Origin: an uncultured Gemmatimonadota bacterium
GTDB lineage: Bacteria; JAAXHH01
Assembly: GCA_951812955.1 (NCBI GenBank)
Contig: OX638340.1
Location: forward strand, 3,552,001-3,616,000
Direction of reading: 5' to 3'
Length of the DNA stretch: 64,000 nucleotides
The notes below the pieces were generated by a model. That model had not been told where the DNA came from, did not search any database, and saw nothing but the letters and a program-made list of their open reading frames with translations. The translations under genes and the position numbers were made by a program. This document shows positions 1 through 64,000 of the stretch, one piece after another. Every line of letters begins with the position of its first letter. The first letter of the stretch is position 1.

Positions 1-901
1 GGGTATCGCCGACCTTCCCCGTGCTGCCGTACATCACCGAACCCGTGATTCCGTGCCGCATGTCGTCGGCCCCGGTGTTGAGTACGTAGTCGGCGTTCAG
101 CGCCAGCGGCCGTCCGTTCACGGTCTGGGTATACTGGCCGCTGAAGTTGATCATCCTGAATTCGGACAGGTATCCGGTGCGGTCCGCGTTGGGTCGGTTC
201 GAATTCGCCGCAACGATCAGAGCGGGAGACTTCAGGTTCTGCGCGGCATAGAGGGAATCCGCGCCCCCCACGGTATAGTAGGCGACGGCCAGCGTCTGGG
301 ACCTGCCGGGCTGGTTAAATCGGGCCATGGCCTGTCCGCCCAGGAAATAGGTACGGTCGAGGTCCTTCACCGGAGAGGCCACCTGGTTGATCATGAACTG
401 GCCGAAATTCAGGCCGAAGGTCGCGGAGCCGTCAGCGCTCTTCGTGGTGATCTGCTGGGCGAGTCCCTCCGGCGAGAGATCGCTGTCCAGGACGACCTGG
501 GTAGGCCGGAAGAAGGGCAGGGGAAACTTGCCCGCGGTCAGGGTGAGCGAGGGATTGGGCCTGATGCGCGCGTACATCCAGGAAATATAGGGGTACTCGC
601 GTTCAAACAGGTCGCCGTAACTCATCCAGTCGGCAACGGTGATCGCCTTGGGATTGCCCGTCATGACCTTGCCGGTCACGTCGATGCGGTCCGTCACGCG
701 CAGCGTAGCATTCAGGAAGGCCCCGTACATGAAGCGGTTGACCGCCCGGCTGCCGTCCTGATAGTCGCCCTGCAGCCGCGATCTGATCATCCCGTTCCAG
801 GTGAAACGGTCGTCTTCCTGGGCGGCGACGGGAGCGACGGGAACGACGTTCGTCAACGCGGTGAGAAAAAGGACGCACAACAGGAAGTATCGGATCGGCA
901 T
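1..901 (-). CDS. Partial secreted or outer-membrane protein with N-terminal signal peptide. Start ATG at 901; the gene runs off the left edge of the window.
   Basis: The reverse-complement translation from 901 reads MPIRYFLLCVLFLTALTNVVPVAPVAAQEDDRFTWNG... with no stop to position 1. Alternating hydrophobic, Gly and aromatic residues suggest a beta-barrel or porin. The track ORF 53..1030 (+) lies antisense to this gene. Confidence 0.5.
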   Translation of the reverse strand, partial: MPIRYFLLCVLFLTALTNVVPVAPVAAQEDDRFTWNGMIRSRLQGDYQDGSRAVNRFMYGAFLNATLRVTDRIDVTGKVMTGNPKAITVADWMSYGDLFEREYPYISWMYARIRPNPSLTLTAGKFPLPFFRPTQVVLDSDLSPEGLAQQITTKSADGSATFGLNFGQFMINQVASPVKDLDRTYFLGGQAMARFNQPGRSQTLAVAYYTVGGADSLYAAQNLKSPALIVAANSNRPNADRTGYLSEFRMINFSGQYTQTVNGRPLALNADYVLNTGADDMRHGITGSVMYGSTGKVGDT

Positions 902-1406
902 GGGTTCATCCCCTCCAGTGTACCCGTTCTTTTTTGCTACGTACAGTGGGCCGGAATCGCCGAAACACGCTGGAAATCGATTCATTTAACAGAGGTGAGT
1001 CTTGAACAAGGGATAGTATGGACGCGGTGATTTCGTGTCAAGAAATATCGAAAGGTCTTCTGCCCACGTCGCATGGAATTGAAAAGGCGTCATCGACCCG
1101 GTCCGGCCATCCGATGACCGGTGGGCGACAGACGGCGTCCGAGGGACGACAGGCAGCGTCCGGGGAACTGCGTCAGGTATAATGTTAGAATGAAGCAGGC
1201 GGTTCGGGTGTATCCAGATTGTATACACATATCCGGACGGCACGGCAACTCGTGTTCAGTTACTTTAGGGTTGTCAGGACACCTTCGGCCGGGTATATTC
1301 GACTTCGTTATCGAATCGGACCATCCAGGCGGAATCGGGTGGGTCGATTTCGACCGCGACCGGCGATTATGCGCGGTCGTGTCCATTCATTCCAGGGAGA
1401 ACATTC

Positions 1407-2669
1407 ATGTTGAACAGTATCATGGAGAAAGTCGACTCCGGCCTTTCCCGCCGCCGTTTTCTCACGGGCGCGCTGGCGGCCGGCGCCGCGCTCACTCTGG
1501 CCGATCGCCTTGCCCTAGCCCAGACCATGGCCTCGAGCGGCCTTACCGCCAAGGACATCCACGGGATCGGCGTCGAGCCGGGTCTCGTCCGCATGGCGCT
1601 GAACGAAAACCCGATCGGGCCGTCCCCGATGGCGCTTAAAGCCATCGCCGAGAACATGTTCAAGATCAACCGGTATTCCTTCGGCGGCGGGGACATAACT
1701 GGCGCGCTGGCCGAATTCGACGGGATCGAACTCCCGCCCCCTCGTGAATTGCCGGCCGGTATGCGTGGCATGGGCGGTGGCGGGGGATTCCGTTTCAGGC
1801 GGCAGACGCCCTTCTTCATCACGGCGGGTTCCGGCGCGCTCCTTACCCAGATTGCCCTGGCCTACCTTAGCAAGGGTGGAACCGAGGTGATCGAGGCGGA
1901 CATGGGGTATGGCGATGTGTCGGGTGAGGCCGAAGACTACCAGGAAGCGGGCATCGACGTGAACATCATCCGCGTACCCGTGAAGAACTACGAGCACGAC
2001 CTGGACGCCATGCTCGCGGCGATCACGCCGAAGACCTCCGTGGTGGTCATCACCAACCCGAACAACCCGACCGGGACGCTGCTGTCCTTCGAAGAAACCG
2101 AGAAGTTCGTGAACTCCGTGCCTGAGAACGTGCTCGTGGTCATCGACGAGGCCTACATTCACTTCGTCAAGGACCCGGCGTACCAGACCGCGGCGTCGCT
2201 TGCCACCACACACGACAACGTGATCGTCACGCGGACCTTTTCCAAGGTTTTCGGCATGCCGGGCATGCGCCTCGGGTACGGGATCTGTAGCCAGGCCATC
2301 CAGGAGAAGCTCGGGTTCTACAGCACGGGGCGCGCCAACGCCCTGGCCTACGCCGCGGGCGAGGCTTCGCTCAAGGACAGGAGCCACTACGACCGTTCCC
2401 GGGCGGTGGTCCTGCATTTCAGGGAAAGACTTGAAGAGGAGTTTACGAAGATGGGGCTGGAATTCATCCCGTCGGAAAGCAACTTCATGATGGTCAACCT
2501 GGGCAAGCCCTCCATGAATATCATGCGGGAGATGTTCCGCAAGGGCGTCATGGTGACGAACCGGCGCAGGCAGCAGATGCCCACGTGGATTCGCGTATCC
2601 TCCGGCGACGAGCGGGAAACGGAAGTCTTCCTCAACGTGCTGAAAGAAGTCCTGGGTAAAACCAGCTAG
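1407..2669 (+). CDS. Class I/II PLP aminotransferase of the HisC (histidinol-phosphate aminotransferase) family, carrying an N-terminal twin-arginine (Tat) signal peptide.
   Basis: The N-terminus SRRRFLTGALAAGAALTLA is a Tat motif. Family motifs LNENPIGPSP, NPNNPTGT, VIDEAY and TFSKVFGMPGMRLGY are present, the last with the lysine in FSK. Confidence 0.8.
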   Translation: MLNSIMEKVDSGLSRRRFLTGALAAGAALTLADRLALAQTMASSGLTAKDIHGIGVEPGLVRMALNENPIGPSPMALKAIAENMFKINRYSFGGGDITGALAEFDGIELPPPRELPAGMRGMGGGGGFRFRRQTPFFITAGSGALLTQIALAYLSKGGTEVIEADMGYGDVSGEAEDYQEAGIDVNIIRVPVKNYEHDLDAMLAAITPKTSVVVITNPNNPTGTLLSFEETEKFVNSVPENVLVVIDEAYIHFVKDPAYQTAASLATTHDNVIVTRTFSKVFGMPGMRLGYGICSQAIQEKLGFYSTGRANALAYAAGEASLKDRSHYDRSRAVVLHFRERLEEEFTKMGLEFIPSESNFMMVNLGKPSMNIMREMFRKGVMVTNRRRQQMPTWIRVSSGDERETEVFLNVLKEVLGKTS

Positions 2670-2685
2670 CAGCACGGGGCCGCCA

Positions 2686-4020
2686 ATGTCGCAAATCCGC
2701 CTGCCCCTGGTCGTTACGTGGGGCCTGGTCGTCCTGTGGTTCGTGCTGGACGTCACGGCCCTTATGGCGGGCGGCCCATTTAATGTCAACTGGACCATAC
2801 CGGTCGCCGCGGCCTGGCTCTCGGTCGTATGTCTCCGCGCGGGCAGAGGTTACGGCGGGTTCCTGTCCGCGGTTCTGCTCTATACGGCAGGCGTCCGCCT
2901 GCTGATCATACTGCTGGCGATCCTGGGCAAGACGACCGGGCTCGATGGCGCGTACTTCACCTGGGGACGCAGCGCGCTATTCGGCCTGGTCATTCCCCAT
3001 GTCGTGCTGTGGCCGGTCGTCACCTTTATCGCGGGTACGCTGATCTGGCCGGTGACGGCCCTGGTTATGCGCCGGAGACAGGTATCCTATCGAGGCGCGG
3101 CCATGGGCGTTTTGATCATCCTTCTGCTCGTCTTCATCGGCCTGCCCTACCTGATTTCGACCCTGTACACCGGCAGCGTGGGACCTCGCCGCAAGGCGCA
3201 GGACACCCCCGCGGACCACGGGATGGTCTACGAGGACGTCACGCTGACGACTTCCGACGGCCTGAACCTGGCCGCATGGTACGTCCCGAACGAGACCGGC
3301 CGCGGCACGGTCATTTACTGTCACGGCCATCTCAACCACAGGGGTCAGATGCTCGACCAGGCAGCCTTTATTCATGAAAACGGCTTCAATGGGCTCCTGT
3401 TCGATTTCCGGCGGCATGGGGACAGCGAAGGCAATCTGACGACATTCGGCTATTTCGAGTGGCGCGATGCACAGGCGGCCCTGAGATACGCGGTCGACGT
3501 GCGGGGAGAGCAAGGTCCGGTCATTTTGTGGGGTGTTTCCATGGGCGCGGCCACCGCGTTGCTCACGGCAGCTGAAGAGCCCGAGATCGACGCCGTCATC
3601 GCCGAAAGCAGTTTCTACGCGGCCTCCGAAACGCTGCGCGGCGACCTGAACCGGATGTTCGGCCTGCCCACGGTGCCCTTCGGGTTTCTGACGGGTACCA
3701 TAACGGAACTTCGGGTGGGCATCAAGCTTGATGCCCTGGACATCGGCCGCGCGGTGTCCGGCCTGAAGGAAGCTTCCGTGCTTCTGGTGGGCGGCACGGC
3801 GGATCGCCGCATGCCGGTATCGAACAACGAACGGCTATACGACCAGATACCCGGAACGCGCAAGGAGATCTACGTGGTGGAGGGCGCGACCCACGGCGAC
3901 ATTTGGGAAATGGACCGGGAAGCGTACGCGGAGACGGTCCGGCAGTTCCTGGAAAGATATGGTTTGCTCGATGGCCCTGAACCGCCGGCCGGCGAGGAAA
4001 CCGCGGAAGAAACGCTGTAG
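2686..4020 (+). CDS. Membrane-anchored alpha/beta hydrolase. About 170 aa of N-terminal transmembrane segments are followed by an esterase or peptidase-like domain.
   Basis: There are several hydrophobic helices at the N-terminus. A GxSxG nucleophile elbow is present as GVSMGAA, together with [19 protein letters not shown] and a C-terminal GATHGD (histidine of the catalytic triad). Confidence 0.75.
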
Positions 4021-4054
4021 ATTACGTTGCAGGTTGGCTGCTGATAGCGCGGAA

Positions 4055-4120
4055 GATAACGCCGCAAGTAGCGCTGCGGATAACATTGTAGATAACGCTG
4101 CAAGTAGCACTGCAGATAAC
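4055..4120. repeat. Intergenic imperfect tandem repeat, GATAAC-N18-GATAAC.
   Basis: The sequence reads gataacgccgcaagtagcgctgcg / gataacattgta / gataacgctgcaagtagcactgca / gataac. Confidence 0.7.
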
Positions 4121-4144
4121 TCAGAAGAAATAAGGGGAACAGGC

Positions 4145-4813
4145 GTGAGCGAACCCGTGTTTCAACCCCTGTCGTCCTACCAGGAATATCCACCCGACGA
4201 GATGGAGCGGCGGGCCGAAGCATTCTACCAGGCGCTTCGCCGCCGGCGCACGGTCCGTGAATTCTCCGACCGGCCCGTGCCGAAATCGATCATCGATCAC
4301 TGCATACTGGCGGCCGGCACGGCGCCCAGCGGCGCGAACATGCAGCCGTGGCATTTTGCCGCGGTGTCCGACCCTGAAATCAAGGCGACGATCCGCGTCG
4401 CCGCAGAGCGGGAGGAACAACAGTTCTACCAGGAGAAGGCGCCGCAGGAGTGGCTCGACGCACTGGCCCCACTGGGTACCGACCAAAACAAACCATTTCT
4501 GGAAACGGCGCCTTGGCTGATCGCGATCTTCGTACAGCGCCACGGCATGCTGCCCGACGGGCGGAGCGTAAAGCACTATTACGCCCTGGAATCGGTGGGC
4601 ATCGCCACGGGGATGCTGATCGCGGCGGTGCACCACGCCGGCCTGGCGTCGCTCACCCACACCCCGAGTCCCATGAACTTCCTGAACCGGCTGCTGGGCA
4701 GGCCGGCCAACGAGCGGCCCTTCCTGCTCCTGGTCGTCGGCTACCCGGCGGAAGGCGCGGAAGTGCCGGTAATCACGAAAAAGCCCCTTGACGACATTGC
4801 CACGTTCGCTTGA
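4145..4813 (+). CDS. Nitroreductase-family flavoprotein. The likely start is GTG at 4145; the track ORF instead starts at ATG 3959, inside the upstream gene.
   Basis: Motifs [21 protein letters not shown] and [14 protein letters not shown] are present. The sequence AAGGGGA lies 6 nt upstream of the GTG. The 3959-4144 stretch overlaps the hydrolase C-terminus and an intergenic repeat. Confidence 0.65.
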
Positions 4814-4886
4814 AGCACGGTGCAGGTGCCTGAAGCGCGGCGCGGCGGCCTGAAGTGCGGCGAAGCAAGGGAAATAAGGAGGTATC

Positions 4887-5762
4887 ATGCGCGGGTCGAT
4901 CGTACCGGTGGTTACACCCTTCAGGAACGGGTCGCTGGACCTGGACGGACTGGCCGGACTGGTCGATTGGCAGATCCGGAGCGGTTCCCACGGCGTTTCG
5001 GTTCAGGGGACGACGGGCGAGCCGGGTTCGCTATCCCTCGAAGAGCGCAAGGAGGTGATCCGCGCCGCGTCCGCGGCGGTGGACGGCAGGGTGCCCTTCG
5101 TTCCGGGCAGCGCATCCGCCAACCACGAGGAGTCCATCGAACTCTCTCGCTTCGCGCAGGCCCATGGCGCCGACGCGCTGCTGTTCATCGCGCCGTACTA
5201 CAGCCGGCCCGGCCAGGAAGGGATATATCGTCATTTCGACGCGTTGGCCAAATGCGTGGACCTTCCCGTAATCCTGTACAATATCCCGGGCCGCACGGCC
5301 GTCAACATCGAGATCGATACCGTGGCGCGGCTGAAGGAGGCCAACGACAATCTCATCGGCGTCAAGGAGTCGAACAAGGATTTCGAGCACATCAACCGCC
5401 TGCTGCACCGCATGGGCAGGGACTTCCTGGTGTACTCGGGGATCGAACTGCTTTGCTATCCCATTCTCGCAATCGGCGGGGCGGGATTCGTGAGCGCAAC
5501 GGGCAATCTGATGCCAGTGGAAGTCGCGCGACTGTACGACCTGGTCCAGGAAGGGAAATGGCTGGAGGCGCGCGAACTCCACTACCACATGATGACGCTC
5601 AACGACGCCGTGTTCATGGAGATCAACCCGGTTCCTGTCAAGACGGCCCTGGGCATGATGGGCAAGATCAGCCCGGAGGTCAGGCTGCCCCTTGCGCCGT
5701 TGTCGGACCGCAACCGCGAAAAACTGCGCGGGATCCTGGCGGACTACGGACTGATCCGGTAA
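4887..5762 (+). CDS. DapA-family (dihydrodipicolinate synthase / N-acetylneuraminate lyase superfamily) class I aldolase or lyase.
   Basis: Motifs VVTPF, GTTGE, the Schiff-base lysine in LIGVKESN, and YNIPGRT are present. A strong RBS, GGAGGT, precedes the ATG. Confidence 0.85.
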   Translation: MRGSIVPVVTPFRNGSLDLDGLAGLVDWQIRSGSHGVSVQGTTGEPGSLSLEERKEVIRAASAAVDGRVPFVPGSASANHEESIELSRFAQAHGADALLFIAPYYSRPGQEGIYRHFDALAKCVDLPVILYNIPGRTAVNIEIDTVARLKEANDNLIGVKESNKDFEHINRLLHRMGRDFLVYSGIELLCYPILAIGGAGFVSATGNLMPVEVARLYDLVQEGKWLEARELHYHMMTLNDAVFMEINPVPVKTALGMMGKISPEVRLPLAPLSDRNREKLRGILADYGLIR

Positions 5763-5812
5763 CCGGCCGCGGCGCGGAGCCATTGGCTGTCGGCCCGTTT
5801 TCCGGTACGCAC

Positions 5813-6838
5813 ATGTCGAAAACAACCTACCGTCTGCATTACAACGAGAACCCCCTCGGTCCCTCTCCGGTGGTGATGGACCGGATCCGGGATCACCTGG
5901 CGGGACTCAGCCTCTACCCGCACCGGGACGACGAAGCGTTGCGAGACTGCCTGGCGGCGTTCTATGGCAGGGGAGTGACGCCTGCGCACCTGTTCTCGAC
6001 ATATAGCGGCTCCGAAGCCCTGGATCTCATCGCGCGGGTTTACCTGGAACCGGGCGACGAGGTCATCGTCTGCGGACCGACCTTCCACGTTTACGCACGG
6101 ACGGCCGAGTGGCAGGGCGCGAAGATCGTCGACGTACCGCTGGACAACCAGGATTTCAGCGTCCGGGTCGACGCGGTCATGCGGGCGGTTACGCCCCGGA
6201 CGCGCCTGGTCTACGTGGGCAATCCTAACAATCCGACGGGGTCGATCGTCACCCGGGACGACATGGACCTGCTCCATATGGGGCTGCCCGACCAGGTGAC
6301 CCTGATATCCGACGAAGTATACCACCACTTCGTGACGCGTCCGGACTACCCGGATTCGCTGGCAAGTGTCGCGGCGGGACGGAACTTGATCGTCCTCCAT
6401 TCTTTCTCGAAGGTCTACGGTTTGGCCGGTCTTCGCGTGGGCGTGGCGATCTCCCGTCCCGACATCATCGACCGGCTGGCGAGATACCGCAGGACCTTCC
6501 ACCTGGGTACGCTGGAGATGGAGGCGGCCATCGCGGCCGTTGGCGACCCGGACCACGTGGCGCGATCCGTGGCGATGGCGGAGCGGGGCAAGAAAAGATG
6601 CTATGCCGCCTTCGATCGTTTGAGGATTACATACTGGCCCAGTGAAGGCAACTTTATCCTGTTCCGAACGCCCATGTTCGCGGACGATCTCGCCGCGCGC
6701 ATGGCCGACCGGGGCATTCTCGTGGGTTCGGGCAGCCGTTTCGGCCTGACGCATGCCATCCGGGTCAGCATCGGGCTCCCGGAAGCCAACCAGGCTTTCA
6801 TTTCGGCCCTTGAGCATATTCTGGCCGACGAAAGTTAG
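5813..6838 (+). CDS. HisC-like class I/II aminotransferase. It is cytoplasmic, with no signal peptide.
   Basis: MSKTTYRLHYNENPLGPSP, GNPNNPTG, DEVY and SFSKVYGLAGLRVG are present. The long track ORF 4820..6838 is an upstream extension of this gene in the same frame. Confidence 0.85.
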   Translation: MSKTTYRLHYNENPLGPSPVVMDRIRDHLAGLSLYPHRDDEALRDCLAAFYGRGVTPAHLFSTYSGSEALDLIARVYLEPGDEVIVCGPTFHVYARTAEWQGAKIVDVPLDNQDFSVRVDAVMRAVTPRTRLVYVGNPNNPTGSIVTRDDMDLLHMGLPDQVTLISDEVYHHFVTRPDYPDSLASVAAGRNLIVLHSFSKVYGLAGLRVGVAISRPDIIDRLARYRRTFHLGTLEMEAAIAAVGDPDHVARSVAMAERGKKRCYAAFDRLRITYWPSEGNFILFRTPMFADDLAARMADRGILVGSGSRFGLTHAIRVSIGLPEANQAFISALEHILADES

Positions 6839-6860
6839 CATGCGCGTACCGTCGGGCGAC

Positions 6861-7003
6861 GCCATTCGGTCGCCCTTGCGCCGCCGGTCACCCAGGCGCC
6901 GCCTTTCGGTCGATCTGGCACCGCGTTCTGGTCGATCTGGCGCCGCGTTCCGGTCGTCCTTGCGCTGCCTTTCGGTCGATCTGGCGCCGCGTTCCGGTCG
7001 TCG
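6861..7003. repeat. Intergenic direct-repeat array with an approximately 32-bp unit (cctttcggtcgatctggcRccgcgttcYggtcg).
   Basis: Two full units lie at 6903-6934 and 6968-6999, with partial copies (gccattcggtcgcccttgcgccgcc and gcgttccggtcgtccttgcgctgcc). Confidence 0.7.
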
Positions 7004-7077
7004 ACAATCAGCGGTATGCCTGCCGCCGACGTCAGGTATATCCGAGCGAAAACTGACAATAGCACGAAGGGAAACGC

Positions 7078-8373
7078 ATGTCACAGACCGCATTGATCGA
7101 ACGGGCGGAAAAAGTCTTCGTCGGCGGGTCGAACGGGGAATTCCGTCTCCCGCCGGAAGCCAACCTTGTGGTGACCCACGGCGATGGCGCGATGATCTAT
7201 GACGCCTCCGGGCGTGAATACGTCGACTTCCTCCTGGGTTCCGGCCCCATGATCCTCGGTCACGGCCATCCGGAAGTCGTGACGGCGGTGACGCGCCAGG
7301 TAGCCCGGGGCACCACCTTCATGGCCCTCAACGAGCCGGCCATCCGGCTGGCCGAACGGGTGGTGGACGCCTCGCCATGTGGGGAGAAGGTACGCCTGGT
7401 AATCACCGGATCCGAATCGATTCAGTTCGCCCTGCGGGCCGCCCGGGCCTTCACGGGCCGCGACCGCTGCCTGCGTTTCGAAGGGGGTTGGCACGGCGTG
7501 AGCGATTCGGCACTGCACGGGGCGAGGACGCTGGATCCCGGCGACTATCCTGACACCCTGCCGGACGGCGGCGGCATTCCGCGGAACTGGTCGGCGGACA
7601 TGCTCGCCGCGCCCTTCAACGACGTGGGCCGGGCCACCGAAATCGTGGAACGCCACCACGGCGAACTCGCCGCAATCGTCATCGAGCCCCTCCAGCGATG
7701 TATCCTGCCCCGTCCGGGTTTCTTCGAGGCCATGCGGGCATTGTGCGACCGGCACGGCATCGTCCTCATCTTCGACGAGATTGTCACGGGTTTCCGCATG
7801 GCCTGGGGCGGGGCCCAGGAACGTTACGGCGTGACCGCGGACCTGGCGGCATACGGCAAGACGATCAGCGGCGGATATCCCCTGGCCGCCATGTGCGGCC
7901 GGTCGGACGTGATGGACGTCATGAACGGCTGGCGTCCGGCCGACGATCCGAAACGGGTCATCGCATCGGGCACTTTCAACGGCTATCCCGTGGGCGCCGT
8001 CGCCGGACTGGCCACCCTCGACGTGTTGGAACGGCCCGGGACCTACAAGCGGCTTTTCGCCATGGGCGACCGCGTTACCCGGGAGATCACGGCCATGGGC
8101 GAGCGGCTTTCGGTCCCCCTCCTCGTCGGCGGCGAAGGGCCCGTGCTCCAGGTATTGTTCACCAGCGAAAAGGAAATCGTCGACTACGGATCCATGTTTC
8201 GCGCCGACAAGCAGAAGGCCTATGTCTTCGGCGTCGAGATGATCAAGCGTGGGCTCTTCGTCAGTCCCTACGAGAAGATCTATCTGTCCCTGGTCCATAC
8301 GGACGGTCACGTCGACCGTCTCCTGGAGACGGCGGAGGAAGTGTTGCGGGACGTGATCGCGAAAATGGATTGA
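7078..8373 (+). CDS. Class III PLP aminotransferase, similar to glutamate-1-semialdehyde 2,1-aminomutase.
   Basis: GSGPMILGHGHPEV, FDEIVTGFR and the lysine in AAYGKTISGGYP are typical of the HemL, GabT or ArgD fold. Confidence 0.85.
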   Translation: MSQTALIERAEKVFVGGSNGEFRLPPEANLVVTHGDGAMIYDASGREYVDFLLGSGPMILGHGHPEVVTAVTRQVARGTTFMALNEPAIRLAERVVDASPCGEKVRLVITGSESIQFALRAARAFTGRDRCLRFEGGWHGVSDSALHGARTLDPGDYPDTLPDGGGIPRNWSADMLAAPFNDVGRATEIVERHHGELAAIVIEPLQRCILPRPGFFEAMRALCDRHGIVLIFDEIVTGFRMAWGGAQERYGVTADLAAYGKTISGGYPLAAMCGRSDVMDVMNGWRPADDPKRVIASGTFNGYPVGAVAGLATLDVLERPGTYKRLFAMGDRVTREITAMGERLSVPLLVGGEGPVLQVLFTSEKEIVDYGSMFRADKQKAYVFGVEMIKRGLFVSPYEKIYLSLVHTDGHVDRLLETAEEVLRDVIAKMD

Positions 8374-8444
8374 ACGGGTGCGGAGACGGCCGCCCGATAC
8401 CTGGTATGGCGGCCCGAACAAACGATTAGAGAGGGAGCAAACCC

Positions 8445-9167
8445 ATGAAAAACGTCCTCCTCCTGGGCGCCTCGGGCAACATCGCGCCGTACATCATCCC
8501 AGGCCTGGAGCAACACTACAATCTGCGCCTGGCCGATATCCGTCCCCATCCGGGCGGCAAGCCCACGAAGCAGGTAGACATGGGCGACTACGGGCAGGTG
8601 CTGGAAGCCGCCCGCGACATGGACGCCATCATGAACTGGACCGTGGTCCGGCAGGATCCTGTGGCCAGTTTCGCCGTGTCCGTCCGGGGCGCATGGCACG
8701 TGATGAAGGCGGCGGCCGAACTCGGTATTACGAAGATCCTGCACACGGGCCCTGAGATCATCATTCCCGGCTATCTCCACGACCACGACATCGGCGACGT
8801 GCCCCAGGCGCCGGGCACGGGCTACTATATGCTGACCAAGCACCTGGCCATGGAGATTTGCAGAATCTACGCCCGCCAGTACAGGATACACACCGTGTGC
8901 TACCAGTTCAACGGACTGGGACCCATGCCCGAAGAGCCGGTAAAGAACGCCGACCACCCGCCCTTCACCATCGTCTACGACGACCTGGTGGAGGCCTGCC
9001 GGCTGGCCCTGGAAATCGATGAAGTGCCGGACTATTTCCAGGCTTTCAACATGGGCAGCTATTTGCAGCAGGGCAAATACACCATCGACAAGGCCCGGCG
9101 CATCCTCGGCTACGAGCCACGGACCAACCCCCAGCGATTCTACAGGCGGCCGGTGGCGGACGCATGA
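8445..9167 (+). CDS. Short NAD(P)-binding Rossmann protein of the epimerase/dehydratase or atypical SDR type.
   Basis: An N-terminal LLLGASGNIA glycine motif and a YxxxK motif (YMLTKHL) are present. The stop overlaps the next start as ATGA at 9164. Confidence 0.6.
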   Translation: MKNVLLLGASGNIAPYIIPGLEQHYNLRLADIRPHPGGKPTKQVDMGDYGQVLEAARDMDAIMNWTVVRQDPVASFAVSVRGAWHVMKAAAELGITKILHTGPEIIIPGYLHDHDIGDVPQAPGTGYYMLTKHLAMEICRIYARQYRIHTVCYQFNGLGPMPEEPVKNADHPPFTIVYDDLVEACRLALEIDEVPDYFQAFNMGSYLQQGKYTIDKARRILGYEPRTNPQRFYRRPVADA

Positions 9168-10288
9168 AGATCACGCGGTTCGAGGTCATTCCCCTGAAGC
9201 AGCGCGGCCTGCTGCTCAAGGTGCATACCGATTCGGAACTCGTGGGTTACGGATCGCCCATGAATTACGAACACGGCCGCACGGTCGCCCGGGCCATCCA
9301 TGACATGGAAGACTACCTCGTGGGCCGTGATCCCCGGCAGATCGAGGATCACTGGCAGACGCTGTTCCGGTCGAGCTACAGCCGCCAGATGCCCATCATG
9401 CTGTCCGCGCTGAGCGGAATTGAACACGCATGTCTCGATATTCTTGGAAAATCGCTGGACGAGCCGGTGTGGCGCCTGCTGGGCGGCTCATGCCGGGAAC
9501 GCGTTCGGGTATACGCGTCCGTCGGCGGTCCGTCGCCGGAAGCATACGCGAAGCACGCCAGGGAACGGGTGGCGGAAGGGTATACCGCACTGAAGTGCAC
9601 GCCCTTTCCCGACCCAGTCCGATACGTGGATACCCCTGCGGCCATGGAGCGGATCGTCGCCCGCGTCGCCGCGATCCGCGAAGCCGTGGGACCGGAGATC
9701 GACGTCGCCGTGGACTTCCACCGGGCCGTCAGTCCGGCCATGGCGAAACGCCTCCTGAGGGAACTGGAACCCCTGAAACCTTTTTTCGTCGAGGAACCCG
9801 CCCACCCGGAAAACGTCGACGCCCTGCTCGAGATCACCCGGTCCACCACCATCCCCATCGCCACCGGCGAGCGGAACACGACCCGATGGGGCTTCCGGGA
9901 ACTGGTGGAGAAGAAGGCCGCGGCGATCCTGCAGCCGGACGTGCGCCACTGCGGGGGGATCCTGGAGATGAAGAAGATCGCGTCCCTTGCCGAGGTCCAT
10001 TACGCGGCCTTGGCACCCCACTCCGCGGCCGATCCGGTCGGCGTGGCCGCGTCCCTGCAGGCCGTGGCCGGTACGCCAAATTTCCTTATCCAGGAGTATG
10101 GCGGCGGCGCGGGAGAAACGCTGTTTACCAAACCCCTGGTCTTCAAGGATGGTTACGTGGAATTGCCGACCGGCCCCGGCCTCGGCATCGAGATATCTGA
10201 AACGGGCCTCGCGGCCAACACGGCAACCGAATGGCGCCTGCGAAACATGCGCCGCGACCCGGACGACCATTCCTATTCCGATATCTGA
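9164..10288 (+). CDS. Enolase-superfamily (mandelate racemase / muconate-lactonizing enzyme) dehydratase, similar to D-galactonate dehydratase.
   Basis: The N-terminus MKITRFEVIPLKQRGLLLKVHTDSELVGYGSP resembles the DgoD start. The rest is consistent with the metal-binding acidic residues of a TIM-barrel MR/MLE C-terminal domain. Confidence 0.8.
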   Translation: MKITRFEVIPLKQRGLLLKVHTDSELVGYGSPMNYEHGRTVARAIHDMEDYLVGRDPRQIEDHWQTLFRSSYSRQMPIMLSALSGIEHACLDILGKSLDEPVWRLLGGSCRERVRVYASVGGPSPEAYAKHARERVAEGYTALKCTPFPDPVRYVDTPAAMERIVARVAAIREAVGPEIDVAVDFHRAVSPAMAKRLLRELEPLKPFFVEEPAHPENVDALLEITRSTTIPIATGERNTTRWGFRELVEKKAAAILQPDVRHCGGILEMKKIASLAEVHYAALAPHSAADPVGVAASLQAVAGTPNFLIQEYGGGAGETLFTKPLVFKDGYVELPTGPGLGIEISETGLAANTATEWRLRNMRRDPDDHSYSDI

Positions 10289-10305
10289 AAAGGGAAGGGC
10301 GCATC

Positions 10306-11202
10306 ATGACTGAACAACACACGCGCTCGACATCTCCACTCACCCGGGAACCCGTACGCCTGGCGAGCGTCCTGTGCCTGGGTATTTTCGCGTTTGTGTG
10401 CGTCGCGGCACCCGGCTGCGCTTCGGAGCCGGATCCATCGGCGTCAACCCCGGATCCCGAAGACCGCAGCAGGGAAGTTCTCGCCACGGCGGCGGGACAT
10501 GCTTCCGCCGCGACCGCCGCCGAAACGATCTGGACGCCGCCACGGCCCCGGTCCGTCCATGAGCGTCGCGATGAGCGGGAACGCATGGTTGGGGAGATCC
10601 TGGACAAGTCTCCCATGGTGACGGACGCAGCCGTGCTCCGGGCCATGACGGACGCGCCTCGCCACGTGTTCGTCCACGAACAGACGCGGCGTCTCGCCTA
10701 CGACGATACGCCCCTGCCCATCGGGCTTGGACAGACCATTTCCCAACCCTATATCGTGGCCTACATGACCGAACTGCTCGAATTGGACTCCGATTCGAGG
10801 GTCCTGGAGATTGGCACCGGATCGGGTTACCAGGCCGCCGTGCTCGCCCACCTGACCCCCCACGTATACACCATGGAAATCATCGAACCCCTGTTGGAAC
10901 GGGCCCGCGGCCTGCTTTCTGAGGAAGGGTATGACTCGGTCCGGACCCGCCATGGCGACGGCTATTTCGGGTGGCCGGAGGCGGGCCCCTTCGACGCCAT
11001 CATCGTCACCTGCGCCGCCGGCCATCTCCCGCCCCTCCTGTGGTCCCAGCTCAGGCCCGGCGGCCGCATCGTTATTCCCATCGGCGAGATGACGGGGGTG
11101 CAGCGGCTGGTCGTCGTACAGAAGACCGCGGACGGAGCGCGGACCTCCCGCACCGTCTTGCCCGTACGATTCGTGCCCATGACAGGCCGGGTCGAACAGT
11201 GA
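10306..11202 (+). CDS. pcm: Protein-L-isoaspartate O-methyltransferase carrying a lipoprotein-type signal and a roughly 70-aa linker ahead of the catalytic domain.
   Basis: The PIMT core motifs ISQPYIVAYM, VLEIGTGSGYQAAVLA and DAIIVTCAA are present. The N-terminus LGIFAFVCVAAPGCAS resembles a lipobox. An RBS, GGGAAGGG, precedes ATG 10306. Confidence 0.8.
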   Translation: MTEQHTRSTSPLTREPVRLASVLCLGIFAFVCVAAPGCASEPDPSASTPDPEDRSREVLATAAGHASAATAAETIWTPPRPRSVHERRDERERMVGEILDKSPMVTDAAVLRAMTDAPRHVFVHEQTRRLAYDDTPLPIGLGQTISQPYIVAYMTELLELDSDSRVLEIGTGSGYQAAVLAHLTPHVYTMEIIEPLLERARGLLSEEGYDSVRTRHGDGYFGWPEAGPFDAIIVTCAAGHLPPLLWSQLRPGGRIVIPIGEMTGVQRLVVVQKTADGARTSRTVLPVRFVPMTGRVEQ

Positions 11203-13682
11203 CCTCGCGCACCGGAATCGCGAATGCGCCCAAGCGTCTGCCGGCGAGATACCTCGTGCGGGCCGCCGGCCTGGTGGCCTGCGGCGTCATCGCCTTCGAA
11301 ATCGGGCTGATTCGGGTGCTGCAGTACGCGAGCTGGTACCATTTCGCCTTCCTCGTCATTACCATAGCCCTCCTCGGCTTCGGCATGAGCGGCGCCATCC
11401 TGTCGCTGTGGCGCGGCTACCTCATCCGTCGCCTGCAGACCGCCCTTCCAGTCCTCGCCCTGCTTACGGCGGTCTCCATTCCCCTCGTGCTCCATGCAGC
11501 TCAGCTCCTGCCCGTGTCCGGCCGTTTCCTGCCCGGTCTGGTCGTCGGGCAACTGGCCTGGTGGGTGGTATACTGGGCCCTGCTAACCGTCCCCTTTGCC
11601 CTGGGCGCCACCGCCATCGGACTGGCACTCATGTCCGCCGGAGAACGGCTGCCTGCGGTATACGCGTCGAACCTCATCGGCAGCGCATCCGGCGCGGTCG
11701 GCGTGACCGTCGTCATGTACTTCGTAGAACCCGCCTGGCTGGGTTACGCGACCGGGGTCGTGGTACTGGCCGCGGCATGGCGCACCGATCGCCGGACGCT
11801 GAGCGTCGGACTGGTTGCCGCGGGTGTGCTTGCCGGTGCGCTTGCGGTGCTGCTCAACCCACCTTCCATCCGTGTCGACGACGACAAATACCTCGCCTAC
11901 GTCAACCGGCTCGAAGCGGGCGGGCAGGCCGTGCAACTAGCCCGCGCCTTCGGTCCGTCCGGGGTCGTGGAGGTGTTCGGCAGCGATACCTTTCACGATA
12001 TGGCCTTCATGACCGACGATCGGATGCCGCCTTCCATGGCGTCGATCGTCGTAGACGGACACCGCGCCGGTTCCCTGTTGCGGATCGACGGTACGGACCA
12101 GGCGGAGGCCCTGGACGGCACGCTCATGGCCCTGCCCTATGGCCTGGCGCCCACCAGACCCAGGGTACTGCTGCTGGACGAGGTCGGCGGCGGCAACATC
12201 TGGCTGGCCCGTCGCAACGGTGCGGCCGCCGTGGACGTCGTGCAATCGAACCGGGTGCTTACAGAACTTTTCTCCGGTCCCCTGGCGGCCGAAGGAGGGG
12301 CCGTATTCAACCTGCCGGATGTCGTGCTTCATTCGGTGGAACCGCGGGCTTTCCTCGAAGGAACGGACGAAGCCTTCGATCTCATTCAACTGTCGGGCAT
12401 GGAATCCTGGTCGGCGGCCGCGGGCGGCCTGGAAGGGCTGAACCAGGACCATCTCATGACGGTGGAGGGCATGAATGCCGCCCTGCGGCGGCTGTCCCCG
12501 GACGGCATACTCCACGTCTCCCGCGGCATTCAGCTGCCGCCCCGGGACAACGCGAAGATCGCTGCAACGGTCATCACGGCGCTGGAGCAGTCGGGAATCG
12601 CCCGCCCGGCCCGATCGGGCGCGCATATGGCCATGGTCCGGGATTTTCTGGGCGTCATCACCATGGTGCGGCCGCGGCCCTGGCGAGCAGACGAGATCCG
12701 CCGCCTGCGGGACCTGTGCGCGGCGAAAAACCTGACCCCGGTGTACTTCGAAGGGATTTCGGCCGAAGAACTGAACCGCCCCGACGAACTGCCCGGTCCG
12801 CCGGGCGAAGAAGGCGATTACCTGTACCACGTGGTGCGTTCGTTGTTGTCGCTGGGCCCAGGCGCTTCGACGGACTTCCTGGACGAATGGCCCTTCCACG
12901 TCCGACCAGCCACCGATGACCGCCCCTTTTTCGGTAATTTCGGAAAGATCGGCACCCTGCCCGATTTCAGGCGAGTTTACGGGGCTGGCTGGCTGTTGCG
13001 TTCCGAACTGGCCTTTCTCTTCGTCCTGTCCACCGCGTTCATCGTGTCTCTCGCGGGCATCGTCCTGATTCTCCTGCCCTTCGCATTTCGTTCGGATATC
13101 CGGCGCGCGCCGGACCGTTCGACCGCCGCGTTGTACTTCCTGGCCATCGGGCTGGCCTACCTGGTGCTGGAGATCGCCTTTCTCTCCGGCATCCAGCGTC
13201 TGCTGGGCGATCCGGTCATCGGCGGCGCGGCCACGGTGGGGGGCTTTCTTTTCTGTTCGGGCCTGGGCAGCCTGGTGGCCAACCGCATTGCAGCACTTCC
13301 AGGGGTTTCCCTGACGAGACTGGCGATGGTGCCCGCGGTCATGGCCATCCCGGTGTTCACGGGCCTGATCCTCCTCAACCTGTACGGCGGCGCCTGGTCC
13401 CTGGGAATCCGCCTCGCCGCGGCAGTGGCCCTCATCGCGCCCCTGGCCTTCGCCATGGGTCTGCCCTTCCCCCTGGGACTGCAACAGTTCCAGGCACGGT
13501 CCGCCGCCCTCGTACCGTGGGCCTGGGGCGTCAACGGATGTGCTTCCGTTCTCGCTTCTCCGATCGCCATGATCATCGCCATGCAGTGGGGATTCATCCT
13601 GACGGTGACGGTGGCGGCGGTTTGCTATGTTGTTGCGGCCTGTGCGGCGGCAAGGGGAGGGTCGTCACCTTCTTCGGCATAG
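11199..13682 (+). CDS. Fused MFS-like / spermidine-synthase-like integral membrane protein. A polyamine aminopropyltransferase fold is flanked by multi-TM domains.
   Basis: The GTG start at 11199 overlaps the pcm stop as GTGA. About 7 N-terminal TM helices precede a central soluble domain with RVLLLDEVGGGNIWLARRNG, the SpeE-like glycine-rich SAM or dcSAM site. A C-terminal block of at least 6 TM helices follows. Confidence 0.6.
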   Translation: MTSRTGIANAPKRLPARYLVRAAGLVACGVIAFEIGLIRVLQYASWYHFAFLVITIALLGFGMSGAILSLWRGYLIRRLQTALPVLALLTAVSIPLVLHAAQLLPVSGRFLPGLVVGQLAWWVVYWALLTVPFALGATAIGLALMSAGERLPAVYASNLIGSASGAVGVTVVMYFVEPAWLGYATGVVVLAAAWRTDRRTLSVGLVAAGVLAGALAVLLNPPSIRVDDDKYLAYVNRLEAGGQAVQLARAFGPSGVVEVFGSDTFHDMAFMTDDRMPPSMASIVVDGHRAGSLLRIDGTDQAEALDGTLMALPYGLAPTRPRVLLLDEVGGGNIWLARRNGAAAVDVVQSNRVLTELFSGPLAAEGGAVFNLPDVVLHSVEPRAFLEGTDEAFDLIQLSGMESWSAAAGGLEGLNQDHLMTVEGMNAALRRLSPDGILHVSRGIQLPPRDNAKIAATVITALEQSGIARPARSGAHMAMVRDFLGVITMVRPRPWRADEIRRLRDLCAAKNLTPVYFEGISAEELNRPDELPGPPGEEGDYLYHVVRSLLSLGPGASTDFLDEWPFHVRPATDDRPFFGNFGKIGTLPDFRRVYGAGWLLRSELAFLFVLSTAFIVSLAGIVLILLPFAFRSDIRRAPDRSTAALYFLAIGLAYLVLEIAFLSGIQRLLGDPVIGGAATVGGFLFCSGLGSLVANRIAALPGVSLTRLAMVPAVMAIPVFTGLILLNLYGGAWSLGIRLAAAVALIAPLAFAMGLPFPLGLQQFQARSAALVPWAWGVNGCASVLASPIAMIIAMQWGFILTVTVAAVCYVVAACAAARGGSSPSSA

Positions 13683-13753
13683 CACACGGACCGTGCGGCA
13701 CAGAGCGCGGCGGCTCCCTGTGGGAGCCCGCCTGAACCGGATCGACGACGCGA

Positions 13754-15784
13754 TCAGCGCACACGGCCGATCACGGCGGTCTGATCGTCGAATTGTTCCG
13801 CGCCCAGGGAGAAGTCGCGTACGGAGGCGAGGATCAGTTCCAGGATATTCTCGCTGGGCCTGTTGCGGTTTTGCGACAGGACCTGGCGGAGTCGCGCCTC
13901 TCCGAAATCTTCATCCTTCGTGTTGAGCGCATCCGTAATGCCGTCGGTATAGACCGCGAAGAGATCCCCCGGATCGACACGGACGGCAGATTCTTCGAAT
14001 TCCGCTTCCGGAAACAGCCCGATCGGGTAACCGCCGCTTTCGAGCAACGCGATATCGTCGCTGTCATTGCGAAGGAGCAGGGGCGGATTATGTCCGGCGC
14101 AGCAGTAATTCAACCGGGATGTTTCCATGTGGAAAGTGCAGATGAAAAGCGTGGCGAATCGTTCTGGCGCCGTGCTGTGGCACAAATAGACGTTGAGACG
14201 GGACATCAGCCTGGACAGCCGGTCCGGGCTTCCTTCCAGCGCCGGGTCCAGTGCCTGGGACCGCAGCGACGCCTGCAGGCCGGCCATCGTGAGCGCCGCC
14301 GAGATGCCCTTTCCCGATATATCGCCGACTACGATATCCAGCGTTCGATTTCGGTGTTGAATGAAATCATAGTAGTCGCCGCTGACTGTACGGGCGGGTA
14401 TCCAGGCACCGGCCAGTTCGAGAGGACCCTGTCGCGGCGGTTCGTTGGGTATGAAACGGGCCTGCACGTCCCGGGCCATGGAAAGTTCCGTTTCGATACG
14501 CTCTTTTTCTCTCTCTTCATTCATCAGCGTCTCAATGCTCTGCGCCATGGTGTTGAAAGAGTGGCTGAGTTCACCAAGTTGATCCCGCGTTCTTTCTTCC
14601 ACGCGAAAGTCCGTCCTACCGGAGCGAATGGCCTCCGTACCCTCGTACAGTCCGTGTACGGCCGTGGTAATCCGACGTGAAACGAGCAGCCCGATCATAA
14701 AGGATACCAGTTCGAAGCAAACGAGTATCGTGCATAGGGTAAAAAAAACGTACAGCAGAGGAAAACCGGAGAGCAGCATGTCAGCACTGACGGTGGCTTC
14801 GAATATGTGTATCGGATCCAGATCCAGGCCCAGTATCGCCACGTTGCTCGCACCGTGATTCCAGGACCTGGCTGCAAAGGAAAAAGCCCAGGGCACGTGA
14901 ATTGCACCTAAAAGCGGCAATTGGCGCCACTCGACTTCCGAAGCAGGAGGTTCATAGAAGGAGAACTCCTCGTTACGGGGTTCCGCCCGGTACGAGACCT
15001 GCGCGCCGAGTTCCTCCCATATTTTCGTCCGGTAGGCCTCCCCCAGCGGCATGGAGGCGAGGACATACAGGTCCCTTCCGCGGAATTCGATCGCGTCGCC
15101 GGCGCGAAAGGACAGCGTGGAACGGACGCCGGACAGGCTGTCGAATACCACATCGGCGAAATGGCCTTCCCGGAATAACCAGTCCGGAAGCGGTTCCAGC
15201 GTATCGAAAGACGGAGTCACATTCACTGGTCTGCCATCTTCAAATACGCTGATCGACAGGCCGGAAAGGTCTGGATTGTCCTGTACGATTTCGTCCACGA
15301 TCCTGGCGAACGGCAGATTGTCGTCCGTGGCCGTCCGCACAAGGGCCAGTTGTATTTCGAGTGACAGATGATCGAGCTGGTTGGTCGTCTCTTCGATATG
15401 ACGGGAGACCAGATTGGTTCCCAGGGTTCCGATCCAGAGCCATCCGACGAGCAGACTGACCGAAGAAGCGATGCAAAGGGGCGCGAGGCCTGCGAAAATA
15501 AACGAAACGAGCAGGCGGTTCCTGACTTTCCACAGCAGACGATTCCGCAGCCACGAGAGCGTCTTCCAGGCGTAGTAGAAGATGCTCGCGGCCAGCAGGA
15601 CGGCCGCCGGCACGACGAGCCAGCCGACTACGCCCTGCCAGGTGCCCAGGAGCAGGAAGGACACCGCCGCCATGATCAGGAAGGCATAGGTACAGCGCTT
15701 GATCCAGGTATCCGGGGTCAGCCATTTCAACGTCCGGCGGATGATGCGACTGGATCTCGCGCTACTGAATTTTGCAACGTTCAT
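13754..15784 (-). CDS. SpoIIE/PP2C-family serine phosphatase (RsbU-like) with two N-terminal transmembrane regions and a HAMP linker.
   Basis: A HAMP-like segment RRITTAVHGLYEGTEAIRSG is followed by a PP2C domain with DVQARF, VSGDYYDF and VGDISGKGISAAL. Confidence 0.8.
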   Translation of the reverse strand: MNVAKFSSARSSRIIRRTLKWLTPDTWIKRCTYAFLIMAAVSFLLLGTWQGVVGWLVVPAAVLLAASIFYYAWKTLSWLRNRLLWKVRNRLLVSFIFAGLAPLCIASSVSLLVGWLWIGTLGTNLVSRHIEETTNQLDHLSLEIQLALVRTATDDNLPFARIVDEIVQDNPDLSGLSISVFEDGRPVNVTPSFDTLEPLPDWLFREGHFADVVFDSLSGVRSTLSFRAGDAIEFRGRDLYVLASMPLGEAYRTKIWEELGAQVSYRAEPRNEEFSFYEPPASEVEWRQLPLLGAIHVPWAFSFAARSWNHGASNVAILGLDLDPIHIFEATVSADMLLSGFPLLYVFFTLCTILVCFELVSFMIGLLVSRRITTAVHGLYEGTEAIRSGRTDFRVEERTRDQLGELSHSFNTMAQSIETLMNEEREKERIETELSMARDVQARFIPNEPPRQGPLELAGAWIPARTVSGDYYDFIQHRNRTLDIVVGDISGKGISAALTMAGLQASLRSQALDPALEGSPDRLSRLMSRLNVYLCHSTAPERFATLFICTFHMETSRLNYCCAGHNPPLLLRNDSDDIALLESGGYPIGLFPEAEFEESAVRVDPGDLFAVYTDGITDALNTKDEDFGEARLRQVLSQNRNRPSENILELILASVRDFSLGAEQFDDQTAVIGRVR

Positions 15785-15878
15785 GAGCAGGAATTCCGAA
15801 GAGATGGGCGGACGGGTGCCCGCCCTGGCTACTGTCCAGTGACGCCGTCCCTTTCGTGGCGAATACGACGGCTACGCG

Positions 15879-16685
15879 CTAGTGCCGGTCGACCCGGGGT
15901 TCGATGGGCAATTCGCGGAACTCCTGGATCAATCCCGCCAGTTCCTCCGAAGCAGCGCGGTAGAGCGCTTCGCCCTTCTCCACCGTGGCGACGGTGGCGT
16001 CGCCGATGACGCCCGATTCGGAGATCCTGGACCACTCGTCCATCATGCGCAAAGGCGATGCGCCCTTGCCCCGGACCCAGCCGCGCCAGTAGTACTTGGA
16101 CACGGGGACCTTCACTTCCCGCACGGCCTTGTCCATCTGGACCGCGTCGTCATTGAGGTAGCGGTAGACCGAGGTCTCGATCTCGTCCGCGTGGGACTGC
16201 AGCTCGGAGTCGCCGATCTCCCACAGCTTGGACTGCGCCACGCTCCACCAGTTGAGCGTACCGCAGTGGGCGTCCGTCTCGATGACCGTACGCCGGGAGG
16301 CCGTCTCCAGGATGGTGGCGTTGGACCCGTGGCCGTTGACGATGAGGATCTTCCGGAAACCGTGATGGGCCACGCTCTTCGTGATATCCACCACGAAATC
16401 CTGCAGGTGGTCGTCCCGTACGGTGATCGTCCCGGGGAAGTCCATGTGGTGGTCCTCGAACCCGTAAGGCAGGGCCGGCAGGATCAGCACCTCGTCGGGG
16501 ATGAGCTTCGCCGCGCCTTCGCACACGCTGCTCGCCAGGAAGGTGTCCACGTCCAGGGGCATATGGTAGCCGTGGTCCTCCGTGGAACCGACGGGCAGGA
16601 TGACGGCCGGTTGCTCCTTCACCTTCTCCTTCAGTTCGACCCAGGTGTAGTGGTCGTAGCGATAGGGCAGGCGTGGACCCTTCAT
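15879..16685 (-). CDS. Creatininase / creatinine-amidohydrolase family metal-dependent amidohydrolase.
   Basis: VILPVGSTEDHGYHMP, LPYGF and IVNGHGSN are family motifs. Confidence 0.8.
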   Translation of the reverse strand: MKGPRLPYRYDHYTWVELKEKVKEQPAVILPVGSTEDHGYHMPLDVDTFLASSVCEGAAKLIPDEVLILPALPYGFEDHHMDFPGTITVRDDHLQDFVVDITKSVAHHGFRKILIVNGHGSNATILETASRRTVIETDAHCGTLNWWSVAQSKLWEIGDSELQSHADEIETSVYRYLNDDAVQMDKAVREVKVPVSKYYWRGWVRGKGASPLRMMDEWSRISESGVIGDATVATVEKGEALYRAASEELAGLIQEFRELPIEPRVDRH

Positions 16686-16767
16686 AATTGCTCCTTACGC
16701 TTGTCTACGGTTCGATCCAGTCGGTCAGATCGGCCATACATTACCTGTTCGTACCACACCAAACGCG

Positions 16768-17838
16768 TCAAGCGCTCATGCGCGGGATGACTTCATTCAC
16801 GAAGAGGTCCATGCTGTGGAGCCAGGCTTCCTTGTCGTCCCAGTCGTATCCCATGAGGATCAGCGTGCCGAAGTCCCCCGTCTCCTCCCGCATCGCGTCC
16901 AGCCGGCGGACCACCTCGTCCACGTCCCCGTGGATGATCTGTTCCGTCATCAGGTAGTCCAGGTTGCACTGCGAATCCGGCAAGTCCGGGTCCCGCTTGA
17001 GCATCTTCCGACCCAGTCCCTGGTCGAAGAGGCCGCCCAGGTATTCGAAGCCCCGGCCCAGAGAATTGGTGCGCACTTTCGTTGCCGCTTCCTCCTTGCT
17101 GTCGGCGAGGAAGATGCTGCGGCAGATGCGCCAGTCTTCGCGGTCGGGCGTGCGCCCGGCGTCCTGGGCCGCCTGTTCGTAAACCCGCCAGTTGTCGGCT
17201 ACGACGTTGCCCGGTGAAATGTTGGCGCTGATGGGAAACCAGCCCTTCTCACCCGCGATCCTCATGGTGGAGGAGTTCATGCTCATCCCGGGGGCGCCAA
17301 TGGGCGGATGCGGCTGTTGCAGGGGCTTGTGGATATAGCCGATCAGCGTGTCGCGGTCCACGTTCTCTTCCAGGTCGATCTCCCAGAAACGGCCCTTCAG
17401 GTGATAGGGCGGGTCCTGGCTCCAGATCTGCAGGATCATCTCCGCCGACTCGGCGGCCATGGCGCTGTTGAGCTTCGGATCGATCTTATAAAGTTCCAGG
17501 TCCGTTGTCACGCTGCCGGGGCCGAAGCACAGGTTGAGCCGTCCGTGGGAAAGCTGGTCCATGAAGGCCAGCCGGCTGGCCACGTGGGCCGGGTGGTGAT
17601 AGGGCAGGCAGGTGGGCGCCGTGCCAAGCCGGATGGTGTGGGTCATGGCAAGGGCCTTGCCTATGAAGGCCTCGGGCAGCACGATGTTCTCGTACTTCAT
17701 GGTATGGTGTTCGCCGATCCAGAACTCGGTGAAACCCAGCTCTTCGCAGCGCACGATCAGTTCCAGGTCCTCGTCGTGGCACTGTGCGGCCGGCTTGACC
17801 GGGTCGTGGAAGGGCATGATGAACATCCCGTATTTCAT
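16768..17838 (-). CDS. Luciferase-like monooxygenase (LLM) class flavin- or F420-dependent oxidoreductase, paralog 1 of 3.
   Basis: It starts MKYGMFIMPFHDP at ATG 17838 with a GGAGA RBS. The track ORF extends a further 46 codons upstream. The protein has a TIM-barrel LLM signature and is about 55-60% identical to the two paralogs downstream. Confidence 0.85.
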   Translation of the reverse strand: MKYGMFIMPFHDPVKPAAQCHDEDLELIVRCEELGFTEFWIGEHHTMKYENIVLPEAFIGKALAMTHTIRLGTAPTCLPYHHPAHVASRLAFMDQLSHGRLNLCFGPGSVTTDLELYKIDPKLNSAMAAESAEMILQIWSQDPPYHLKGRFWEIDLEENVDRDTLIGYIHKPLQQPHPPIGAPGMSMNSSTMRIAGEKGWFPISANISPGNVVADNWRVYEQAAQDAGRTPDREDWRICRSIFLADSKEEAATKVRTNSLGRGFEYLGGLFDQGLGRKMLKRDPDLPDSQCNLDYLMTEQIIHGDVDEVVRRLDAMREETGDFGTLILMGYDWDDKEAWLHSMDLFVNEVIPRMSA

Positions 17839-18012
17839 ATCTGATTCTCCGGTGTTGGTCCTGATTCGTGCCGGCGTTGTCTGAACCCGGCCGGCCTGGG
17901 GACGATGATTCGATGCCGGTTTCCCGCGTTTCCTCTCAGCCCCGTAGCCACGTCCTTCCCGCTCGGTAACGCGCACCTACCCGCTCGGTAACGCGTATGC
18001 GCACCTTCCCGC

Positions 18013-19101
18013 TCACTGCTGCATGCGCGGCATGACTTCGTTGGCGAAAAGCTCCGTACTACGCAGCCACGCGGCCTTGTCTTCCGCGTCGTTCCAGTCG
18101 AAAGCCATGAGGATGAGCGTTCCGAAATCCCCCGTCTCGTCCCGCAGTTCGTCGAGTCGGCGGACCACCTCGTCCACGTCGCCGTGGATGATCTGTTCGC
18201 CCAGGTAGTAGTCTCTGTCGCACGCTTCGTCGGCCATGTCAGGATCGCGCTTGAACATCTTCTTGCGTCCGGGCTCATTCCCCTTGTCCAGGACCCCTCC
18301 CAGAAACCGGAAGAACCCGCCGAGGTAACTCGACCACGCCCGCTTCCTGGCCACGTCCCGGTCGTCGGCCACGAAGATGCTTCGGCAGACGCGCCAGTCG
18401 GCCCGGTCTGGCGTACGGCCTGCTTCGAGCGCCGCCTTCTCGTACACCTTCCAGTTGTCTGCTACGATGTTGCCCGCGATCAGGTTGCTGCTGATGGGCG
18501 CCCACCCCTTCTGTCCGGCGGACTTCATGGTCGACGAGTTCATGCTCATGGCCGGCGCGCAGATGGGCGGATGGGGCCGTTGCAGGGGTTTCTGAATGAT
18601 GCCGAGATGGGACTCGCGGTCGACCCACTTCTCGAGCCCGATCTGCCAGAACCGTCCGTCGTACCGGTAGGGTGAGTCCTGTGTCCACAACTGAAGAATG
18701 ATCTCCGCGGCCTCTTCCATCATGGCGCTGTTCGCCGCCGGGTCGATTCCGAAAAGCTCCAGGTCCGGGAAGACGCTGCCCGTGCCGAAACACAGGTTGA
18801 GGCGTCCGTGGGACAGGTGGTCCAGGAAGGCCAGGCGCGTAGCCACGTGGGCGGGATGGTGGTAGGGCAGGCACGTGGGCGCGGTGCCCAGCCGGATCGT
18901 GTCGGTCATGGCCAGGGCCTTGCCGATGAAGGCCTCCGGCAGGGCGATATTCTCCCACTGGTGGGTGTGGTGCTCGCCGATCCAGAACTCGGAAAACCCC
19001 ATCTCCTCGGCCAGCACGACCAGTTCCAGGTCCTCGTCGTAGCACTGGGCGGGCGGCTTCGCCGGATCGTGAAAGGGCATGATGAACATACCGTGCTTCA
19101 T
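18013..19101 (-). CDS. LLM-class flavin-dependent oxidoreductase, paralog 2 of 3.
   Basis: MKHGMFIMPFHDPAKPPAQCYDEDLEL... is collinear with paralogs 1 and 3. Confidence 0.85.
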   Translation of the reverse strand: MKHGMFIMPFHDPAKPPAQCYDEDLELVVLAEEMGFSEFWIGEHHTHQWENIALPEAFIGKALAMTDTIRLGTAPTCLPYHHPAHVATRLAFLDHLSHGRLNLCFGTGSVFPDLELFGIDPAANSAMMEEAAEIILQLWTQDSPYRYDGRFWQIGLEKWVDRESHLGIIQKPLQRPHPPICAPAMSMNSSTMKSAGQKGWAPISSNLIAGNIVADNWKVYEKAALEAGRTPDRADWRVCRSIFVADDRDVARKRAWSSYLGGFFRFLGGVLDKGNEPGRKKMFKRDPDMADEACDRDYYLGEQIIHGDVDEVVRRLDELRDETGDFGTLILMAFDWNDAEDKAAWLRSTELFANEVMPRMQQ

Positions 19102-19134
19102 ATTGGACTCCGAAACGCTGTTAGATCGCCGTAC

Positions 19135-20223
19135 TCAGGCGTAACCAAGCGACTTGTTCAACCTCGGCATGACTTCCCTGGCAAAGAGCTCGATGCAGTC
19201 GATCCAGGCCGCCCTGTCGTCCCAGTCGTGGGCGGTGAAGATGAGCGTGCCGAATTCGCCGGTCTCCTCCATCATGCGGTGCAGCTGCCGCACGCACTCG
19301 TCGGGATCGCCCGCGATGACCTGTTCGTCCATCATGTAGTCCAGGTTGACATCGGAATCGGGCATATCGGGATCCCGTTTCCACAGCCCCCTTCCAGGTC
19401 CGAGGTCGGTCAGCTTCATGGTATATTCCAGGCATTTGCCGAGTGAACTGTTCCGGGCCCTTTCGCGGGCTTCCTTCGTCGTCTCCGCCACGAAAATGTT
19501 ACGGGAGATCTTCCATTTGCGCCGGTCCGGCTCCCTGTCCTCCGTCCTGGCCCCTTCGGCATAGGTCTCCCAGTGGTTTACGAGCACGTTGGACGCGACC
19601 ATGTGATGGCTGAAGGGAGAATAGCCCTTCCGGCCCGCGATGCGGGTCCCGGCCGAATCGCGCATGATCACGGGAACGGAAAGGGGAGGGTGGGGTTTTT
19701 GCAGGGGCTTCAGGTAGACCCCCATGCCCAGATCCTCGCGGACTTCCCGGCCCACGTGCATTTGCCAGAAGCGGCCGTTTATATCGTAGGGCGGATCGGT
19801 GGTCCACAGGGTCATGATCATCTGTATCGCCTCGCCGACCATGGCCCCGGAGTCCTCGGGACGGATCCCGTACATCTCCATGTCAGTCGGGATGGCGCCG
19901 GGACCGAAGCAGATGTTCAACCTGCCGTGGGAGAGATGATCGAGGAAGGCCAGGCGTCCGGCCACGTGGGCGGGATGGTGGTAGGGCAGGCACACGGGCG
20001 CGGCGCCGAGCCGCATGCGGTCGGTCAGGCCCAGGGCCTTGCCGAGGAAGATCTCGGGCATGACGATGTTCTCGTAACTCGAGGAGTGGTGCTCGCCCAC
20101 CCAGAATTCGCTGAATCCGAGTTCCTCCGAACGCACCAGCATTTCCATGTCCTCGTCATAGCACTGTCCCGGCGGCTTCGTCGGATCGTGCACGGGCATG
20201 AGGAACACGCCATAGTCGATCAT
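19135..20223 (-). CDS. LLM-class flavin-dependent oxidoreductase, paralog 3 of 3.
   Basis: MIDYGVFLMPVHDPTKPPGQCYDEDMEM... shares the same architecture. Confidence 0.85.
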   Translation of the reverse strand: MIDYGVFLMPVHDPTKPPGQCYDEDMEMLVRSEELGFSEFWVGEHHSSSYENIVMPEIFLGKALGLTDRMRLGAAPVCLPYHHPAHVAGRLAFLDHLSHGRLNICFGPGAIPTDMEMYGIRPEDSGAMVGEAIQMIMTLWTTDPPYDINGRFWQMHVGREVREDLGMGVYLKPLQKPHPPLSVPVIMRDSAGTRIAGRKGYSPFSHHMVASNVLVNHWETYAEGARTEDREPDRRKWKISRNIFVAETTKEARERARNSSLGKCLEYTMKLTDLGPGRGLWKRDPDMPDSDVNLDYMMDEQVIAGDPDECVRQLHRMMEETGEFGTLIFTAHDWDDRAAWIDCIELFAREVMPRLNKSLGYA

Positions 20224-20315
20224 GCATTACTCCTTTTTACTATACTGACGGCTGCGCCCAGATTCCACGGCTGTGCCCAGTTCCCTTTAAACAACAGGCC
20301 CTTGCGTTGTTACGT

Positions 20316-21020
20316 TCACAACAGCCCTTTGCGGCGCTTGTTCTCGATTGTTTTCTCTACGAATCCGGGTCCGCACACCGCGTCGAATCCACTCCCAGGA
20401 AACCGGGTAGCCCATTCGTAAACGGTCCTGACACGGGCTTCGTCATCACCGAAGGCGCAAGGTTCGGTCCGCACCGTGTCCAGCGCTTCGATCACGGCGT
20501 CCGCGATCCGGCCGTACAGCCGGTCCTTCCACGCGCCCTGCGGCCCGCCCGGCCCGTCCACATTCCGCGCCTCCCGCGGCCCGCCTGTTCCGTCCGTCTG
20601 CCGCGCCTCCTGGTACCACGCCAAGGCGTTGAACTGAACTTTTTTGGACCGGGGATAGAAGGAGCACATGAGGTTCCAGTCGTCGCCTTCCCGCTCCTGG
20701 TCGCCCGAAGCCCGGAAGTCCGACCGGAGGAGGACGGACGGGATGTCGAGCAACTTGGCCATCATGAACTCCACTACCGTGCCCGAGTCCAGGTCCGTCC
20801 CATCGAAGTTGAACAGGGCCAGGTCGCAGGCCATCACTTGCTTAAGATCCTGGTTGCGGATGTCGACCATCCGTTCCGACGCCAGTTCCAGGTCCTGGGG
20901 CACCACGCAGGCGTACCTGCCGGCGGACCGGCGGTCTATGGCTTCCGCGAGGATGGCGTTGCCGGCCAGGTGCTTGTGGTCGAAGAGGTCGCCGGCGAAA
21001 TACACGGTAAAAGTCGTCAT
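20316..21020 (-). CDS. Rossmann-fold protein similar to nucleoside 2-deoxyribosyltransferase.
   Basis: The N-terminal VYFAGDLF and the DSGTVVEFMMAKLLDIP(S)V segment resemble the NDT fold with its catalytic glutamate. The C-terminus is low complexity. Confidence 0.5.
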   Translation of the reverse strand: MTTFTVYFAGDLFDHKHLAGNAILAEAIDRRSAGRYACVVPQDLELASERMVDIRNQDLKQVMACDLALFNFDGTDLDSGTVVEFMMAKLLDIPSVLLRSDFRASGDQEREGDDWNLMCSFYPRSKKVQFNALAWYQEARQTDGTGGPREARNVDGPGGPQGAWKDRLYGRIADAVIEALDTVRTEPCAFGDDEARVRTVYEWATRFPGSGFDAVCGPGFVEKTIENKRRKGLL

Positions 21021-21037
21021 GGGCTATGGCTGTCCGC

Positions 21038-21895
21038 TTACCGTCCTGAGTACCGTTTACCGATTTCGGCCGCATCGGGAGTCGCGTTTGCGACCATGAC
21101 GCCCTCGTCGATCATGTCGGTGACGTTGTCGGGGGTGACGCCGTTCAGGAAGGCGACGCCGTTGGCCTTGCAGGCCTTGAGCACCGCCGCCCGCGCGGCG
21201 ATCATCTCGGGCGGGTAGGGCGGATCGTGGCCGTCCGGGTATCCGAAGGACATCCCCATGTCGCCCGGACCCCACTCGGCGAAGGCGATGCCAGGTATCG
21301 TGAGGCTCTCGTCGACGTTGGCCAGGGCCCGGCGGTTCTCGATCTTGAGACCGAGCATCAGTTCCCCTTCCGGGTTCAGGGGCCATACGTCGGCCCGCTG
21401 GACGTATTCCTGCACGGTGAGTCCCCAGGCGCACGCCGCGAAACCCTGCCCCCCCGAACCGCGCTGGCCCACTTCGAGCCCGTCACCCACGCCCTGGGTC
21501 TGGAAGGGGTAACGCGCAGCCTCCACGAAGGCCCGCACGGCGCCCGGTGTCTCCGCGTGGCACAGCAGGATTCCGTGAACGCCCTGTGCCAGGACCTGCT
21601 TGACCATCCACGCGTTCGCCCGCATGACCGCTTCATTGGTACCGTTCGTCGGCAGCGTGACGATCACGCAGGGCGTCAGGTGACCCGTCGGCGTGGGCCC
21701 GGCGTCCATCAGCCCGGTCATGAAGGCCCTGAGGCCGGGCAGATCGAAGAGGCCGTGCTCCATTTCGACGCACAGGTAGTCCTCCCATCTCCCCGAGGCT
21801 TCGACGCCCTTTTCGTAACTCAGTTCGCCGGCCCCGCCGTAGTATATGGGCTGGCCCCGACTAAGCAGTTCCACTGCGCGGTTGACTCTGGGCAT
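21038..21895 (-). CDS. HpcH/HpaI-family aldolase (2-keto-3-deoxy acid aldolase / citrate-lyase beta-like).
   Basis: VNRAVELLSRGQPIYYGG, CVEMEHGLFDL and GPGDMGMS are present. Confidence 0.75.
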   Translation of the reverse strand: MPRVNRAVELLSRGQPIYYGGAGELSYEKGVEASGRWEDYLCVEMEHGLFDLPGLRAFMTGLMDAGPTPTGHLTPCVIVTLPTNGTNEAVMRANAWMVKQVLAQGVHGILLCHAETPGAVRAFVEAARYPFQTQGVGDGLEVGQRGSGGQGFAACAWGLTVQEYVQRADVWPLNPEGELMLGLKIENRRALANVDESLTIPGIAFAEWGPGDMGMSFGYPDGHDPPYPPEMIAARAAVLKACKANGVAFLNGVTPDNVTDMIDEGVMVANATPDAAEIGKRYSGR

Positions 21896-21987
21896 TTGTT
21901 ATTCTCCCAACTAGCTGTCCTGTTCCGAATCGAAGGCAGGCCGCGTCAGTCGCGAAACCGGCCGCTATGCCAAATCTGGTGGGTGGT

Positions 21988-23001
21988 TCACGGACGTTCA
22001 AAGGGCAGCCGGTCCGCCATTCCCGAGTCTTCCGCCAATCCAGCCAGGTTCTCCGCCGCCATGCGTGTCAAGGGAACTCCCTTGCGGCGGGATACCGCTT
22101 CGCTGTCGTATTCCATTTCACCCGGCACGTAGGTGCGTTCCACCCTGGCCGCCTTCGGCGCTTCCCGCATGCGCCGAACGAGTTCGTCCGCACGATCTAA
22201 AAACGCGTCCGGCGGCATCATGGCGCCCACGTCGATGGCCATGAAGCTGTGCCCCTCGTCGCAGGTCGCGTCGGTGACCTTGCCCCAGGACGTAATATCC
22301 GTAGTGACCCCCGCCCCGGCGAGCACACCGGCCAGGGATTCCACCAGCAGGGCCAGACCGTAGCCTTTGTGTGCGCTGAAGGGCGTAAGGGCCCCGGTAA
22401 AGGTGAAGACGCCGGGATCCGTCGTGGGCAGACCGTCCCCGTCGGTGAGCCATCCCTCGGGAAGCGGTTCGCCCCTGGCCTGGTACAAGGCCACCTTTCC
22501 GCCCGCCACGGTACTCATGGCGATGTCGAGGACGATCGGCGGCTGGGACCGGGTCGGAACGGCATATGACAGGGGGTTGTTTCCTAAGGCCGCACCCCGG
22601 CCGCCGGGGATGTTCATGACCACGTCGGTATTGCTCATGGCGATCCCGATCATGTTCCGTTCCAGGGCCATGAGCGTATAGGCCGAAGCCGCGCCGAAGT
22701 GGTTGCTCCGGCGGACGGTGGCCGTGCCAATCCCGCACTTCGCCGCCTTGTCCATGGCCACGGTCATGCCGTAGTGCGACGCAACCATCCCCACGGACTG
22801 GCAGGCGTCGATCCTTGCCCAGGCCGGACCTTCGTCCGTTATCCCGGGCGTGGCGCCTGCGTCGATGCCTCCGTCCCGCATCATCTGCACGTAGCGCCGC
22901 AGCGAGACCGTACCGTGCGTGAAGATACCCCGCATGTCGGTACGCACCAAAATGTCCGCAGTCAACCTGGCGTCGCGGGGCGAGAGTCCCGCCTCTACCA
23001 T
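21988..23001 (-). CDS. Ldh2-family malate / L-lactate / sulfolactate / ureidoglycolate dehydrogenase. Its N-terminus may be under-called.
   Basis: DMRGIFTHGT, RRSNHFGAA, NNPLSYAVP and SAHKGYGLALLVE are family motifs. Family-like residues continue upstream of the first ATG, and no canonical start codon is found there. Confidence 0.75.
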   Translation of the reverse strand: MVEAGLSPRDARLTADILVRTDMRGIFTHGTVSLRRYVQMMRDGGIDAGATPGITDEGPAWARIDACQSVGMVASHYGMTVAMDKAAKCGIGTATVRRSNHFGAASAYTLMALERNMIGIAMSNTDVVMNIPGGRGAALGNNPLSYAVPTRSQPPIVLDIAMSTVAGGKVALYQARGEPLPEGWLTDGDGLPTTDPGVFTFTGALTPFSAHKGYGLALLVESLAGVLAGAGVTTDITSWGKVTDATCDEGHSFMAIDVGAMMPPDAFLDRADELVRRMREAPKAARVERTYVPGEMEYDSEAVSRRKGVPLTRMAAENLAGLAEDSGMADRLPFERP

Positions 23002-23141
23002 GGCCGCCGTGCAGAAGTCCGACAGGGGTTCGGGTGGAGTCCGCAGAACGTAGAGTTGATCTGACGTGTGTGTCTGGTTGGCGTCGGTGCCCAGCGCTGG
23101 TGCCTTTCTAGCCGCCGCGGTGTCCTGCCTGCCGCAGTATG

Positions 23142-23987
23142 CTAACCGCCGCGAATACCGGCGGTAACGCGTTCGAAACCGCCGATCATATAACTGTAGT
23201 CGCAGTCGACCTGGATCCAGTCGACGCCCCGGCTCCTCCAGCGCCGCCCGAAGGCGTACTGCGATCCCATACCCATGCCGATGGAGAGTCCCGATTCGTG
23301 TCCCACGTCGATGATGCGCTCCATGGCGGCCACTACCTCGTCGTTGTCCAATTGCCCGAGAACGCCCATCGAACCGCTCAGGTCCACCGGACCGATGACC
23401 AGGCTGTCCAACCCCGGTATGGCCGCGATGGCGTCCAGTTCACGATAGGCCTCGACGTGCTCGATCTGGACCGAGACGAAGAGGTCCCGGTTCATGTCTT
23501 CCACGAATGAGTCAATATTCGAAAAAGCCCTTCCGTAGTTCGACGGACGATGGGGACCGAAGCCCCGGTCGCCCATGGGCGGATAACGGCAGGCGTCCAC
23601 CACGCGGCGCACCTCGTCGGCGGAGCGGACCTGCGGGACGATGATACCAGGCGCGCCCGCGTCGAGGACGGGCTTCACGTGCCCGATGTCGCTCGAGGGC
23701 ACCCGGACCAGCGCGGCGGTTCCACCCGCGCGGGCGGCCATGAGGTGGCCCGTGACCGACTCGAGGTTCATCGCCCGGTGCTCGGTGTCGATCCAGATGA
23801 AGTCTGCCGAATCGCACAGGGCCTCGGTCACGGCCGGGTCGGTGAAGGTCACGCTGGCGCCCAGGCAGCATTCACCCTCGGCGATCAGCTTCCTGAACGC
23901 CCTTATTTCATTAGAGAACAATGGTTGCTCCACGAGTATGGACTGGTTACTTGTCTTAAGGGTCGCGTCCGGTCGTTCCGAACGCAC
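23142..23987 (-). CDS. Second HpcH/HpaI-family aldolase.
   Basis: DFIWIDTEHRAMN, LVRVPS and VIGPVDLSGSMG are present. Confidence 0.7.
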   Translation of the reverse strand: MRSERPDATLKTSNQSILVEQPLFSNEIRAFRKLIAEGECCLGASVTFTDPAVTEALCDSADFIWIDTEHRAMNLESVTGHLMAARAGGTAALVRVPSSDIGHVKPVLDAGAPGIIVPQVRSADEVRRVVDACRYPPMGDRGFGPHRPSNYGRAFSNIDSFVEDMNRDLFVSVQIEHVEAYRELDAIAAIPGLDSLVIGPVDLSGSMGVLGQLDNDEVVAAMERIIDVGHESGLSIGMGMGSQYAFGRRWRSRGVDWIQVDCDYSYMIGGFERVTAGIRGG

Positions 23988-24026
23988 GTTAACTGTTGGC
24001 CGTTCCGGACGGACGGTTCCGCATTC

Positions 24027-25442
24027 CTAGACAGCGCCCTCCTGCCACGGTCCCCAGATGGCGTAGGTCAGCCCGGGCCGCTGCATGTTGACGAAGAGGG
24101 TCTCGCCGTCGGGACTGAAGGTCGCCCCGGCGAACTCGCCCCGGTAGGCGATGCCGGCCACGTCCCGGGCCACGTCGAACACGCGCCCGTCCTTCGTCAG
24201 GCCCCGGATGTGCTGTACGCCGTCCCGGTTGTCCTCGCACACGATCAGGCCGCCGCGGGGACTCACGCAGACGTTGTCCGGCGCTGCCATGAGCGAAGCG
24301 TCGGGCGATTCGAACAACAGGGTCAACACGCCTTTGTCTTCCCCGTCGGGTTGGAATTCCCACACCTGTCCGAGGCGCTCGTCGCCTCCTCGCGTCGACG
24401 TGAAGAAGATGCGGCCGTTTCCGTACCAACATCCTTCAAGGCGGTCGAAGGCGGCGCCGCCCTTGTCCGCCCCTTCCTTGTATACCAGGTTCCGGTCCAG
24501 GCCAGCGCCCGCCGGATCGGGATCTTCGATCTCCACCCAGGTCACGGGCAGGACCGTGCCCATGGTCTGTCCACTGCGCGTGTCGTATCCCGGTTGATCC
24601 TCGACCGCGAGCATACGCAGGCGGCCGCCCCGGGCGAGCTCGCCGGGATGATCGGGAAGGTACTGGAAGAATCCGCACGGATTCTGGTCTTCGGTTTCAT
24701 ACACGGCCCCGGTGGCGGGATCGACGGCGATGGCCTCGTGGACGAAACGTCCCATTCCGGTAAGGGGTTCGGCCGCCACACTCTCCTCGGCATCGGCGGG
24801 CACCTCGAAGCAGTATCCGTGGTTCCTGTCGTATCCGCCCAGGTACTGCAGCCAGCGAGCACTGAAGAACCGGTCCGTGCCCATGGTGGTCTCTTCACAG
24901 GTGATCCAGGAGCCCCACGGCGTGGGGCCGCCGGCGCAGTTGTGCAGCGTCCCGCCCACGCTCACGAAATCGCGGACCAGTTCGCGGGTCCGAGGATCGA
25001 CGATGAGCGTCGTAACCCCGCCGGGCGCGGTGGGATCGTAGGCTGCCGACTGGTTGCCGATGGCCTCGACCGGACTGCCCGTGTTTATTTCGTGATTGCG
25101 CAGTAGCCGGACCATGCCGTCCTCCGCGGAGAAGGCCGCCATGCCGTCGTGGGCGGCCGGCGTGGGATGGCCGTCCGACATGAGGCCGCCCTTCTTTCCG
25201 AACACGGTATAGGCGAATTTCGGCGGCAGTTCGAGCATGGTCTCGCCGGTGTTGTGAGACGTCACGGGAGAAAGCGGCCCATATCCGCCCTCCCCCCGGG
25301 AAGCCTGCAGGCTGGCGGATCCGTCGGACATGGCCCGCGCGCGGCGGGCGATAAGGCCCTGGAGCGCCGATGCGCCGAAAGTCATGGCGCCAAGGGCCAC
25401 GGCGGAATGTCGAATGAATGAGCGTCGGTTCAGTCGGGACAC
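24027..25442 (-). CDS. Tat-secreted protein of the PhoX/DUF839 family, a putative secreted phosphatase.
   Basis: The likely start is GTG 25442 after AAAGGAGA, giving MSRLNRRSFIRHSAVALGAMTFGASA, a Tat signal. A motif like that of PhoX, GTLHNCAGGPTPWGSWITCEE, is present. The track ORF extends 31 codons upstream. Confidence 0.6.
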   Translation of the reverse strand: MSRLNRRSFIRHSAVALGAMTFGASALQGLIARRARAMSDGSASLQASRGEGGYGPLSPVTSHNTGETMLELPPKFAYTVFGKKGGLMSDGHPTPAAHDGMAAFSAEDGMVRLLRNHEINTGSPVEAIGNQSAAYDPTAPGGVTTLIVDPRTRELVRDFVSVGGTLHNCAGGPTPWGSWITCEETTMGTDRFFSARWLQYLGGYDRNHGYCFEVPADAEESVAAEPLTGMGRFVHEAIAVDPATGAVYETEDQNPCGFFQYLPDHPGELARGGRLRMLAVEDQPGYDTRSGQTMGTVLPVTWVEIEDPDPAGAGLDRNLVYKEGADKGGAAFDRLEGCWYGNGRIFFTSTRGGDERLGQVWEFQPDGEDKGVLTLLFESPDASLMAAPDNVCVSPRGGLIVCEDNRDGVQHIRGLTKDGRVFDVARDVAGIAYRGEFAGATFSPDGETLFVNMQRPGLTYAIWGPWQEGAV

Positions 25443-25600
25443 GTGAGCAATTCTCCTTTGGCGTTGACTCCGCCTGGTGTTGACTCCGCAATGTCGGCGA
25501 TGCGGAGGACGTGTCGGGTAAAATACAGAATCCAATATTCAATTTACGGTAGCGGATCGCTAAAATCAAGACGCCACTGCAGGTTATTCCGATCGGATAT

Positions 25601-26467
25601 TCAGCCGAACCTGATGAAGACCAGCCCGGCGACGATCATCCCGACGGAGCACAGTTTCAGCGGGGTGACGCGCTCTTTAAGGAAGATGAAGCCCAACAGG
25701 GCGCCCAGGACCACGGCGAACTCCCGCAGGGCGACGATGTAGCCGACCTGACCCACGGTCATGGCGAAGAGGATCATCAGGTAGGCGGCAGTCGAGCCGA
25801 CGGCGATCAACGTCACGGGCCGCCAGGTCTCCGCCAGCTTCCGCCAAAGCCGGTTCCGGTCGCGGACGGCGACGACCGGTGTGGCGAACGAGGCGCTCAG
25901 GAAGAACATGCCGAATATGTACACTACGGGATGCACGATACCCACCCCCACCTTGTCCACCAGCGAGTAACTCACGATGGTCGCGCCTACCCCGAGGGCC
26001 GATACGAACCCGTGCCGCGTGCCCCTCGCGCTGCCCAGGATCGAAGCGCCCATGGAAAGAATTCCCACGCAGATCAGCCCGATACCCGCTACGCCGATCG
26101 GCGTAAGCGACTCACCGAGCAGCAGCCATCCCAGGAATCCCGTGAGGCCGATCCCCGATCCTCGCGCGATGGGGTAGACCAGGGAGATTTCTCCATACTC
26201 GTAGGCCCGGCCCAGGAGCAGGAAGTAAAACGTGTGGATGATCCCCGTCGCCAGAATAAAGATCCAGCCGGCCTCCAGCATGGCCATGAATTCCGGGATG
26301 CCCTGCGATACGGCGACGCCGGCAACCAAGGGCAGGAGCAAGAGACAACTGACCCAGAGAGACCACCAGAACACGGTGAGGTTTCCGGCGTTGCGGCGGG
26401 CCACGAAATTCCAGGAGGCATGTAGTATGGCGGAGAGGAGGACGAAGAAGAAGAGTTCAGTGGACAT
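25601..26467 (-). CDS. DMT-superfamily (EamA-like) 10-TM transporter.
   Basis: Two EamA halves are present with a typical hydrophobic periodicity and a length of 288 aa. Confidence 0.8.
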   Translation of the reverse strand: MSTELFFFVLLSAILHASWNFVARRNAGNLTVFWWSLWVSCLLLLPLVAGVAVSQGIPEFMAMLEAGWIFILATGIIHTFYFLLLGRAYEYGEISLVYPIARGSGIGLTGFLGWLLLGESLTPIGVAGIGLICVGILSMGASILGSARGTRHGFVSALGVGATIVSYSLVDKVGVGIVHPVVYIFGMFFLSASFATPVVAVRDRNRLWRKLAETWRPVTLIAVGSTAAYLMILFAMTVGQVGYIVALREFAVVLGALLGFIFLKERVTPLKLCSVGMIVAGLVFIRFG

Positions 26468-26740
26468 GGATGGGACGCGAACTGATTCGGATGGTGGGGA
26501 GGTACTCGATAACGATTTACCAGGGAAAAAGAACCGGACGGACCGATCCTATATGGATGGAAATCAGGGGTGTGTCAACGATCAATTGTGCTTGGTCCAC
26601 ATCTATAGGAAGGTTACTTTCGGATATCAGCCTATCCTTCTATCCATCACACTTCCATCGCATCGCCATGTATTGGTGCGACCCGGTAACGCGGTCTTCT
26701 GCTAAAATACGGTTCGGGTGGGTTCGTGCGGGCGCCTATT

Positions 26741-29110
26741 ATGATCCATCACTTTTTCATATCCGCCTTCCGCCATTTAATGAAGAACAGGGGCGTATTC
26801 GCCGCGAATGTCTTCGGGTTCGCCCTGAACTTCGTCGTGGTGATCTTCGGGTTGAATTACATCCTCTTCGAAACGTCCTACGACGACTTTCATGAGAAAG
26901 GCGACCGGATTTACCGCGTGCTGGTGACTAAGCCCGACTTTGATATGACCCTTCCCACGGCCTCCGCCCTGCTTGCCCCGACGCTCGCGGAGGCCTATCC
27001 GGAAGTGGAATCGGCTGTTCGTATATACTATAGATTATCTATGCCATTGCGTACGTCTCCTGAAGAGCTAGCTGAATCCGTAGCATTCAACGTCGCCTAC
27101 ACCGAATCCGACGTGTTCGACGTGTTTTCCTTCGGTTCGATTTCGCAGGCTGCCCTGGCGGAATTCGGCCGGCCGAACGCGGCGATCATCAACCGTACTA
27201 TGGCCACGAGGTTCTTTGGAGATGAGGACCCGACGGGAGGCCTGCTGTATTCAAAAGGGCTGGAAACGGGTCCCGTGGAAGTAATCGGCGTCGTGGATGA
27301 CGTTCCCCGCAATTCCCACCTGCGGCCGGACGTCTTTGTTTCCTTCGACACGTTACCCGACAACATGGTAGGCCGGGGGTCCGATTTCGCTTGGATGATG
27401 CAACAGTTCCTGACCTACGTATTGCTGATCGACGGCGAGGAAGATACCCTGCGCGGTTTCCTCACCAAAATGGAAGCATTCCCTTCCACTTACGTCCCAC
27501 AGGACCAATCCGATGTATACACCCTCGAACCCCTGTCCGAGGTCTACTTTTCGCCGTACGTTTTCGGCGGGCAGCTCAAGGGGGAAATCAACTACGTGTA
27601 TTTCGCCCTGGCGTACCTTGTGCTGATTTCGTTCATGACGGTGGCGAATTACATGAACATCAACATCGCCCACCTGGTTCGACGGTTAAAGGAGATCGGC
27701 CTGCGAAAGTCCTTTGGGGCGGGCAAGTCGGCAGTGGTCTGCCAGTTCGTCGTGGAGACCCTGATGAACTGCCTCGTCGCCGTGGCCATATCGATCATTT
27801 GTGTACTGGTGTTGCGGGCGAGTGGAATCCCCCTCCTCGAGCACCTTTCCCGTTCCGAGATCGGCGTGGAATATATCGGGTTCCTGGGGCTCGCCTTCCT
27901 CGTCATCGGACTCGTATCTGGTATTTGTCCGGCCTTCGTGTTCTACCGGATCAGCCCGGTCGACATGCTGGCGAACCGGATGTCGGATTCCTGGACCGCC
28001 AACTCGTTGAGGAAGGGATTGCTTTTCTTCCAGCTCGCCATATCCGTTGCCCTGCTGTTACTTACCGGCCTTGTCTACAACCAGGTTACCTTTCTGACGG
28101 CCAAGCCGATGGGGTATGAGAAAGAAAACAAGATCGTGATCCAGGCGTCCTTGTCCTCCGTCAGGCACCAGCGGCTTGCGGAGGGTTTCGATAGTAGTCC
28201 CCATGTAGTCAATGTCAGCTCCGCCGGTGGTCACCCGGGATTCTTCCATTTAATGAGAATTTCACACCAGATAAGAGGAACCGAAACGCAACTGCAGATA
28301 GGTATAATCTCCGTAGGGCGCAACTTCCTGAAGACGCTCAAGATCCCATTGATCCACGGTAGAGACTTCAGAGACGTCGAGTTGCCGAATACGGTCCTGT
28401 TGAACGAGACTGCATTCAACTTACTCGGACTGGACGAGGACGACGTGGGTACCGTACAGGACATCATTGGAGGAAGGTTGCGCGTCGTGGGCGTCGCAGC
28501 CGATTTCCACATCTGGTCGGCCCATCATGAAATCGAACCGCTCATTCTGTCCTTTTCGGATTCGAGACTGACCCACCTGATCGTGGATGTCGAGCCGTCG
28601 GAACAGGAGGCCGCCCTGGACGATCTGTCGGACACTTTCCGACAACTGCTTCCGGACAGTCGGTTCGAATACTCCTTCCTGGATGCCAGACTCGAAGCAC
28701 ATTACAGCAGCGACCGGCAGATCCTGGAGACGCTTCTCCTGCTGGCCCTGGTCGCCTTTGCCCTCGCCGTTGCCGGTATCTACAACTACGGGGTGTTCTT
28801 CACGCTCAACAGGATCCGCGAAGTCGCCATTCGCAAGGTCCACGGCGCTTCCGCAGGCGACATCGTCCGGATGAATATCCTGGCCATTTCCCGGTCCATC
28901 GTCCTGTCCCTGGTCATCGCGCTTCCGGCCGTCTACTGGGTATACGGACTCTGGATTGCCAGTTACGCGTACCGGGCGGATGTGTCCCCGGTACTGGTTG
29001 CCGTGCCCGTGCTGACGGTGTATGTTCTCACCTGCGCCATGGTGACCCGCGAAACGCTCAAGACCGCCGCCATGAAACCCGCGGAAGTGATACAGAACGT
29101 CCAGCAGTGA
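26741..29110 (+). CDS. ABC transporter permease of the FtsX/MacB type, with two FtsX 4-TM modules each preceded by a periplasmic MacB-like domain.
   Basis: The N-terminus is MIHHFFISAFRHLMKNRGVFAANVFGFALNF. An alternative ATG lies at 26726. Total length is about 790 aa, and the second module begins at residue 400 or so. No cognate ATPase is adjacent. Confidence 0.8.
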   Translation: MIHHFFISAFRHLMKNRGVFAANVFGFALNFVVVIFGLNYILFETSYDDFHEKGDRIYRVLVTKPDFDMTLPTASALLAPTLAEAYPEVESAVRIYYRLSMPLRTSPEELAESVAFNVAYTESDVFDVFSFGSISQAALAEFGRPNAAIINRTMATRFFGDEDPTGGLLYSKGLETGPVEVIGVVDDVPRNSHLRPDVFVSFDTLPDNMVGRGSDFAWMMQQFLTYVLLIDGEEDTLRGFLTKMEAFPSTYVPQDQSDVYTLEPLSEVYFSPYVFGGQLKGEINYVYFALAYLVLISFMTVANYMNINIAHLVRRLKEIGLRKSFGAGKSAVVCQFVVETLMNCLVAVAISIICVLVLRASGIPLLEHLSRSEIGVEYIGFLGLAFLVIGLVSGICPAFVFYRISPVDMLANRMSDSWTANSLRKGLLFFQLAISVALLLLTGLVYNQVTFLTAKPMGYEKENKIVIQASLSSVRHQRLAEGFDSSPHVVNVSSAGGHPGFFHLMRISHQIRGTETQLQIGIISVGRNFLKTLKIPLIHGRDFRDVELPNTVLLNETAFNLLGLDEDDVGTVQDIIGGRLRVVGVAADFHIWSAHHEIEPLILSFSDSRLTHLIVDVEPSEQEAALDDLSDTFRQLLPDSRFEYSFLDARLEAHYSSDRQILETLLLLALVAFALAVAGIYNYGVFFTLNRIREVAIRKVHGASAGDIVRMNILAISRSIVLSLVIALPAVYWVYGLWIASYAYRADVSPVLVAVPVLTVYVLTCAMVTRETLKTAAMKPAEVIQNVQQ

Positions 29111-29112
29111 TC

Positions 29113-29190
29113 CTCTGGTCTGCTTGGTCTGCCTAGTCTGCCTGGTCTGCCTGGCCAGCTTGATCTGCCTGGTCTGCCTGCCCCGTTCCG
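29113..29190. repeat. Intergenic 9-bp tandem repeat (GGTCTGCCT-like, about 6 copies).
   Basis: The sequence reads ctggtctgcttggtctgcctagtctgcctggtctgcctggccagcttgatctgcctggtctgcctgcc. Confidence 0.75.
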
Positions 29191-29209
29191 TCTGCAGAAA
29201 GGAATCCTC

Positions 29210-30244
29210 ATGTCTCTGAAATTCGCCTACCTAGGCCTGTGGCACAGCCATGCCGTCATGCACATCCGCGACGCCGCGAGCCGACCCGACGAATTCCAGC
29301 TCGTGGGCGTTTACGAGCCGGATCCCGCGATCCGGGAAGCGAAACTGGGGGACTGGGCAGCGGATCTGCCGGACATCCCGGTGTTCGAGTCGATCGAGCA
29401 GGCGCTGGCGAGCGACGCGGAGGCGATCATCTGCGAGGGGCGGGTCTCGGAGAACCTGGATTACGCCGAGCGGGCGCTGGGAGCGGGCAAGCACGTGCTG
29501 CTCGAGAAGCCGGCGGGCGTGGACATGCCCCGGCTCGAACGGCTTCACGACACGGCGCGGCGCAAGGGCCTCCTCCTGCAGATGGCATACATGTGGCGGT
29601 ACAACCCGGCGATCGCGGAGATGATCCGGCTATGCAAGGCTGGCGCGCTGGGAGATCTATTCTACTTCAGGGGGCACATCCCAAAGCCCATGGGTTACCA
29701 CGCCCGGCTGGTGGAAGAGCTCGACCGGTACAAGGGATCCCTTTATTTCGAAATGGCCGGACATCTGGTCGATATCATGGTGGCGTTCATGGGCGTGCCG
29801 CGGCAGGTGAACGCCACGCACGCGAGTCATTACGGCGAGCGAAAGCACGTGGACAACGCGGTGGTCGTCCATCAGTTCGACAACGGTGGCCTGGGGACGA
29901 TCGACACCGCTTCGATGCACGTGGAAAGCGGCAGGACCCGGCGCATCGAGCTATACGGTACCGGGGGGACGGCCATCCATACCCCGACCGGGTCGAACAA
30001 CCTGACGCTGTCCCTGCAACGGCCCTTCGAGCACTATGACACGGGCTGGCAGGAGTTGACCGTACCCACGCCGCCGGGGCCGCCCTCGTTATTGACCGAA
30101 CTCGCGTCCTGTATAGCTGGCGCGAAGGATCCCGACTATACCCTCGAGCACGATATGGCGGTGCAACAAACCCTCTTCGCAGGGTGCGGGATCGAGGATG
30201 GTTCGGCGATGACGGATGTCCCTCATTCGGCAAAAAGCAGTTGA
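29210..30244 (+). CDS. Gfo/Idh/MocA-family NAD(P)-dependent oxidoreductase.
   Basis: An N-terminal Rossmann fold and EKP motif (VLLEKPAG) are followed by the C-terminal alpha/beta domain. Confidence 0.85.
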   Translation: MSLKFAYLGLWHSHAVMHIRDAASRPDEFQLVGVYEPDPAIREAKLGDWAADLPDIPVFESIEQALASDAEAIICEGRVSENLDYAERALGAGKHVLLEKPAGVDMPRLERLHDTARRKGLLLQMAYMWRYNPAIAEMIRLCKAGALGDLFYFRGHIPKPMGYHARLVEELDRYKGSLYFEMAGHLVDIMVAFMGVPRQVNATHASHYGERKHVDNAVVVHQFDNGGLGTIDTASMHVESGRTRRIELYGTGGTAIHTPTGSNNLTLSLQRPFEHYDTGWQELTVPTPPGPPSLLTELASCIAGAKDPDYTLEHDMAVQQTLFAGCGIEDGSAMTDVPHSAKSS

Positions 30245-30282
30245 CAGAAACCGCCTGATCCTTATATTTTACCTTTAGACGA

Positions 30283-30356
<74 letters not shown>

Positions 30357-30366
30357 CTCCGATCGA

Positions 30367-30400
30367 ACAGGGGCGGTTCCCGGACCGCCCCTGTTTTTTT
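30367..30400 (+). terminator. Rho-independent terminator downstream of tRNA-fMet.
   Basis: It forms a GC-rich hairpin, caggggcggt-tccc-ggaccgcccctg, followed by a run of seven T. Confidence 0.65.
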
Positions 30401-30506
30401 ATTTATGCCAGATTGATACCCTTCCTACGCCTGGAACCCCGGAGAACCTTCCCCGGTGGAATCCTCCGGTGGACCGCTAGACTTGCAGAATAGAAAAGGA
30501 AATCCG

Positions 30507-32180
30507 ATGGCTGAAATGACCGGTTACCGGTATATCGCGGAAATGCTGCGCGGTTACGGCGTAAGAGCCGTATTTCACGTTCCCTATGTCCTGGACGGCG
30601 CCCTCGTGGAGATGGAGAAACTGGGTATCCGGCGGGTCCGGTGCCATTCCGAGAAAGCCGCGGCGTACATGGCCGACGGCTACGCGCGGGTCGCCGGCGG
30701 TCCCGGCATTGCCATGGCGCAGTCCGTTGGCGCGGCCAATCTCGCCGCCGGTCTCCAGGACGCCTGGCTCGCGTGCTCGCCGGTCATCGCCCTGACGGGA
30801 CGCTGGATGCCCCACTACCTGTACCAGCAGGCCTACCAGGAGATCGATCACCGCCCCCTGTACGATCCGGTCACCAAGTTCAATGCCTACGTCGACAGCG
30901 TGGAACAGATCCCGTTCATGTTGCGACAGGCCTTTCGCGAAGCCACGACAGGCGCGCCGCGTCCGGTGCACCTGGACTTCCTGGGCCTGTCCGGCGATCT
31001 GGCGGCGGGGTCGAAGTTCGATGCCGAGGTGATCGCAGAAGCTTCCTTCGCCGGATATCCGGCTTTTCGTCCCGAGCCAGAACCGGGACGCGTAGAGAAA
31101 GCGGCAAAACACATCGCGCAGGCGGAACGGCCGGTACTGGTTGCAGGAGGCGGTGTTACGGCATCTGGCGCGCAGGCCGAAGTGGTCCGCCTGGCGGAGA
31201 AGCTCTCGATCCCGGTGGCGACCTCGCTCAACGCCAAGGGGACGATCCCCGAGAACCATCCGCTGTCGGCCGGCGTGGTCGGCACCTATTCCCGCAAGTG
31301 CGCCAACGAGATCGTCGCCGAGGCGGACCTTGTGGTTTTCGTGGGTAGCCATACCGGCGGACAGGTCACCCACTTCTGGCAGATTCCCCGGCCCGGGACG
31401 CCGACGATACAGATCGACGTAGACCCTTCTCAGATCGGCCGCAATTATCCCGCCGAGGTCGCCATCCAGGGTGACGCGAAGGTGACGCTGGAGCGGCTGA
31501 TCGAGACCGTCGAACCGGTGCAGTCGAGGCCAGGGTGGACGGCTCGAGCGCGGGAACGCGTCCAGGCCTGGCGATCCGAATTCGACGGGCTGCTCCGGTC
31601 AGATGCCGTGCCGATTCGTCCCGAGCGTCTGTGCCACGAAATCACCGAATTCCTCCCATCGGACGCCATACTCCTCTCTGATACGGGCCATGCCGGCATC
31701 TGGACGGGTACCATGATCGAGATCACGCAGTCCGGGCAGACCTTCCTGCGCTGCGCCGGGTCCCTGGGCTGGGCCTTCCCCGCGGCCATGGGGGCCAAGT
31801 GCGCGGCGCCGGACCGTCCCGTCATTTGCTTCATCGGCGACGGCGGATTCTGGTATCACCTGGGGGAATTGGAAACGGCTGCCCGGTTCGGCATCAGCAC
31901 CGTCACGGTGATCAACAACAACCGTTCCTTCAACCAGTGCAGGGGCGGGTTCGAAGGCGCGCACGGCGGGCGGGACCAGGGATCGGACGACCTGTGGGTC
32001 TTCGAGGACATAGACTTCGCAGCGGTGGCGAAATCCATGGGGTGCTTAGGGATACGCGTGGAAGACCCGGCGGAAATCCGTCCCGCGTTGGAACGGGCCG
32101 TCGCGGTGAACGGACCGGTCGTCGTCGACGTGGCCACCGATATCGATGCCATGGCGCCGACGGCCTACGTGCCGGAGTAA
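30507..32180 (+). CDS. Thiamine-pyrophosphate-dependent enzyme of the acetolactate-synthase large-subunit / benzoylformate-decarboxylase family.
   Basis: It has the three-domain architecture, and the TPP motif GDGGFWYHLGELETAARFGISTVTVINNN is present. The AAAGGAAA RBS precedes ATG 30507; the track ORF begins 17 codons earlier. Confidence 0.85.
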   Translation: MAEMTGYRYIAEMLRGYGVRAVFHVPYVLDGALVEMEKLGIRRVRCHSEKAAAYMADGYARVAGGPGIAMAQSVGAANLAAGLQDAWLACSPVIALTGRWMPHYLYQQAYQEIDHRPLYDPVTKFNAYVDSVEQIPFMLRQAFREATTGAPRPVHLDFLGLSGDLAAGSKFDAEVIAEASFAGYPAFRPEPEPGRVEKAAKHIAQAERPVLVAGGGVTASGAQAEVVRLAEKLSIPVATSLNAKGTIPENHPLSAGVVGTYSRKCANEIVAEADLVVFVGSHTGGQVTHFWQIPRPGTPTIQIDVDPSQIGRNYPAEVAIQGDAKVTLERLIETVEPVQSRPGWTARARERVQAWRSEFDGLLRSDAVPIRPERLCHEITEFLPSDAILLSDTGHAGIWTGTMIEITQSGQTFLRCAGSLGWAFPAAMGAKCAAPDRPVICFIGDGGFWYHLGELETAARFGISTVTVINNNRSFNQCRGGFEGAHGGRDQGSDDLWVFEDIDFAAVAKSMGCLGIRVEDPAEIRPALERAVAVNGPVVVDVATDIDAMAPTAYVPE

Positions 32181-32354
32181 AGGCAGGCGATCGTCATTGA
32201 TGATCCATGATCTATTCTATCACAGTCCGCGATGGTACCTTTGACGCCCGAACCTGATCAAGAATTGATTTTTTGTTAGATTAATGTTTCGTACGTTAAG
32301 AAAAACCGCCTTATTTTCGCTCAGACCATCCAATTAGCTCCATACAGGAGGTCC

Positions 32355-33197
32355 GTGATGCGGTACCTGGTATTGACGCTTGCCATGTTCTTCGTCGGAT
32401 GTTCATCGCATAACCAACTCGGGTCGGGTGACTCGCGCGGTTCAAGTGCGCTGCCCGGACCGGAATCGACGATAGTTTGGCTGGACAGCCAGGGAGGGTT
32501 TCATTCCGTCGGGTTCTTTGACGTGCAGACCATCTTTGACGAAACGGAACTAGAGAGCAGCTATTATGTCCGAGTCGCGGCGTTGCAGGCTACCGGGACG
32601 TCGCAGAAGGCCCTTCTTAACGTGTTGCGGCAGCGTGCATCGTCGATAGGAGCGAACAGGCTGCTCATCGTCAAAGCGGAGGAAAAGAAAGAGGAACTCA
32701 ATCTGTATTCCAGGCTTGAGAACTTGGCCGGTTTTTTCTCCGGTGAGAAAATGGCCGCGGATCGGAGAGATGAAACATATACGCTTCGGATCGAAGCGAT
32801 CGCAATCAGGCTGACTGATGATCGGACAACCCTGGAGCCATCCCGTCAATGGGACGATCGGCCACCAGTGTACAGTCCCCGTCGACCCAATGATCGGCCA
32901 ACCGTTTACCGGCCCCGACGACTGGATGACCGGCGAAACGCGAAGCCACTCGGTCGACTGGAGGATCGGCGTTCCGCCAAGCCACCCCGTCGACCGGATG
33001 ACCGGCGAAACCTGAAACCACCCCCACCGCAGGAGAAGCCGGCACCTGTGCAGCCGCCTCCGCCAAAGAATGACCCGCCAAAGGAGAAACCACCTCCTCC
33101 AAAGGACGATCAGCCAGCCAAGAAGCCGCCTCCGCCAAAGGATGACCGGCCAAACCTGAAGCCACCTGGTCTGAAGACAAAGACCCACCGACCGTGA
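32355..33197 (+). CDS. Lipoprotein with a globular N-terminal domain and a C-terminal Pro/Lys/Asp/Arg-rich repetitive tail.
   Basis: A strong RBS, CAGGAGG, and the lipobox MFFVGCSS are present. The C-terminus carries DDRxxxKPP and KPPPPK repeats. An unusually AT-rich stretch lies just upstream, at 32200-32350. Confidence 0.6.
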   Translation: MMRYLVLTLAMFFVGCSSHNQLGSGDSRGSSALPGPESTIVWLDSQGGFHSVGFFDVQTIFDETELESSYYVRVAALQATGTSQKALLNVLRQRASSIGANRLLIVKAEEKKEELNLYSRLENLAGFFSGEKMAADRRDETYTLRIEAIAIRLTDDRTTLEPSRQWDDRPPVYSPRRPNDRPTVYRPRRLDDRRNAKPLGRLEDRRSAKPPRRPDDRRNLKPPPPQEKPAPVQPPPPKNDPPKEKPPPPKDDQPAKKPPPPKDDRPNLKPPGLKTKTHRP

Positions 33198-33279
33198 AGG
33201 GACACTCGTGTCCTGCAAGTAAAGGATGATGTGTTGGATGCAGGTTTGCCGGCTCAAAAACCATCGGAGACGTTCAGGG

Positions 33280-34122
33280 TCAGAATCTAGCGCTTTCGGC
33301 GTCTGGGAGGATCCCGTCCTCGTCCCGGGGCAGCACGGACAGGGGGAGCGCGATCGATGAACCCGCGTCGACGGGGAGCGTGACCCCCGTGATCCAGCGG
33401 GACTCCTCGCTGGCCAGGAAGACGGCTGCGTGGCCCACGTCCCAGGCCGTGCCCTCGGTGCCGAGTGGCGTGGAGCGCTTCCTGAGTTCCCGGTGAGCGT
33501 CGGAAAGCCCTGCCGTGAAGGACCCGTGCAAGTGGCCGGGCGCAATGCAGTTGACGCGGATCCCGTCCCGGCCGTGCTGAACCGCCATGTTGATGGTGAG
33601 GGCGATGACGCCACCCTTGGACGTCTCGTAGGCGACGTTGTAGGACCACCCGCTACGGAAGCCGTCGATGGACGCCACGTTGATGATGGAACCGCCCCCG
33701 GTCTTCATCATCGCCGGGATGGCATGCCGGCTCGCGAGCATCATGGACTTGATGTTCACTGACATGATCTCGTCCCAGTGTTCCTCGCGCACGTCCACCA
33801 CCGTGCCGGGATAGCTGAGACCCACGTTGTTGAAGAGGATGTGAAGTCCGCCGTAACGGGCAACCGCGGTTTCGGCCATGGACCTGCAGTCCGCCGACCG
33901 GGTCACGTCCCCGGTGAATATAGAGGCTGTTCCCCCTTCTTTCTCGATGGTTTCAAGCGTCCTGCCGGCGTTCTCCTCGCTTCGGTCCGCCAGCAGCACT
34001 TTCGCGCCTTCCCGGGCGAGGAGCACGGCGGTCGCCTGCCCGGTGCCCGCCACGTCGCCTTGCGTGCCCGCGCCCGTCACGATGGCCACCTTGCCGTCCA
34101 GCCTGGGTTTGCGAGTCGTCAT
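33280..34122 (-). CDS. Short-chain dehydrogenase/reductase (SDR).
   Basis: VAIVTGAGTQG, NNVG and YETSKGG (YxxxK) are present. Confidence 0.85.
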   Translation of the reverse strand: MTTRKPRLDGKVAIVTGAGTQGDVAGTGQATAVLLAREGAKVLLADRSEENAGRTLETIEKEGGTASIFTGDVTRSADCRSMAETAVARYGGLHILFNNVGLSYPGTVVDVREEHWDEIMSVNIKSMMLASRHAIPAMMKTGGGSIINVASIDGFRSGWSYNVAYETSKGGVIALTINMAVQHGRDGIRVNCIAPGHLHGSFTAGLSDAHRELRKRSTPLGTEGTAWDVGHAAVFLASEESRWITGVTLPVDAGSSIALPLSVLPRDEDGILPDAESARF

Positions 34123-34188
34123 TGAAACTCCCCGTTAATCAGAAAATCTCCGCGCCGCAATCGACAGCCGGGCGTAGCGGCCCGTCCA

Positions 34189-35040
34189 TCAAAAGATCTC
34201 CGCGCCGCCCGCAACGACCAGGTCCACGGCCGTGAGGTAGTCCGATTCGGGCGAGGCCAGGAAAGCGACCGTCTGGGCCACGTCGTCGCCCCGGGCTACC
34301 CTTCCAAGGGGTGAGATGTCGGTTTTTTCCTGGATGAATTCCTGGTGGGCATCGCTGTTTTTCCAGGATTTTCCGAGGATGGCGCCGTCGGATATGGCCT
34401 CGGCAATGAATCCCACGCGTTCGGTGTCGACCGCGGTGGGCGACACGGAATTGACGTTGATGCCGTGTGGACCGAGTTCCTGCGCCAGCGCCTGGGTGAA
34501 ACGGATGATGGCGGCCTTGGAGGCGCAGTAGGCGGAGAACCTCGGACGTCCGATCTTGCCCGACGTGGAGGCGATGTTGATGATCTTTCCGCCGCTTCCC
34601 CGTTCGATCATGTGGCGCGCCGCGGCCCGGCACATGAGGAACACGCCCCGGGCGTTGACGTTCATTTCCTTGTCCCAGGCCTCTTCTTCCATATCGACCA
34701 CGAGGACGCGGTCCTTACCCGGCAGGGAACCGGCGCCGTTCACCAGGATGTCTATGTGACCGAACCGTTCGACCCCCCGCGATACGAGGTCAGCCACGTG
34801 GTCGGACTTCGAGACGTCGGCCAGGATGGCCTCCGCTTCCCGCCCCGCCGCCTCGATCTCCCTGACCACCGAGGGCAAACCCTCCCATTCCGACGAATCT
34901 CCGGGATAGGGATTGGTGATCAGGTCGCTGACGATGACGTCGGCGCCTTCCCGGGCGAGGCGCGTGGCGACGGCCCTGCCGATGCCCCGTTCGCCGCCCG
35001 CACCGGTGACCAGGGCGGTTTTGCCGTGGAGGTTGTACAT
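34189..35040 (-). CDS. Short-chain dehydrogenase/reductase (SDR), a second copy.
   Basis: It starts MYNLHGKTALVTGAGGERGIG at ATG 35040 after AAAGGAA. NGAG and YCASKAA are present. The track ORF extends 146 codons upstream in a frame rich in R, G and P. Confidence 0.85.
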   Translation of the reverse strand: MYNLHGKTALVTGAGGERGIGRAVATRLAREGADVIVSDLITNPYPGDSSEWEGLPSVVREIEAAGREAEAILADVSKSDHVADLVSRGVERFGHIDILVNGAGSLPGKDRVLVVDMEEEAWDKEMNVNARGVFLMCRAAARHMIERGSGGKIINIASTSGKIGRPRFSAYCASKAAIIRFTQALAQELGPHGINVNSVSPTAVDTERVGFIAEAISDGAILGKSWKNSDAHQEFIQEKTDISPLGRVARGDDVAQTVAFLASPESDYLTAVDLVVAGGAEIF

Positions 35041-35066
35041 GGAACGTTCCTTTTTCTGGCTGTTTA

Positions 35067-35954
35067 TCACTCGCCCTCTCTCCGGGGCCGCACCACGGTC
35101 TCGCCATCGTCCTCCACGAGGGGATGGTGATAGATGTAGGGCGGTTCCAGCACGGCGCGCTGCGCCTCGGTCAGCTCCGAGGTCCATTCGGGCAGGTTGG
35201 CCTCGTAGATCCCGCCGGCGTAGTGGAGATACTTGGGCGTATACCGGTACAGGGCGACGCGCCGGTCGTTCCTGCCGCGCCAGGGCAGCGTGCCGTGGGC
35301 GGTAGCCTCGTTGAAGATCACCAGGTCGCCGGCTTTCTGGACGATGTGATGGACCAGGTCCTGGTTGGCCTCCCAGGTCAGGATATCCTCGGGACATGGC
35401 AAGTTGGCCTTGTGGCTGCCCGGTATGACGCAGAGACCGCCCGCGCCGGGATCCACGTCCGCCAGGGCGAACTGGCACACGATGAGGCCCGATCGCATGC
35501 GCCCGTTGTGGTAGTGGTAATAGCGGGAACCGTTGAAGGTCGCGTTTCCCGAGCCGTGGATCTTGAGCCCCTCACACCCCGCTTCGGCGACCAGCACGTC
35601 GACGCCGTGGTCGAGCTTCCAGCCACGCCCGAACAGGGTGTTTAGATAGGGAATGATCTTCGGATGGGCCAGGAGGTCGCGGAAGGGTTGGCACCACGGC
35701 TGCGGCCAGGTGAGCATGCCCTCGTAGTGGCGAAAGGGCGCATGCCGTCCTTCGAAGGGCCTTCCCCGCCAATCGCCGCTGAGTTCGTTGGGTCCGTCGT
35801 AGGACCCGAGCCGGTCCGGATTGGCGTCGAGGGCCTCGTTCAGCGCTTCGACTTCGTCACCGTTCAGGAAACCCCGCACGTGAAGAAAGCCCTGCAGGTC
35901 GTACAGGTACTGCTCCTCTTCACTCATGGTCGAAAAGGCCGGTGTATCGGCCAT
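35067..35954 (-). CDS. Phytanoyl-CoA dioxygenase (PhyH)-family Fe(II)/2-oxoglutarate oxygenase.
   Basis: The facial triad is present as HGVD (HxD) with a distal histidine in ATAHGT, in the double-stranded beta-helix context. Confidence 0.75.
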   Translation of the reverse strand: MADTPAFSTMSEEEQYLYDLQGFLHVRGFLNGDEVEALNEALDANPDRLGSYDGPNELSGDWRGRPFEGRHAPFRHYEGMLTWPQPWCQPFRDLLAHPKIIPYLNTLFGRGWKLDHGVDVLVAEAGCEGLKIHGSGNATFNGSRYYHYHNGRMRSGLIVCQFALADVDPGAGGLCVIPGSHKANLPCPEDILTWEANQDLVHHIVQKAGDLVIFNEATAHGTLPWRGRNDRRVALYRYTPKYLHYAGGIYEANLPEWTSELTEAQRAVLEPPYIYHHPLVEDDGETVVRPRREGE

Positions 35955-36136
35955 GGAACGTCCTCCCTGGATGCTGTCCCAAACGATCTGGATGGCGCAT
36001 GCAGAAATTTCTGATGTTATGCACTGAAAGATAGCCTGCGCGGCACCGCGCGCAACGACAAAAAGCGCTTCGAGGACCTCACGTGGGACGAAAAAAAACG
36101 ACGATCTGAAACCCTTCGACGCGTATACAAAATGCC

Positions 36137-36165
36137 TTGACAGTCCTGCGGGGGCCGGTTAACGT
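36137..36165 (+). promoter_or_regulatory. Candidate sigma70-type promoter upstream of thyX.
   Basis: TTGACA at 36137-36142, a 17-nt spacer, then TAACGT, about 100 nt upstream of the thyX GTG. Confidence 0.3.
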
Positions 36166-36262
36166 CACGTAGTCCCCGCCATGGGGTGACCACGGGTCTG
36201 TGACCTAAAATGAACGTTGTGTTTTTCCTTAAGAAAACTACGCCCCGAAACTACGGGATGCC

Positions 36263-37225
36263 GTGTCCGAAGAAACCGAAGTACCCGAGCAGATCGAAGC
36301 GCAACATCTCGACCGTCCGACGGTTCCCGAACTGGATGAATTCCTTGGCGTTCCCTTCAAGGTGCTCGACGACGGGTTCGTCCGCGTCGTGGACTACATG
36401 GGCAGCGATCACTCCATCGTGCAGGCCGCCCGTGTTTCCTACGGCGCCGGTACCCGGCAGGTCCACCAGGACCGGGGGCTGATCCGCTATCTCATGCGGC
36501 ATCAGCACACCACTCCCTTCGAGATGTGCGACATCAAGTTTCACCTGCGGGTGCCCATGGACTGCTGGCGCCAGTGGATCCGTCACCGGACGGCCTCTGT
36601 CAATGAATACAGCACCCGTTACTCGCTGGCGATCGATGCGGCGCAGACCACGCCGCCCGATGCGTGGCGGTTCCAGGCGCAGGGCAATCGCCAGGGCAGT
36701 GGCGGTTTCGTCGACGAAGCACAGGGAGCGCGTTTTACTGAGAAGGAACAGGAGCTTCAGGAGGCCGCCCGGTCCCGCTACGAAGAGCGCATCGAAGCCG
36801 GCATCGCCCGGGAACAGGCCCGTAAGGATCTTCCCCTTTCCACGTACACGGAAGCCTACTGGAAAGTGAATCTCCTGAACCTGCTTCGGTTCCTGCTCCT
36901 GCGCATGGACGATCACGCCCAGTGGGAGATCCGGCAGTACGCCCATCTGATCGGACACCGCATCGTGTCCGCCTGGTGTCCCGTGGCGTGGCAGGCCTTT
37001 CTCGACTACAGCGTGAACGCCATGCAGCTGACCCACCTGGACTGGGAGATCATCCGGGCGATTCAGGCTGGAGACGACAAGGCGATTCAGGATCTGCTGC
37101 TGGAGTACCGGTTCGTTTCGAAATCCGGTACCCTGCGCCGCAACCGGGAGCGGGACGAGCTCGAAACCAAGCTTCAGAAGCTGAATATCCCGATTCCATG
37201 GCGATCCGGTGATGATCCCGACTAA
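36263..37225 (+). CDS. thyX: Flavin-dependent thymidylate synthase.
   Basis: The ThyX signature RHRTASVNEYSTRY (RHRxxSxxxxSxRY) is present. The start is GTG. The 426-aa antisense track ORF 36251..37531 is rejected. Confidence 0.85.
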   Translation: MSEETEVPEQIEAQHLDRPTVPELDEFLGVPFKVLDDGFVRVVDYMGSDHSIVQAARVSYGAGTRQVHQDRGLIRYLMRHQHTTPFEMCDIKFHLRVPMDCWRQWIRHRTASVNEYSTRYSLAIDAAQTTPPDAWRFQAQGNRQGSGGFVDEAQGARFTEKEQELQEAARSRYEERIEAGIAREQARKDLPLSTYTEAYWKVNLLNLLRFLLLRMDDHAQWEIRQYAHLIGHRIVSAWCPVAWQAFLDYSVNAMQLTHLDWEIIRAIQAGDDKAIQDLLLEYRFVSKSGTLRRNRERDELETKLQKLNIPIPWRSGDDPD

Positions 37226-37291
37226 CGACACCGGGCACGTGGCCAACGCCGGTCGGCCCGCGACCGCGAACAACCCGATATGCGGTAACCG

Positions 37292-38275
37292 ATGAGTCGA
37301 GGCAAACCCGAATCGGTATCCCGGAGGTACGATGTCCCCGACGCCAGCGTCCGGTCCGGTATCCGCGATGCCCTGGAGCGCTTCGGTCCATCTGAGCACA
37401 GGACCGAAGCCTGGTGCGACTGGGTGCTGGTATTCGAAGATGAAAAGGAAAAGCTGGTCCTCAAGCAGTATCGGAAAGGTACCCTGATGATCCAGGGTAG
37501 GGGGGAACACCTGCTCCGGGTGATCCTGCACGTTCTTTCACCCTTTCTGCCAAATACGGGTGAATCGGAAGACTCCGGAGATGGCTCCGGCGGCGCAATG
37601 GCTCGCGGCGGTGAGAAGACCCGAAAGCTTCCTCTTCCGCACATCGGCACGGACGAGTCCGGTAAGGGCGACTATTTCGGCCCGCTGGTGGTGGGCGGCG
37701 TCCTGGTGGAGACGGGATCCCGGGAGAAACTGTCTGCCCTGGGTGTCCGGGACTCCAAGAAACTGGGCGACGGGAAGTGCCGCGAACTGGCGGCCGGGAT
37801 CCGGCGTATCTGTGTCGGAAAGTACCGCGAGATAATCATTCCACCGGAGCGATACAACACGCTGTACGAGGAGTTTCGCCGGGAAGGCAGGAACCTCAAC
37901 CATCTCCTGGCCTGGGCCCATGCCCGCGCCATCGAATCTTTGCTGGAGTGCGCCGCCTGCCGGCTGGCCGTGGCGGACAAGTTCGGCAACGAGCACTACA
38001 TCCGGTCCCGTCTCATGAACAAGGGCCGGGAGATCGAGCTGATCCAGGAACATCGGGGAGAGCGTTACCTGGCCGTCGCCGCGGCGTCGATTCTCGCCCG
38101 CGACCGATTCCTGGAGCACATGGAAAGACTGTCCGGAGAGGCCGGCCTGCCGCTGCCCAAGGGTGCCGGACCGCAGGTCGTAACTGCAGCCAGGAAATTC
38201 GTCGAACGAAATGGCGTGGATAAACTGCCCGCCGTGGCCAAGATGCACTACAAGACCACGGCCCAGGTTGTGTAA
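37292..38275 (+). CDS. rnhC: Ribonuclease HIII-like protein, with an N-terminal TBP-like domain and an RNase H fold.
   Basis: HIGTDESGKGDYFGPLVVGGV matches the RNase HIII active-site motif (GxDExGKGDxFGP). An N-terminal extension of about 90 aa is also present. Confidence 0.7.
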   Translation: MSRGKPESVSRRYDVPDASVRSGIRDALERFGPSEHRTEAWCDWVLVFEDEKEKLVLKQYRKGTLMIQGRGEHLLRVILHVLSPFLPNTGESEDSGDGSGGAMARGGEKTRKLPLPHIGTDESGKGDYFGPLVVGGVLVETGSREKLSALGVRDSKKLGDGKCRELAAGIRRICVGKYREIIIPPERYNTLYEEFRREGRNLNHLLAWAHARAIESLLECAACRLAVADKFGNEHYIRSRLMNKGREIELIQEHRGERYLAVAAASILARDRFLEHMERLSGEAGLPLPKGAGPQVVTAARKFVERNGVDKLPAVAKMHYKTTAQVV

Positions 38276-38384
38276 ACCCGGTTATTTAGTTAAAATCAGA
38301 CACAGATGTATCGTCGTTCGAAACAGATGTATCGTCGTGTTTTGGAATGAACCGCTGGATATGTGAACCTGCTGTACAGGGAGC

Positions 38385-39893
38385 GTGCATCGGATGCGAC
38401 AGACGACGCTATACGCGCATACGAGGTTCCAGATCGCGCCGGTAGACCCGAGGATCTTCGGAGGATTCCTGGAGCATATCGGTCGGGCCGTCTACGAGGG
38501 CGTGTATGATCCGGACTGCGCGCATGCGGATGAGGACGGATTCCGGAAGGACGTCATGGAGGCCCTCGAACGCCAGTCCATGACCGTCATGCGGTATCCC
38601 GGCGGGAATTTCGTCTCCGGCTACCATTGGATGGACGGCGTGGGCCCCCAGACCCTGCGTCCCACCGTGCGTGAACTCGCCTGGCAGAGCGTGGAGCCGA
38701 ACGCCTTCGGAACGGACGAATTCATCCGGCTCTGCCGCAAGATGGACTGGCGGCCCACGCTCACGGTCAACCTTGGAACAGGCTCCCCCGAGGAAGCCAG
38801 GAACTGGGTCGAGTACTGCAACTGCCCCGCGGGTACGAGTTACGCGGACCTGCGGGTGAGCAATGGGGAGGAGATGCCCTACGGCATCGACCTGTGGTGC
38901 CTGGGCAACGAGATGGACGGACACTGGCAGCTCGGCCACGTGCCGGCGGACCAGTACGCGATCCGGGCCCAGCAGGCCGCGAAGATGATGAAGGACGCGG
39001 ACCGGCGGATCGAACTGGTCGCCTGCGGTTCCTGCTCCGTGGACATGTTCGACACCTACATGGAATGGGACCGTCAGGTCCTCGACTACCTGGGCGATTA
39101 CGCCGACTACATCAGTCTCCATCGTTACGTGGGCAATCCGGAGGACGACACCCCGGACTACCTGGCGGTCACGAACTCCATCGACCGGCAGATCGAGGAG
39201 ATGGACGCGGTATGCCGTTTCGTTCAGGCAAAGCGACGAAGCCCCAAACGCGCGTACCTGTGCTTCGACGAATGGAACGTCTGGTACAAGAACCACGAAA
39301 CGGACGGAGAGGGCAAATTTGCCCCGCACCTGGTGGAGGAGATCTACAATCTCGAAGACGCCCTCGTCGTGGCCGGTTTCCTGAACAGCTTCGTGCGCCA
39401 TGCCGACACGGTCCGCATCGCGAACATAGCGCAGATCGTCAACGTCATCGCCCCGCTGATGACGCGGGGAGACGACCTGCTCGTGCAGTCCATATTCCAT
39501 CCCTTCACGATGTACGCGGGGCGGCGCGAAGGCACGTCGCTGCGGATAAACGTGGATGGCGCTGGATACAGGAGCGAGCGCTATGGCCGGGTGAATTACA
39601 TTGACTCCGCCATGATACAGAACGACAGCATACTGAACGTCTTTGTGACGAATCGCAGCACGGACACCGCCGTACCCCTGCGCATCGTGCTCGAAGACCG
39701 GCCGATCGAATCGCTGGTCAGCGCCGAGATCCTCACTGGGGGCGAAGATCCCAAGGCCGCCAATTCGTTCGAGCAGCCGGACCGGGTCGGCAAACAGCCG
39801 TTCCGGGAGATAAAGGTCGCCGGTGGCAGGGTGCAGTGCTTTCTTCCCCCGCTGTCCTTCGCGGCCATGACCTTCGAACTCGAGAAATGGTAG
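38385..39893 (+). CDS. GH51 alpha-L-arabinofuranosidase.
   Basis: YPGGNFVSGYHW and WCLGNEMDG (the catalytic acid/base in GNE) are present, along with a C-terminal beta-sandwich. Length is 502 aa. Confidence 0.85.
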   Translation: MHRMRQTTLYAHTRFQIAPVDPRIFGGFLEHIGRAVYEGVYDPDCAHADEDGFRKDVMEALERQSMTVMRYPGGNFVSGYHWMDGVGPQTLRPTVRELAWQSVEPNAFGTDEFIRLCRKMDWRPTLTVNLGTGSPEEARNWVEYCNCPAGTSYADLRVSNGEEMPYGIDLWCLGNEMDGHWQLGHVPADQYAIRAQQAAKMMKDADRRIELVACGSCSVDMFDTYMEWDRQVLDYLGDYADYISLHRYVGNPEDDTPDYLAVTNSIDRQIEEMDAVCRFVQAKRRSPKRAYLCFDEWNVWYKNHETDGEGKFAPHLVEEIYNLEDALVVAGFLNSFVRHADTVRIANIAQIVNVIAPLMTRGDDLLVQSIFHPFTMYAGRREGTSLRINVDGAGYRSERYGRVNYIDSAMIQNDSILNVFVTNRSTDTAVPLRIVLEDRPIESLVSAEILTGGEDPKAANSFEQPDRVGKQPFREIKVAGGRVQCFLPPLSFAAMTFELEKW

Positions 39894-39947
39894 TCCTTCG
39901 CGGCCATGACCTTCGCGGCCATGACCTTCGAACTCGAGAAATGGTAG
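39855..39947. repeat. Tandem duplication of the 3' end of the arabinofuranosidase gene.
   Basis: ccttcgcggccatgaccttcgaactcgagaaatggtag occurs at the gene end and again immediately downstream, with an extra internal cggccatgaccttcg. Confidence 0.75.
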
Positions 39948-40019
39948 TCCGCAGGCCGCGCGTCGAAACATCCCGATAGATCTAAGGATCCAGTTCCGGC
40001 GTGACCTGCACGCTGCCGC

Positions 40020-41375
40020 ATGCTTCCCATGCCAGATACCCCAGAACGTGACACACTCTCCCGCCGCGCCGCCCTAAAGATCGGTGGCGGCGCCCTGCTC
40101 GGCGCGGCCCTGCTCGGCTGCGGAGGGAGCAGTGACGACCGGAAGGTCTTGCGATTCATGACGGCGCAGACCCTGGAAAAGCACCGGTCCCTCGAGCCGC
40201 TCATCGCCGAGTTCATGGAGATCCATCCCGGTATCCGGATCGAACACGTGAAGGTGCCCTGGGACCAGGCCCATTCGAAGTATCTCACGGCGATCCTCGG
40301 CGGCGCGCCACCCGACGTCATGACCATTCCGAGCTGGTGGGTGACCGAGTTCCGCGCCATGGGCGCCCTCGAGGACCTCGGCCCGTGGGTACGGGACTGG
40401 CCCCATCTGCAAGGGTATACGGAGCAGGTGAAACGGCTGACCCGGGCGACCATGGCCTTCGACGGGGACCGGGTCTTCGGCCTGCCCACGGAAGTAGCCG
40501 TTCGTTCCATGTTCTACCGCACCGAATGGCTCCAGGAACACGGTCTCGAGCCGGCGCAGACGCGCGAGGAGTGGCGCACACTGCTCGAGCAGATCACGGA
40601 TCCGGGCAGGCAGCGCTACGGGTACGCCCTCCGTGGCGCCCGGGGCGGTTTCTGGTCGTGGTGGCCCATTGCCCAGGAATACGCCGGGTCCAACGCGTGG
40701 TTCGACGATGACCACCGGTGCATTATCAATAGTCCGGAGCACGTGGCGGGACTGTCATACTGGAACGACCTCTACCAGGATGGGCTCGCACCCCCCGACT
40801 CACTGAACTGGGGTTTCAACGAGCTGGTCCAGGGATTCTGGTCCGGACTCTGCGGTACGATGGAACAGGATCCGGAGGTGGTCCGGACCTGCCTGGAGCA
40901 CGGCCTGGACGAAGATACGCTCACCATCACGGTCATGCCCACCGGCCCCAGGGCCCGCGTGGCCCTGTCCGACGGGGGGTATACGTCCATGTCTTCGGCT
41001 TCCCGGAACAAGGACGAAGCCTGGACCTTTCTCAGCTGGCTGATGGCGCCCGAGCAGCGGCTTCGGTACTGCAGGGACGTCAACATGATCCCGCCCTTTG
41101 CCGAGAACCTGAGGGATCCTGCGTTCGGGCAGGGCCTCTATCAGTCCTTCGTGGAAATGGTGAGCGATCCGGCAATCATCCAGAACTGGTATCCCAACTA
41201 CCTGCCGGAAATGGGCGAGTTTCTCGAGGTGCGGGTGACCGAGGAGCACCAGAAGATGCTGCTGAAGAGGCAGTCTCCTCGGGATGCCCTCGACCGCCTG
41301 GCCGATTTCCTGACCAGCGCACAGAAGAACTACGTGGACCGTCACGGCCCGGACACGCCCCGGCCGCCGGCATAA
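40020..41375 (+). CDS. ABC transporter substrate-binding lipoprotein (carbohydrate family), copy 1.
   Basis: The signal is RRAALKIGGGALLGAALLGCGGS, followed by a type-I periplasmic binding fold. Confidence 0.8.
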   Translation: MLPMPDTPERDTLSRRAALKIGGGALLGAALLGCGGSSDDRKVLRFMTAQTLEKHRSLEPLIAEFMEIHPGIRIEHVKVPWDQAHSKYLTAILGGAPPDVMTIPSWWVTEFRAMGALEDLGPWVRDWPHLQGYTEQVKRLTRATMAFDGDRVFGLPTEVAVRSMFYRTEWLQEHGLEPAQTREEWRTLLEQITDPGRQRYGYALRGARGGFWSWWPIAQEYAGSNAWFDDDHRCIINSPEHVAGLSYWNDLYQDGLAPPDSLNWGFNELVQGFWSGLCGTMEQDPEVVRTCLEHGLDEDTLTITVMPTGPRARVALSDGGYTSMSSASRNKDEAWTFLSWLMAPEQRLRYCRDVNMIPPFAENLRDPAFGQGLYQSFVEMVSDPAIIQNWYPNYLPEMGEFLEVRVTEEHQKMLLKRQSPRDALDRLADFLTSAQKNYVDRHGPDTPRPPA

Positions 41376-41428
41376 AGCAGTGGTCCCGCGAGACAGGCCG
41401 CCACGACAGCACAAGGAACAGGATCGAT

Positions 41429-42829
41429 TTGATGCGCCATCACGCGAATCTCGGTTCGAAACCCCGTCGAATTACCCGTCGCGACATGTTGCGGCTCGGT
41501 AGCGCGGCCTTTGCGGGCGCGACGGTCCTCGGCTGCGGCGGTGGAGACGGCCGACGGACCGTCACGGTCTTCAGCCCAATGGGCGAAGTGAAGAATGTCG
41601 CCCTGGGCCGGCAGGTCGAACGCTTCATGGGGTTGCGGGACGACTTGCGCGTGGAGTTGATCCCCGCGCCGTGGGACCAGGGGCACGCCAAGCTGCTGAC
41701 CATGATCGCCGGCGGCAACCCGCCCGACGTGATCACGGCGACGGGCCAGTGGATGGCCGAATTCCGTGCCATGGGTGCCATAGAGGACCTGACACCCTGG
41801 TACGCGTCGTGGCCGCATCGCGATGCCTTCACGCGGACGGGCCTGCTCCGGTGCGAGAGCAGCATGGCCATCGAGGACGGCCGGGTATACGGGCTGCCGC
41901 TGGAACTGACGACGCGGGCCATGTTCTATCGCAGGCGGTGGCTGGACGAGCAGGGCCTGGAACCCGCGGCGACCCGGACCGGGTGGCGCGCGTTGCTCGA
42001 GCAGATTACGGACCGGGACAGGGACCGTTACGGCTACGCCCTGCGCGGGGCCCGGGGCGGATTCTGGACCTGGTGGCCCATACTGGAGGAGTTCTCCGGT
42101 ACGAACGAGTGGTTCGACGGGGATCACAATTGCATCATCAACAGTCCGGCGCACGTGGAAGGGCTGACCTACTGGAACGACATTTACCAGGACGGCCTGG
42201 CGCCGGTGGACTCGGTGAACTGGGGCTACAACGAACTGGTGCAGGGTTTCTGGTCCGGGGTCTGCGGTTGCATCGAACAGGACCCTGAAGTGGTGCGCAC
42301 CTGCCTGGAACACGGCATGGACGAATCGACCCTGATTACCGCCGCCATGCCGGCCGGTCCCCGGGCCCACGTGGCTTCCAACGACATCTGGATCCTCTCG
42401 ATCTCAAGCGGCGCGAAGAATCCGGACGACGCCCTGGCGTTTTACGAATGGATGATGTCGCCGGAACAGCTTATCGCATACAGCAAGGACGCGAGCGTAC
42501 TTCCTACGGTGAAGCAGGGCATGGACGACCCCTATTTCGGCCAGGGATTTCTGCGGCCGTTCATGGACATGGCCACCGACGCGAGGTTCCTGCAAAACTG
42601 GTACCCGAGCTACCTACCGGAAATGGGCGAATTCATCGAGGTGCTGGTCACCGAAGAACAGCAGAAGATGCTCCTGGGAAGGCAGTCTCCGCGGGAAACG
42701 CTCGACCGGCTGGCAGACTTCCTGGACAGGGCCCAGCGGCGTCACGTGGATCGGCACGGTCCCGATACGCCCAGGCCGCCCAGGCCGTCCGCACCAATCG
42801 AATCGTCCGCGCCGTCCGGCACCCTGTAA
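41429..42829 (+). CDS. ABC transporter substrate-binding lipoprotein, a tandem paralog of the preceding gene.
   Basis: It is collinear with copy 1 (YGYALRGARGGFW, NELVQGFWSG, PEVVRTCLEHG). The signal is RRDMLRLGSAAFAGATVLGCGG. Confidence 0.8.
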   Translation: MMRHHANLGSKPRRITRRDMLRLGSAAFAGATVLGCGGGDGRRTVTVFSPMGEVKNVALGRQVERFMGLRDDLRVELIPAPWDQGHAKLLTMIAGGNPPDVITATGQWMAEFRAMGAIEDLTPWYASWPHRDAFTRTGLLRCESSMAIEDGRVYGLPLELTTRAMFYRRRWLDEQGLEPAATRTGWRALLEQITDRDRDRYGYALRGARGGFWTWWPILEEFSGTNEWFDGDHNCIINSPAHVEGLTYWNDIYQDGLAPVDSVNWGYNELVQGFWSGVCGCIEQDPEVVRTCLEHGMDESTLITAAMPAGPRAHVASNDIWILSISSGAKNPDDALAFYEWMMSPEQLIAYSKDASVLPTVKQGMDDPYFGQGFLRPFMDMATDARFLQNWYPSYLPEMGEFIEVLVTEEQQKMLLGRQSPRETLDRLADFLDRAQRRHVDRHGPDTPRPPRPSAPIESSAPSGTL

Positions 42830-42840
42830 TCTCCCACGCC

Positions 42841-43722
42841 ATGAAAAGAGCCGAACCCTACCTGCTCCTGACGCCGGCCTACCTGCTCATCGCGGGATTC
42901 CTGTTCTACCCTATGGCCACGGTGTTCCTGCTTTCGCTGCGGGAATACCAGCTCATGGATCCACTTAATACGCCCTTCGTCGGGCTGGACCAGTACGCCG
43001 CCATGGCGGGAGACGAGTACTTCTGGCGAAGTCTATGGAATTCCGTGGTCTGGGTGGTCGTATCGTTGTTCTTCCAGTTCCTGCTCGGATTCTGTCTGGC
43101 GCTGCTGCTTAACAGCACGCGGTTCTGGGGAAGGGGGATCTTCCAGGCTGTCGTTTTCGCCCCGTGGGCGGTATCGGGCTTCCTGATCGCCATCATCTGG
43201 GCATGGCTGCTGAACGGGGAATTCGGGCTGGTCAACGACCTGCTCATCCGGACCGGACTGGTGGATCAGAAAATCGGGTTTCTGTCTCGCGGGGAGACGG
43301 CACTCCTTTCCTGCGTGCTGGCTAATATCTGGTTCGGAGTCACCTTCTTCGCCGTCATGCTCTTCGCCGCCCTGCAAGCCATCCCGCCGAGTCTTTATGA
43401 AGCGGCCGACATGGACGGCGCCACGGCCTGGCAGTCCTTCTGGCGCGTCACCGCGCCCATGGTGAAACCGGCGATCGTCATCACGGTCCTTCTGCGGGCG
43501 ATCTGGATATTCAACTGGGCGGACCTCATCTGGGTCATGACCGGGGGCGGTCCGGCCGGCGCGTCCCGGACCCTGTCCCTCTATGTATTCCAGAAGGCCT
43601 TCCTGGGGTTGGACTTCGGGTATTCGGCCGCACTGGGCGTGGCGTTGACCGTAGTCTCCCTGGTCTTCACCGCCGTTTTCCTCCGGGCAACCAGGTTTTA
43701 CGGCGACGAGGCCGCCCTGTGA
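42841..43722 (+). CDS. Carbohydrate ABC transporter permease (MalF/UgpA-like).
   Basis: It is a 6-TM protein with the EAA-loop region (LYEAADMDGATAWQSF). The track ORF starts upstream, inside the substrate-binding protein gene. Confidence 0.85.
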   Translation: MKRAEPYLLLTPAYLLIAGFLFYPMATVFLLSLREYQLMDPLNTPFVGLDQYAAMAGDEYFWRSLWNSVVWVVVSLFFQFLLGFCLALLLNSTRFWGRGIFQAVVFAPWAVSGFLIAIIWAWLLNGEFGLVNDLLIRTGLVDQKIGFLSRGETALLSCVLANIWFGVTFFAVMLFAALQAIPPSLYEAADMDGATAWQSFWRVTAPMVKPAIVITVLLRAIWIFNWADLIWVMTGGGPAGASRTLSLYVFQKAFLGLDFGYSAALGVALTVVSLVFTAVFLRATRFYGDEAAL

Positions 43723-43732
43723 GGAAGGGAAG

Positions 43733-44566
43733 ATGATCCGTACGCATCCATTGCGCCGCCTGCTGCAGGTCACCGGACTGTGCGCGTTTTTTCTCTTCGC
43801 GGTCTTCCCCGTGTACTGGATGGTGGTCACTTCGATAACGCCGGAGAAGGACCTTTTCGTCTGGCCCCTGAAGTATTTCCCATCAGCGCCCACGCTGGAA
43901 CACTACGCCGCGGCCTTCCTCCGCACCGACATTCCACGGTTCTTCACCAACAGCATCATGGTCGCCAGCCTGGCCTCGGCCTGTACGTTGACCGTATCCG
44001 TGATGGGAGGCTACGCCCTCGCGCGCTACCGGTTCCGGGGCCGGAAGGTCACGCTCCTGATGTTCCTGGCGACCCAGATGATGCCCGTGGTGGTGCTGAT
44101 CGTCCCGCTCTTCATCATCTTCCGGATGCTCGGCCTGCTCAACACGCTCTACAGCCTGATGATCGTCTATACCGTGCTGAACATTCCCTTCTGCACGCTC
44201 ATGATGCAGGGCTTCTTCGCGGGCGTCCCGTCGGAACTCGAAGAGGCCGCCATGGTGGACGGGTGCAACCGGATGGGTGCGATCCTGCGCGTGGCCGTGC
44301 CGCTGACCCGGCCCGGCCTGATCGCGACCTTCCTGTTCGCTTTCATAGGCGCATGGAATGAACTGCTCTTCGCGGTGATGTTCCTGAACTCGGAATCCAC
44401 TTTCACCCTGCCCGTCGGCCTGTACAACTTCATCAGCAAGTACGACATACACTGGGGGCGCATGATGGCCGGCGCCACCCTGGCGCTGCTTCCGGCGCTG
44501 GCCGTGTTCGCCTTTGTCCAGCGATATATGGTGCGTGGGCTGGCCCTGGGGGCGGTGAAAGGATAG
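43733..44566 (+). CDS. Carbohydrate ABC transporter permease (MalG/UgpE-like).
   Basis: The EAA motif ELEEAAMVDGCNRMGAILRVAVP is present in a 6-TM protein. Confidence 0.85.
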   Translation: MIRTHPLRRLLQVTGLCAFFLFAVFPVYWMVVTSITPEKDLFVWPLKYFPSAPTLEHYAAAFLRTDIPRFFTNSIMVASLASACTLTVSVMGGYALARYRFRGRKVTLLMFLATQMMPVVVLIVPLFIIFRMLGLLNTLYSLMIVYTVLNIPFCTLMMQGFFAGVPSELEEAAMVDGCNRMGAILRVAVPLTRPGLIATFLFAFIGAWNELLFAVMFLNSESTFTLPVGLYNFISKYDIHWGRMMAGATLALLPALAVFAFVQRYMVRGLALGAVKG

Positions 44567-44633
44567 CGGACCAGGGGGAGCAGGGTCAGGGCAGCAGGAT
44601 CGGGATAGCGGGATTGGAGGAGCAGGAGCAGGA

Positions 44634-45434
44634 TCAGGGCAGCAGGATCGGGCGGACCCACACGAGATATACCTGCCCGCCGGAACGGATCGTCTGGTGT
44701 TCGGTCAGCACACGGTATGCTTCGCGGGCCGGTGATCCGGAGAGCGTGCGGTATCCGCGCGGGCGATTCCCCTTCACCTCGGCCAGGTCAATCGAATCCA
44801 GCGGCCAGTCCACGGCTTCACCGGCCTGGTCCGCCATGTACCGGGGCAGCTTCTGCACGGCGATCTCGACGCGATCGGGAACGTAGGGTTCCGCCCTGGG
44901 ATGGGTGAATCCTGCGAGGAACAGGTTGAACTTGTACATGGATCTCCACGCCGGGGCGATCACGTCATTGCCGGAACGGGCCTCGAGCAACGCGGGCGAG
45001 TAGGTGTGCAGGCTTGGGGGAGCGTGCATTCCGATCCAGATGGTCACCTTGTCGTTGTCTTCCCGAAAAGGCTTCTGTATGCTCTGGGCGTAGGGTAATT
45101 CATTATTGAGCCATTCGTTGGTCAGGCTCGTAAGGCCGAAGCTGCTCTGCATGATCACGTACAGTCCGGCGACCTCATGTTCTTCCAGCTTGACCTGCCG
45201 GTGGAGCGCATCGGCATCGTCGTCCCGGAATACGACAATTCCATTTCCGTAGATTACGATCTGCGGTGTGCGCGAAAGAAAAACCTTGTGTACGGTGGTC
45301 GAAGCGCGGACTACTTTACGCCAGATCGCCGGGTCTACATTGGATCCGTGAACCTCACCGGCCATCAGGATCCCCGCCAGCAGGAGCAGTAGGCCGGGGA
45401 CCAGGTTTCTGAGTGTACGTTGGACGCTATTCAT
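44634..45434 (-). CDS. Secreted hypothetical protein.
   Basis: A signal peptide, LVPGLLLLLAGILMAGEVHG, is present. No recognisable domain was found. Confidence 0.45.
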   Translation of the reverse strand: MNSVQRTLRNLVPGLLLLLAGILMAGEVHGSNVDPAIWRKVVRASTTVHKVFLSRTPQIVIYGNGIVVFRDDDADALHRQVKLEEHEVAGLYVIMQSSFGLTSLTNEWLNNELPYAQSIQKPFREDNDKVTIWIGMHAPPSLHTYSPALLEARSGNDVIAPAWRSMYKFNLFLAGFTHPRAEPYVPDRVEIAVQKLPRYMADQAGEAVDWPLDSIDLAEVKGNRPRGYRTLSGSPAREAYRVLTEHQTIRSGGQVYLVWVRPILLP

Positions 45435-45662
45435 TGACTGATTTCTCGATCTCAGACTGTTTCCTCGATTTCATACCTATGCGATGCAACCGCTGCAACC
45501 GATCCATGGACGAGGCAAAGCGCAGTTTTCACAAGCAGCGCAAGTGGCGGTGCCCTTCCTGCGGCCGCATCAGGTTCCAGCGTGCCAGGTCCACGGGCCG
45601 GACCGCCCGGTCCGAGAAACACCGCCGCGGAGATTGAATGTTCCGGACGATTTCCCGCCGCA

Positions 45663-46586
45663 TCATGGGTTTAACTGCTCCACACGCTTTTCATAGGTAG
45701 ACTTGTGCGCGGGATCGATCTCCATGAGCACTTCGTAGGCTTCCATGGAAGGTTCCGCATCGGGGACTTCCGTGGGTGATTCCGCACTGAATACGTCCGC
45801 CAGTTGCAGGTAATGGGCGTTCAGAAACTCCTTAAGACGCTCGTCCCTCGCGTTCTTTTTGTGAAGTTCGGCCATCAAATCCACGGCCTCGCGGCATAAC
45901 GTCCGGGCCTCCACAAGCTTGTTTGCCTTCTGTGCCGCCAGCCCGCGGTAATACCGGTTACGGATCAGGCGATAAGGCCTGTAGTCATCTGCCAGAATGC
46001 CGTCGATAAGGTCGAGCCGTTCGTCCCAGCCCCGCTGAAACTCGCGGCTGAACCGTCCGTCCACCGCAATGGCATTGGCGCGCTGGAAATGGCTGTCGCC
46101 GCCGAATTCCGTGTACTTGTCCAACTCGTGTCCGATCATGATGTGAACGTAGTAATCGATCAGCCACGTCAGGCCGTTGAACTGTTGATCGTCGTGCTGA
46201 AGCAGGTCCTCCCGTTCGTACTCGAATAGCCACCACCGGTCCAGGTATTTCAGGTCGGTACCGCTGTACACGGTCAGGCGCGAGCCGTACTGGGTCTTTA
46301 CCGCGCTGCCGAGAAATGCCAGGATGGCTTCGAATCCCACGTGAACCGGCTCGGGAAGGTCTTCTTCCAGCCAGTCCCATTCTTCGATATAGTCGGTCAT
46401 TGAACGGGAGAAGTCCGCCATGTGCTCGCGGTGCAGAACGGGCAGGGCCTCCAGGTGCACCATGATCTCGGCTTCCACCTGCTGCCCGCTGGCTTCGTGC
46501 CACGGAGACACCGCCAGACAGAGCGCCAGCGCGCAGGCCCGTATCCACGCGCGAAGTGGGGTTTTCCAATGTAGCGGCGAATCCAT
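45663..46586 (-). CDS. Secreted hypothetical protein. The start is probably ATG 46586, at MDSPLHWKTPLRAWIRACALALCLAVSP.
   Basis: A signal peptide follows the internal start, and GGAAG lies 8 nt upstream. No recognised catalytic motif was found. Confidence 0.45.
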   Translation of the reverse strand: MDSPLHWKTPLRAWIRACALALCLAVSPWHEASGQQVEAEIMVHLEALPVLHREHMADFSRSMTDYIEEWDWLEEDLPEPVHVGFEAILAFLGSAVKTQYGSRLTVYSGTDLKYLDRWWLFEYEREDLLQHDDQQFNGLTWLIDYYVHIMIGHELDKYTEFGGDSHFQRANAIAVDGRFSREFQRGWDERLDLIDGILADDYRPYRLIRNRYYRGLAAQKANKLVEARTLCREAVDLMAELHKKNARDERLKEFLNAHYLQLADVFSAESPTEVPDAEPSMEAYEVLMEIDPAHKSTYEKRVEQLNP

Positions 46587-46841
46587 ATGCGTGCTTCCGA
46601 TAGCCAGGGTTCCCATTCGGTCGTCTTTCGTCGGAAAGCTAACCGCGGGGACGCGGCATGTCAAGCCTATCCCGTGCGTACGGATCCCACGCGCTCCCAC
46701 AGGCGCGAGCCTTGACACCCGGGTCCCGGTGCTGTATTATGGCCGTCCGTAGCAGATACAGGCACGATTTAACGGCGCGGTGCGGTGGCGGCGGCCGGCC
46801 CGGCCTGAATACGCGGCCGATCAGCGCATTCTGGAAAGGTA

Positions 46842-48768
46842 CATGATCGAACAAACTAAGGCGCAAACCCTCGCCCGCGAGCGTGGGACCATATACAAGA
46901 AATCGGACGGAAAGGCCGTTCGAATCGCCCTGGTGTATCCCAATACCTACTACCTGGGCATGTCGAATCTGGGTTTTCAGACCATCTACCGGCACCTGAA
47001 CGAACGGGACGACGTGGTCTGCGAACGGGCCTTTCTCCCGGAACCTTCCGACCTGGAAGTTCTGTCCAAATCCCGCAAGCCGCTGGTTACGCTGGAAACG
47101 GGGCTACCACTCGGTTCGTGCGACATCGTGGCCTTCTCCGTCTCCTTCGAGAACGACTACCCGAACCTGATCCGTATCCTGGAACTCGCCCGCATACCCG
47201 TACTCTCGGCTAACCGGACCCACTACGATCCGGTCGTGCTGATCGGCGGCGCGATTACCTACATCAACCCGGAGCCGCTGGCGGAATTCGCGGACGCGAT
47301 GATCATAGGAGACGGCGAAGAGGCGGCCTACGCCTATATCGACCGCTATATCGAGGACCGGGGCCTGGACCGGGAACGCCACCTCGCCGGCACCATGGCG
47401 CTGGCGGGCATGTATGTCCCGTCCCTGCAGCAGGCCTCAACGGGCGACCTGGAGGGGCCGCCGGCCTCCGGACCGGCCGTGGATTCCGGTTGCGAGGCCG
47501 AGGACGCCAGACCAGCTGCTGATGCCGGACCGGTCGTGGAATCCGGTTGCGAGACCGAGGACGCCAGACCAGCTGCTGATGCCGGACCGGTCGTGGAATC
47601 CGGATGCGAGACCGCTGCGTTCGACGCGGAACCTGCGCCCGCCAGCCGGATCGCCAATGCACCCGCCGGCCGGATCGCCAAGCAGCAGGTGCGCGATTTC
47701 GAGGATTACCCCGCCCATTCCGCCGTCCTCACGCCCGACACCGAGTTTGGCGACATGTTGCTGATCGAGATCTCCCGCGGGTGTCCCCGCCGATGCCGTT
47801 TTTGCGCCGTGAGTTATGTGTATCCCAAATTCCGCGCTTTGAAGCCGGAAACGATACTCGACGTCATCCGTGCAAAAAACGCGACGCTGGCGCGCGACGG
47901 CCAGGAGGGGCTGAAAGCGGTGGGCCTGGTCAGTTCGGCCATGTGCGACTATCCCCACCTGGACGAACTCTGTGCGGGCCTTGAGGAAACGGGGCTTCGC
48001 GTGGGGGTTTCGTCGGTCCGGGTCGACCTGGTCCCTGACAGCCTGCTTCGCCTGATGCTGAAGACAGGGCTGCGAACAATGACCATCGCTCCCGAGGCCG
48101 GTTCGGAACGGCTCCGTAAGGCGATCAACAAGCCCATATCCTCAGAAGAAATCCTGACTGGCGCCCGGAGGATTCTCGAGAAGGGCATCAAGCACCTCAA
48201 GGTGTACTACATGGTCGGCCTGCCGACGGAGACAGACGCCGACGTAGAGGAACTCATCGAAATGACGCGCCAGCTTGCCCGGCTACAGAGGGCGTGCGGG
48301 GAACCGGGCGGGCGGCTGAGGTTGAGCATAAATCCTTTCGTGCCGAAGGCGTTGACGCCCTTCCAGTGGAGTCCCATGGCGTCTCCGCGGGAGGTCAAGC
48401 GCAAGCTGAACCACATCAAGAAATCCCTGCGCGGCACGCCGGGAGTGGACGTCAAGCACGAGAGTCTGAAATCCGCGTATTTCGAGGCCATCCTGTCCCG
48501 CGGCGGCCGGGAACTGAGCGAATTTCTGATGGAAACGGTGCGGCAGGACGGCGACTGGAAACGCGCGGCGGCGGAAACGGAGACGGATATCTCGCGATAT
48601 CTCGGGGACATGGCGGACATGCAGTCGCTTCCCTGGGACTTCATATCCACGGAAAAGGAACATCACCGGCTCCAGTGGGAGTACCGGAAGACTCACAACC
48701 TGCCCCATCGCACCCGGCGGCCGGCAGCTCGCGTCAGCCGGACGGATGCGGGGCACCCCGCGGTCTGA
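46842..48768 (+). CDS. Radical SAM protein with an N-terminal B12-binding-like domain. It belongs to an uncharacterised rSAM family and has an internal repeat insertion.
   Basis: The CxxxCxxC cluster is present in SRGCPRRCRFCAV. The N-terminus VRIALVYPNTYYLGMSNLGFQTIYRHLN looks like a B12-binding or DUF-type domain. An in-frame 57-bp tandem repeat lies at 47464-47613. The track ORF starts 21 codons upstream. Confidence 0.75.
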
Positions 48769-48823
48769 CCCCGGGATGGGAAGACGGGGCCAAACTATCA
48801 TTCCAAGTCAGTGGAGGCGAAAG

Positions 48824-49441
48824 ATGCAAAGAACGGGTCTATTCATGGCTGCCGTGTCGCTCGTGTTCTTCATGGTGTCCTGCGGCGAATCGTCCGACCA
48901 ACCTGAACCTAGCGGAGAACCCGCAAACATGTTGATTATCGAAACCACCCTGGGCACCATCAAATGCGAGTTGTATCCCGACAAAACGCCGATGACCGTG
49001 GACGTCATTTCCAGCCTGGCCGAAGGCACGCGGGAGTGGACCCATCCGGTAACCGGGCAGATCATGAACGGGGTTCCTTACTACGACGGCGTGATCTTCC
49101 ACCGGGTCATTCCCGATTTCATGATCCAGACCGGGGATCCGGCCGGAACGGGCATGGGCAGTCCCGGGTTCGTATTCGATGATGAGTTGAACGAGGAACT
49201 GCTCTTCGACCAGCCCGGCCGCCTGGCCATGGCGCACCGCGGTCCCAATACCAACGGCGGACAGATCTTCATCACGGTTGCGCCCACGCCCCATCTCAAC
49301 ATGGTTCATACCATCTTCGGCCAGGTCGTGGAGGGACAGGAAGTGGCCGACGCCATCTCAATGGTGCCCGCGGACCAATCCCGGCCGCGCGAGGAGGTCA
49401 GCATCACCAAAGTGATCGTGGTCAGAGGGGAGGGCGAGTAG
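48824..49441 (+). CDS. Cyclophilin-type peptidyl-prolyl cis-trans isomerase, lipoprotein form.
   Basis: GGAGG precedes ATG 48824. The lipobox FFMVSCGES is present, with cyclophilin motifs FHRVIPDFMIQTGDP and FITV. Confidence 0.85.
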   Translation: MQRTGLFMAAVSLVFFMVSCGESSDQPEPSGEPANMLIIETTLGTIKCELYPDKTPMTVDVISSLAEGTREWTHPVTGQIMNGVPYYDGVIFHRVIPDFMIQTGDPAGTGMGSPGFVFDDELNEELLFDQPGRLAMAHRGPNTNGGQIFITVAPTPHLNMVHTIFGQVVEGQEVADAISMVPADQSRPREEVSITKVIVVRGEGE

Positions 49442-49444
49442 AGG

Positions 49445-50104
49445 ATGAAACTGATTCGCAATGCGGCGACGGCCGCCACGCTGGCGATTCTCGTCGCCTG
49501 GTCCGCAAGCAGCCTGGCGCATCTACCCGTTCAGTCGAACGACGCAGCGCAGTCCGAATCCGGTGAGCTGGCCGCCCAGTCCCTGGGACCGGGCACCTAC
49601 GCCGTCTTCAAGACCAACATGGGCGTCATCATTTGCAAGCTGTTCGATAAGCTGGCGCCGGCCACCGTCGATAACTTCGTCGGGCTCGCCGAGGGCACCC
49701 GGAACTTCAAGGATCTAAAAACGGGCCAGGAAACCAGGCGTCCGTATTACGACGGGACCCTCTTTCACCGGGTCATTCCCAACTTCATGATCCAGGGCGG
49801 CGACCCGACGGGATCGGGTCAGGGCGGTCCGGGATACAATATCAAGGGCGAAATCCGGGGCTCGCTGCGCTTCGACCGGCCGGGACGGCTGGCCATGGCC
49901 AACGCGGGATCGCCGGATACCGCGGGCAGCCAGTTCTTCATCACCCACGGTCCGAAGTCCTACCTGGACGGAGGCTACACCATTTTCGGCCAGGTCATGA
50001 AAGGTCAGGAAGTGGTAAACGCCATCGGCCGGGTGCAGACGCGCGCCGACCGTCCCATTTTCGACATCGTGCTGGAGAAACTGACCATTGAACGGGTGGA
50101 GTAA
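49445..50104 (+). CDS. Cyclophilin-type peptidyl-prolyl cis-trans isomerase, secreted form.
   Basis: A signal peptide is present. FHRVIPNFMIQGGDP, FFITH and GYTIFGQV are cyclophilin motifs. Confidence 0.85.
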   Translation: MKLIRNAATAATLAILVAWSASSLAHLPVQSNDAAQSESGELAAQSLGPGTYAVFKTNMGVIICKLFDKLAPATVDNFVGLAEGTRNFKDLKTGQETRRPYYDGTLFHRVIPNFMIQGGDPTGSGQGGPGYNIKGEIRGSLRFDRPGRLAMANAGSPDTAGSQFFITHGPKSYLDGGYTIFGQVMKGQEVVNAIGRVQTRADRPIFDIVLEKLTIERVE

Positions 50105-50223
50105 GCCCGCGCCGGGGACCGCCGGCAGACTGCTACACGGAGCAGTACGCCACCGTCCATGCTCCCATCCTTTTAAGTAAGGTGACCGGAGCGGGTCCCA
50201 TCTTGGATCACGAAGTGAACGGC

Positions 50224-51039
50224 ATGAAGCGCGCATACCACGGGTACGCAGGTTCCATTAGAGCGCTGGCGTCGGCGTGTTCGATCGCCTTCGCGCTCGT
50301 CCTCCTGCCGTCCGAACTGCGGGCCTTTGAACCGCCCGCACCCCATTTGAAAGCCTTTCTTGCCGGGCTGGACCAGCGCATGCCGCAGCCGGTTCCCGAG
50401 GGTCTGAGGACCTTCGCGGGCGACTCCACGGCTCTTCAACTGAGCACCGCTGACTTGGTGGGCATGTTCACCGCCTCGGAGCGGGATTCGCTCGCACTGT
50501 TGCGGGTCAACGTGTTCCTGGCTCGGTGGATCGCCGAAAGGAACGTGCCTGTCTACGCTTCCGGCGAGGCGGTCGACGAAGCCCTGGCGGCGGGTTTTTC
50601 CCTGGGCCTGACCTTTCCGCTCAATCACGTCGCGTATCTTTTCTTCCTCCCTGACACCGCTCAATCAGGCGATTTCCTGATCCACATCCGCGCACTCTAC
50701 GACATGAACTACACGTTCCGATTCGACCGGGATATCCTTGACGCCGACGTGATCGTCCACGGCGCGGAGACCTCGTACGCAGATGACGGCGGTCCCCGTA
50801 CCGGTTACCTCGTGACGATGGAGCTTTACGACGACCTGGCGTGGGCAAGATATACGAACATCGAGGGCATATCGGGAAGGAAGCGGGGCGTAGCGGGGTT
50901 CCTGCAGCGGGTTTTCTTCTTCTTACCGAAGACCCTGGACGGCCTGGAACTGCGGGACGGCCACCTCAAGATCAAGGCCTTCGTGGACCAGAACATCGAA
51001 GACTTCGAGCGTCTGGAACGCTACCGGGTCAGCCGTTAG
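50224..51039 (+). CDS. Secreted hypothetical protein.
   Basis: A signal peptide, SACSIAFALVLLPSELRA, follows MKRAYHG. No known motif was found. The 3' end overlaps the convergent MFS gene by 4 nt. Confidence 0.45.
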   Translation: MKRAYHGYAGSIRALASACSIAFALVLLPSELRAFEPPAPHLKAFLAGLDQRMPQPVPEGLRTFAGDSTALQLSTADLVGMFTASERDSLALLRVNVFLARWIAERNVPVYASGEAVDEALAAGFSLGLTFPLNHVAYLFFLPDTAQSGDFLIHIRALYDMNYTFRFDRDILDADVIVHGAETSYADDGGPRTGYLVTMELYDDLAWARYTNIEGISGRKRGVAGFLQRVFFFLPKTLDGLELRDGHLKIKAFVDQNIEDFERLERYRVSR

Positions 51040-52289
51040 CGATCCTGCTCGCCATGTTGCCCGACAAGCGGGATGCGCCGGGCTAACACGTACCAGGCAA
51101 CCACGATCACAATGCCTGCCGCGCCGGCCAGGAAGGCCACGAGGCGCGCCGCCACCGCGTCCAGCAACAGGCCCGTCGCCAGGGTCGAAATGGAGAAGGC
51201 CAGGGTGAAGAGCCCATGGTCCGCGGCGAATACCCGGCCGCGGTAGTCTTCGTTCACTACGAGTTGTAACCCTAGCGAAGAATACACCCACATCACCATG
51301 CTGCCCGCGGCGGCGAGGCTGATACATGCCGCGGCCAGCCAGATGGACGGGGCCTGCGAAAACAGGATGAAAAAGGCACCGTAACTGATCAGCCCGATCA
51401 GGATGCCGGTCCTCAAACGGCCGAGTCGCATGGTGTCGAAGAATTTGATGAAGACGGCGCCCAGGAGCGTCCCCAGGCCCCTGGCCGTGTACAGGATGGC
51501 AATGCCCGTATCGCCCGCACGATAGACCTGCCCGCCGAACACGGCGTAGAGCAGCACCGCGCCCCCGCCGGCGAGTCCCCACGTCGCCTTGCCCGGCAGG
51601 TAGACCCGCGTGGGCCGGTCGCGTCCGATATACTTCAGCCCCTCGATGAAATCCGACAGGAACCGTACCGGCTGTCCCGCCCCCGACGCGGCGGGTATGG
51701 CAATCCGGGCTACGAAAACCGCCGATACCAGGAAACTGAGGGCGTTCAACTGGAAGGCGGCGGACCGGCCCAGGTGATCGGCCACGAGTCCGCCGAGGGC
51801 GGAGCCGATGGTCAGCATGGCCGCCCAGGTCGTACTGGACAGCGCGTTGGCCGCGAGCAGCGCCTTGCCCTGGGCGATACTTGGCAGCGAAGCCGTGCGC
51901 GTGACGTCGAAGAAGGGCTGGAGACCTGAAAGCAGGGCCATGAAGAGGTACAGCATCCAGACGTCGTCCGCCGTTTCCACCAGCAGGAATCCGAGGGCCA
52001 CCACGGCCCGTAGGATGTCGGCGACGATCATCACCCGCTTGCGGTCGTATCGCTCGGCGACGACGCCGGCCAGCGGGGTCATCAGGAAGGGGGGCAGCAT
52101 CTGGCAGATCGTGACGATACCGAGGGCGAGCCCTGAGCCGGTCAGGGCGAGCGTAAGGCCCAGTACCGCGATCGTGTTGAACCAGTCTCCGGCGTTGGAA
52201 ACAACCTGCGACAGCCATACGAACCGGTAGGTCCGATTCTCCCGGAGCAGCCGGGTGTACGAAAGCGCCGAACCTGTTCTTGTCGCCAA
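51036..52289 (-). CDS. MFS transporter.
   Basis: It is a 12-TM protein of 417 aa with the MFS signature between TM2 and TM3 (GVVAERYDRKRVM). Confidence 0.85.
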   Translation of the reverse strand: MATRTGSALSYTRLLRENRTYRFVWLSQVVSNAGDWFNTIAVLGLTLALTGSGLALGIVTICQMLPPFLMTPLAGVVAERYDRKRVMIVADILRAVVALGFLLVETADDVWMLYLFMALLSGLQPFFDVTRTASLPSIAQGKALLAANALSSTTWAAMLTIGSALGGLVADHLGRSAAFQLNALSFLVSAVFVARIAIPAASGAGQPVRFLSDFIEGLKYIGRDRPTRVYLPGKATWGLAGGGAVLLYAVFGGQVYRAGDTGIAILYTARGLGTLLGAVFIKFFDTMRLGRLRTGILIGLISYGAFFILFSQAPSIWLAAACISLAAAGSMVMWVYSSLGLQLVVNEDYRGRVFAADHGLFTLAFSISTLATGLLLDAVAARLVAFLAGAAGIVIVVAWYVLARRIPLVGQHGEQDR

Positions 52290-52525
52290 GGGCCAGACCT
52301 GGAGGTTGGGGGACGCGGGATCGGATGACGGCTTTCTAATTACAGGCGGGAAGGCAGGATGTCAAGCGGGATGGCCGGGGAAGGACCACCAGGATGCACA
52401 GGGGCGCGCGGAGCGGTGGAAGCCACGCTGTTGCCGTACCCATCCTTGACAGGTAAAGGCCGTGGAGTTACCCTGGTAATATAACCTGCCGATGGCTTGC
52501 GGTCAGAAGCGACGGGGAGATGCTG

Positions 52526-52804
52526 ATGAGCAAACTGAAGTCGATCATGCACAACCGGACACACGGTCACCTGGGGGAAACGCGGCGCACCTGCTCCGAC
52601 TGCGTCCACGTCATGCCCGGCATGAGGGGGGACGAAGTGACCTGCGAGATCTACACGTTCAAACACCAGGCATACAATGTGCCCAGGAGGAGTTCCCTCT
52701 CTCCCGACTTCGCGAACGACTGCGGATTCTACCAGGCCATGACCCCGGTGCAGAAGGCGGAATCCGAGCGGAAGTTCAAGGAGTTCTTCAAGCGGCTCAA
52801 GTGA
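52526..52804 (+). CDS. Small Cys-containing hypothetical protein of about 92 aa.
   Basis: GGGGAG lies 7 nt upstream of ATG 52526. A CSDC...CEIY...DC arrangement and a Lys-rich C-terminus (KFKEFFKRLK) are present. The codon usage resembles that of a real gene. Confidence 0.35.
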   Translation: MSKLKSIMHNRTHGHLGETRRTCSDCVHVMPGMRGDEVTCEIYTFKHQAYNVPRRSSLSPDFANDCGFYQAMTPVQKAESERKFKEFFKRLK

Positions 52805-52948
52805 ATCGCGGGTTGAGTCGGATGTGGCCGACGCGAGACATGCTGTCTGCACTTAACCCTGTGACCGGTGCGAGAAAGCCGCTGGCGTCGCCGCGGGGAT
52901 GCCACGACGGGTTGCTGTCCGCGCTGACCATCCGGGCCGCATGCGCCG

Positions 52949-54199
52949 CTACTCGTTCATCGACTTGAGGAAATCCTTGTTCGTGGTGGTCCGTGACAGG
53001 CGCTCGGTCATCAGTTCCATGGCTTCGACCGGTCCGAGGCCGTCCAGGAATTTCCGCAGGATCTTCACCTTGCCCAGGATATCCGGTTCCAGCAGCAGCT
53101 CCGCCTTCCGGGTGGAGGACGCGCTCAGGTCGATCGCCGGGAAAATCCACCGGTTCGCCAGTTTGCGGCTGAGTTCCAGTTCCATGTTGCCCGTGCCCTT
53201 GAACTCCTCGAAGATGCCCTCGTCCATGCGGCTACCCGTCTCGATCAGCGCCGTGGCCACGATGGTAAGGCTTCCGCCTTCCTCGATGTTTCGGGCCGCT
53301 CCGAAGAAGCGCCGCGGTTTCTGCAGCGCGTTGGCGTCGATACCGCCGGACAGGATCTTGCCGCTGTGGGGCGTTACCGCGTTGTGGGCCCTTGCCAGGC
53401 GCGTGATGCTGTCGAGCAGGATGACCACGTCTTTGCCGTGTTCCACCAGCCGTTTGGCCTTCTCCAGGACCATGTCCGAGACCGCCACATGGCGCTCCGG
53501 CGGTTCGTCGAAGGTCGAACTGATCACTTCGCCCTTAACCGACCGTTCCATGTCGGTCACCTCTTCAGGCCGTTCGTCGATGAGCAGGACCATGAGCACC
53601 ACCTCGGGGTGATTGTCCGTGATGGCGTTGGCGATCTCCTGCAACAGCATGGTCTTGCCGGCCTTCGGCGGCGATACGATCAGCCCGCGCTGCCCCTTGC
53701 CGATGGGGGTCAGCAGGTCCATGACCCGCGTGGGCAGTTTATCTTTCTGGTATTCGAGAATGAACCGATCCAACGGATAGATCGGCGTCAGGTTGTCGAA
53801 GAGCGTCCGTTCCTTGGATGCCTCCGGATTGTCGAAATTGACCGTGTCCACCCGCAGGAGGGCGAAGAATCGTTCCCCGTCCTTGGGCGGTCGGATCTGG
53901 CCCGATATGGTGTCTCCGGTCCGCAGGTCGAATCGTTTGACCTGGGACGGCGCCACGTAGATGTCGTCGGGACCGTGCAGGTAGCTGTAGTCCGGCGAGC
54001 GGAGAAAGCCGCAGCGGTTGTCCGGCAGCACCTCGAGCACGCCTTCCCCGAAGATGACGCCTTCTTTCTCCGTCTGCGCCTGTAGAATGCTGAAGATCAG
54101 TTCCTGTTTCCGCAGGCCCGTGTAGCTCTGCAGATCGAGCTCCTGGGCTATGGAATACAGGTCGGGCAGTGTCTTGGTTTTCAATTCCAGAATGTGCAT
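52949..54199 (-). CDS. rho: Transcription termination factor Rho.
   Basis: An N-terminal RNA-binding domain is followed by the RecA-like ATPase, with Walker [16 protein letters not shown] and Walker [11 protein letters not shown]. Length is 416 aa. Confidence 0.9.
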
Positions 54200-54668
54200 G
54201 CTTCCTTCCCTTTTATAAGGTAAGATTGGCTCCCGCCTGCCGGTCGTTCCTACAATGAAGATTCCCGGGGCGCGGCGAAGGGAGTGTGTTTTCTAACGGA
54301 CTGGGTTGTGAACATTGTGAGCGGCGAAAACGACGGAATGCGGACGGGTCGTTCCCGGTAGTCGGGCCTGGCGAGCCGCGTCTGGAGACGCGCGGTTTTT
54401 CTGCTCTGGTTATGCCATCGGGAATAGGGGCAAACGCAACTTACCTTTGTGATGGAGCAATCCCGTAGAATGCGGTACCGGCCGTCATGAATCTGATCTT
54501 AAGGAAGAATCGGCTTTCCAATGAGGAATCAATCAGGGGAACGTGCAAGGCATCGGGCTGCCGCCGTGACGGCGACACGAGTAATATACGGTTTTAATTC
54601 GCCGTGTCAAGTCCCAGGACCACTTTTTTTCGTAAACCTCTACGCCTCAGGGCCCGACCCGGGTCGGT

Positions 54669-55955
54669 TCACTCGTTCATCTTGGGGTCGAGGGCGTCGC
54701 GAAGCCCGTCGCCCATCAACTGGAATCCGAGCATGGTGAGGGCGATCATGATGGCGGGAAAGGTGGCCAGGTGCCAGTAAGAACGGATATAGTTGGCGTT
54801 CTCCCCGACCATCTGTCCCCAGCTCGGCGTCGGCGGGCTGATGCCGATGCCGATGAAACTCAGCCCGGCCTCCGCGAATATGGCGGAAGGGATCCCCAGG
54901 GCGAGTGCTACGATCAGCGGCGTCATGCTGTTTGGCAGGATGTGGGTCACGACGATACGGAAATGGCTGCCGCCCATGGCCTTGGCGGCCCGGACGAATT
55001 CTTTTTCCTTCAAAGACAGAATCTGCCCCCTCAGAAGACGGCATACCCCTACCCATCCGGTCACCCCGATGGCCACGAAGATGTTGAATAACCCGGCCCC
55101 CAGCCACGACATGATCAGGATGATGAAAAGCAGGCCCGGAAAGGCCGACATGATGTCTACGCCCCGCATGATGACGCTGTCCACGCGGCCTCCGGCGTAT
55201 CCGGCTAGGGCGCCCAGGGGTACTCCGATGGCGAAGATGATGGCCTGCACGAGGACGCCTACCGTCATGGAAATCTCCGCGCCGTAGATGACCCGGCTGA
55301 AGAGATCGCGGCCCAGTCCGTCCGTGCCGAAGGGAAACATCCAGGACGGTTCCTGCCAGGCGACCAGGAAGTTCTGTTTGGTATAATGCAGTGGCGCGAT
55401 CCAGGGCGCGAGCAGCGCCGTGTTGCTCAGCAGCAGGACCAGGAAGAGCCCCACCAGGGAGAGCTTATTGCGGGAAAACCGCCGGGTGGCGTCCGCCCAG
55501 AGCCCGCTGTCGTGTTTCTTGAAATACCGGTAGGCTCGCGGCCAGAGCAGAGTGAACTCCGTGGCCAGCGTGACGCGGAAGATCAGTCCCGCCCAGGAGA
55601 AGAAGGGTTCGAGACCCTCCCAGCTCATGGACTCCGACAGGCTTTCGGGTATGTCTTCCGTGCCGTAAGGGTACAGGTCCATCCAGGGTCCGAGCAGCCA
55701 CCACGCCGCGAGCAAGGCGCCGGCGCCCAGGGCGGCGAAGAGCGGCTTACTCTGGTACGCCCGGTGACAGAAGGACGCCCAACGCCCGGTTTCGTTCTTT
55801 CTTCCCAGGCGGTACATTCGGGGCAGGCTGAGCACCAGCTGGATCGCCAGCGCGATCCGCCCCACCTCGAGGATCATGGTGTCCCAGCTCCATCCCAGGA
55901 TGGCGCCCAGGACCCAGACGAGACTCGCGTCGCCCGGTGTGCCGATCGATTCCAT
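54669..55955 (-). CDS. Oligopeptide/dipeptide ABC permease (OppC/DppC-like) with an N-terminal extra-TM extension of about 150 aa.
   Basis: The canonical start region RRFSRNKLSLVGLFLVLLLSNTALLAPWIAP is preceded by additional hydrophobic helices. The EAA-loop region is present. The ATG lies 1 nt after the upstream gene's stop. Confidence 0.75.
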   Translation of the reverse strand: MESIGTPGDASLVWVLGAILGWSWDTMILEVGRIALAIQLVLSLPRMYRLGRKNETGRWASFCHRAYQSKPLFAALGAGALLAAWWLLGPWMDLYPYGTEDIPESLSESMSWEGLEPFFSWAGLIFRVTLATEFTLLWPRAYRYFKKHDSGLWADATRRFSRNKLSLVGLFLVLLLSNTALLAPWIAPLHYTKQNFLVAWQEPSWMFPFGTDGLGRDLFSRVIYGAEISMTVGVLVQAIIFAIGVPLGALAGYAGGRVDSVIMRGVDIMSAFPGLLFIILIMSWLGAGLFNIFVAIGVTGWVGVCRLLRGQILSLKEKEFVRAAKAMGGSHFRIVVTHILPNSMTPLIVALALGIPSAIFAEAGLSFIGIGISPPTPSWGQMVGENANYIRSYWHLATFPAIMIALTMLGFQLMGDGLRDALDPKMNE

Positions 55956-55956
55956 G

Positions 55957-57267
55957 CTAGTCCTTCCGATACCGAATGCGGGGGTCTACCAGGGCGTACA
56001 TGAGATCCGTAATCACGTAGATGACGACGATGAGCGACGACCAGAGCAGGGCCGTGGACATGATCATGGGGTAGTCCCGGGCGAATACGCTCGTGGTGAA
56101 ATACCGCCCCAGGCCGGGAATGCGGAAGATCGTCTCAATAAAAAACGACCCGGTGATTAGGTTGGCCATCATCGGTCCCGCGATGGTCAGCAGGGGGATC
56201 AGGGCGTTCTTGAACACGTGCACCACCACGACCGAGAACTCGGTCAGTCCCTTGGCCCGGGCGGTGCGCACATAGTCGGCCCGGATGGCTTCGATCATGT
56301 TCGACCGGGTGTATCTTGCCACGACGGCCATATCGCCAAGCGACAGGGCGATTACGGGCATAACCCAGTCTTTGGGCGAATTCCAGCCCCCCGTTTCAAA
56401 TAAGTGCAGCCAGAGCGAGAACACGACGGTCAGGCCCACTGCGACGACGAAACTGGGCGTTACGATACTGAACACCGCCGTGAGCGAGGCGACGTAGTCT
56501 ATCCACGAATTCTGGTACACCGCCGCGAGAATACCGAGTAGCAGCCCGCCGGTGAGGGCCACGATCAGGGCCATGCTGCCCAGGTGGACGGATACGGGCC
56601 AGGCCTGGGCAATGAGTTCCTGGCAGGTCTTGCTCTGGTGCTGGAAGGAGTAGCCGAAGTCGCCTCTTACGACGTTGCTCACCCAGGAGATGTACTGAAT
56701 GTGGAGCGGCTGATCGAGATTGTACTTACGCATCAGGTTCGCCCGCACCTCCGGCGTCAGCGGTATGCCGCCGGTCTCGCCGCCGGCGTCGAAAGGACCT
56801 CCGGGCACGGCGTGCATGATGGAAAAGGTGATGACGGATACTGCGAAGAGTACGGGGAAGATCCAGAGTATGCGGCGGACCAGGTACCGGAAGCCCAGGT
56901 TCAGACCGAACAGGAAAATGCTGGTAATCGCAAGCATGATCAGCGTGCGTACCAGCATGACGTTCAGGGAATCGGTTCCCCACAGCGCCAGGCCCACGGC
57001 CGCCAGGGCGATGGTCCGCGCGGCCAGGTTCGGCACGCGGAATCGGCGCAGCAAGGTGGAGGCGGCGACGAACAGGAGAAGCCAGAGCGCCGCGAGGGCG
57101 GTGCCGAACACGCCGAGTTGCGGAGTCGCGACGGCCAGGGCGACGATGGTGATCAACGTCTGGACGCCCTTGACGAAGGTTGCGTCAAGCTTGCGCCGGT
57201 CTCCCCAGTAACCCGCGGCCAGGACGAGCAACAGCCACAGGACGCCAATGATCCCTACTACGGGCAT
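55957..57267 (-). CDS. Oligopeptide/dipeptide ABC permease (OppB/DppB-like) with an N-terminal extra-TM extension of about 115 aa.
   Basis: The canonical OppB start LVRRILWIFPVLFAVSVITFSIMHAVPGGPFD appears at residue 118 or so. It is preceded by 3 or more hydrophobic helices in the same frame. AAGGA lies upstream of ATG 57267. Confidence 0.75.
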   Translation of the reverse strand: MPVVGIIGVLWLLLVLAAGYWGDRRKLDATFVKGVQTLITIVALAVATPQLGVFGTALAALWLLLFVAASTLLRRFRVPNLAARTIALAAVGLALWGTDSLNVMLVRTLIMLAITSIFLFGLNLGFRYLVRRILWIFPVLFAVSVITFSIMHAVPGGPFDAGGETGGIPLTPEVRANLMRKYNLDQPLHIQYISWVSNVVRGDFGYSFQHQSKTCQELIAQAWPVSVHLGSMALIVALTGGLLLGILAAVYQNSWIDYVASLTAVFSIVTPSFVVAVGLTVVFSLWLHLFETGGWNSPKDWVMPVIALSLGDMAVVARYTRSNMIEAIRADYVRTARAKGLTEFSVVVVHVFKNALIPLLTIAGPMMANLITGSFFIETIFRIPGLGRYFTTSVFARDYPMIMSTALLWSSLIVVIYVITDLMYALVDPRIRYRKD

Positions 57268-57505
57268 CCGATCGTCTAATCCTTTGCTTGGATGGGATGA
57301 TTACATGCGATACCGCGGTTCGTAGGATGAGGAAACCGCCTGCATGGGCGAGCCCTTCCGCAAAACGCGGAGCAAACGGAGCCAAGGCCCCGCCGACCGC
57401 CAGACAACGTATAGGCCCCGGATGATTCTGTCAACGTAATTCGGTCGCTTCGCCAGGGCAAAAACCTGTTGATTCGGCGGGCCGTTTTGTTGTTTCATAG
57501 GGGTT

Positions 57506-58198
57506 ATGGACTACCTGCTCAGTGGATTCCTGGAAGCGGTCCGTCTGCTTATGTCCGGTGAATCCGGCGTGTACACCATCGTCGGCGTTTCCGTTTTCGT
57601 CGCGGTGTCCGCGATCCTGCTGGCCTCCGTGATGGGATTGCCCGCTGGCTACTTCCTCGCGACGCACCGGTTTCGGGGCCAGCGGCTGGTAACGACGGTG
57701 CTCAATACGTTGCTGGCCATGCCGACCGTGGTGATCGGCCTCTTCGTGTATTCCCTGATCTCCCGGCGCGGTCCACTGGGCTTTCTGGAACTGTTGTATA
57801 CGCCTCAGGCCATGATTATCGGCGAGACGATCCTCGCCCTGCCCATCGTGGCCGCGTTTACGTTGTCGGCTATCCGCGCTGTTGATTCACGGATCACGGA
57901 GACGGCCCTGACACTGGGCGCGACGACGGCTCAGACGGCCCGCACGCTCATATCCGAGGCCCGGTACGGAATCATGGCCGCGGTGGTCGCCGCCTTCGGC
58001 CGGGTGATCGCCGAGGTGGGCGCGGCCATGATGCTGGGCGGCAATATCAAGGGGAGTACGCGGACCATGACGACGGCGATCGCCCTGGAGAGCAGCAAGG
58101 GGGAGTTCGGACTGGCCATCGCCCTGGGTATCATCCTGCTGCTGACGGCATTCGGCGCGAACATTCTCTTTCACTGGCTGCAGGGATTCGACGACTGA
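57506..58198 (+). CDS. Small ABC transporter permease (ModB/TupB-type, 5-6 TM).
   Basis: It has the inner-membrane-component fold of binding-protein-dependent transporters. Length is 230 aa. The stop is coupled to the next gene as ATGA. Confidence 0.7.
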   Translation: MDYLLSGFLEAVRLLMSGESGVYTIVGVSVFVAVSAILLASVMGLPAGYFLATHRFRGQRLVTTVLNTLLAMPTVVIGLFVYSLISRRGPLGFLELLYTPQAMIIGETILALPIVAAFTLSAIRAVDSRITETALTLGATTAQTARTLISEARYGIMAAVVAAFGRVIAEVGAAMMLGGNIKGSTRTMTTAIALESSKGEFGLAIALGIILLLTAFGANILFHWLQGFDD

Positions 58199-59214
58199 TG
58201 GCCGATCCGATCATCGTGGGCGAGCACATTTCGCACCGTTACGGCGCCGGGTTTCATTTGCATGTCGACCGCCTTGCCCTGTCCGCCGCGAGAACCTATG
58301 CGGTTTACGGGGCGAACGGATCGGGCAAGACGACGCTCTTGAACATACTCGCCCTGCTGACCCATCCGCAGGAGGGCCGGATCCTCCTCGATGGCCGGCC
58401 CGTGAACGATTCGGATCCCGCCCGAAGCCGCGGGTACCGCCGCCGCGTCACGCTGCTCATGCAGCATGTCTACCTGTTCCGGTCCACCGTCTTCGATAAC
58501 GTGGCGTCGGGCCTGCGGTTCCGCGGCGTGGCGAAGGAGGCGCTGGAAGAACGGGTGACGCGCATGCTAAGCAAGGTGGGCCTGGAAAAACTCGCCCACC
58601 GTTCTGCCCACAGCCTTTCGGGCGGCGAAGCCCAGCGCGCCGGCCTGGCCAGGGCACTGGTAACGGAACCCGACGTGCTGCTGCTCGACGAACCCACGGC
58701 CAGCGTCGATGCGGCGCACGGCCGGCAGATCGAAGAGATACTCCGGGAAACCTGTAGACAACGGCGGATGACCGTGGTACTCTCGACACACCAGTACGAC
58801 CAGGCCCATCGCGTCGCCGACGAAGTTCTGATCATGCGCGACGGACGCTTGATCGAGGCGGGACCGGAGAACGTTTTCAAGGGACGTATTGACGAATCGG
58901 TGGACGGACCGGTTGCCAGGCTGGACTGCGGCGTAACGCTACGCACGAACACGGCCGTGCGCGGAGATGCTCTTGTAGCCATTTCACCACGGGAAATTCA
59001 GTTGTCCCGTTCGCCCCACCCTTCGGAAGCCGCGAACAGGCTCGAAGGCGTCCTGAGCGCCGCGGCGGTGGACGGAGACCGCATTCGCCTGGACGTGGAC
59101 GCCGGCCTGCGGTTGACCGTACACGTGGCGCGGGCATCCTTCGCCGGTATGGGGCTTAACGTAGGGGACTCGGTGTACGCCGCCATAGGGGCATCGGCCG
59201 TTCGGACGCAGTAA
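58198..59214 (+). CDS. ABC transporter ATP-binding protein with a C-terminal TOBE/Mop-like domain (ModC/TupC-like).
   Basis: Walker A GANGSGKTTL, the signature LSGGEAQR and Walker B LLLDEP are present. The C-terminal roughly 110 aa form a beta-rich regulatory domain. Confidence 0.85.
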   Translation: MADPIIVGEHISHRYGAGFHLHVDRLALSAARTYAVYGANGSGKTTLLNILALLTHPQEGRILLDGRPVNDSDPARSRGYRRRVTLLMQHVYLFRSTVFDNVASGLRFRGVAKEALEERVTRMLSKVGLEKLAHRSAHSLSGGEAQRAGLARALVTEPDVLLLDEPTASVDAAHGRQIEEILRETCRQRRMTVVLSTHQYDQAHRVADEVLIMRDGRLIEAGPENVFKGRIDESVDGPVARLDCGVTLRTNTAVRGDALVAISPREIQLSRSPHPSEAANRLEGVLSAAAVDGDRIRLDVDAGLRLTVHVARASFAGMGLNVGDSVYAAIGASAVRTQ

Positions 59215-59215
59215 C

Positions 59216-59345
59216 GGGACGGGGGTTCCCCGGTGCGGTTCCGGTGTGCGGTTCCCGGGTGCGATTCCCCAGCGCGGTTCATGGGTGCGGTTTCGGGACG
59301 GGGGTTCCCCGGCGCGGTTCCGGTGTGCGGTTCCCCGGTGCGGAT
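59216..59345. repeat. Intergenic direct repeat. A roughly 41-bp unit occurs twice, built from short GYGCGGTTCC sub-repeats.
   Basis: gggacgggggttccccggYgcggttccggtgtgcggttccc occurs at 59216-59256 and again at 59295-59336. Confidence 0.75.
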
Positions 59346-59426
59346 CGCAAACGGTTCCGCTCTTGCCGTTTTGATTCCTCAAGGATTGCTTTCCTGACTA
59401 CGGAATGACAAACAACGGAGGGAACA

Positions 59427-60332
59427 ATGACCACCCGGGATTCCAGAAGTCTGATCATGGGCAAGGACGAGCTGCTGATGGACGGCAGTTACCTGTCCAC
59501 GCTCCGGGAAGCCAACGAATTGCTGGACGACACGGACGGGCTGCGCGAGCGTATGGCCGAAGACGGCTACCTGCTCATCCGGGGACTCCATGACCCGGAT
59601 AAGGTCCAGGAAGCCCGCAGGGCCGTCCTGGAGAATCTCGACGCCAACGGCCAGATCGACCGGGACTACCCCCTCGATCTGGGTGTAGCGGCGCCGGGAA
59701 AGCGGGGAGCCTTCTTCGGCGGCGCCAAGCAGGTGACCCATACGGACGAATTCCTCGCGGTGGTCAACTCCCCCGAAATCATGGGGTTCTTCGAAGGGTT
59801 CCTGGGGGGTCCCGTCCTTACCTTCGACTACAAGTGGCTGCGGGCAGTGGGCCCGGGAACCAACACCGGGGCGCACTACGACATGGTCTACATGGGACGG
59901 GGCACGCCGAACCTGTATACCGTGTGGACGCCCCTGGACGATGTCACCTACGACATGGGTCCCCTGGTCATTCTGGCTGGATCCCACCAGTTCGAGGCCG
60001 TCAAGGAGACCTACGGCAAGATGGACGTGGACCGCGACCACGTGACGGGCCACTTCACCAACGAGCCCATCGAGATGGTCGACCAGTACGGGGGCCAGTG
60101 GCAGACGAGCGAATTCCGGATGGGCGACGTGATCGTCCTCGGCATGTACACCATGCACGGGTCCATCAACAACGCGTCGAACCGCTACCGCATCAGCACC
60201 GACACCCGCTACCAGTTGGCCACCGAACCCGTCGACCACCGTTGGGTCGGCGAGAACCCCGTCGCCCATTACGCGTGGACCGAGGGCAAGACCGTGTCCA
60301 TGGATGAGATGCGTAAGAAATGGAAGGTCTAG
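59427..60332 (+). CDS. Phytanoyl-CoA dioxygenase (PhyH)-family oxygenase, a second copy.
   Basis: GGAGG lies 6 nt upstream of the ATG. The HxD motif (GAHYDMVY) and distal histidine (MHGS) are present. Confidence 0.75.
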   Translation: MTTRDSRSLIMGKDELLMDGSYLSTLREANELLDDTDGLRERMAEDGYLLIRGLHDPDKVQEARRAVLENLDANGQIDRDYPLDLGVAAPGKRGAFFGGAKQVTHTDEFLAVVNSPEIMGFFEGFLGGPVLTFDYKWLRAVGPGTNTGAHYDMVYMGRGTPNLYTVWTPLDDVTYDMGPLVILAGSHQFEAVKETYGKMDVDRDHVTGHFTNEPIEMVDQYGGQWQTSEFRMGDVIVLGMYTMHGSINNASNRYRISTDTRYQLATEPVDHRWVGENPVAHYAWTEGKTVSMDEMRKKWKV

Positions 60333-60482
60333 CGCGTTAATGTCGATCGCGGAATGCCCGGCCGTCCATACCGCCGGGTCGGCGGACCGCCGCACGGTTC
60401 ACTCAATCCTCAAATCGGTCCGGCATAGATCGAATATCCCTGACCACTCACCCGATTACCACGGGAACGCGAAGTGCGTCAT

Positions 60483-63400
60483 ATGAGAACCATACCCGTC
60501 CTCCTGGCCGGCCTCATCGTGCTGTGTATCATATCCGCCTGTCAGACGACAGGGGTCCGCGAGCGCGTGGCGTTCCAGGCCGAACCAGTCGGCGAAGGTC
60601 AGGTGACCGCCGTGGTCGATTCCACGCGGATCCGGCAGACCATCACAGACCTGGTGTCCTTCGGTTCCCGCGTGGCCGGCTACCCAGGCGCCACCGAAGC
60701 GGCCCACTACCTGGCGGGCCGCATGGACGAGATCGGACTGGAGGACGTGGAGATGGAAGAGTTCGTCGCTTCCGTCCCGCTGGACGAGGGCGGCGAACTG
60801 GTCATCCTGGACGCCACGACCTTCGCAACCCCGTCGATTCCCCTCCACGCCGTGTGGCCCAACCTGGTACGCACTTCCACGACGCCACCGGCCGGGATCA
60901 CGGGCATGCTGCACTACGTGGGCGCCGGCGAATGGACGGACTTCAACGGCATCGATCCCACCGGCGCCGTCTTCCTGATGGACTTCAATTCCGGCGTGAA
61001 CTGGCAACGCGCCGCCATGCTCGGTGCGGGCGCCGTGATCTTCGCGGAACCCGACCACACCACGCGGGTGGACGGCGAGGAGAAATACCTCCAGGTCCCG
61101 GTCAATTTCCCTCGATTCTGGATGGAGAAGGAATGGGCCGGCCCACTCGTGGAGTATCTTGAAGTCAACGGTCCCTTCACCGTCAGGACAAAGGGGCGCA
61201 TGACGTGGAAACGCCTCCCGGCCTACAATGTTATGGGAAAGATCACGGGAACGCACCCTGTGCTGAAGGAAGAAGCCATCGTGCTGGAATCCTACTACGA
61301 TTCCATCTCTCCCGTGCCTGCCGTATCCCCCGGAGCGAACCAGGCATCGGGCGTGGCCGCGCTCCTGGAGATGGCCCGGTACTTCGCAGCCCATCCCCCG
61401 GCGCGCACCGTGTACTTTCTCGCGACCTCAGGGCACTTCCTGTCCCTCAGCGGCGTGAACGACTTCACGAACCGGCATACGCGCAAGACCCCCTATTTCG
61501 CGGAGCAGATCGAAGAACCGATCAACATGAAGCTCTTCGCCGGGATCGACCTCTCGAGCGCCCGGGACCAGATCGGTGTTTATTATGCCGGCATCCTCTT
61601 CGCCGGGAACTCCTTCGAAAAACAACGGTTTTTCACACCTTTCGGCCGGACCTTCATGGGTTACGCGCAGGAGGTGATCCGTCGCGGGGTTTTCCCTTCG
61701 GACGCGCTGATGAACGTGATTACGCCCTCCCAGGGCATACAGAGTACGGAGTTCTTTCCGGCGGGCAACATCGCGCTGGACGCGGAACTGGTCTTCTGGA
61801 CGGGTTTCCCCGCGCTCTCCTTTGCCACGGTTTTCGACGTCCGCGAGTACGTAGACACTCCCCTGGACGATATGGAACGGGTGAATATCCGCAACGTGTA
61901 TACGCAGGCCGTGCTGTTGACGGAACTATTCGGGCGGGCCGTCAACGACCCCATGCTGTTTCCGGACTTCAAGATGCAGCTCGACGATCGTTTCGTGCGC
62001 GGACGAATCCGGGTGGTCGAGTTCGATCCCCGGGAAGACTATATCCCCAGCAAGCCCAAGCCCGGAGCCGTGGTCCGGTTCCGCCGTTACAACAAGAGCA
62101 TCAGCGGGGTCAAGAACGAGATCTTCGTGGTGGCGGACAGCATGGGCGTAGCCGAAAGCACGGAGCTGGAGGCGGGACGCACCTATCCTACCGAGGGATA
62201 CGTCATGGATCCCGATACGGGGGACATCATCTACGCGCCGGACCGGGGTCCCTACGGGGAAGGAGCCTATCCCCTCGAGATTACGATGGACTGGGTGGAC
62301 AAGGAAAAGCCCACGGTAGTCTTCCGTTCCGATGCGACCAACCTGTATGACCTCGTGGATCCGAGGTTCCTTACCCGGCTCAACGAGGCCGTGCTGCTGG
62401 ATGAGTCGGGCAATCCGCCGCTCGAGTGGGGCATGACCTTTCAGGAGGGCGGCTGGACCACGGGTTTCTCCTACGAGGAAGACACGGCCGTCCTTTTCAC
62501 GCCGCCGGAAAGCCGGTTCAAGGTCACCATGTCGAGCGGACTGTTCGGCCGCCGCCTGATCCTTACCAACGCCGGTGAAGACCATCCGGAAGGCATCGGT
62601 TTCGAGTCGGGGATCGGCGCGATTCCCCTGACTTCCTACCAGGTCGCGCGGGACATGTGGCACCTCGACGAAGCGCGGATCGCCGCACTCAAATCCGTGG
62701 GGGTAAGCAACGTCCGGCTGGACGAGTTCCACCAGGAAGCCGGACGCCTGCTGGACCTGGCCGAATCGGCCCGTCAGGACCTGCAGTGGGACCGCTTCAT
62801 AAAGTACGCCCGGGCCGCCTGGGGTTACGAGTCCAGGGCCTACCCCGACGCGACGGGAACGGCCAACGACGTGGTGAGGGGCGTCCTGTTCTACATGGTA
62901 CTGGTGATTCCCTTCGCCTACGCGCTCGAGCGGCTGGTCTTCGGTTTCGCAAATGTCTACAAGCGGATCGCCATGTCCTTTGCCATCTTTCTCGCGGCCT
63001 ACGGCGTGCTTCGATTCACCCACCCGGCGTTCCAGATTACCACGGCGCCCGATATCGTCCTCCTCGCCTTTATAACTTTCGTCCTGGCCGCCGTGGTCAT
63101 CTGGCTCATCTCCCAGCGGTTCAGCCAGACCATGCGGGAGTTCCGGCAGCACACCCACAGCGTGCAGGCCACCGACGTGCGCCGTTCGAGCGCGCTGGCT
63201 ACGGCCTTCGCTCTCGGTATCGGGAACATGCGCAAGCGCAAGGCCCGGACGCTGCTGACCTGCGCCACGCTCGTACTCCTGGTATTCACCGTGCTGTCCT
63301 TTACTTCCGTACAGACCTACCTGCGGATCCAGAAAGTGAGCACGGACGCGGAATCCGTCTACACGGGTTTCCTGGTCAGGAACCCAAACTGGGCGCCGCT

Positions 63401-64000
63401 ACAGAAGCAGACGCACCAGTACGTGCTGTCGGAATTCGGGTCGACAGAGGCCGAAGACGAGGACATCACCATCGTGCCCAGGTCGTGGTACGCCGGCACC
63501 GCGCCGGGGGTGAATACCTACATCAAGGTCGAGCATGACGCCGCGGACAGTTCCGCCCGGTCCACCTACGCGTCGGCCATCCTGGGCCTGCTACCGGACG
63601 AGCGGACGGTCAGCGGCCTGGACCGTATCCTGACGGCGGGAAGGTGGTTCGAGGGGGATGAAAGGGACGTGTGCATCCTTCCCGTTGAGATGGCGCAGCT
63701 GCTCGGGATGTCGGAAGAGGACGCAGGTCAAAAGGAGATCAGGATCTTCGGCAAACCCTTTAAGGTCATTGGCCTATTCGACTCGGCCGCAATGGACAGG
63801 ATCACCGACCTGGACGACGAGCCGCTCACCCCCGTGGATTACACGGCGACGGGGCGCGACCTGATCACAGAACTTGCCATGATGGATTACGATGAGGAAC
63901 CGGTGCAAATGGCCCGATTCGAACACCTCCCGGCCGCGAATCTGATCCTTGCGCCCCATGCCTACGTAAACGACGTCGGGGGAACGCTCCGGTCCGTCGC
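60483..64000 (+). CDS. Large (>1170 aa, 3'-partial) lipoprotein. An M28-peptidase-like domain with substituted metal ligands is fused to FtsX/MacB-type permease modules.
   Basis: The frame is continuous from ATG 60483 to the window end with no stop, so it is absent from the ORF track. The N-terminus MRTIPVLLAGLIVLCIISAC resembles a lipobox. The M28-like core is SYYDSISPVPAVSPGANQASGVAALLEMARYF...FLATSGHF. Hydrophobic helices follow at about 785-870, then the FtsX TM1-like GIGNMRKRKARTLLTCATLVLLVFTVLSFTSVQ, then a periplasmic domain. Confidence 0.7.
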   Translation, partial: MRTIPVLLAGLIVLCIISACQTTGVRERVAFQAEPVGEGQVTAVVDSTRIRQTITDLVSFGSRVAGYPGATEAAHYLAGRMDEIGLEDVEMEEFVASVPLDEGGELVILDATTFATPSIPLHAVWPNLVRTSTTPPAGITGMLHYVGAGEWTDFNGIDPTGAVFLMDFNSGVNWQRAAMLGAGAVIFAEPDHTTRVDGEEKYLQVPVNFPRFWMEKEWAGPLVEYLEVNGPFTVRTKGRMTWKRLPAYNVMGKITGTHPVLKEEAIVLESYYDSISPVPAVSPGANQASGVAALLEMARYFAAHPPARTVYFLATSGHFLSLSGVNDFTNRHTRKTPYFAEQIEEPINMKLFAGIDLSSARDQIGVYYAGILFAGNSFEKQRFFTPFGRTFMGYAQEVIRRGVFPSDALMNVITPSQGIQSTEFFPAGNIALDAELVFWTGFPALSFATVFDVREYVDTPLDDMERVNIRNVYTQAVLLTELFGRAVNDPMLFPDFKMQLDDRFVRGRIRVVEFDPREDYIPSKPKPGAVVRFRRYNKSISGVKNEIFVVADSMGVAESTELEAGRTYPTEGYVMDPDTGDIIYAPDRGPYGEGAYPLEITMDWVDKEKPTVVFRSDATNLYDLVDPRFLTRLNEAVLLDESGNPPLEWGMTFQEGGWTTGFSYEEDTAVLFTPPESRFKVTMSSGLFGRRLILTNAGEDHPEGIGFESGIGAIPLTSYQVARDMWHLDEARIAALKSVGVSNVRLDEFHQEAGRLLDLAESARQDLQWDRFIKYARAAWGYESRAYPDATGTANDVVRGVLFYMVLVIPFAYALERLVFGFANVYKRIAMSFAIFLAAYGVLRFTHPAFQITTAPDIVLLAFITFVLAAVVIWLISQRFSQTMREFRQHTHSVQATDVRRSSALATAFALGIGNMRKRKARTLLTCATLVLLVFTVLSFTSVQTYLRIQKVSTDAESVYTGFLVRNPNWAPLQKQTHQYVLSEFGSTEAEDEDITIVPRSWYAGTAPGVNTYIKVEHDAADSSARSTYASAILGLLPDERTVSGLDRILTAGRWFEGDERDVCILPVEMAQLLGMSEEDAGQKEIRIFGKPFKVIGLFDSAAMDRITDLDDEPLTPVDYTATGRDLITELAMMDYDEEPVQMARFEHLPAANLILAPHAYVNDVGGTLRSV

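Follow-up and report, generated by a model that had tools for sequence, protein, structure and literature searches.

The ten genes at positions 1407-13682 of the window (the entire 64-kb stretch of DNA that was analyzed) probably represent a lineage-specific directon of one Gemmatimonadota clade, built from independently evolving modules that most likely have different jobs. These genes, g1 to g10, do not make up one pathway but comprise four or more modules that are unrelated to one another. The final pair, g9 and g10, which encode an exported protein-L-isoaspartate O-methyltransferase (PIMT) and an MFS-fold membrane protein with an inserted SpeE-fold domain, is the only deeply conserved unit of the block.

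Organization of the ten-gene block

All ten open reading frames lie consecutively on the plus strand, as described in an earlier note on this DNA; they show coding-type GC3 (0.74-0.84) and constitute the longest same-strand run of the window. The spacers from g1 to g10 measure 16, 124, 73, 50, 239, 71, -4, 17 and -4 nt. Two of the three start/stop overlaps counted previously are genuine, namely the ATGA at 9164 (g7/g8) and the GTGA at 11199 (g9/g10), while the third is an artefact of choosing longest-ORF starts (3959 for g3 or 10231 for g9). The genes as called in L001, a near-identical contig, favor starts at 4145 (g3) and 10306 (g9), and the former is also preferred because members of the iodotyrosine deiodinase (IYD) family are 222 aa long. 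No terminator-like site occurs within the intergenic gaps of g1-g10, with such sites overall at chance level (10 found versus 8.9 expected). A sigma-70-like promoter match upstream of g1 is the sole strong plus-strand match near the block, although it is weak evidence because the total number of such sites is near chance. The operon-like layout proposed earlier thus agrees with the short spacers, the two translational-coupling overlaps and the gaps free of terminator-like sites, and in this genome the block is probably transcribed as a single unit or a small number of units. With spacers this short and lacking terminator-like sites, co-transcription of all ten genes would be possible.

Neither the 239-nt nor the 124-nt gap is a conserved regulatory spacer; strain-specific repeats fill both. 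In relatives, the corresponding part of the g2-g3 spacer is occupied by tandem repeats of unrelated sequence, and the g5-g6 spacer is just 13-30 nt in five of them (L002, L006, L007, L009 and L092), as compared with 239 nt in the window.

Searches against Pfam and NCBIfam, together with structure prediction for g10, agree with every domain named in the earlier note, including the exported PIMT and the fused MFS/SpeE protein. Three of those calls can be sharpened: the nitroreductase-fold flavoprotein g3 to an IYD ortholog, the DapA-like g4 to an HpaI-type aldolase, and g10 to an MFS-fold transporter with an inserted SpeE-fold domain.

Table. Features of the block and its surroundings, in window coordinates.
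Feature	Position	Strand	Length	Remarks
Sigma-70-like promoter match, TTGTCA-17-TATATT	1271..1299	+		~110 nt 5' of g1; 10/12 positions
g1, Tat-exported HisC-family PLP aminotransferase (PRK09105/PtaA-like)	1407..2669	+	420 aa	Class I/II; SRRRFL Tat motif
g2, membrane-anchored S33-type alpha/beta hydrolase	2686..4020	+	444 aa	~5 TM; Hydrolase_4 5.6e-19
Two direct repeats of ~30 bp, GATAACGCYGCAAGTAGCRCTGCRGATAAC	4046..4120			g2-g3 spacer
g3, iodotyrosine deiodinase (IYD; halotyrosine dehalogenase) ortholog	4145..4813	+	222 aa	Nitroreductase fold; GTG start
g4, DapA-family class I aldolase, HpaI-type subfamily (TIGR02313-like)	4887..5762	+	291 aa	DHDPS family
g5, HisC-family aminotransferase, cytoplasmic	5813..6838	+	341 aa	PF00155 5e-52
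Tandem repeat, 22/44-bp period	6855..7002			6.8 copies; fills g5-g6 spacer
g6, class III (HemL-like) aminotransferase	7078..8373	+	431 aa	PF00202 1.5e-53
g7, short extended-SDR NAD-binding dehydrogenase	8445..9167	+	240 aa	GASGNIA and YxxxK motifs
g8, D-galactonate-dehydratase-family MR/MLE enzyme	9164..10288	+	374 aa	NF010624
g9, exported, lipoprotein-like PIMT	10306..11202	+	298 aa	NF001453
g10, 14-TM MFS-fold protein with inserted SpeE-fold domain	11199..13682	+	827 aa	Structure prediction

Gene order among relatives

Neighborhoods were sampled around 80 loci each for IYD and g4 and around 8 distant loci for g10. The g1-g10 order was seen only where the IYD shares 88% identity or more with g3 (L001, L002 and L005-L009), with g8 deleted in some. 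At the other 75 IYD loci, which represent many phyla, other Gemmatimonadota among them, and whose IYDs are 59-75% identical to g3, none of g1, g2 and g4-g10 was found within 10 kb (75/75), the exceptions being a few aminotransferase or MR/MLE matches at 23-30% identity. In the same clade, the flanking porin, SpoIIE phosphatase, creatininase and luciferase-like genes are equally syntenic, and therefore the in-clade order does not rise above background synteny. Relatives with partial sets retain different portions of the block: a low-GC relative with a shorter region (L092) keeps the porin, g1, g3-g7 and the creatininase and lacks g2 and g8-g10; L003 keeps g6, g7, an SDR, g8, g9 and g10 without g1-g5; L090 has three g1 paralogs and a g2 homolog and nothing else of the set; and other related lineages carry g9-g10 alone.

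These comparisons bear on the proposal of the earlier note that the entire block is one operon encoding a single pathway, in which an aminated keto-acid or amino-sugar-acid product is finally aminopropylated at the membrane by an SpeE-type enzyme. The co-directional, closely spaced and overlapping genes with no terminator-like site between them are in keeping with this proposal, as is the retention of the full order in seven related loci, and on paper the aldolase, the three aminotransferases, the dehydratase and the SDR can be chained. However, conservation is confined to a clade whose flanks are just as syntenic, g8 has been lost five times with differing breakpoints, the partial sets divide the block in different ways, the IYD is unlinked to the set in all 75 more distant genomes, and the SpeE-fold domain, predicted to be periplasmic, lacks its catalytic Asp in all 38 family members (see below). 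We consider a single pathway highly improbable, given that the modules have separate histories. Because homologs are not co-localized outside one narrow clade with equally syntenic flanks, the neighborhood comparison that the note itself recommended largely speaks against it, although its remark that no single known pathway matches this gene set is correct.

An exported aminotransferase and a membrane hydrolase

The g1 protein (PF00155, 1.2e-43; TAT_signal, 0.002) resembles the PtaA/PRK09105 family, described in the reviews PMC6206403 and PMC9305348 as Tat-exported periplasmic PLP transaminases that act in pyoverdine tailoring in Pseudomonas. It shares with them a twin-arginine signal, a HisC-type fold and the SFSK lysine motif, and an RRx[FLIVM] motif is present in 110 of 115 full-length homologs. 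Unlike these enzymes, g1 scores far below the family cut-offs (229 bits versus 444 for PRK09105; 186 versus 500 for PtaA), is not accompanied by pyoverdine genes, is partnered with a membrane hydrolase and belongs to an expanded set of paralogs. Such paralogs occur in the same genomes, and the three in L090 are in tandem and followed by a g2 homolog of 51% identity. The hydrophobic segments of g2 lie within residues 3-165. The two genes may thus constitute a first module (A), of a family expanded in these genomes, whose products probably act on amino compounds or peptides on the periplasmic side of the membrane.

An iodotyrosine deiodinase ortholog in a clade-specific setting

The g3 protein aligns end to end with the IYDs of Haliscomenobacter hydrossis and animals (PDB 5ko7 and 4ttb), with E values of 9.2e-76 against 5ko7, the Haliscomenobacter enzyme, and 1.7e-53 against human IYD. 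It matches the bacterial family in length and, like other bacterial IYDs, has no membrane anchor. Glu91, Tyr95 and Lys116 are aligned; this Glu/Tyr/Lys triad holds the zwitterion of the halotyrosine and defines halotyrosine binding (PMC8668982). This fold and triad suggest that g3, as a stand-alone module (B), would catalyze reductive dehalogenation of free halotyrosines. Its location beside aminotransferases and an aldolase is a trait of the clade and not of the IYD family.

An aldolase, two aminotransferases and a dehydrogenase

The g4 aldolase scores 380.4 bits on TIGR02313 (cut-off 396.7), a model of 2,4-dihydroxyhept-2-ene-1,7-dioate aldolases from 4-hydroxyphenylacetate degradation clusters. 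Its relatives at 57-77% identity score similarly (372-405 bits), and their neighbors include FAA_hydrolase, Aldedh (HpaE-like), HpaB, HpaC and HpaD genes. In contrast to such aldolases, g4 falls slightly under the curated cut-off, also passes the dapA model and has lost the hpa context, with no FAA hydrolase, Aldedh, HpaB, HpaC or HpaD homolog in the 64-kb window.

Another explanation would be that g4 is a housekeeping DapA of lysine/DAP synthesis and g5 a HisC of histidine synthesis, present in this run by chance. Indeed, g4 exceeds the dapA equivalog cut-off (287 bits versus 206), its best PDB matches are all DHDPS, the catalytic DapA motifs (GTTGE, YY, YNIPGRT and GVKE) are visible, and it shows the highest conservation in the block (95-100% within the clade); g5 comes close to the hisC cut-off (254 bits versus 276.55). 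Nevertheless, g4 scores higher on TIGR02313, an HpaI-not-DapA exception model, than on dapA, its nearest out-of-clade relatives sit in hpa clusters and not beside dapB, g5 fails to reach the hisC cut-off, and neither gene has his or dap genes next to it. We regard the housekeeping explanation as distinctly improbable.

The best PDB matches of g5 are HisC and a putative phenylalanine aminotransferase. Those of g6 are GSA aminomutases (254 bits), and the hemL score of g6 is 324 bits versus a cut-off of 527; g7 yields an Epimerase match (5.8e-8) and weak matches to uronate dehydrogenase (1e-5). The genes g6 and g7 are linked to each other in L003 and L092. The four genes g4-g7, tightly packed in relatives, may form a module (C) whose route would transaminate, aldol-cleave, and then transaminate or oxidize the aldehyde; tentatively, its substrate could be a gamma-hydroxy or aromatic-derived amino or keto acid.

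A functional sub-operon specific to this lineage is possible, since the g5-g6 spacer is so short in relatives and L092 keeps g1 and g3-g7. In this alternative, g1 and g3-g7 would allow putatively host-associated Gemmatimonadota to salvage or break down halotyrosine, tyrosine or some other amino acid of the aromatic or gamma-hydroxy type, with g2, g8 and g9-g10 as unrelated passengers: the IYD would remove the halogen and the HisC-type aminotransferases the amino group, leaving downstream keto acids and aldehydes to the HpaI-type aldolase, omega-aminotransferase and SDR. Consistent with this, exactly these six genes are contiguous in L092 despite its much lower GC, the nearest outside relatives of g4 belong to clusters that degrade a tyrosine-derived aromatic (4-hydroxyphenylacetate/homoprotocatechuate), the closest proteins of solved structure include, for both g1 and g5, a putative phenylalanine aminotransferase, and what IYD does in bacteria is acknowledged to be an open question (PMC8668982). 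On the other hand, the L092 order may be mere inherited synteny, because the flanking porin and creatininase are kept too; moreover, IYD has no conserved neighbors in any of the 75 more distant genomes, the window is devoid of hpa genes, and g1, g5 and g6 all score below every equivalog cut-off. Such a salvage operon appears unlikely, though still conceivable, and we favor independent modules.

A dispensable dehydratase-family gene

The g8 protein is assigned to its family by NF010624 and by a solved relative (NF010624, 382 bits, cut-off 311; PDB 3rr1, 5e-76). The gene is deleted in L001, L002, L006, L008 and L009, with five different breakpoint pairs, and is dispensable in this clade. As a module (D), it would appear to be a galactonate-dehydratase-family gene in decay.

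A conserved pair of PIMT and MFS/SpeE proteins

Classical Pcm is cytoplasmic. The g9 protein passes the PIMT equivalog cut-off (NF001453, 226.7 bits versus 188), aligns over residues 102-293 with the Pcm/PIMT enzymes of Vibrio and E. coli (PDB 4l7v and 3lbf, ~1e-49), and has intact substrate (TISQPY) and AdoMet (EIGTGSGY) motifs. Unlike classical Pcm, its catalytic domain follows an N-terminal extension of ~100 aa, comprising a lipoprotein-type signal plus linker. The g9 protein of the window has a lipobox-like Cys, as do those of the six in-clade loci checked, and all distant PIMT partners of g10 homologs have signal- or lipobox-like N-termini (signal peptides and topology were assigned by sequence inspection and the positive-inside rule). 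A further difference is the genomic setting: classical pcm sits in surE-pcm-nlpD-rpoS loci (locus genes as named in PMC2736372), whereas g9 is coupled to an MFS/SpeE membrane protein at all sampled loci.

That partner, g10, matches no Pfam or NCBIfam model. Its SpeE-fold domain (~380 aa) separates TM7 from TM8, the two extra helices at the center of the 14-TM MFS fold, and has a predicted periplasmic location. In SpeE, acidic residues contact dcAdoMet. The catalytic Asp is missing from this domain in 38 of 38 family members, most of which also lack the acidic residues assigned to dcAdoMet contact; in the beta-2 'VEID' motif, E and D are mostly Q and N. Given the missing Asp and the predicted periplasmic location, g10 is unlikely to be an aminopropyltransferase, and the polyamine-like or aminopropylated membrane product suggested earlier is not upheld, the SpeE-like domain being coupled to a PIMT and not to the aminotransferases. 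The protein differs from membrane-bound polyamine aminopropyltransferases (PRK03612 type; NCBI 'fused MFS/spermidine synthase') in its lack of any model match, its 14-TM MFS fold with a predicted periplasmic SpeE-fold insert, the consistent absence of the catalytic Asp, and its PIMT neighbor at every sampled locus.

The two genes are adjacent in all eight distant lineages sampled. The PIMT gene immediately precedes the g10 homolog, and the two usually abut or overlap, in L003, L004, L085, L086, L087, L171 and L172, across which g10 identity falls from 57% to 32%, and g9 and g10 were lost together in L092. The pair spans at least four source-named phyla beyond Gemmatimonadota, with source names for g10 loci or family members including Krumholzibacteria, Planctomycetota, Proteobacteria and Spirochaetales, and the g10 family numbers 5,860 50%-identity representatives at E <= 1e-30.

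This translationally coupled pair, a module (E) conserved across phyla, would be self-contained. The SpeE-fold domain appears to retain nucleoside-pocket motifs without the aminopropyltransferase Asp. The role of the MFS/SpeE protein would be either to provide or retain the cofactor or to present the substrate. The adjacency of the two genes, their folds and the predicted topology together suggest that g9 and g10 most likely form an extracytoplasmic unit for AdoMet-dependent methylation or isoaspartyl repair. The pair looks like an uncharacterized extracytoplasmic AdoMet-dependent system, and it is the one part of the block worth pursuing.

Layout of the ten-gene block

Ten ORFs on the plus strand, all with the codon-position GC pattern of coding sequence, fill positions 1407-13682 of the window, whose GC content is about 63%; family-consistent starts were chosen for all ten. 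The earlier note had described these genes as co-directional with short spacers or overlaps, and this description holds, with successive spacers of 16, 124, 73, 50, 239, 71, -4, 17 and -4 nt. Two of its three start/stop overlaps (ATGA at 9164 and GTGA at 11199) are real; the third needs the longest-ORF starts. Its domain calls were each matched by Pfam and NCBIfam. The same genes are present in a near-identical metagenome contig (L001), and the homologs are named by their sources as Gemmatimonadetes/Gemmatimonadota MAGs.

Genes of the block (g1-g10) and two genes that converge on it, in window coordinates
Gene	Product	Position	Strand	Remark
g1	Tat aminotransferase	1407-2669	+	
g2	membrane hydrolase	2686-4020	+	
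g3	iodotyrosine deiodinase (IYD)	4145-4813	+	GTG start
g4	DapA-family aldolase	4887-5762	+	
g5	HisC-like aminotransferase	5813-6838	+	
g6	class III aminotransferase	7078-8373	+	
g7	SDR	8445-9167	+	
g8	MR/MLE-family protein	9164-10288	+	
g9	exported protein-L-isoaspartate O-methyltransferase (PIMT)	10306-11202	+	
g10	MFS-fold protein with inserted SpeE-fold domain	11199-13682	+	GTG start
	HAMP-SpoIIE (PP2C) phosphatase	13754-15784	-	converges on the block
	creatininase family	15879-16685	-	converges on the block; synteny extends to L003 and L092

The two long spacers of the block are strain-specific repeat expansions. The g5-g6 spacer contains a tandem repeat (6855-7002, 22/44-bp period, about 6.8 copies), and the gap between these genes is 239 nt in the window, 198 nt in L001 and 13-30 nt in five relatives (L002, L006, L007, L009 and L092), indicating that the repeat is a recent, strain-variable expansion. 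The g2-g3 spacer contains two copies of GATAACGCYGCAAGTAGCRCTGCRGATAAC (4046-4120). At the equivalent position, L002 and L005-L009 each have their own short repeats, tandem or direct, in the 3'-terminal part of g2 and the adjoining spacer. The region looks like a hypervariable hotspot, not a conserved operator. A conserved operator in either spacer was ruled out because the repeats are unlike in every relative. Promoter and terminator consensus scans were at chance level and gave no site in the intergenic gaps, with a sigma-70 consensus that may not suit this phylum, and no Rfam element (riboswitches or other RNAs) was found in window positions 1-16000 at E <= 0.1. Co-transcription of all ten genes in the source genome is possible.

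Conservation of the gene set

Scanning for g3 in one genome per species yielded 80 loci with 10-kb flanks, a sample of gene neighbourhoods rather than a census, and these were searched with all ten proteins by tblastn. The complete g1-g10 order was found only in five genomes with an IYD at least 89% identical, and in L001 and L002. The remaining 75 loci, in which the IYD is 59-75% identical, represent many phyla, other Gemmatimonadota included; within the 10-kb flanks of all 75, the other nine genes are absent, barring a few aminotransferase or MR/MLE matches at 23-30% identity. The clade that keeps the order also shares, in synteny, an upstream porin and downstream SpoIIE phosphatase, creatininase and luciferase-like genes. 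Since these flanks are equally syntenic, the g1-g10 order amounts to no more than background synteny. Conservation of the exact set across genomes, which the earlier note proposed to look for, is thus confined to one clade, and elsewhere the set breaks into modules; the single pathway that it envisaged for the ten genes is not upheld, because their co-localisation is not kept beyond close relatives and background synteny.

The SpoIIE phosphatase gene is missing in L006, L009 and L092. In L002, a gene for a 1160-aa helicase/nuclease-like protein (L002 coordinates 12780-16262) with AAA_11/AAA_12, RNase_H_2 and faint nSTAND3 domains separates g10 from the gene for the SpoIIE phosphatase; this insert may be of a mobile or defence type.

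Outside the order-keeping genomes, the genes are found in several partial combinations. A low-GC relative, L092, has a porin gene, then g1, g3, g4, g5, g6 and g7, then the creatininase gene, without g2, g8, g9 and g10. Its synteny with the window extends to the creatininase and luciferase-like genes, and its third-position GC (GC3) is about 0.33 on a 516-kb contig (MDTE01008031.1), compared with about 0.8 in the window; L092 may represent a sister lineage whose genome has been reduced or has shifted in composition. The locus L003 carries g6, g7, an extra SDR, g8, g9 and g10 behind unrelated genes, L090 carries three g1 paralogs in tandem and then a g2 homolog, with the rest of the set missing, and L089 carries g1 alone. 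Five relatives (L001, L002, L006, L008 and L009) lack g8 or have it shortened, with five different pairs of deletion breakpoints (9480-10231, 9207-10506, 9344-10412, 9168-10529 and 9170-10415 in window coordinates), a 120-aa N-terminal stub still being present in L001. Five distinct breakpoint pairs point to repeated independent loss.

These patterns of loss and regrouping across loci resolve the ten genes into g1+g2, g3, g4-g7, g8 and g9+g10. Gene content and this modular distribution are direct observations, and we consider it probable that the block as a whole is a mosaic. An alternative is that g1 together with g3-g7, the very genes that stand together in L092, forms a real sub-operon for halotyrosine or aromatic amino acids; given the 75 loci in which the IYD gene occurs apart from the others, this seems to us unlikely. 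On the mosaic reading, packing on one strand within one clade is no evidence of common function, and it would be a mistake to annotate the block as a biosynthetic gene cluster or to mine it as one. As a pathway it offers nothing novel, every enzyme belonging to a known superfamily.

Assignment of the modules

The g1 protein combines a twin-arginine signal, kept in 110 of 115 homologs, with a HisC-type PLP fold. In signal and fold it resembles the Tat-exported transaminases of the PRK09105 and PtaA families, but it falls short of their family cut-offs (229 vs 444 and 186 vs 500), and no pyoverdine genes were found near it. Together with the hydrolase g2 it may have amino compounds as substrates on the periplasmic side of the membrane. 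The g1-type family is itself expanded: the three tandem paralogs and g2-like hydrolase of L090 occupy its positions 8001-13688, and large contigs with g1 or g10 orthologs also hold g1-type paralogs at 42-48% identity.

The g3 protein matches characterised IYDs over its full length (5ko7 from Haliscomenobacter, 9.2e-76; human IYD 4ttb, 1.7e-53), and its Glu91, Tyr95 and Lys116 correspond to the same residues in the alignment to the 5ko7 chain. Judged by its sequence, g3 is an iodotyrosine deiodinase ortholog. A BluB/F420-type function was rejected, the BluB score being 64 bits vs a cut-off of 150 and the IYD match 1e-76. In characterised IYDs, a Glu, a Tyr and a Lys of the lid form the triad that binds the halotyrosine zwitterion (PMC8668982), and g3 would be expected to dehalogenate free halotyrosine. 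Why bacteria keep a halotyrosine-specific dehalogenase is an open question (PMC8668982). Within its clade, g3 adjoins aminotransferases and an HpaI-type aldolase, a context that merits attention as a lead on the role of the bacterial enzyme. The clade relatives may be sponge or coral MAGs, to judge by such record names as Plut_88884 and SB0664; a literature search for IYD in sponge symbionts found no relevant publication in the library searched.

Two families compete for g4, which scores under the cut-off of TIGR02313 (HpaI-NOT-DapA; 380.4 vs 396.7 bits) and over that of TIGR00674 (dapA; 287 vs 206 bits), and whose translation shows the DapA motifs GTTGE, PYYSRP, YNIPGRT and GVKE (catalytic Lys, Tyr and Arg). 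However, HpaI-type relatives satisfy the same DapA criteria, so that the DapA test does not discriminate. Relatives at 57-77% identity adjoin genes for FAA-hydrolase, aldehyde dehydrogenase, HpaB (704 bits), HpaC and HpaD (417 bits), and such hpa-cluster relatives score 372, 386 and 405 bits with TIGR02313, so that its cut-off splits one clade. These like scores and the hpa setting of the relatives place g4 in the aldolase subfamily of 4-hydroxyphenylacetate clusters, and a housekeeping DapA was down-weighted because the relatives sit in hpa clusters and not beside dapB. A 4-hydroxyphenylacetate/homoprotocatechuate cluster is the home of the relatives but not of g4 itself: tblastn with FAA hydrolase, Aldedh, HpaB, HpaC and HpaD found no hpa genes in the 64-kb window, the sole matches, at 58.1-58.9 kb, being ABC ATPases.

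The neighbours of g4 are assigned less specifically. HisC-like g5 (hisC, 254.1 bits) and HemL-like g6 (hemL, GSA aminomutase, 323.8 bits) lie under their equivalog cut-offs (276.55 and 527.3), and g7 is a short SDR weakly similar to uronate dehydrogenase. Guanitoxin GntC/GntE-like chemistry was rejected for g5 and g6 (148 vs 415 and 306 vs 525), the resemblance being general family likeness. The logic of g4-g7 could be to transaminate, then aldol-cleave, then process the aldehyde. The g8 protein lies over the galactonate dehydratase equivalog cut-off (NF010624, 382 vs 311 bits) and matches 3rr1 at 5e-76.

A conserved pair of exported PIMT and MFS/SpeE-fold protein

The g9 protein scores over the PIMT equivalog cut-offs (NF001453, 226.7 > 188; TIGR00080, 189 > 159), and its AdoMet and isoaspartyl motifs are intact in the alignment to 4l7v. 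By score and motifs, then, it is a bona fide PIMT. It carries an N-terminal extension of about 100 aa, and a lipobox-like motif (...[AG]C[AS]xEP) is present in g9 of the window and of the six in-clade loci checked. Signal peptides were called by inspection, and signal-like N-termini were found in this way in 8 of 8 distant PIMT partners. The Pcm of characterised bacteria is cytoplasmic and stand-alone, whereas g9 has a signal-like N-terminus and adjoins a member of the g10 family in all loci examined.

The g10 family yielded 199 word-index matches, and 5,860 50%-identity representatives at E <= 1e-30 in an exhaustive profile search; none of its members has a curated family. No Pfam or NCBIfam model, including PF01564, SpeE, MFS and fused MFS/spermidine synthase, matched g10 of the window, and among 38 homologs only weak matches were obtained (Pfam, 9/38; PRK03612, 19/38). 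The AlphaFold model is confident (pLDDT 88.8), the top Foldseek matches are all aminopropyltransferases, and comparison with E. coli SpeE by hhalign reaches a probability of 95.4%. The protein consists of 7 TM helices, a SpeE fold of about 380 aa, whose soluble domain lies at about residues 225-597, and 7 further TM helices, its membrane part having an MFS fold of two six-helix halves. Short-loop Lys plus Arg is 13.6 on the side of the termini vs 1.1 on the opposite side, an asymmetry seen in 38/38 homologs. By the positive-inside rule, this predicts that the central SpeE-fold domain is periplasmic, flanked by the two additional helices at the centre of a 14-TM MFS protein.

In SpeE, the D(S/C)xDP loop supplies the catalytic Asp, and the beta-2 motif 'VEID' supplies the acidic residues that contact dcAdoMet. 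None of the 38 g10-family members has Asp at the catalytic position (the four commonest residues are A17, V9, S5 and P5), and the E and D positions of 'VEID' are Q in 31/38 and N in 26/38, respectively. The family keeps the glycine-rich motif I and the FD(L)I Asp. The missing catalytic Asp and altered 'VEID' make a canonical aminopropyltransferase unlikely. Thus, of the spermidine-synthase-like aminopropyltransferase with which the earlier note ended the block, the fold is supported and the activity is improbable. Nucleoside binding by the SpeE-fold domain is plausible.

A PCMT-domain gene lies directly upstream of the g10 homolog, mostly abutting or overlapping, in every distant locus examined (L003, L004, L085, L086, L087, L171 and L172; g10 identity from 57% down to 32%), and beyond the pair each neighbourhood is unrelated. 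Source names for these loci and other g10-family members include Krumholzibacteria, Planctomycetota, Proteobacteria and Spirochaetales. In L092, g9 and g10 are lost together. The adjacency of the pair, like its folds and residue patterns, was observed directly; what follows concerns function. The two proteins probably form a self-contained extracytoplasmic AdoMet-dependent unit, in which the MFS/SpeE protein most likely would supply or hold the cofactor for the exported PIMT, or present its substrate. A literature search for periplasmic PIMT, fused MFS/spermidine synthase and the g9+g10 pair found no relevant publication in the library searched. PIMT repair and membrane SpeE-like proteins are known kinds of system, and the pairing of an exported PIMT with an MFS/SpeE-fold protein is a variant of both.

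The periplasm is not known to contain AdoMet. A more specific model, tentative and on balance doubtful, is that the MFS partner exports AdoMet, perhaps in exchange for AdoHcy, and that the SpeE-fold domain, periplasmic and no longer catalytic, binds the cofactor and passes it to the lipoprotein PIMT. The pair would then constitute a widespread extracytoplasmic protein-repair or envelope-methylation system, and the model, if true, would explain how an AdoMet-dependent enzyme acts outside the cytoplasm. Conserved across several phyla, in a family of thousands of 50%-identity representatives, the pair deserves attention. If extracytoplasmic, it would place AdoMet-dependent chemistry, possibly isoaspartyl repair, in the periplasm, which to our knowledge is no part of current textbook models.

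What the first reader, a model, noticed from the sequence alone, without database searches (positions are those of the whole stretch)
1407..1535. HisC-family PLP aminotransferase with a twin-arginine export signal
HisC-like aminotransferases are normally cytoplasmic. Here the first roughly 40 residues form a textbook Tat signal, SRRRFLTGALAAGAALTLADRLALA, followed directly by the conserved LNENPIGP start of the catalytic domain. Tat exports folded, cofactor-loaded proteins, which is the route a PLP enzyme would need. A periplasmic transaminase implies extracytoplasmic amino-group chemistry. A second, signal-less HisC paralog lies 4 kb downstream at 5813-6838.
Basis: seen in the sequence. Interest (0 to 1): 0.5.

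Follow-up and report, generated by a model that had tools for sequence, protein, structure and literature searches.

The report
Exported (Tat-signal) HisC-like PLP aminotransferase
The gene at 1407-2669 encodes a HisC-like, vitamin-B6-dependent aminotransferase with a genuine, conserved twin-arginine export signal, so it most likely works in the periplasm; one such enzyme (PtaA of Pseudomonas) is already characterised, so this is an uncharacterised relative of a known but rare kind.

Summary
ORF 1407-2669 (+, 420 aa) starts at an ATG with an AGGGAG ribosome-binding site. It encodes SRRRFLT (residues 14-20), a 15-residue uncharged Ala/Gly-rich stretch, a basic c-region and A-L-A|Q (cleavage after A38), followed by an intact fold-type-I PLP domain (NPNNPTG, DEAY, SFSK with K280).

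The start codon and ribosome-binding site are identical in five relatives. Codons 13-39 change almost only synonymously. R15/R16/F18 are at least 90% conserved and A38 is invariant in 54 homologues down to 42% identity. A few relatives carry a Sec-type signal, or none, in its place.

A PhoX phosphatase in the same window also has a twin-arginine N-terminus, which fits a host that uses Tat.

The idea is not new. The NCBIfam models PRK09105 (NF006580) and PtaA (NF051461) align from the RR motif onward, and PtaA is an experimentally shown Tat-exported periplasmic transaminase. The window protein scores below every curated cut-off (hisC 205/276.6, PRK09105 229/444, PtaA 186/500). It belongs to a separate small clade from uncultured Latescibacterota/Gemmatimonadota.

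The substrate is unknown. The only conserved partner is a membrane-anchored alpha/beta hydrolase immediately downstream. I rate it a new member of a known kind, of moderate interest.

The parts
1271..1299 (+). Promoter-like site (TTGTCA-17-TATATT), about 108 nt upstream of the start codon, inside a conserved intergenic block
   Evidence: Consensus scan, 10 of 12 matches. The TATATT block is conserved in L010, L011 and L012. This is a consensus match only; function is not shown.
1394..1399 (+). Ribosome-binding site AGGGAG, 7 nt before the ATG
   Evidence: Read from the sequence. GGGAG/AGGAGG and the ATG are conserved in all six aligned loci.
1407..2669 (+). Whole gene: 420-aa precursor of the exported HisC-like PLP aminotransferase
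   Evidence: ORF. PF00155 at 150 bits. Homologues of 97-42% identity cover the full length. AlphaFold model with pLDDT 86 and a HisC fold, TM-score 0.86 to 3ly1 normalised to the target.
1407..1520 (+). Predicted Tat signal peptide, residues 1-38: variable n-region, S14-R15-R16-R17-F18-L19-T20, h-region F18-A32, c-region D33-R34-L35-A36-L37-A38, predicted cleavage between A38 and Q39
   Evidence: TAT_signal PF10518 aligns residues 13-32. NF006580 profile positions 3-80 align to residues 11-92. The model has low confidence over residues 1-40.
1449..1454 (+). Twin-arginine codons R15 and R16
   Evidence: At least 90% conserved in 54 homologues. Only third-position changes in relatives.
1521..1598 (+). 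Conserved N-terminal segment of the mature protein (Q39-A64), between the signal and the NENP motif
   Evidence: Family alignment. I51, G55, G59 and V61 are conserved.
1725..1805 (+). Clade-specific variable low-complexity insert (about residues 107-133, Gly-rich), absent from the cytoplasmic paralogue
   Evidence: A 22-residue gap opposite it in the paralogue alignment. Length varies widely, and it is Met/Gln/Gly-rich in relatives. pLDDT below 50 at residues 123-128.
2244..2246 (+). Codon of K280, the predicted PLP Schiff-base lysine in the T-F-S-K motif
   Evidence: T277, F278, S279 and K280 are invariant in 54 homologues, as are N217-G223 (NPNNPTG) and D247-Y250 (DEAY). Assignment of these motifs to PLP binding rests on my knowledge of HisC structures.
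2686..4020 (+). Downstream gene, 16 nt after the aminotransferase stop: 444-aa alpha/beta hydrolase (Hydrolase_4/S33-like) with 4-6 N-terminal transmembrane segments. Probably co-transcribed and the only conserved partner.
   Evidence: Pfam. The gene pair is kept in L001/L002, L010-L012, L007 (54% identical hydrolase) and L008 (51%). No plus-strand terminator-like site between the two genes. Topology could not be resolved.
5813..6838 (+). Signal-less HisC-like paralogue (341 aa), cytoplasmic by default
   Evidence: Scores 254 bits against the TIGR01141 cut-off of 276.55.

Best explanation
The gene encodes a precursor of a fold-type-I, HisC-like PLP enzyme, most likely a transaminase. It folds and binds PLP in the cytoplasm, presumably as the homodimer typical of HisC. 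Its N-terminal SRRRFLT signal is recognised by the Tat translocase, which carries the folded protein across the inner membrane. Signal peptidase I then cleaves it after A36-L37-A38. The mature enzyme acts in the periplasm of a diderm, uncultured Latescibacterota/Gemmatimonadota-type bacterium, exchanging an amino group and a keto group on an extracytoplasmic substrate, probably together with the co-transcribed membrane-anchored alpha/beta hydrolase.

Shown here: the signal architecture, its purifying selection, its conservation, its replacement by other signal types in relatives, an intact PLP site, and homology of the N-terminus to models of the experimentally exported PtaA family.

Inferred: actual export, the cleavage site, transaminase rather than other PLP chemistry, and the link to the hydrolase. 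The substrate is unknown.
For: 1. Signal anatomy. SRRRFLT matches the S/T-R-R-x-F-L-K consensus at six of seven positions. It is followed by a 15-residue uncharged h-region (mean Kyte-Doolittle 1.77), a basic residue in the c-region (R34) and A-x-A.
2. True start. ATG 1407 and AGGGAG are invariant in relatives of 76-91% identity, and a promoter-like site lies about 108 nt upstream.
3. Selection. Codons 13-39 show 5-15 synonymous against 0-5 non-synonymous changes, while the n-region evolves freely.
4. Conservation. R15, R16 and F18 are at least 90% conserved and A38 is invariant in 54 homologues down to 42% identity. 35 of 54 match Pfam TAT_signal.
5. Signal swapping. P0086, P0087, P0103, P0106 and P0108 have non-RR hydrophobic signals with the same -1 Ala. 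Their starts were checked in L006 and L090, where the in-frame upstream sequence contains no Tat-type signal and AGGAG sites precede the called start codons.
6. Precedent. NF006580 and NF051461 (PtaA) align from residue 11-13, whereas cytoplasmic hisC TIGR01141 aligns only from residue 55. An Acidobacteriota protein with FSRRSFLQLS scores 500 bits against the NF006580 cut-off of 444. PtaA is reported as exported by Tat with PLP bound (PMC6206403).
7. Host use of Tat signals. PhoX at 24027-25535(-) starts with LNRRSFIRHSAVALGAMTFGASA. That PhoX is a classic Tat substrate is my own knowledge.
8. Intact catalytic motifs and a confident HisC fold.
Against: - No export experiment or dedicated predictor (TatP, SignalP) was available.
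- The window protein alone falls just below the curated Tat-signal thresholds: 18.4 against 22.7 bits, and 16.5 against 16.7.
- No tatA or tatC gene lies in the window (regex scan for TatA only).
- The protein scores below every curated aminotransferase equivalog cut-off, so its reaction cannot be transferred from a characterised enzyme.
- Genomic context is not conserved across the wider clade.
- The source of the periplasmic amino donor or acceptor is unexplained, as it also is for PtaA.
Confidence: 0.78

Rival explanations
1. The protein is exported, but it carries out a different PLP reaction in the periplasm (decarboxylation as in CobD, cyclodehydration as in GntC, or elimination) rather than transamination.
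For: The HisC family contains non-transaminases. The protein also hits CobD (TIGR01140, 134 bits) and GntC (NF041364, 91 bits), and it is below the cut-offs of all transaminase equivalogs. A single-substrate reaction would remove the need for a periplasmic co-substrate.
Against: The scores for hisC (205 bits), PRK09105 (229) and PtaA (186) are clearly higher than those for CobD or GntC. The only characterised exported relative is a plain transaminase.
Confidence: 0.13
2. The N-terminal segment is not cleaved. It acts as a signal anchor that tethers the enzyme to the periplasmic face of the inner membrane.
For: The cleavage site is only predicted. Some Tat substrates remain anchored. The partner hydrolase is membrane-embedded.
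Against: The -1 Ala is invariant and A-x-A is kept in both the Tat-type and Sec-type variants, as expected for a signal peptidase I site. The h-region is short and Ala/Gly-rich.
Confidence: 0.07
3. It is a cytoplasmic histidinol-phosphate aminotransferase, as public annotations say. The RR segment would then be an annotation artefact (wrong start) or a non-functional relic.
For: Sources name close homologues 'histidinol-phosphate transaminase' (P0022, P0027). M41 could in principle serve as an internal start.
Against: - The start codon and ribosome-binding site upstream of the RR motif are conserved.
- The signal is under purifying selection.
- M41 is not conserved.
- The protein is below the hisC equivalog cut-off, 205 against 276.55.
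- Relatives swap in Sec-type signals.
Confidence: 0.02

Closest known systems
PtaA, periplasmic transaminase A of Pseudomonas (NCBIfam NF051461; Ringel, Draeger & Brueser 2017, as reviewed in PMC6206403)
   Same: Both are HisC-like fold-type-I PLP enzymes with an N-terminal twin-arginine signal. The PtaA model aligns to the window protein from residue 13, the RR motif, through the catalytic domain. PtaA is reported as exported by Tat with PLP bound and active in the periplasm.
   Different: The window protein scores only 186 bits against the 500-bit cut-off. There are no pyoverdine or other siderophore genes nearby. It comes from a different phylum, carries a clade-specific low-complexity insert, and falls in a different branch of a rough NJ tree.
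NCBIfam NF006580 (PRK09105) subfamily, 'pyridoxal phosphate-dependent aminotransferase'
   Same: This is the best-scoring curated model. It aligns from residue 11 (profile position 3), so the model itself contains the signal region. A bona fide member (L065, 500 bits) carries FSRRSFLQLS.
   Different: The window protein scores 229 bits against the 444-bit cut-off. The rough tree places PRK09105-type proteins (Acidobacteriota, Microbulbifer, Alteromonas) in a separate Tat-bearing clade. No function is assigned to the subfamily.
Cytoplasmic histidinol-phosphate aminotransferase HisC (TIGR01141; PDB 3ffh, 1fg3 and others)
   Same: Same fold and PLP-binding motifs.
   Different: HisC has no signal peptide, and the alignment begins only at residue 55. 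The window protein scores 205 bits against 276.55, and it has a 22-residue insert.
PvdN, the Tat-exported PLP enzyme of pyoverdine tailoring
   Same: Another PLP enzyme reported as exported folded, with its cofactor, by Tat.
   Different: Different reaction: it converts the glutamate side chain to succinamide. That PvdN belongs to a different aminotransferase class (class V-like) is my own knowledge and was not tested here.

Membership tests
Twin-arginine (Tat) signal peptides | S/T-R-R-x-F-L-K consensus near the N-terminus | tested here: met
   S14-R15-R16-R17-F18-L19-T20 matches six of seven positions. The family consensus is SRRGFLKG.
Twin-arginine (Tat) signal peptides | Moderately hydrophobic uncharged h-region, a c-region that often carries a basic residue, and an A-x-A signal peptidase site | tested here: met
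   F18-A32 is 15 uncharged residues with mean Kyte-Doolittle 1.77. R34 lies in the c-region. A36-L37-A38 is followed by Q39, and A38 is invariant in 54 sequences.
Twin-arginine (Tat) signal peptides | Score above the curated profile thresholds (PF10518, TIGR01409) | tested here: inconclusive
   PF10518 scores 18.4 against 22.7 and TIGR01409 scores 16.5 against 16.7, just below both. 35 of 54 family members hit PF10518 at E<=0.01, the best at 2e-5.
Twin-arginine (Tat) signal peptides | Export depends on TatABC and on the RR pair | not testable with these tools
   This needs an experiment. Indirect support: a PhoX with an RR signal lies in the same window.
Class I/II (fold-type I) PLP aminotransferases, PF00155 | Profile match above threshold and catalytic Lys, Asp and Asn motifs | tested here: met
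   150 bits against a 19.7-bit threshold. NPNNPTG, DEAY and TFSK (K280) are invariant. The predicted structure has a HisC fold.
HisC equivalog (TIGR01141, histidinol-phosphate transaminase) | Score of at least 276.55 bits | tested here: not met
   204.8 bits.
PRK09105 subfamily (NF006580) | Score of at least 444 bits | tested here: not met
   229.2 bits. A positive control, L065, scores 500.4 bits.
PtaA equivalog (NF051461) | Score of at least 500 bits | tested here: not met
   185.9 bits.
PtaA equivalog (NF051461) | Host produces pyoverdine | not tested
   No siderophore genes appear among the neighbours of the window gene or its close relatives. PtaA genes usually lie outside pyoverdine clusters, so local context is weak evidence either way.

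The most novel reading that the evidence does not exclude
The window protein represents a second lineage of exported HisC-like PLP enzymes, distinct from PRK09105/PtaA and wholly uncharacterised. This lineage has repeatedly switched between Tat, Sec and no signal. One contig (L090) carries all three versions within 6 kb. In sponge- or coral-associated Latescibacterota/Gemmatimonadota the enzyme is paired with a membrane-anchored hydrolase as a periplasmic amine-processing module. The Sec-type members would imply that a HisC-fold enzyme can acquire PLP outside the cytoplasm.
Probability: 0.3. Interest if true: 0.55.

Novelty: new member of a known kind. Interest (0 to 1): 0.35.

Why it matters
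Periplasmic transaminases are rare and poorly understood. PtaA was the only characterised example my literature searches turned up, and how its cofactor is recycled outside the cytoplasm is still open.

This work shows that HisC-like enzymes with Tat signals are widespread. They occur in Acidobacteriota, Gammaproteobacteria, Gloeobacterales, Latescibacterota and Gemmatimonadota, and they form at least two clades. Public annotation often labels them 'histidinol-phosphate transaminase'.

That has two consequences. Metabolic reconstructions of these uncultured bacteria may wrongly credit them with a histidine-biosynthesis step. And a pool of extracytoplasmic amino-group chemistry remains unexplored. 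For this particular gene, though, the result is confirmatory rather than surprising.

Tried and rejected
1. Phosph(on)ate-amine substrate. I raised this because relatives have a divergent porin plus PBP_like_2 genes upstream, and because HisC and CobD act on phosphorylated amines. I dropped it: those binding proteins are TupA/ModA-like tungstate/molybdate binders.

2. Function from conserved neighbours. Only the aminotransferase-hydrolase pair persists. More distant relatives sit beside Opp-type ABC transporters (L004, L009), a ferredoxin and a GntR regulator (L003), or a Tat-dependent GMC dehydrogenase (L005). The downstream window genes look like sugar-acid catabolism: an HpaI-NOT-DapA-type aldolase and a galactonate dehydratase.

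3. Topology of the hydrolase from hydrophobicity and the positive-inside rule. The result was ambiguous.

4. Riboswitch or other RNA in the roughly 370-nt upstream region. There were no Rfam matches at E<=1.

5. tatA in the window by motif scan. None was found.

6. The primary PtaA paper (PMC5682972) is not held. I used the review PMC6206403 instead.

7. Substrate-binding residues. The invariant R396 corresponds to the general class-I carboxylate/phosphate-binding Arg. By my own recollection of the E. coli HisC motifs, the second HisC phosphate-binding Arg position is not conserved. No substrate inference could be made.

8. The NJ tree is a rough, midpoint-rooted distance tree. It does not settle whether the two Tat-bearing clades share one origin.

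Full report
**What is in the sequence.** ORF 1407-2669 on the plus strand encodes 420 residues. AGGGAG lies at 1394-1399, 7 nt before the ATG. The N-terminus reads MLNSIMEKVDSGL-SRRRFLT-GALAAGAALTLA-DRLALA|QTMASS. This gives:
- a variable n-region;
- S14-R15-R16-R17-F18-L19-T20, which matches the Tat consensus S/T-R-R-x-F-L-K at six of seven positions;
- a 15-residue uncharged Ala/Gly/Leu/Thr stretch (F18-A32, mean Kyte-Doolittle 1.77);
- a c-region with a basic residue (R34);
- an A36-L37-A38 site followed by Q39.

There is one inaccuracy. LNENPIGP (residues 65-72) does not follow the signal directly; a conserved 26-residue segment lies between them.

**The start codon is real.** I aligned the upstream DNA and first codons with five relatives of 76-91% protein identity. 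The ATG and the GGGAG/AGGAGG site are identical in all six sequences, while the surrounding non-coding DNA diverges. A sigma-70-like site (TTGTCA-17-TATATT, 1271-1299) sits inside a conserved block about 108 nt upstream. The only Met downstream of the signal (M41) is replaced in some orthologues, for example by AQSLAK and AQSVVK in P0033 and P0036. An internal start is therefore unlikely.

**The signal is under selection.** Across the five pairwise comparisons:
- codons 13-39 (RR motif to A-x-A) show 5-15 synonymous but only 0-5 non-synonymous differences;
- the n-region (codons 2-12) shows 2-9 non-synonymous differences.

In an alignment of 54 homologues down to 42% identity, R15, R16 and F18 are at least 90% conserved and A38 is invariant. 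Of these 54, 35 match Pfam TAT_signal at E<=0.01, the best at 2e-5. The window protein alone is marginally sub-threshold: PF10518 scores 18.4 against 22.7, and TIGR01409 scores 16.5 against 16.7.

A six-frame scan of the window for RR motifs followed by a hydrophobic stretch found three hits, all near the N-terminal end of their open reading frames. Pfam confirmed the other two as a PhoX alkaline phosphatase (24027-25535, minus strand, LNRRSFIRHSAVALGAMTFGASA) and a solute-binding protein (41429-42829). To my knowledge PhoX is a classic Tat substrate, so the host evidently uses this pathway. No tat gene lies in the window.

**Independent evidence for an extracytoplasmic location.** Five relatives (P0086, P0087, P0103, P0106, P0108) lack RR. 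They have a Lys-rich or short n-region, a hydrophobic core and the same -1 Ala, which is the pattern of a Sec-type signal. I checked the starts of two of them in their contigs. In L006 and L090 the in-frame upstream sequence contains no Tat-type signal (an RRR triplet upstream in L006 is not followed by a hydrophobic stretch), and AGGAG sites precede the called start codons.

In L090, three members of the clade lie within 6 kb. One has a Sec-type signal, one has none (MLKHIHSAGLPPGLLRMMDNENP) and one has a Tat signal (FSRRGFLKGAVAGG...). Replacing one export signal with another only makes sense if export matters.

**The catalytic domain is intact.** Pfam Aminotran_1_2 scores 150 bits. NPNNPTG (217-223), DEAY (247-250) and TFSK (277-280) are invariant in the family. 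From my knowledge of E. coli HisC, these correspond to Asn157, Asp184/Tyr187 and Ser213/Lys214.

An AlphaFold2 model built on the family alignment has mean pLDDT 86.3 and pTM 0.83. Confidence is low only over residues 1-40 (the signal) and in the insert (below 50 at residues 123-128). Foldseek finds HisC structures first: 3ffh and 3ly1, with TM-scores of 0.82-0.86 normalised to the target.

Relative to the cytoplasmic paralogue at 5813-6838 (28% identity), the exported protein has the N-terminal extension plus a 22-residue Gly-rich insert. In relatives this insert varies from almost nothing to more than 60 residues and is often Met/Gln/Gly-rich.

**Comparison with known families.**
- NCBIfam scores all fall below the cut-offs: PRK09105 (NF006580) 229 bits against 444; hisC (TIGR01141) 205 against 276.55; PtaA (NF051461) 186 against 500.
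- When only residues 1-100 are scanned, NF006580 aligns residues 11-92 to profile positions 3-80 and PtaA aligns residues 13-92 to positions 4-68. Cytoplasmic hisC aligns only from residue 55. The two curated models therefore include a signal region homologous to this one.
- As a positive control, an Acidobacteriota protein (L065, FSRRSFLQLSAAAAAMQIV...) scores 500 bits on NF006580, above the cut-off, aligned from its residue 7.
- The review PMC6206403 states that PtaA is an ordinary PLP transaminase, unusual only in being active in the periplasm. It is transported folded with PLP by the Tat pathway, it also occurs in species that do not make pyoverdine, and how PLP is regenerated from pyridoxamine in the periplasm is unknown.

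The kind of enzyme is therefore known. This protein is not a member of the curated PtaA or PRK09105 families.

**Distribution.** The closest genomes are MAGs labelled Candidatus Latescibacterota (Plut_88884, 91%) and uncultured Gemmatimonadota (86%). RR-type N-termini on HisC-like proteins also occur in many Acidobacteriota, in Microbulbifer elongatus, Alteromonas, Woeseiaceae and Gloeobacterales, among others.

In the exhaustive 50%-identity representative search, 28 of the 57 top representatives I inspected had RR-type N-termini. Only about 20 clusters align from residue ~10 with more than 230 bits, so the window's own clade is small.

A rough NJ tree separates three groups: a PRK09105-like Tat clade, a second Tat clade containing the window protein, and the cytoplasmic HisC proteins. 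The tree is too crude to say whether the signal arose once.

**Context and function.** The aminotransferase is followed after 16 nt by a 444-aa alpha/beta hydrolase with 4-6 N-terminal transmembrane segments. No plus-strand terminator-like site lies between the two genes. This pair is kept in relatives of 76-91% identity and in L008, where three tandem Tat-type paralogues precede the hydrolase.

Nothing else is conserved:
- The divergent upstream genes in relatives are a Porin_5 protein and TupA/ModA-like tungstate/molybdate binders.
- The downstream genes look like sugar-acid catabolism.
- More distant relatives sit next to Opp-type transporters (L004, L009).
- In L005 the aminotransferase lies 54 nt downstream of a Gluconate_2-dh3 subunit with its own Tat signal and a GMC oxidoreductase. 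This suggests a periplasmic dehydrogenase/transaminase pair in that lineage.

The substrate of the window enzyme cannot be inferred.

**Verdict.** Export, the cleavage site and the chemistry remain inferences. It is a new, uncharacterised member of a known but rare kind, the Tat-exported HisC-like periplasmic PLP enzymes. Public names such as 'histidinol-phosphate transaminase' for its close homologues are probably wrong.

Noticed in passing
L090:6001-12083: Three members of the same aminotransferase clade lie within 6 kb on one contig: one with a Sec-type signal (MKKQIRWLKGLIVIGVALVMG...ALAQS), one with no signal (375 aa) and one with a Tat signal (FSRRGFLKGAVAGG...). This suggests the same chemistry on both sides of the membrane, and possibly PLP loading outside the cytoplasm.
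   Followed up: partly
L008:8904-14591: Three tandem Tat-signal paralogues (53-58% identical to the window protein) are followed by the same type of membrane-anchored alpha/beta hydrolase as in the window.
   Followed up: partly
L005:5586-9272: A 42%-identical Tat-signal aminotransferase lies 54 nt downstream of a Gluconate_2-dh3 subunit with its own Tat signal (LSRRSFLSNTARATGG) and a GMC oxidoreductase. This may be a periplasmic dehydrogenase-transaminase pair.
   Followed up: partly
window 1725-1805: A clade-specific low-complexity insert. It is Gly-rich here (GMGGGGGFRFRR). In relatives it reaches more than 60 residues and is rich in Met, Gln and Gly, which is reminiscent of the Met-rich loops of periplasmic metal-handling proteins. 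It is predicted to be disordered.
   Followed up: partly
window 24027-25535 (-): A PhoX alkaline phosphatase with a twin-arginine N-terminus (LNRRSFIRHSAVALGAMTFGASA). It fits a host that uses the Tat pathway.
   Followed up: partly
window 41429-42829 (+): A solute-binding protein (SBP_bac_1) whose N-terminus combines an RR motif with a lipobox-like LGC (ITRRDMLRLGSAAFAGATVLGCGG). It may be a Tat-exported lipoprotein. A second SBP_bac_1 gene lies just upstream at 40020-41375.
   Followed up: no
window 1-1040 (-): A divergently transcribed Porin_5-family outer-membrane protein with a Sec signal (MPIRYFLLCVLFLTALTNVVPVAPVAAQ) runs off the window start. In relatives it is followed by TupA/ModA-like tungstate/molybdate-binding proteins and an ABC transporter.
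   Followed up: partly
window 1287-1400: A conserved intergenic block (GGGTATATTCGAC...TCGAA, inverted-repeat-like) overlaps the promoter-like -10 element. It is shared with L010, L011 and L012 and could be an operator. No Rfam match.
   Followed up: partly
window 5813-8373: Two further PLP aminotransferases lie a few kb downstream: a signal-less HisC-like paralogue (254 bits against the hisC cut-off of 276.55) and a class-III GSA-aminomutase-like enzyme (338 bits against 398). Neither reaches its equivalog threshold. Both also give weak hits to the guanitoxin GntC and GntE models.
   Followed up: no
P0022, P0027, P0039 and other homologues: Public sources name close homologues of this exported protein 'histidinol-phosphate transaminase'. 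This is probably a mis-annotation, given the signal peptide and the sub-threshold hisC score.
   Followed up: partly

What the first reader, a model, noticed from the sequence alone, without database searches (positions are those of the whole stretch)
15879..23987. Three tandem LLM flavin oxidoreductase paralogs with creatininase-family, NDT-like, HpcH aldolase (x2) and Ldh2 genes on one strand
Three consecutive LLM-class genes start MKYGMFIMPFHDP, MKHGMFIMPFHDP and MIDYGVFLMPVHDP, an obvious tandem triplication with divergence. A creatininase-family amidohydrolase lies immediately upstream on the same strand. A nucleoside 2-deoxyribosyltransferase-like protein, an HpcH/HpaI aldolase, an Ldh2-family dehydrogenase and a second HpcH aldolase follow downstream. 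LLM monooxygenases (for example RutA) and ring-opening amidohydrolases act together in N-heterocycle catabolism, so this may be a catabolic island for a nucleobase-, nucleoside- or lactam-like compound. The creatininase fold is also used by cofactor-maturation peptidases. The substrate is unknown.
Basis: inference. Interest (0 to 1): 0.5.

Follow-up and report, generated by a model that had tools for sequence, protein, structure and literature searches.

The report
Flavin monooxygenase-aldolase gene cluster, substrate unknown
This is a real, conserved cluster of ordinary enzyme families in uncultured, often sponge-associated Latescibacterota: an old pair of flavin monooxygenase genes plus a younger third copy, probably working with two aldolases on an unknown compound, with no good evidence that it breaks down nucleobases or lactams.

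Summary
All eight genes exist at the stated coordinates and belong to the stated families, but they lie on the minus strand. The real order is HpcH-A > Ldh2 > HpcH-B > NDT-like > LLM x3 > creatininase-family, so the creatininase gene is last, not upstream.

The "triplication" is an old alpha/beta LLM pair (about 53% identical). A younger copy of beta (69%) is kept in about half of the related species and is under purifying selection.

The closest solved relative by sequence and by fold is 3,6-diketocamphane monooxygenase, an FMN-dependent type II Baeyer-Villiger enzyme. RutA is not a match, and F420 enzymes are far weaker matches.

The neighbourhood is conserved only in one Latescibacterota-type lineage. 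In sister lineages it also carries a flavin reductase, 4-hydroxyphenylpyruvate dioxygenase and a divergent homogentisate-dioxygenase-like cupin.

Across variants the LLMs travel with HpcH-A and, in two variants, a flavin reductase. They do not travel with the creatininase or NDT-like genes: each set occurs without the other, and very similar solitary creatininase genes exist in other phyla.

Best reading: a two-component FMNH2-dependent oxygenase plus aldolase catabolic module with an unknown substrate. The N-heterocycle idea is not supported. This is an ordinary but uncharacterised cluster of modest interest.

The parts
25601..26467 (-).
   Evidence: Pfam EamA 73.6 bits. An ortholog sits in the same position in L001, L002, L010-L028, L062 and L096.
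24027..25535 (-). PhoX-like alkaline phosphatase with a twin-arginine signal; conserved upstream neighbour
   Evidence: Pfam PhoX 248.3 bits. The TAT signal motif scores 16.3 bits, just below its 16.7 cut-off. Orthologs lie next to the cluster in the window clade, L062, L031 and L096.
23142..23987 (-). HpcH-A: canonical HpcH/HpaI class II aldolase. This is the maximal ORF; orthologs are called 259 aa, so the true start is probably about 22 codons downstream.
   Evidence: Pfam 89 bits. Best NCBIfam match is HpaI, 131 bits against a 368.8 cut-off. His45, Arg70, Glu149 and Asp175 of E. coli HpaI (4b5s numbering) all align with identical residues. It is present in every LLM-bearing variant and absent in the LLM-less L097.
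21988..23001 (-). Ldh2-family NAD(P)-dependent 2-hydroxy/2-oxo-acid oxidoreductase
   Evidence: Pfam Ldh_2 350.2 bits. No equivalog cut-off is reached; the best is L-sulfolactate dehydrogenase, 214 against 500. The best PDB match is 1v9n. It is present in all variants. The frame stays open and homologous upstream to about 23100, but with no ATG/GTG/TTG before 23001.
21038..21895 (-). HpcH-B: divergent HpcH/HpaI-fold protein of a widespread, highly conserved subfamily
   Evidence: Pfam 40.8 bits and 23% identity to HpcH-A. Metal ligands (E186, D212) and His47 are conserved, but the canonical Arg70 position is Thr80 beside an 8-residue insert; Arg92 is invariant instead. Orthologs of 65-75% identity sit alone in Abditibacteriales, Litorilinea and Dehalococcoidia.
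20316..21020 (-). Nucleoside 2-deoxyribosyltransferase-like protein with a roughly 110-aa C-terminal extension; accessory gene
   Evidence: Pfam PF05014 44.8 bits. PDB 7m5h matches at E 5e-6, with the YFAG and DG..D.G..E motifs aligned. It is absent from L029, L031 and L095, and present without LLMs in L030 and L097.
19135..20223 (-). LLM-alpha (starts MIDYG): oxygenase component, old orthogroup
   Evidence: Pfam Bac_luciferase 145.4 bits. Matches 4uwm at E 5e-42. AF2 model pLDDT 92; Foldseek top hit 4uwm, TM 0.87. Orthologs are 72-98% identical, including L095 at 77% and L096 at 81%. dN/dS 0.096.
18013..19101 (-). LLM-beta2 (starts MKHG): lineage-specific copy of the beta type
   Evidence: 69% identical to LLM-c. 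Forms one clade in the NJ tree, branching beside the beta orthologs of the window clade plus L062 and congruent with them. Present in 9 of 19 related species representatives. dN/dS 0.148.
16768..17838 (-). LLM-beta (starts MKYG): oxygenase component, old orthogroup. The ORF can be extended to a GTG at 17976, but orthologs start at MKYG.
   Evidence: Pfam 122.9 bits. Orthologs are 69-98% identical. dN/dS 0.088.
15879..16685 (-). Creatininase-fold metal hydrolase; last gene of the block, probably not a dedicated partner of the LLMs
   Evidence: Pfam 233.9 bits. It falls below the MftE (134/172), creatininase (116/235) and IolN (90/245) cut-offs. It is the most conserved gene of the block: 83-99% identity and dN/dS 0.059. 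Solitary orthologs occur in other phyla. It lies next to PabB/PabC-like genes in L029 and L096, and one gene away from PabB in L032.
3959..4813 (+). Nitroreductase-family protein; the only candidate flavin reductase in the window (weak candidate)
   Evidence: Pfam Nitroreductase 85.9 bits. BluB scores 63 against 150. It is syntenic in L002, L013, L015, L027 and L062. No PF01613-type reductase is found in the window.

Best explanation
The block is a conserved, modular catabolic gene neighbourhood of one uncultured lineage. MAGs of this lineage are labelled Latescibacterota, Gemmatimonadetes or Zixibacteria, and many come from sponges.

Its centre is an old pair of diverged luciferase-like monooxygenases (alpha and beta). 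This genome also has a younger, still selected copy of beta.

Inferred mechanism:
1. Each LLM is the oxygenase half of a two-component system. A separate NAD(P)H:flavin reductase supplies FMNH2. That reductase is encoded inside the cluster in sister lineages but not in this window.
2. The LLM forms a flavin (hydro)peroxide and inserts one oxygen atom into a carbonyl-bearing substrate. The chemistry is Baeyer-Villiger-type or a related oxygenation. The paralogs may cover different isomers or successive steps, as the two diketocamphane isoenzymes do.
3. The oxygenated, opened product is then trimmed. The Ldh2 enzyme does 2-oxo/2-hydroxy-acid redox, and the two HpcH-type metal aldolases cleave it to pyruvate plus an aldehyde.

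The creatininase-fold hydrolase and the NDT-like protein are neighbours that vary independently and probably serve another, more widespread function. The substrate is unknown. The sister-lineage gene content points weakly to an aromatic or aryl 2-oxo-acid rather than an N-heterocycle.

Shown: family memberships, the orthology and duplication history, purifying selection, and the presence/absence patterns. Inferred: FMN dependence, the chemistry, and the coupling between LLMs and aldolases.
For: - Family and fold. All three LLMs match PF00296. The best solved homolog over the full length is 3,6-diketocamphane monooxygenase, at E 4e-40 and 5e-42. The AF2 model (pLDDT 92) has 4uwm as top Foldseek hit (TM 0.87, 27% identity), followed by RslO1, a homodimeric luciferase and LuxA. 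F420 enzymes rank lower.
- Active site. His46 and Glu52, the two cavity residues shared by both diketocamphane enzymes (PMC4631483), align with invariant H45 and E51 of all three LLMs.
- Reductase. A PF01613 flavin reductase lies directly upstream of HpcH-A in two sister variants, L032 and L096.
- Conservation. The order HpcH-A, Ldh2, HpcH-B, LLM-alpha, LLM-beta recurs in L001, L002, L006/L029, L031 and L095. It recurs with gaps in L032 (no LLM-beta) and L096 (no HpcH-B). Flanks outside the block differ.
- Co-variation. The LLM-less architecture seen in L097, and in part in L030, has also lost HpcH-A, HpcH-B and the reductase. It keeps Ldh2, NDT and creatininase.
- Selection. All genes are under purifying selection, dN/dS 0.06-0.19.
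- HpcH-A keeps all four catalytic residues of HpaI.
- Precedent. LLM-type Baeyer-Villiger enzymes with a reductase encoded elsewhere are documented (PMC12239570).
Against: - Identity to the diketocamphane enzyme is only 27-30%. Its FMN contacts His10 and Ser44 are not conserved here (Met9, Gly43), so the chemistry could differ.
- No flavin reductase of the PF01613 type lies in the 64-kb window.
- LLM, HpcH-B and creatininase homologs of 60-75% identity occur alone in other phyla. The cluster is therefore lineage-specific, and part of its conservation is plain synteny among relatives.
- The co-loss argument rests on one LLM-less architecture, seen in two contigs.
- L096 has the LLMs but no HpcH-B.
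- No regulator, riboswitch, promoter or terminator defines an operon.
- No paper in the searched library describes the cluster.
Confidence: 0.45

Rival explanations
1. This is a catabolic island for a nucleobase, nucleoside or lactam: the NDT-like protein releases the base, an LLM oxidises the ring as RutA does, and the creatininase-fold amidohydrolase opens the ring.
For: - The creatininase fold does include cyclic amidohydrolases, and Pfam scores 233.9 bits.
- The NDT-like protein keeps the motif that carries the catalytic Glu.
- In the window clade the three gene types are adjacent on one strand.
- A PhoX-like phosphatase upstream could dephosphorylate nucleotides.
Against: - No RutA match at E <= 0.01, and no RutB-G set in the parts of the window that were annotated.
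- The LLMs are nearest to ketone Baeyer-Villiger enzymes.
- LLMs and the creatininase/NDT genes vary independently, as L030, L097 and L095 show.
- Creatininase orthologs are solitary in other phyla.
- Creatininase falls below every equivalog cut-off.
Confidence: 0.1
2. Aromatic-substrate version. The block is the lower part of a pathway for 4-hydroxyphenylpyruvate-type or aryl-ketone compounds. A two-component LLM plus reductase hydroxylates or Baeyer-Villiger-oxidises the aryl compound, a cupin dioxygenase cleaves the ring, and FAH, Amidohydro_2, HpcH aldolases and Ldh2 process the product. This parallels the hpa/hpc pathway.
For: - In L096 the same neighbourhood carries a true HPPD (TIGR01263, 439.8 against a 277 cut-off), an FAA-hydrolase-family protein, an HgmA-like cupin and a flavin reductase, all directly upstream of HpcH-A.
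- HPPD-like and HgmA-like genes also sit directly upstream in L031 and L097, and an HgmA-like C-terminus does so in L032.
- The best NCBIfam match of HpcH-A is HpaI.
- The flavin reductase is of the PF01613 family (from my own knowledge, the HpaC type).
Against: - None of HPPD, HgmA-like, FAH, Amidohydro_2 or PF01613 is found in this 64-kb window.
- HPPD, HGD and FAH could be a self-contained tyrosine operon that merely lies next door.
- The HgmA-like protein is far below the hmgA cut-off (59 against 510).
- The LLM-less architecture keeps HPPD and HgmA-like, so those genes do not need the LLMs.
Confidence: 0.2
3. Sugar-acid version. The aldolases cleave 2-keto-3-deoxy sugar acids derived from algal or sponge polysaccharides (rhamnose, fucose, uronates). 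Ldh2 and the LLMs handle the resulting aldehydes or lactones.
For: - The best PDB and NCBIfam matches of HpcH-B are the 2-keto-3-deoxy-L-rhamnonate aldolase YfaU.
- Its Litorilinea ortholog sits beside an aldo/keto reductase, an Amidohydro_2, an esterase, an FGGY kinase and an MFS transporter.
- A galactonate dehydratase equivalog (382 >= 311) and a DHDPS-type aldolase lie 6-11 kb away in the window.
- UBA2968 Latescibacterota are reported as polysaccharide degraders in sponges (PMC13200403).
Against: - From my own knowledge, no LLM-type step is known in non-phosphorylative sugar-acid routes.
- The dehydratase gene is variably present beside the cluster and lies on the other strand.
- No sugar dehydrogenase or sugar transporter lies inside the block.
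Confidence: 0.12
4. No functional unit. The genes are independent enzymes held together by inherited synteny in one lineage, and their adjacency carries no pathway information.
For: - Each key component has 60-75% identical stand-alone homologs elsewhere.
- Synteny extends beyond the block within the window clade.
- Genes drop in and out, including a histidine-kinase insertion and losses of NDT, Amidohydro_2, PhyH and HpcH-B.
- No operon signals were found.
Against: - The core order persists in L029, L031 and L095, and with single-gene gaps in L032 and L096, although their flanks differ.
- Gaps between genes are short (17-174 nt) and all genes are on one strand.
- LLMs, HpcH-A, HpcH-B and the reductase are lost together in one architecture.
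Confidence: 0.15
5. The LLMs are F420-dependent oxidoreductases (reductases or dehydrogenases), not oxygenases.
For: The highest NCBIfam score for LLM-b and LLM-c is the F420 subfamily TIGR03619, at 103.5 and 92.9 bits.
Against: - Those scores are below the 166.9 cut-off.
- LLM-a scores higher on the FMN-type MsnO8 model.
- Solved F420 enzymes score 35-48 bits, against 141-148 for the FMN-dependent diketocamphane enzyme, and rank lower by fold.
- A flavin reductase is encoded in the cluster in L032 and L096.
- No F420 biosynthesis gene was seen among the window genes annotated.
Confidence: 0.06

Closest known systems
2,5- and 3,6-diketocamphane monooxygenases of the Pseudomonas putida CAM plasmid (type II Baeyer-Villiger monooxygenases; PDB 4uwm/5aec)
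   Same: - LLM TIM-barrel fold, with a full-length alignment and the best sequence and fold match.
- The shared cavity residues His46 and Glu52 are conserved.
- They occur as diverged isoenzyme paralogs, 45% identical to each other (PMC4631483), compared with about 53% for alpha and beta here.
- The reductase can be encoded elsewhere (PMC6843404 abstract).
   Different: - Only 27-30% identity.
- The FMN contacts His10 and Ser44 are not conserved.
- The position of the non-prolyl cis-Ala77 bulge is an invariant Pro here.
- The gene context is aldolases and Ldh2 rather than camphor genes.
- Baeyer-Villiger activity is untested.
Other LLM-type Baeyer-Villiger enzymes: the Caenibius tardaugens progesterone LLM EGO55_13860, AbmE2/AbmZ and RslO1 (7bip)
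   Same: These are two-component LLM oxygenases that act on ketones. RslO1 is the second-best solved match. The C. tardaugens case shows an LLM working with a distant reductase (PMC12239570).
   Different: RslO1 scores much lower (76-91 bits, 22% identity). Their contexts are steroid catabolism or polyketide biosynthesis.
hpa/hpc 4-hydroxyphenylacetate (homoprotocatechuate) pathway (HpaBC, HpaD, HpaG, HpaI)
   Same: The shared families are a PF01613 flavin reductase (in sister variants), an FAH-family enzyme, a ring-cleaving dioxygenase, and an HpcH/HpaI aldolase with all catalytic residues.
   Different: The oxygenase here is an LLM rather than an HpaB-type enzyme. The dioxygenase is an HgmA-like cupin. 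None of the upstream genes is present in this window. HpcH-A is far below the HpaI equivalog cut-off (131 against 368.8).
Rut pyrimidine pathway (RutA LLM + RutF reductase + RutB amidohydrolase)
   Same: The general logic is the same: an LLM oxygenase plus a flavin reductase plus a hydrolase. A nitroreductase-family gene and an alpha/beta-hydrolase gene lie about 12 kb away, loosely recalling RutE and RutD.
   Different: There is no RutA match at all. The hydrolase here has the creatininase fold, whereas RutB (from my own knowledge) is an isochorismatase-type enzyme. No RutC or RutG is present, and the hydrolase is uncoupled from the LLMs across genomes.
SAR202 flavin-dependent monooxygenase (FMNO) paralog expansions
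   Same: Multiple diverged LLM paralogs in an uncultured marine heterotroph, proposed to act as type II Baeyer-Villiger enzymes on recalcitrant organic matter (PMC5395668). Similar accessory families lie nearby (SDR, PhyH, enolase superfamily).
   Different: Here there are only two or three copies, in a fixed conserved cluster with aldolases, and in a different phylum.
Bacterial luciferase LuxAB (alpha/beta paralog pair)
   Same: Adjacent diverged LLM paralogs and the same fold.
   Different: Both paralogs here keep the conserved His, Glu and other invariant residues and evolve slowly. Neither looks like a degenerate beta subunit. A heterodimer was not tested.

Membership tests
Luciferase-like monooxygenase (LLM) superfamily, PF00296 | Profile match above the gathering score over the whole domain | tested here: met
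   122.9, 154.7 and 145.4 bits against a 27.9 cut-off, covering profile positions 1-311 of 314.
Luciferase-like monooxygenase (LLM) superfamily, PF00296 | TIM-barrel fold like solved members | tested here: met
   AF2 model of LLM-alpha with pLDDT 92 and pTM 0.91. Foldseek TM is 0.87 to 4uwm and 0.79 to LuxA.
Type II (FMN-dependent, two-component) Baeyer-Villiger monooxygenases | Closest characterised or solved relative is a type II BVMO | tested here: met
   4uwm is the top hit by sequence (E 4e-40 and 5e-42) and by fold. The next hit is 50-70 bits lower.
Type II (FMN-dependent, two-component) Baeyer-Villiger monooxygenases | Cavity residues shared by both diketocamphane enzymes (His46, Glu52) | tested here: met
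   They align with H45 and E51, which are invariant in all three LLMs and in 45 homologs.
Type II (FMN-dependent, two-component) Baeyer-Villiger monooxygenases | FMN isoalloxazine contacts of 3,6-DKMO (His10, Ser44) | tested here: not met
   They align with Met9 and Gly43. The paper notes that these contacts are not conserved in 2,5-DKMO either.
Type II (FMN-dependent, two-component) Baeyer-Villiger monooxygenases | Partner NAD(P)H:flavin reductase | tested here: inconclusive
   No PF01613 homolog lies in the window. A nitroreductase-family gene at 3959-4813 is a weak candidate. PF01613 reductases are encoded inside the orthologous clusters L032 and L096.
Type II (FMN-dependent, two-component) Baeyer-Villiger monooxygenases | Ketone-to-ester or ketone-to-lactone oxygen insertion | not testable with these tools
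   This needs an enzyme assay.
RutA pyrimidine monooxygenase / Rut pathway | Match to the RutA equivalog model, with Rut partner genes present | tested here: not met
   RutA is not among the 24-28 NCBIfam LLM models matched at E <= 0.01. No RutB, RutC, RutF or RutG was found in the parts of the window annotated.
F420-dependent LLM oxidoreductases | Reaches an F420 subfamily cut-off, and the genome makes F420 | tested here: not met
   The best is TIGR03619, 103.5 against 166.9. Solved F420 enzymes score <= 48 bits.
Creatininase (creatinine amidohydrolase) / MftE / IolN / ArfB equivalogs | Reaches the curated equivalog score | tested here: not met
   MftE 134.2/172, creatininase 116.3/235, IolN 90.5/245, ArfB 23.9/180. 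The Pfam family-level match is met at 233.9 bits.
Creatininase (creatinine amidohydrolase) / MftE / IolN / ArfB equivalogs | Pathway partners adjacent (mftABCD, or inositol genes iolG/iolD) | tested here: not met
   No mycofactocin genes are adjacent. The nearby GFO_IDH_MocA protein scores IolG 69.6/355, and the TPP enzyme is acetolactate-synthase-like rather than IolD.
Nucleoside 2-deoxyribosyltransferase family, PF05014 | Profile match, and the catalytic Glu motif retained | tested here: met
   44.8 bits against 28.8. The alignment to 7m5h keeps YFAG and D..DG..D.G..E. Assigning that Glu as the nucleophile rests on my own knowledge of NDT enzymes. There is no NCBIfam match, and the C-terminal extension of about 110 aa is unexplained.
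HpcH/HpaI class II (metal-dependent) pyruvate aldolases | His45, Arg70, Glu149 and Asp175 (E. coli HpaI numbering) | tested here: met
   For HpcH-A all four align with identical residues in 4b5s. No equivalog cut-off is reached.
HpcH/HpaI class II (metal-dependent) pyruvate aldolases | The same catalytic set in HpcH-B | tested here: inconclusive
   The Glu and Asp metal ligands and the His are conserved (E186, D212, H47). The Arg70 position is Thr80 beside an 8-residue insert, and Arg92 is invariant in 27 homologs.
Ldh2 (type 2 malate/L-lactate dehydrogenase) family | Profile match; assignment to a specific enzyme | tested here: inconclusive
   The Pfam family match is met at 350.2 bits. No equivalog is reached: sulfolactate DH 214/500, ureidoglycolate DH 168/356. 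The best PDB match is 1v9n.

The most novel reading that the evidence does not exclude
The alpha/beta LLM pair, with its flavin reductase and the two HpcH-type aldolases, is a catabolic route not yet described. A type II Baeyer-Villiger-like oxygenase would open a cyclic or aryl keto-acid, and class II aldolases would finish it. The substrate could be a host- or alga-derived compound, such as a tyrosine-derived metabolite, used by sponge-associated Latescibacterota. The variable third LLM would widen the substrate range.
Probability: 0.2. Interest if true: 0.55.

Novelty: new member of a known kind. Interest (0 to 1): 0.3.

Why it matters
If the LLMs are active type II Baeyer-Villiger-like oxygenases, they would add a well-conserved, environmentally abundant clade to a class with very few characterised members. 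They would also give a handle on what uncultured sponge-associated Latescibacterota eat.

The comparative result is useful for annotation. The creatininase-fold gene and the divergent HpcH-B gene each belong to widespread, highly conserved families of unknown function, and they should not be named from this neighbourhood.

As it stands, the finding is an uncharacterised catabolic cluster built from familiar families, not a new kind of system.

Tried and rejected
- **RutA / Rut pathway:** no model match.
- **Mycofactocin MftE, creatininase proper, ArfB:** all below cut-offs, with no partner genes.
- **Inositol route with an IolN-like hydrolase plus IolG/IolD:** the neighbours fail the IolG cut-off and the TPP enzyme is acetolactate-synthase-like.
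- **F420 dependence:** below cut-offs, and far weaker matches than FMN enzymes.
- **Riboswitch or other RNA clue:** none in 15500-27000 at E <= 1; only a tRNA at 30283-30356 in the whole window.
- **Promoter and terminator scans:** fewer sites than in shuffles, so uninformative.
- **Frameshift in Ldh2:** rejected. The frame is open, but it has no canonical start upstream.
- **LLM-b as a decaying pseudogene:** rejected, dN/dS 0.148.
- **Using creatininase or HpcH-B context in other phyla to infer function:** the contexts are unrelated to each other. Only a loose recurring set of families appears around it in L053 and L066: PhyH, HpcH, Ldh_2, LLM, TPP enzyme and a creatininase paralog.
- **Literature searches for the cluster:** nothing found.
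- **afdb50 fold library:** not available.

Full report
**What is there**

ORF listing shows eight consecutive genes on the minus strand between 15879 and 23987. In the direction of transcription they are:

| Gene | Coordinates |
|---|---|
| HpcH-A | 23987-23142 |
| Ldh2 | 23001-21988 |
| HpcH-B | 21895-21038 |
| NDT-like | 21020-20316 |
| LLM-a (MIDYG) | 20223-19135 |
| LLM-b (MKHG) | 19101-18013 |
| LLM-c (MKYG) | 17838-16768 |
| Creatininase-family | 16685-15879 |

Gaps between genes are 17-174 nt. None of the eight reaches any NCBIfam equivalog cut-off.

The same-strand block continues upstream with a PhoX-like phosphatase carrying a TAT-like signal (25535-24027) and an EamA transporter (26467-25601). 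It continues downstream with a HAMP-SpoIIE phosphatase.

**The three LLMs**

Pairwise identities are a-b 51%, a-c 53.5% and b-c 69%. Orthology across related loci shows two old orthogroups:

- LLM-a (alpha) has orthologs of 72-98% identity.
- LLM-c (beta) has orthologs of 69-98% identity.
- Both are present, in this order, even in a groundwater Latescibacteria MAG (L095) and a marine contig (L096).

LLM-b forms a single clade in a neighbour-joining tree. That clade branches beside the beta orthologs of the window clade plus L062, after the split from the L029/L031 lineage. Its internal topology mirrors that of beta. It is present in 9 of the 19 related species representatives with a full locus. 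This fits one duplication followed by repeated loss. Where it is kept it is under purifying selection: dN/dS is 0.148, against 0.088 for beta and 0.096 for alpha. So the "triplication" is an old pair plus a younger, dispensable copy.

**What the LLMs resemble**

- The best solved homolog is the oxygenating subunit of 3,6-diketocamphane monooxygenase, at E 4e-40 for LLM-b and 5e-42 for LLM-a, aligned over the full length. This is an FMN-dependent type II Baeyer-Villiger enzyme.
- RslO1, a homodimeric luciferase and LuxA follow at 50-70 bits less.
- F420-dependent enzymes score 35-48 bits.
- An AlphaFold model of LLM-a (pLDDT 92) gives the same ranking by fold, with TM 0.87 to 4uwm.
- His46 and Glu52 are the only cavity residues shared by both diketocamphane isoenzymes (PMC4631483). 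They align with H45 and E51, which are invariant here.

Membership in the LLM superfamily is therefore firm. "Type II Baeyer-Villiger-like" is the best available functional analogy, at about 27-30% identity.

**Where the cluster occurs**

A scan of one genome per species, using the creatininase protein as query, found 79 loci. I mapped the window's proteins onto them.

- The full block occurs only in one lineage. Its MAGs are labelled Gemmatimonadetes, Latescibacterota or Zixibacteria, and many come from sponges. They include APA_bin_41 (99% identical creatininase), the SB0665 and IRC1 bins, and several closed 3.7-3.9 Mb chromosomes.
- Creatininase orthologs of 43-76% identity in Poribacteria, Opitutales, other Latescibacterota, Bryobacterales and Anaerolineae lack all the other genes and sit in unrelated contexts.
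- LLMs of about 60% identity in Planctomycetes are solitary.
- HpcH-B orthologs of 65-75% identity in Abditibacteriales, Litorilinea and Dehalococcoidia are solitary.
- Within the window clade, synteny also extends beyond the block, so conservation there is partly inherited.

The informative cases are the more distant variants, whose flanks differ.

**Variants**

| Locus | Gene order |
|---|---|
| L006/L029 | (HpcH-A on a sister contig) Amidohydro_2, Ldh2, HpcH-B, alpha, beta, creatininase, PabB-like, Aminotran_4 |
| L031 | PhoX, HPPD-like, HgmA-like cupin, HpcH-A, Amidohydro_2, Ldh2, HpcH-B, alpha, beta, creatininase |
| L032 | HgmA-like C-terminus, PF01613 flavin reductase, HpcH-A, Amidohydro_2, (small opposite-strand YfiR-like gene), Ldh2, HpcH-B, NDT, alpha, hybrid histidine kinase, Hpt, creatininase, PhyH, PabB |
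| L095 | HpcH-A, PhyH, Amidohydro_2, Ldh2, HpcH-B, alpha, unknown 245 aa, beta, unknown 410 aa, M48 peptidase, RraA-like, PhyH, PabB; no creatininase, no NDT |
| L096 | EamA, esterase, organophosphate-antiporter-like MFS, PhoX, HPPD (TIGR01263, 439.8 against 277), FAA hydrolase, HgmA-like, flavin reductase, HpcH-A, Amidohydro_2, Ldh2, NDT, alpha, beta, gene fragments, creatininase, PabB, Aminotran_4; no HpcH-B |
| L097 | HPPD, HgmA-like, Amidohydro_2, Ldh2, NDT, creatininase; no LLMs, HpcH-A, HpcH-B or reductase |
| L030 | Ldh2 (3' end), NDT, creatininase; no LLMs |

**Reading the pattern**

- LLM-alpha is always accompanied by HpcH-A and Ldh2, and usually by beta and HpcH-B. In two variants a flavin reductase sits directly beside HpcH-A.
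- In the one LLM-less architecture, HpcH-A, HpcH-B and the reductase are missing too.
- The creatininase and NDT-like genes behave differently. They persist without LLMs (L030, L097) and are absent where LLMs persist (L095).
- The creatininase gene lies at the 3' edge, next to PabB/PabC-like genes in L029 and L096 and one gene from PabB in L032. In L032 and L096 it is separated from the LLMs by insertions.
- It is by far the most conserved gene of the block: 83-99% identity and dN/dS 0.059. It also has close solitary orthologs in other phyla.

I therefore do not think it is the LLMs' dedicated hydrolase. The co-loss argument rests on a single architecture and is suggestive only.

**Mechanism proposed**

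1. A reductase supplies FMNH2. It is encoded in-cluster in sister lineages. In this genome it must be encoded outside the 64-kb window, or it is possibly the nitroreductase-family protein at 3959-4813.
2. The alpha and beta LLMs use FMNH2 to oxygenate a carbonyl compound.
3. Ldh2 and the aldolases process the opened product to pyruvate plus an aldehyde. HpcH-A keeps His45, Arg70, Glu149 and Asp175. HpcH-B keeps the metal ligands and the His, but has Thr at the Arg70 position and an invariant Arg92 instead.

Family memberships, gene history and co-variation are shown. The cofactor, the chemistry and the coupling are inferred.

**Substrate**

The substrate is unknown.

- The HPPD, FAH, HgmA-like and flavin-reductase genes in sister variants, together with the HpaI-like aldolase, point weakly to an aryl 2-oxo-acid or aryl ketone route analogous to the hpa/hpc pathway. 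None of those genes is in this window, and they may form an adjacent, independent tyrosine operon.
- A sugar-acid reading is also possible. HpcH-B is nearest to the rhamnonate aldolase YfaU, a galactonate dehydratase equivalog lies nearby, and the lineage is reported to degrade polysaccharides.
- The N-heterocycle reading has the least support.

**Other checks**

- No Rfam family lies in the block.
- Promoter and terminator scans gave no signal above shuffles.
- No F420 biosynthesis gene was seen among the window genes annotated.
- No paper in the searchable library describes this cluster.

**Verdict**

This is a new, uncharacterised member of a familiar kind: a two-component flavin monooxygenase cluster with aldolases, restricted to an uncultured lineage. 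Interest is modest.

Noticed in passing
window 23001-23141 (minus strand): The Ldh2 frame is open upstream of the ATG at 23001. It encodes a segment homologous to the N-terminus of the orthologs (LYVLRTP..DFC..AAM), but this stretch has no ATG, GTG or TTG. The start codon position of L001 reads TTA here. Either a non-canonical start is used or the protein lacks about 16-35 N-terminal residues.
   Followed up: partly
window 21988-23987 compared with L010 and L011: Against the two nearest genomes, HpcH-A and Ldh2 are only 82-84% identical, whereas the neighbouring genes are 90-99% identical. This suggests that this segment was replaced by recombination with a more distant relative.
   Followed up: partly
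window 15879-16685; L034-L088: The creatininase-fold protein belongs to a very conserved family of unknown function that stands alone: 74-76% identity to Poribacteria and 52-58% to Bryobacterales and other Acidobacteriota. No gene context is shared between these phyla. In Poribacteria (L089) it sits between methyltransferase genes and an OMP decarboxylase gene; in Bryobacterales (L091) it follows a QueA-family (Queuosine_synth) gene.
   Followed up: partly
window 21038-21895; proteins P0241-P0360: HpcH-B defines a widespread subfamily of the HpcH fold. The search found 7154 proteins at E <= 1e-10, and the closest 120 are 64-96% identical and span several phyla. The subfamily has an 8-residue insert and lacks the canonical catalytic Arg position, with Arg92 invariant instead.
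   Followed up: partly
L053 1400-14700; L066 2700-15700: In Opitutales and another marine MAG, the creatininase ortholog is surrounded by the same set of families but not by orthologs: PhyH (several), HpcH (two), a second creatininase paralog, Ldh_2, an LLM fragment, GFO_IDH_MocA, a TPP enzyme and an SDR.
   Followed up: partly
L095 9098-9835 and 11021-12253; L047 17795-18343; L053 20084-20662: Two proteins with no Pfam match (245 and 410 aa) are interleaved with the LLMs in the groundwater variant. The 245-aa protein has 33-37% identical homologs next to Amidohydro_2-like genes in two Opitutales loci.
   Followed up: no
L032 7182-10004; L096 15891-17532: A hybrid histidine kinase plus Hpt gene is inserted between LLM-alpha and the creatininase gene in L032, where it replaces LLM-beta. 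L096 has TonB-receptor and kinase fragments at the corresponding place, after LLM-beta.
   Followed up: no
window 10971-13682 (+), overlapping 10231-11202 (+): A 903-aa multi-pass membrane protein with no Pfam match lies next to a PCMT-type methyltransferase. The pair is conserved in most related loci (56-96% identity) and is variably present between the cluster and the epimerase/aminotransferase block. The listed ORFs overlap by about 230 nt, so its true start is probably later.
   Followed up: no
window 1407-10288 (+): A conserved convergent block holds an aminotransferase, an alpha/beta hydrolase, a nitroreductase-family protein, a DHDPS-type aldolase (TIGR02313, 380 against 396.7), two more aminotransferases, an epimerase-like protein and a galactonate dehydratase equivalog (382 >= 311). 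The dehydratase gene is present in some related loci and absent in others.
   Followed up: partly
window 26726-29110 (+): A MacB/FtsX-type permease gene lies between the EamA gene and the GFO_IDH_MocA gene. In L001 and L002 the EamA and GFO genes are adjacent, with no permease gene between them. L023 carries an FtsX ortholog upstream of its EamA gene.
   Followed up: no
window 30283-30356 (+): The only Rfam hit in the window is a tRNA gene, between the GFO_IDH_MocA gene and an acetolactate-synthase-like TPP enzyme gene.
   Followed up: no
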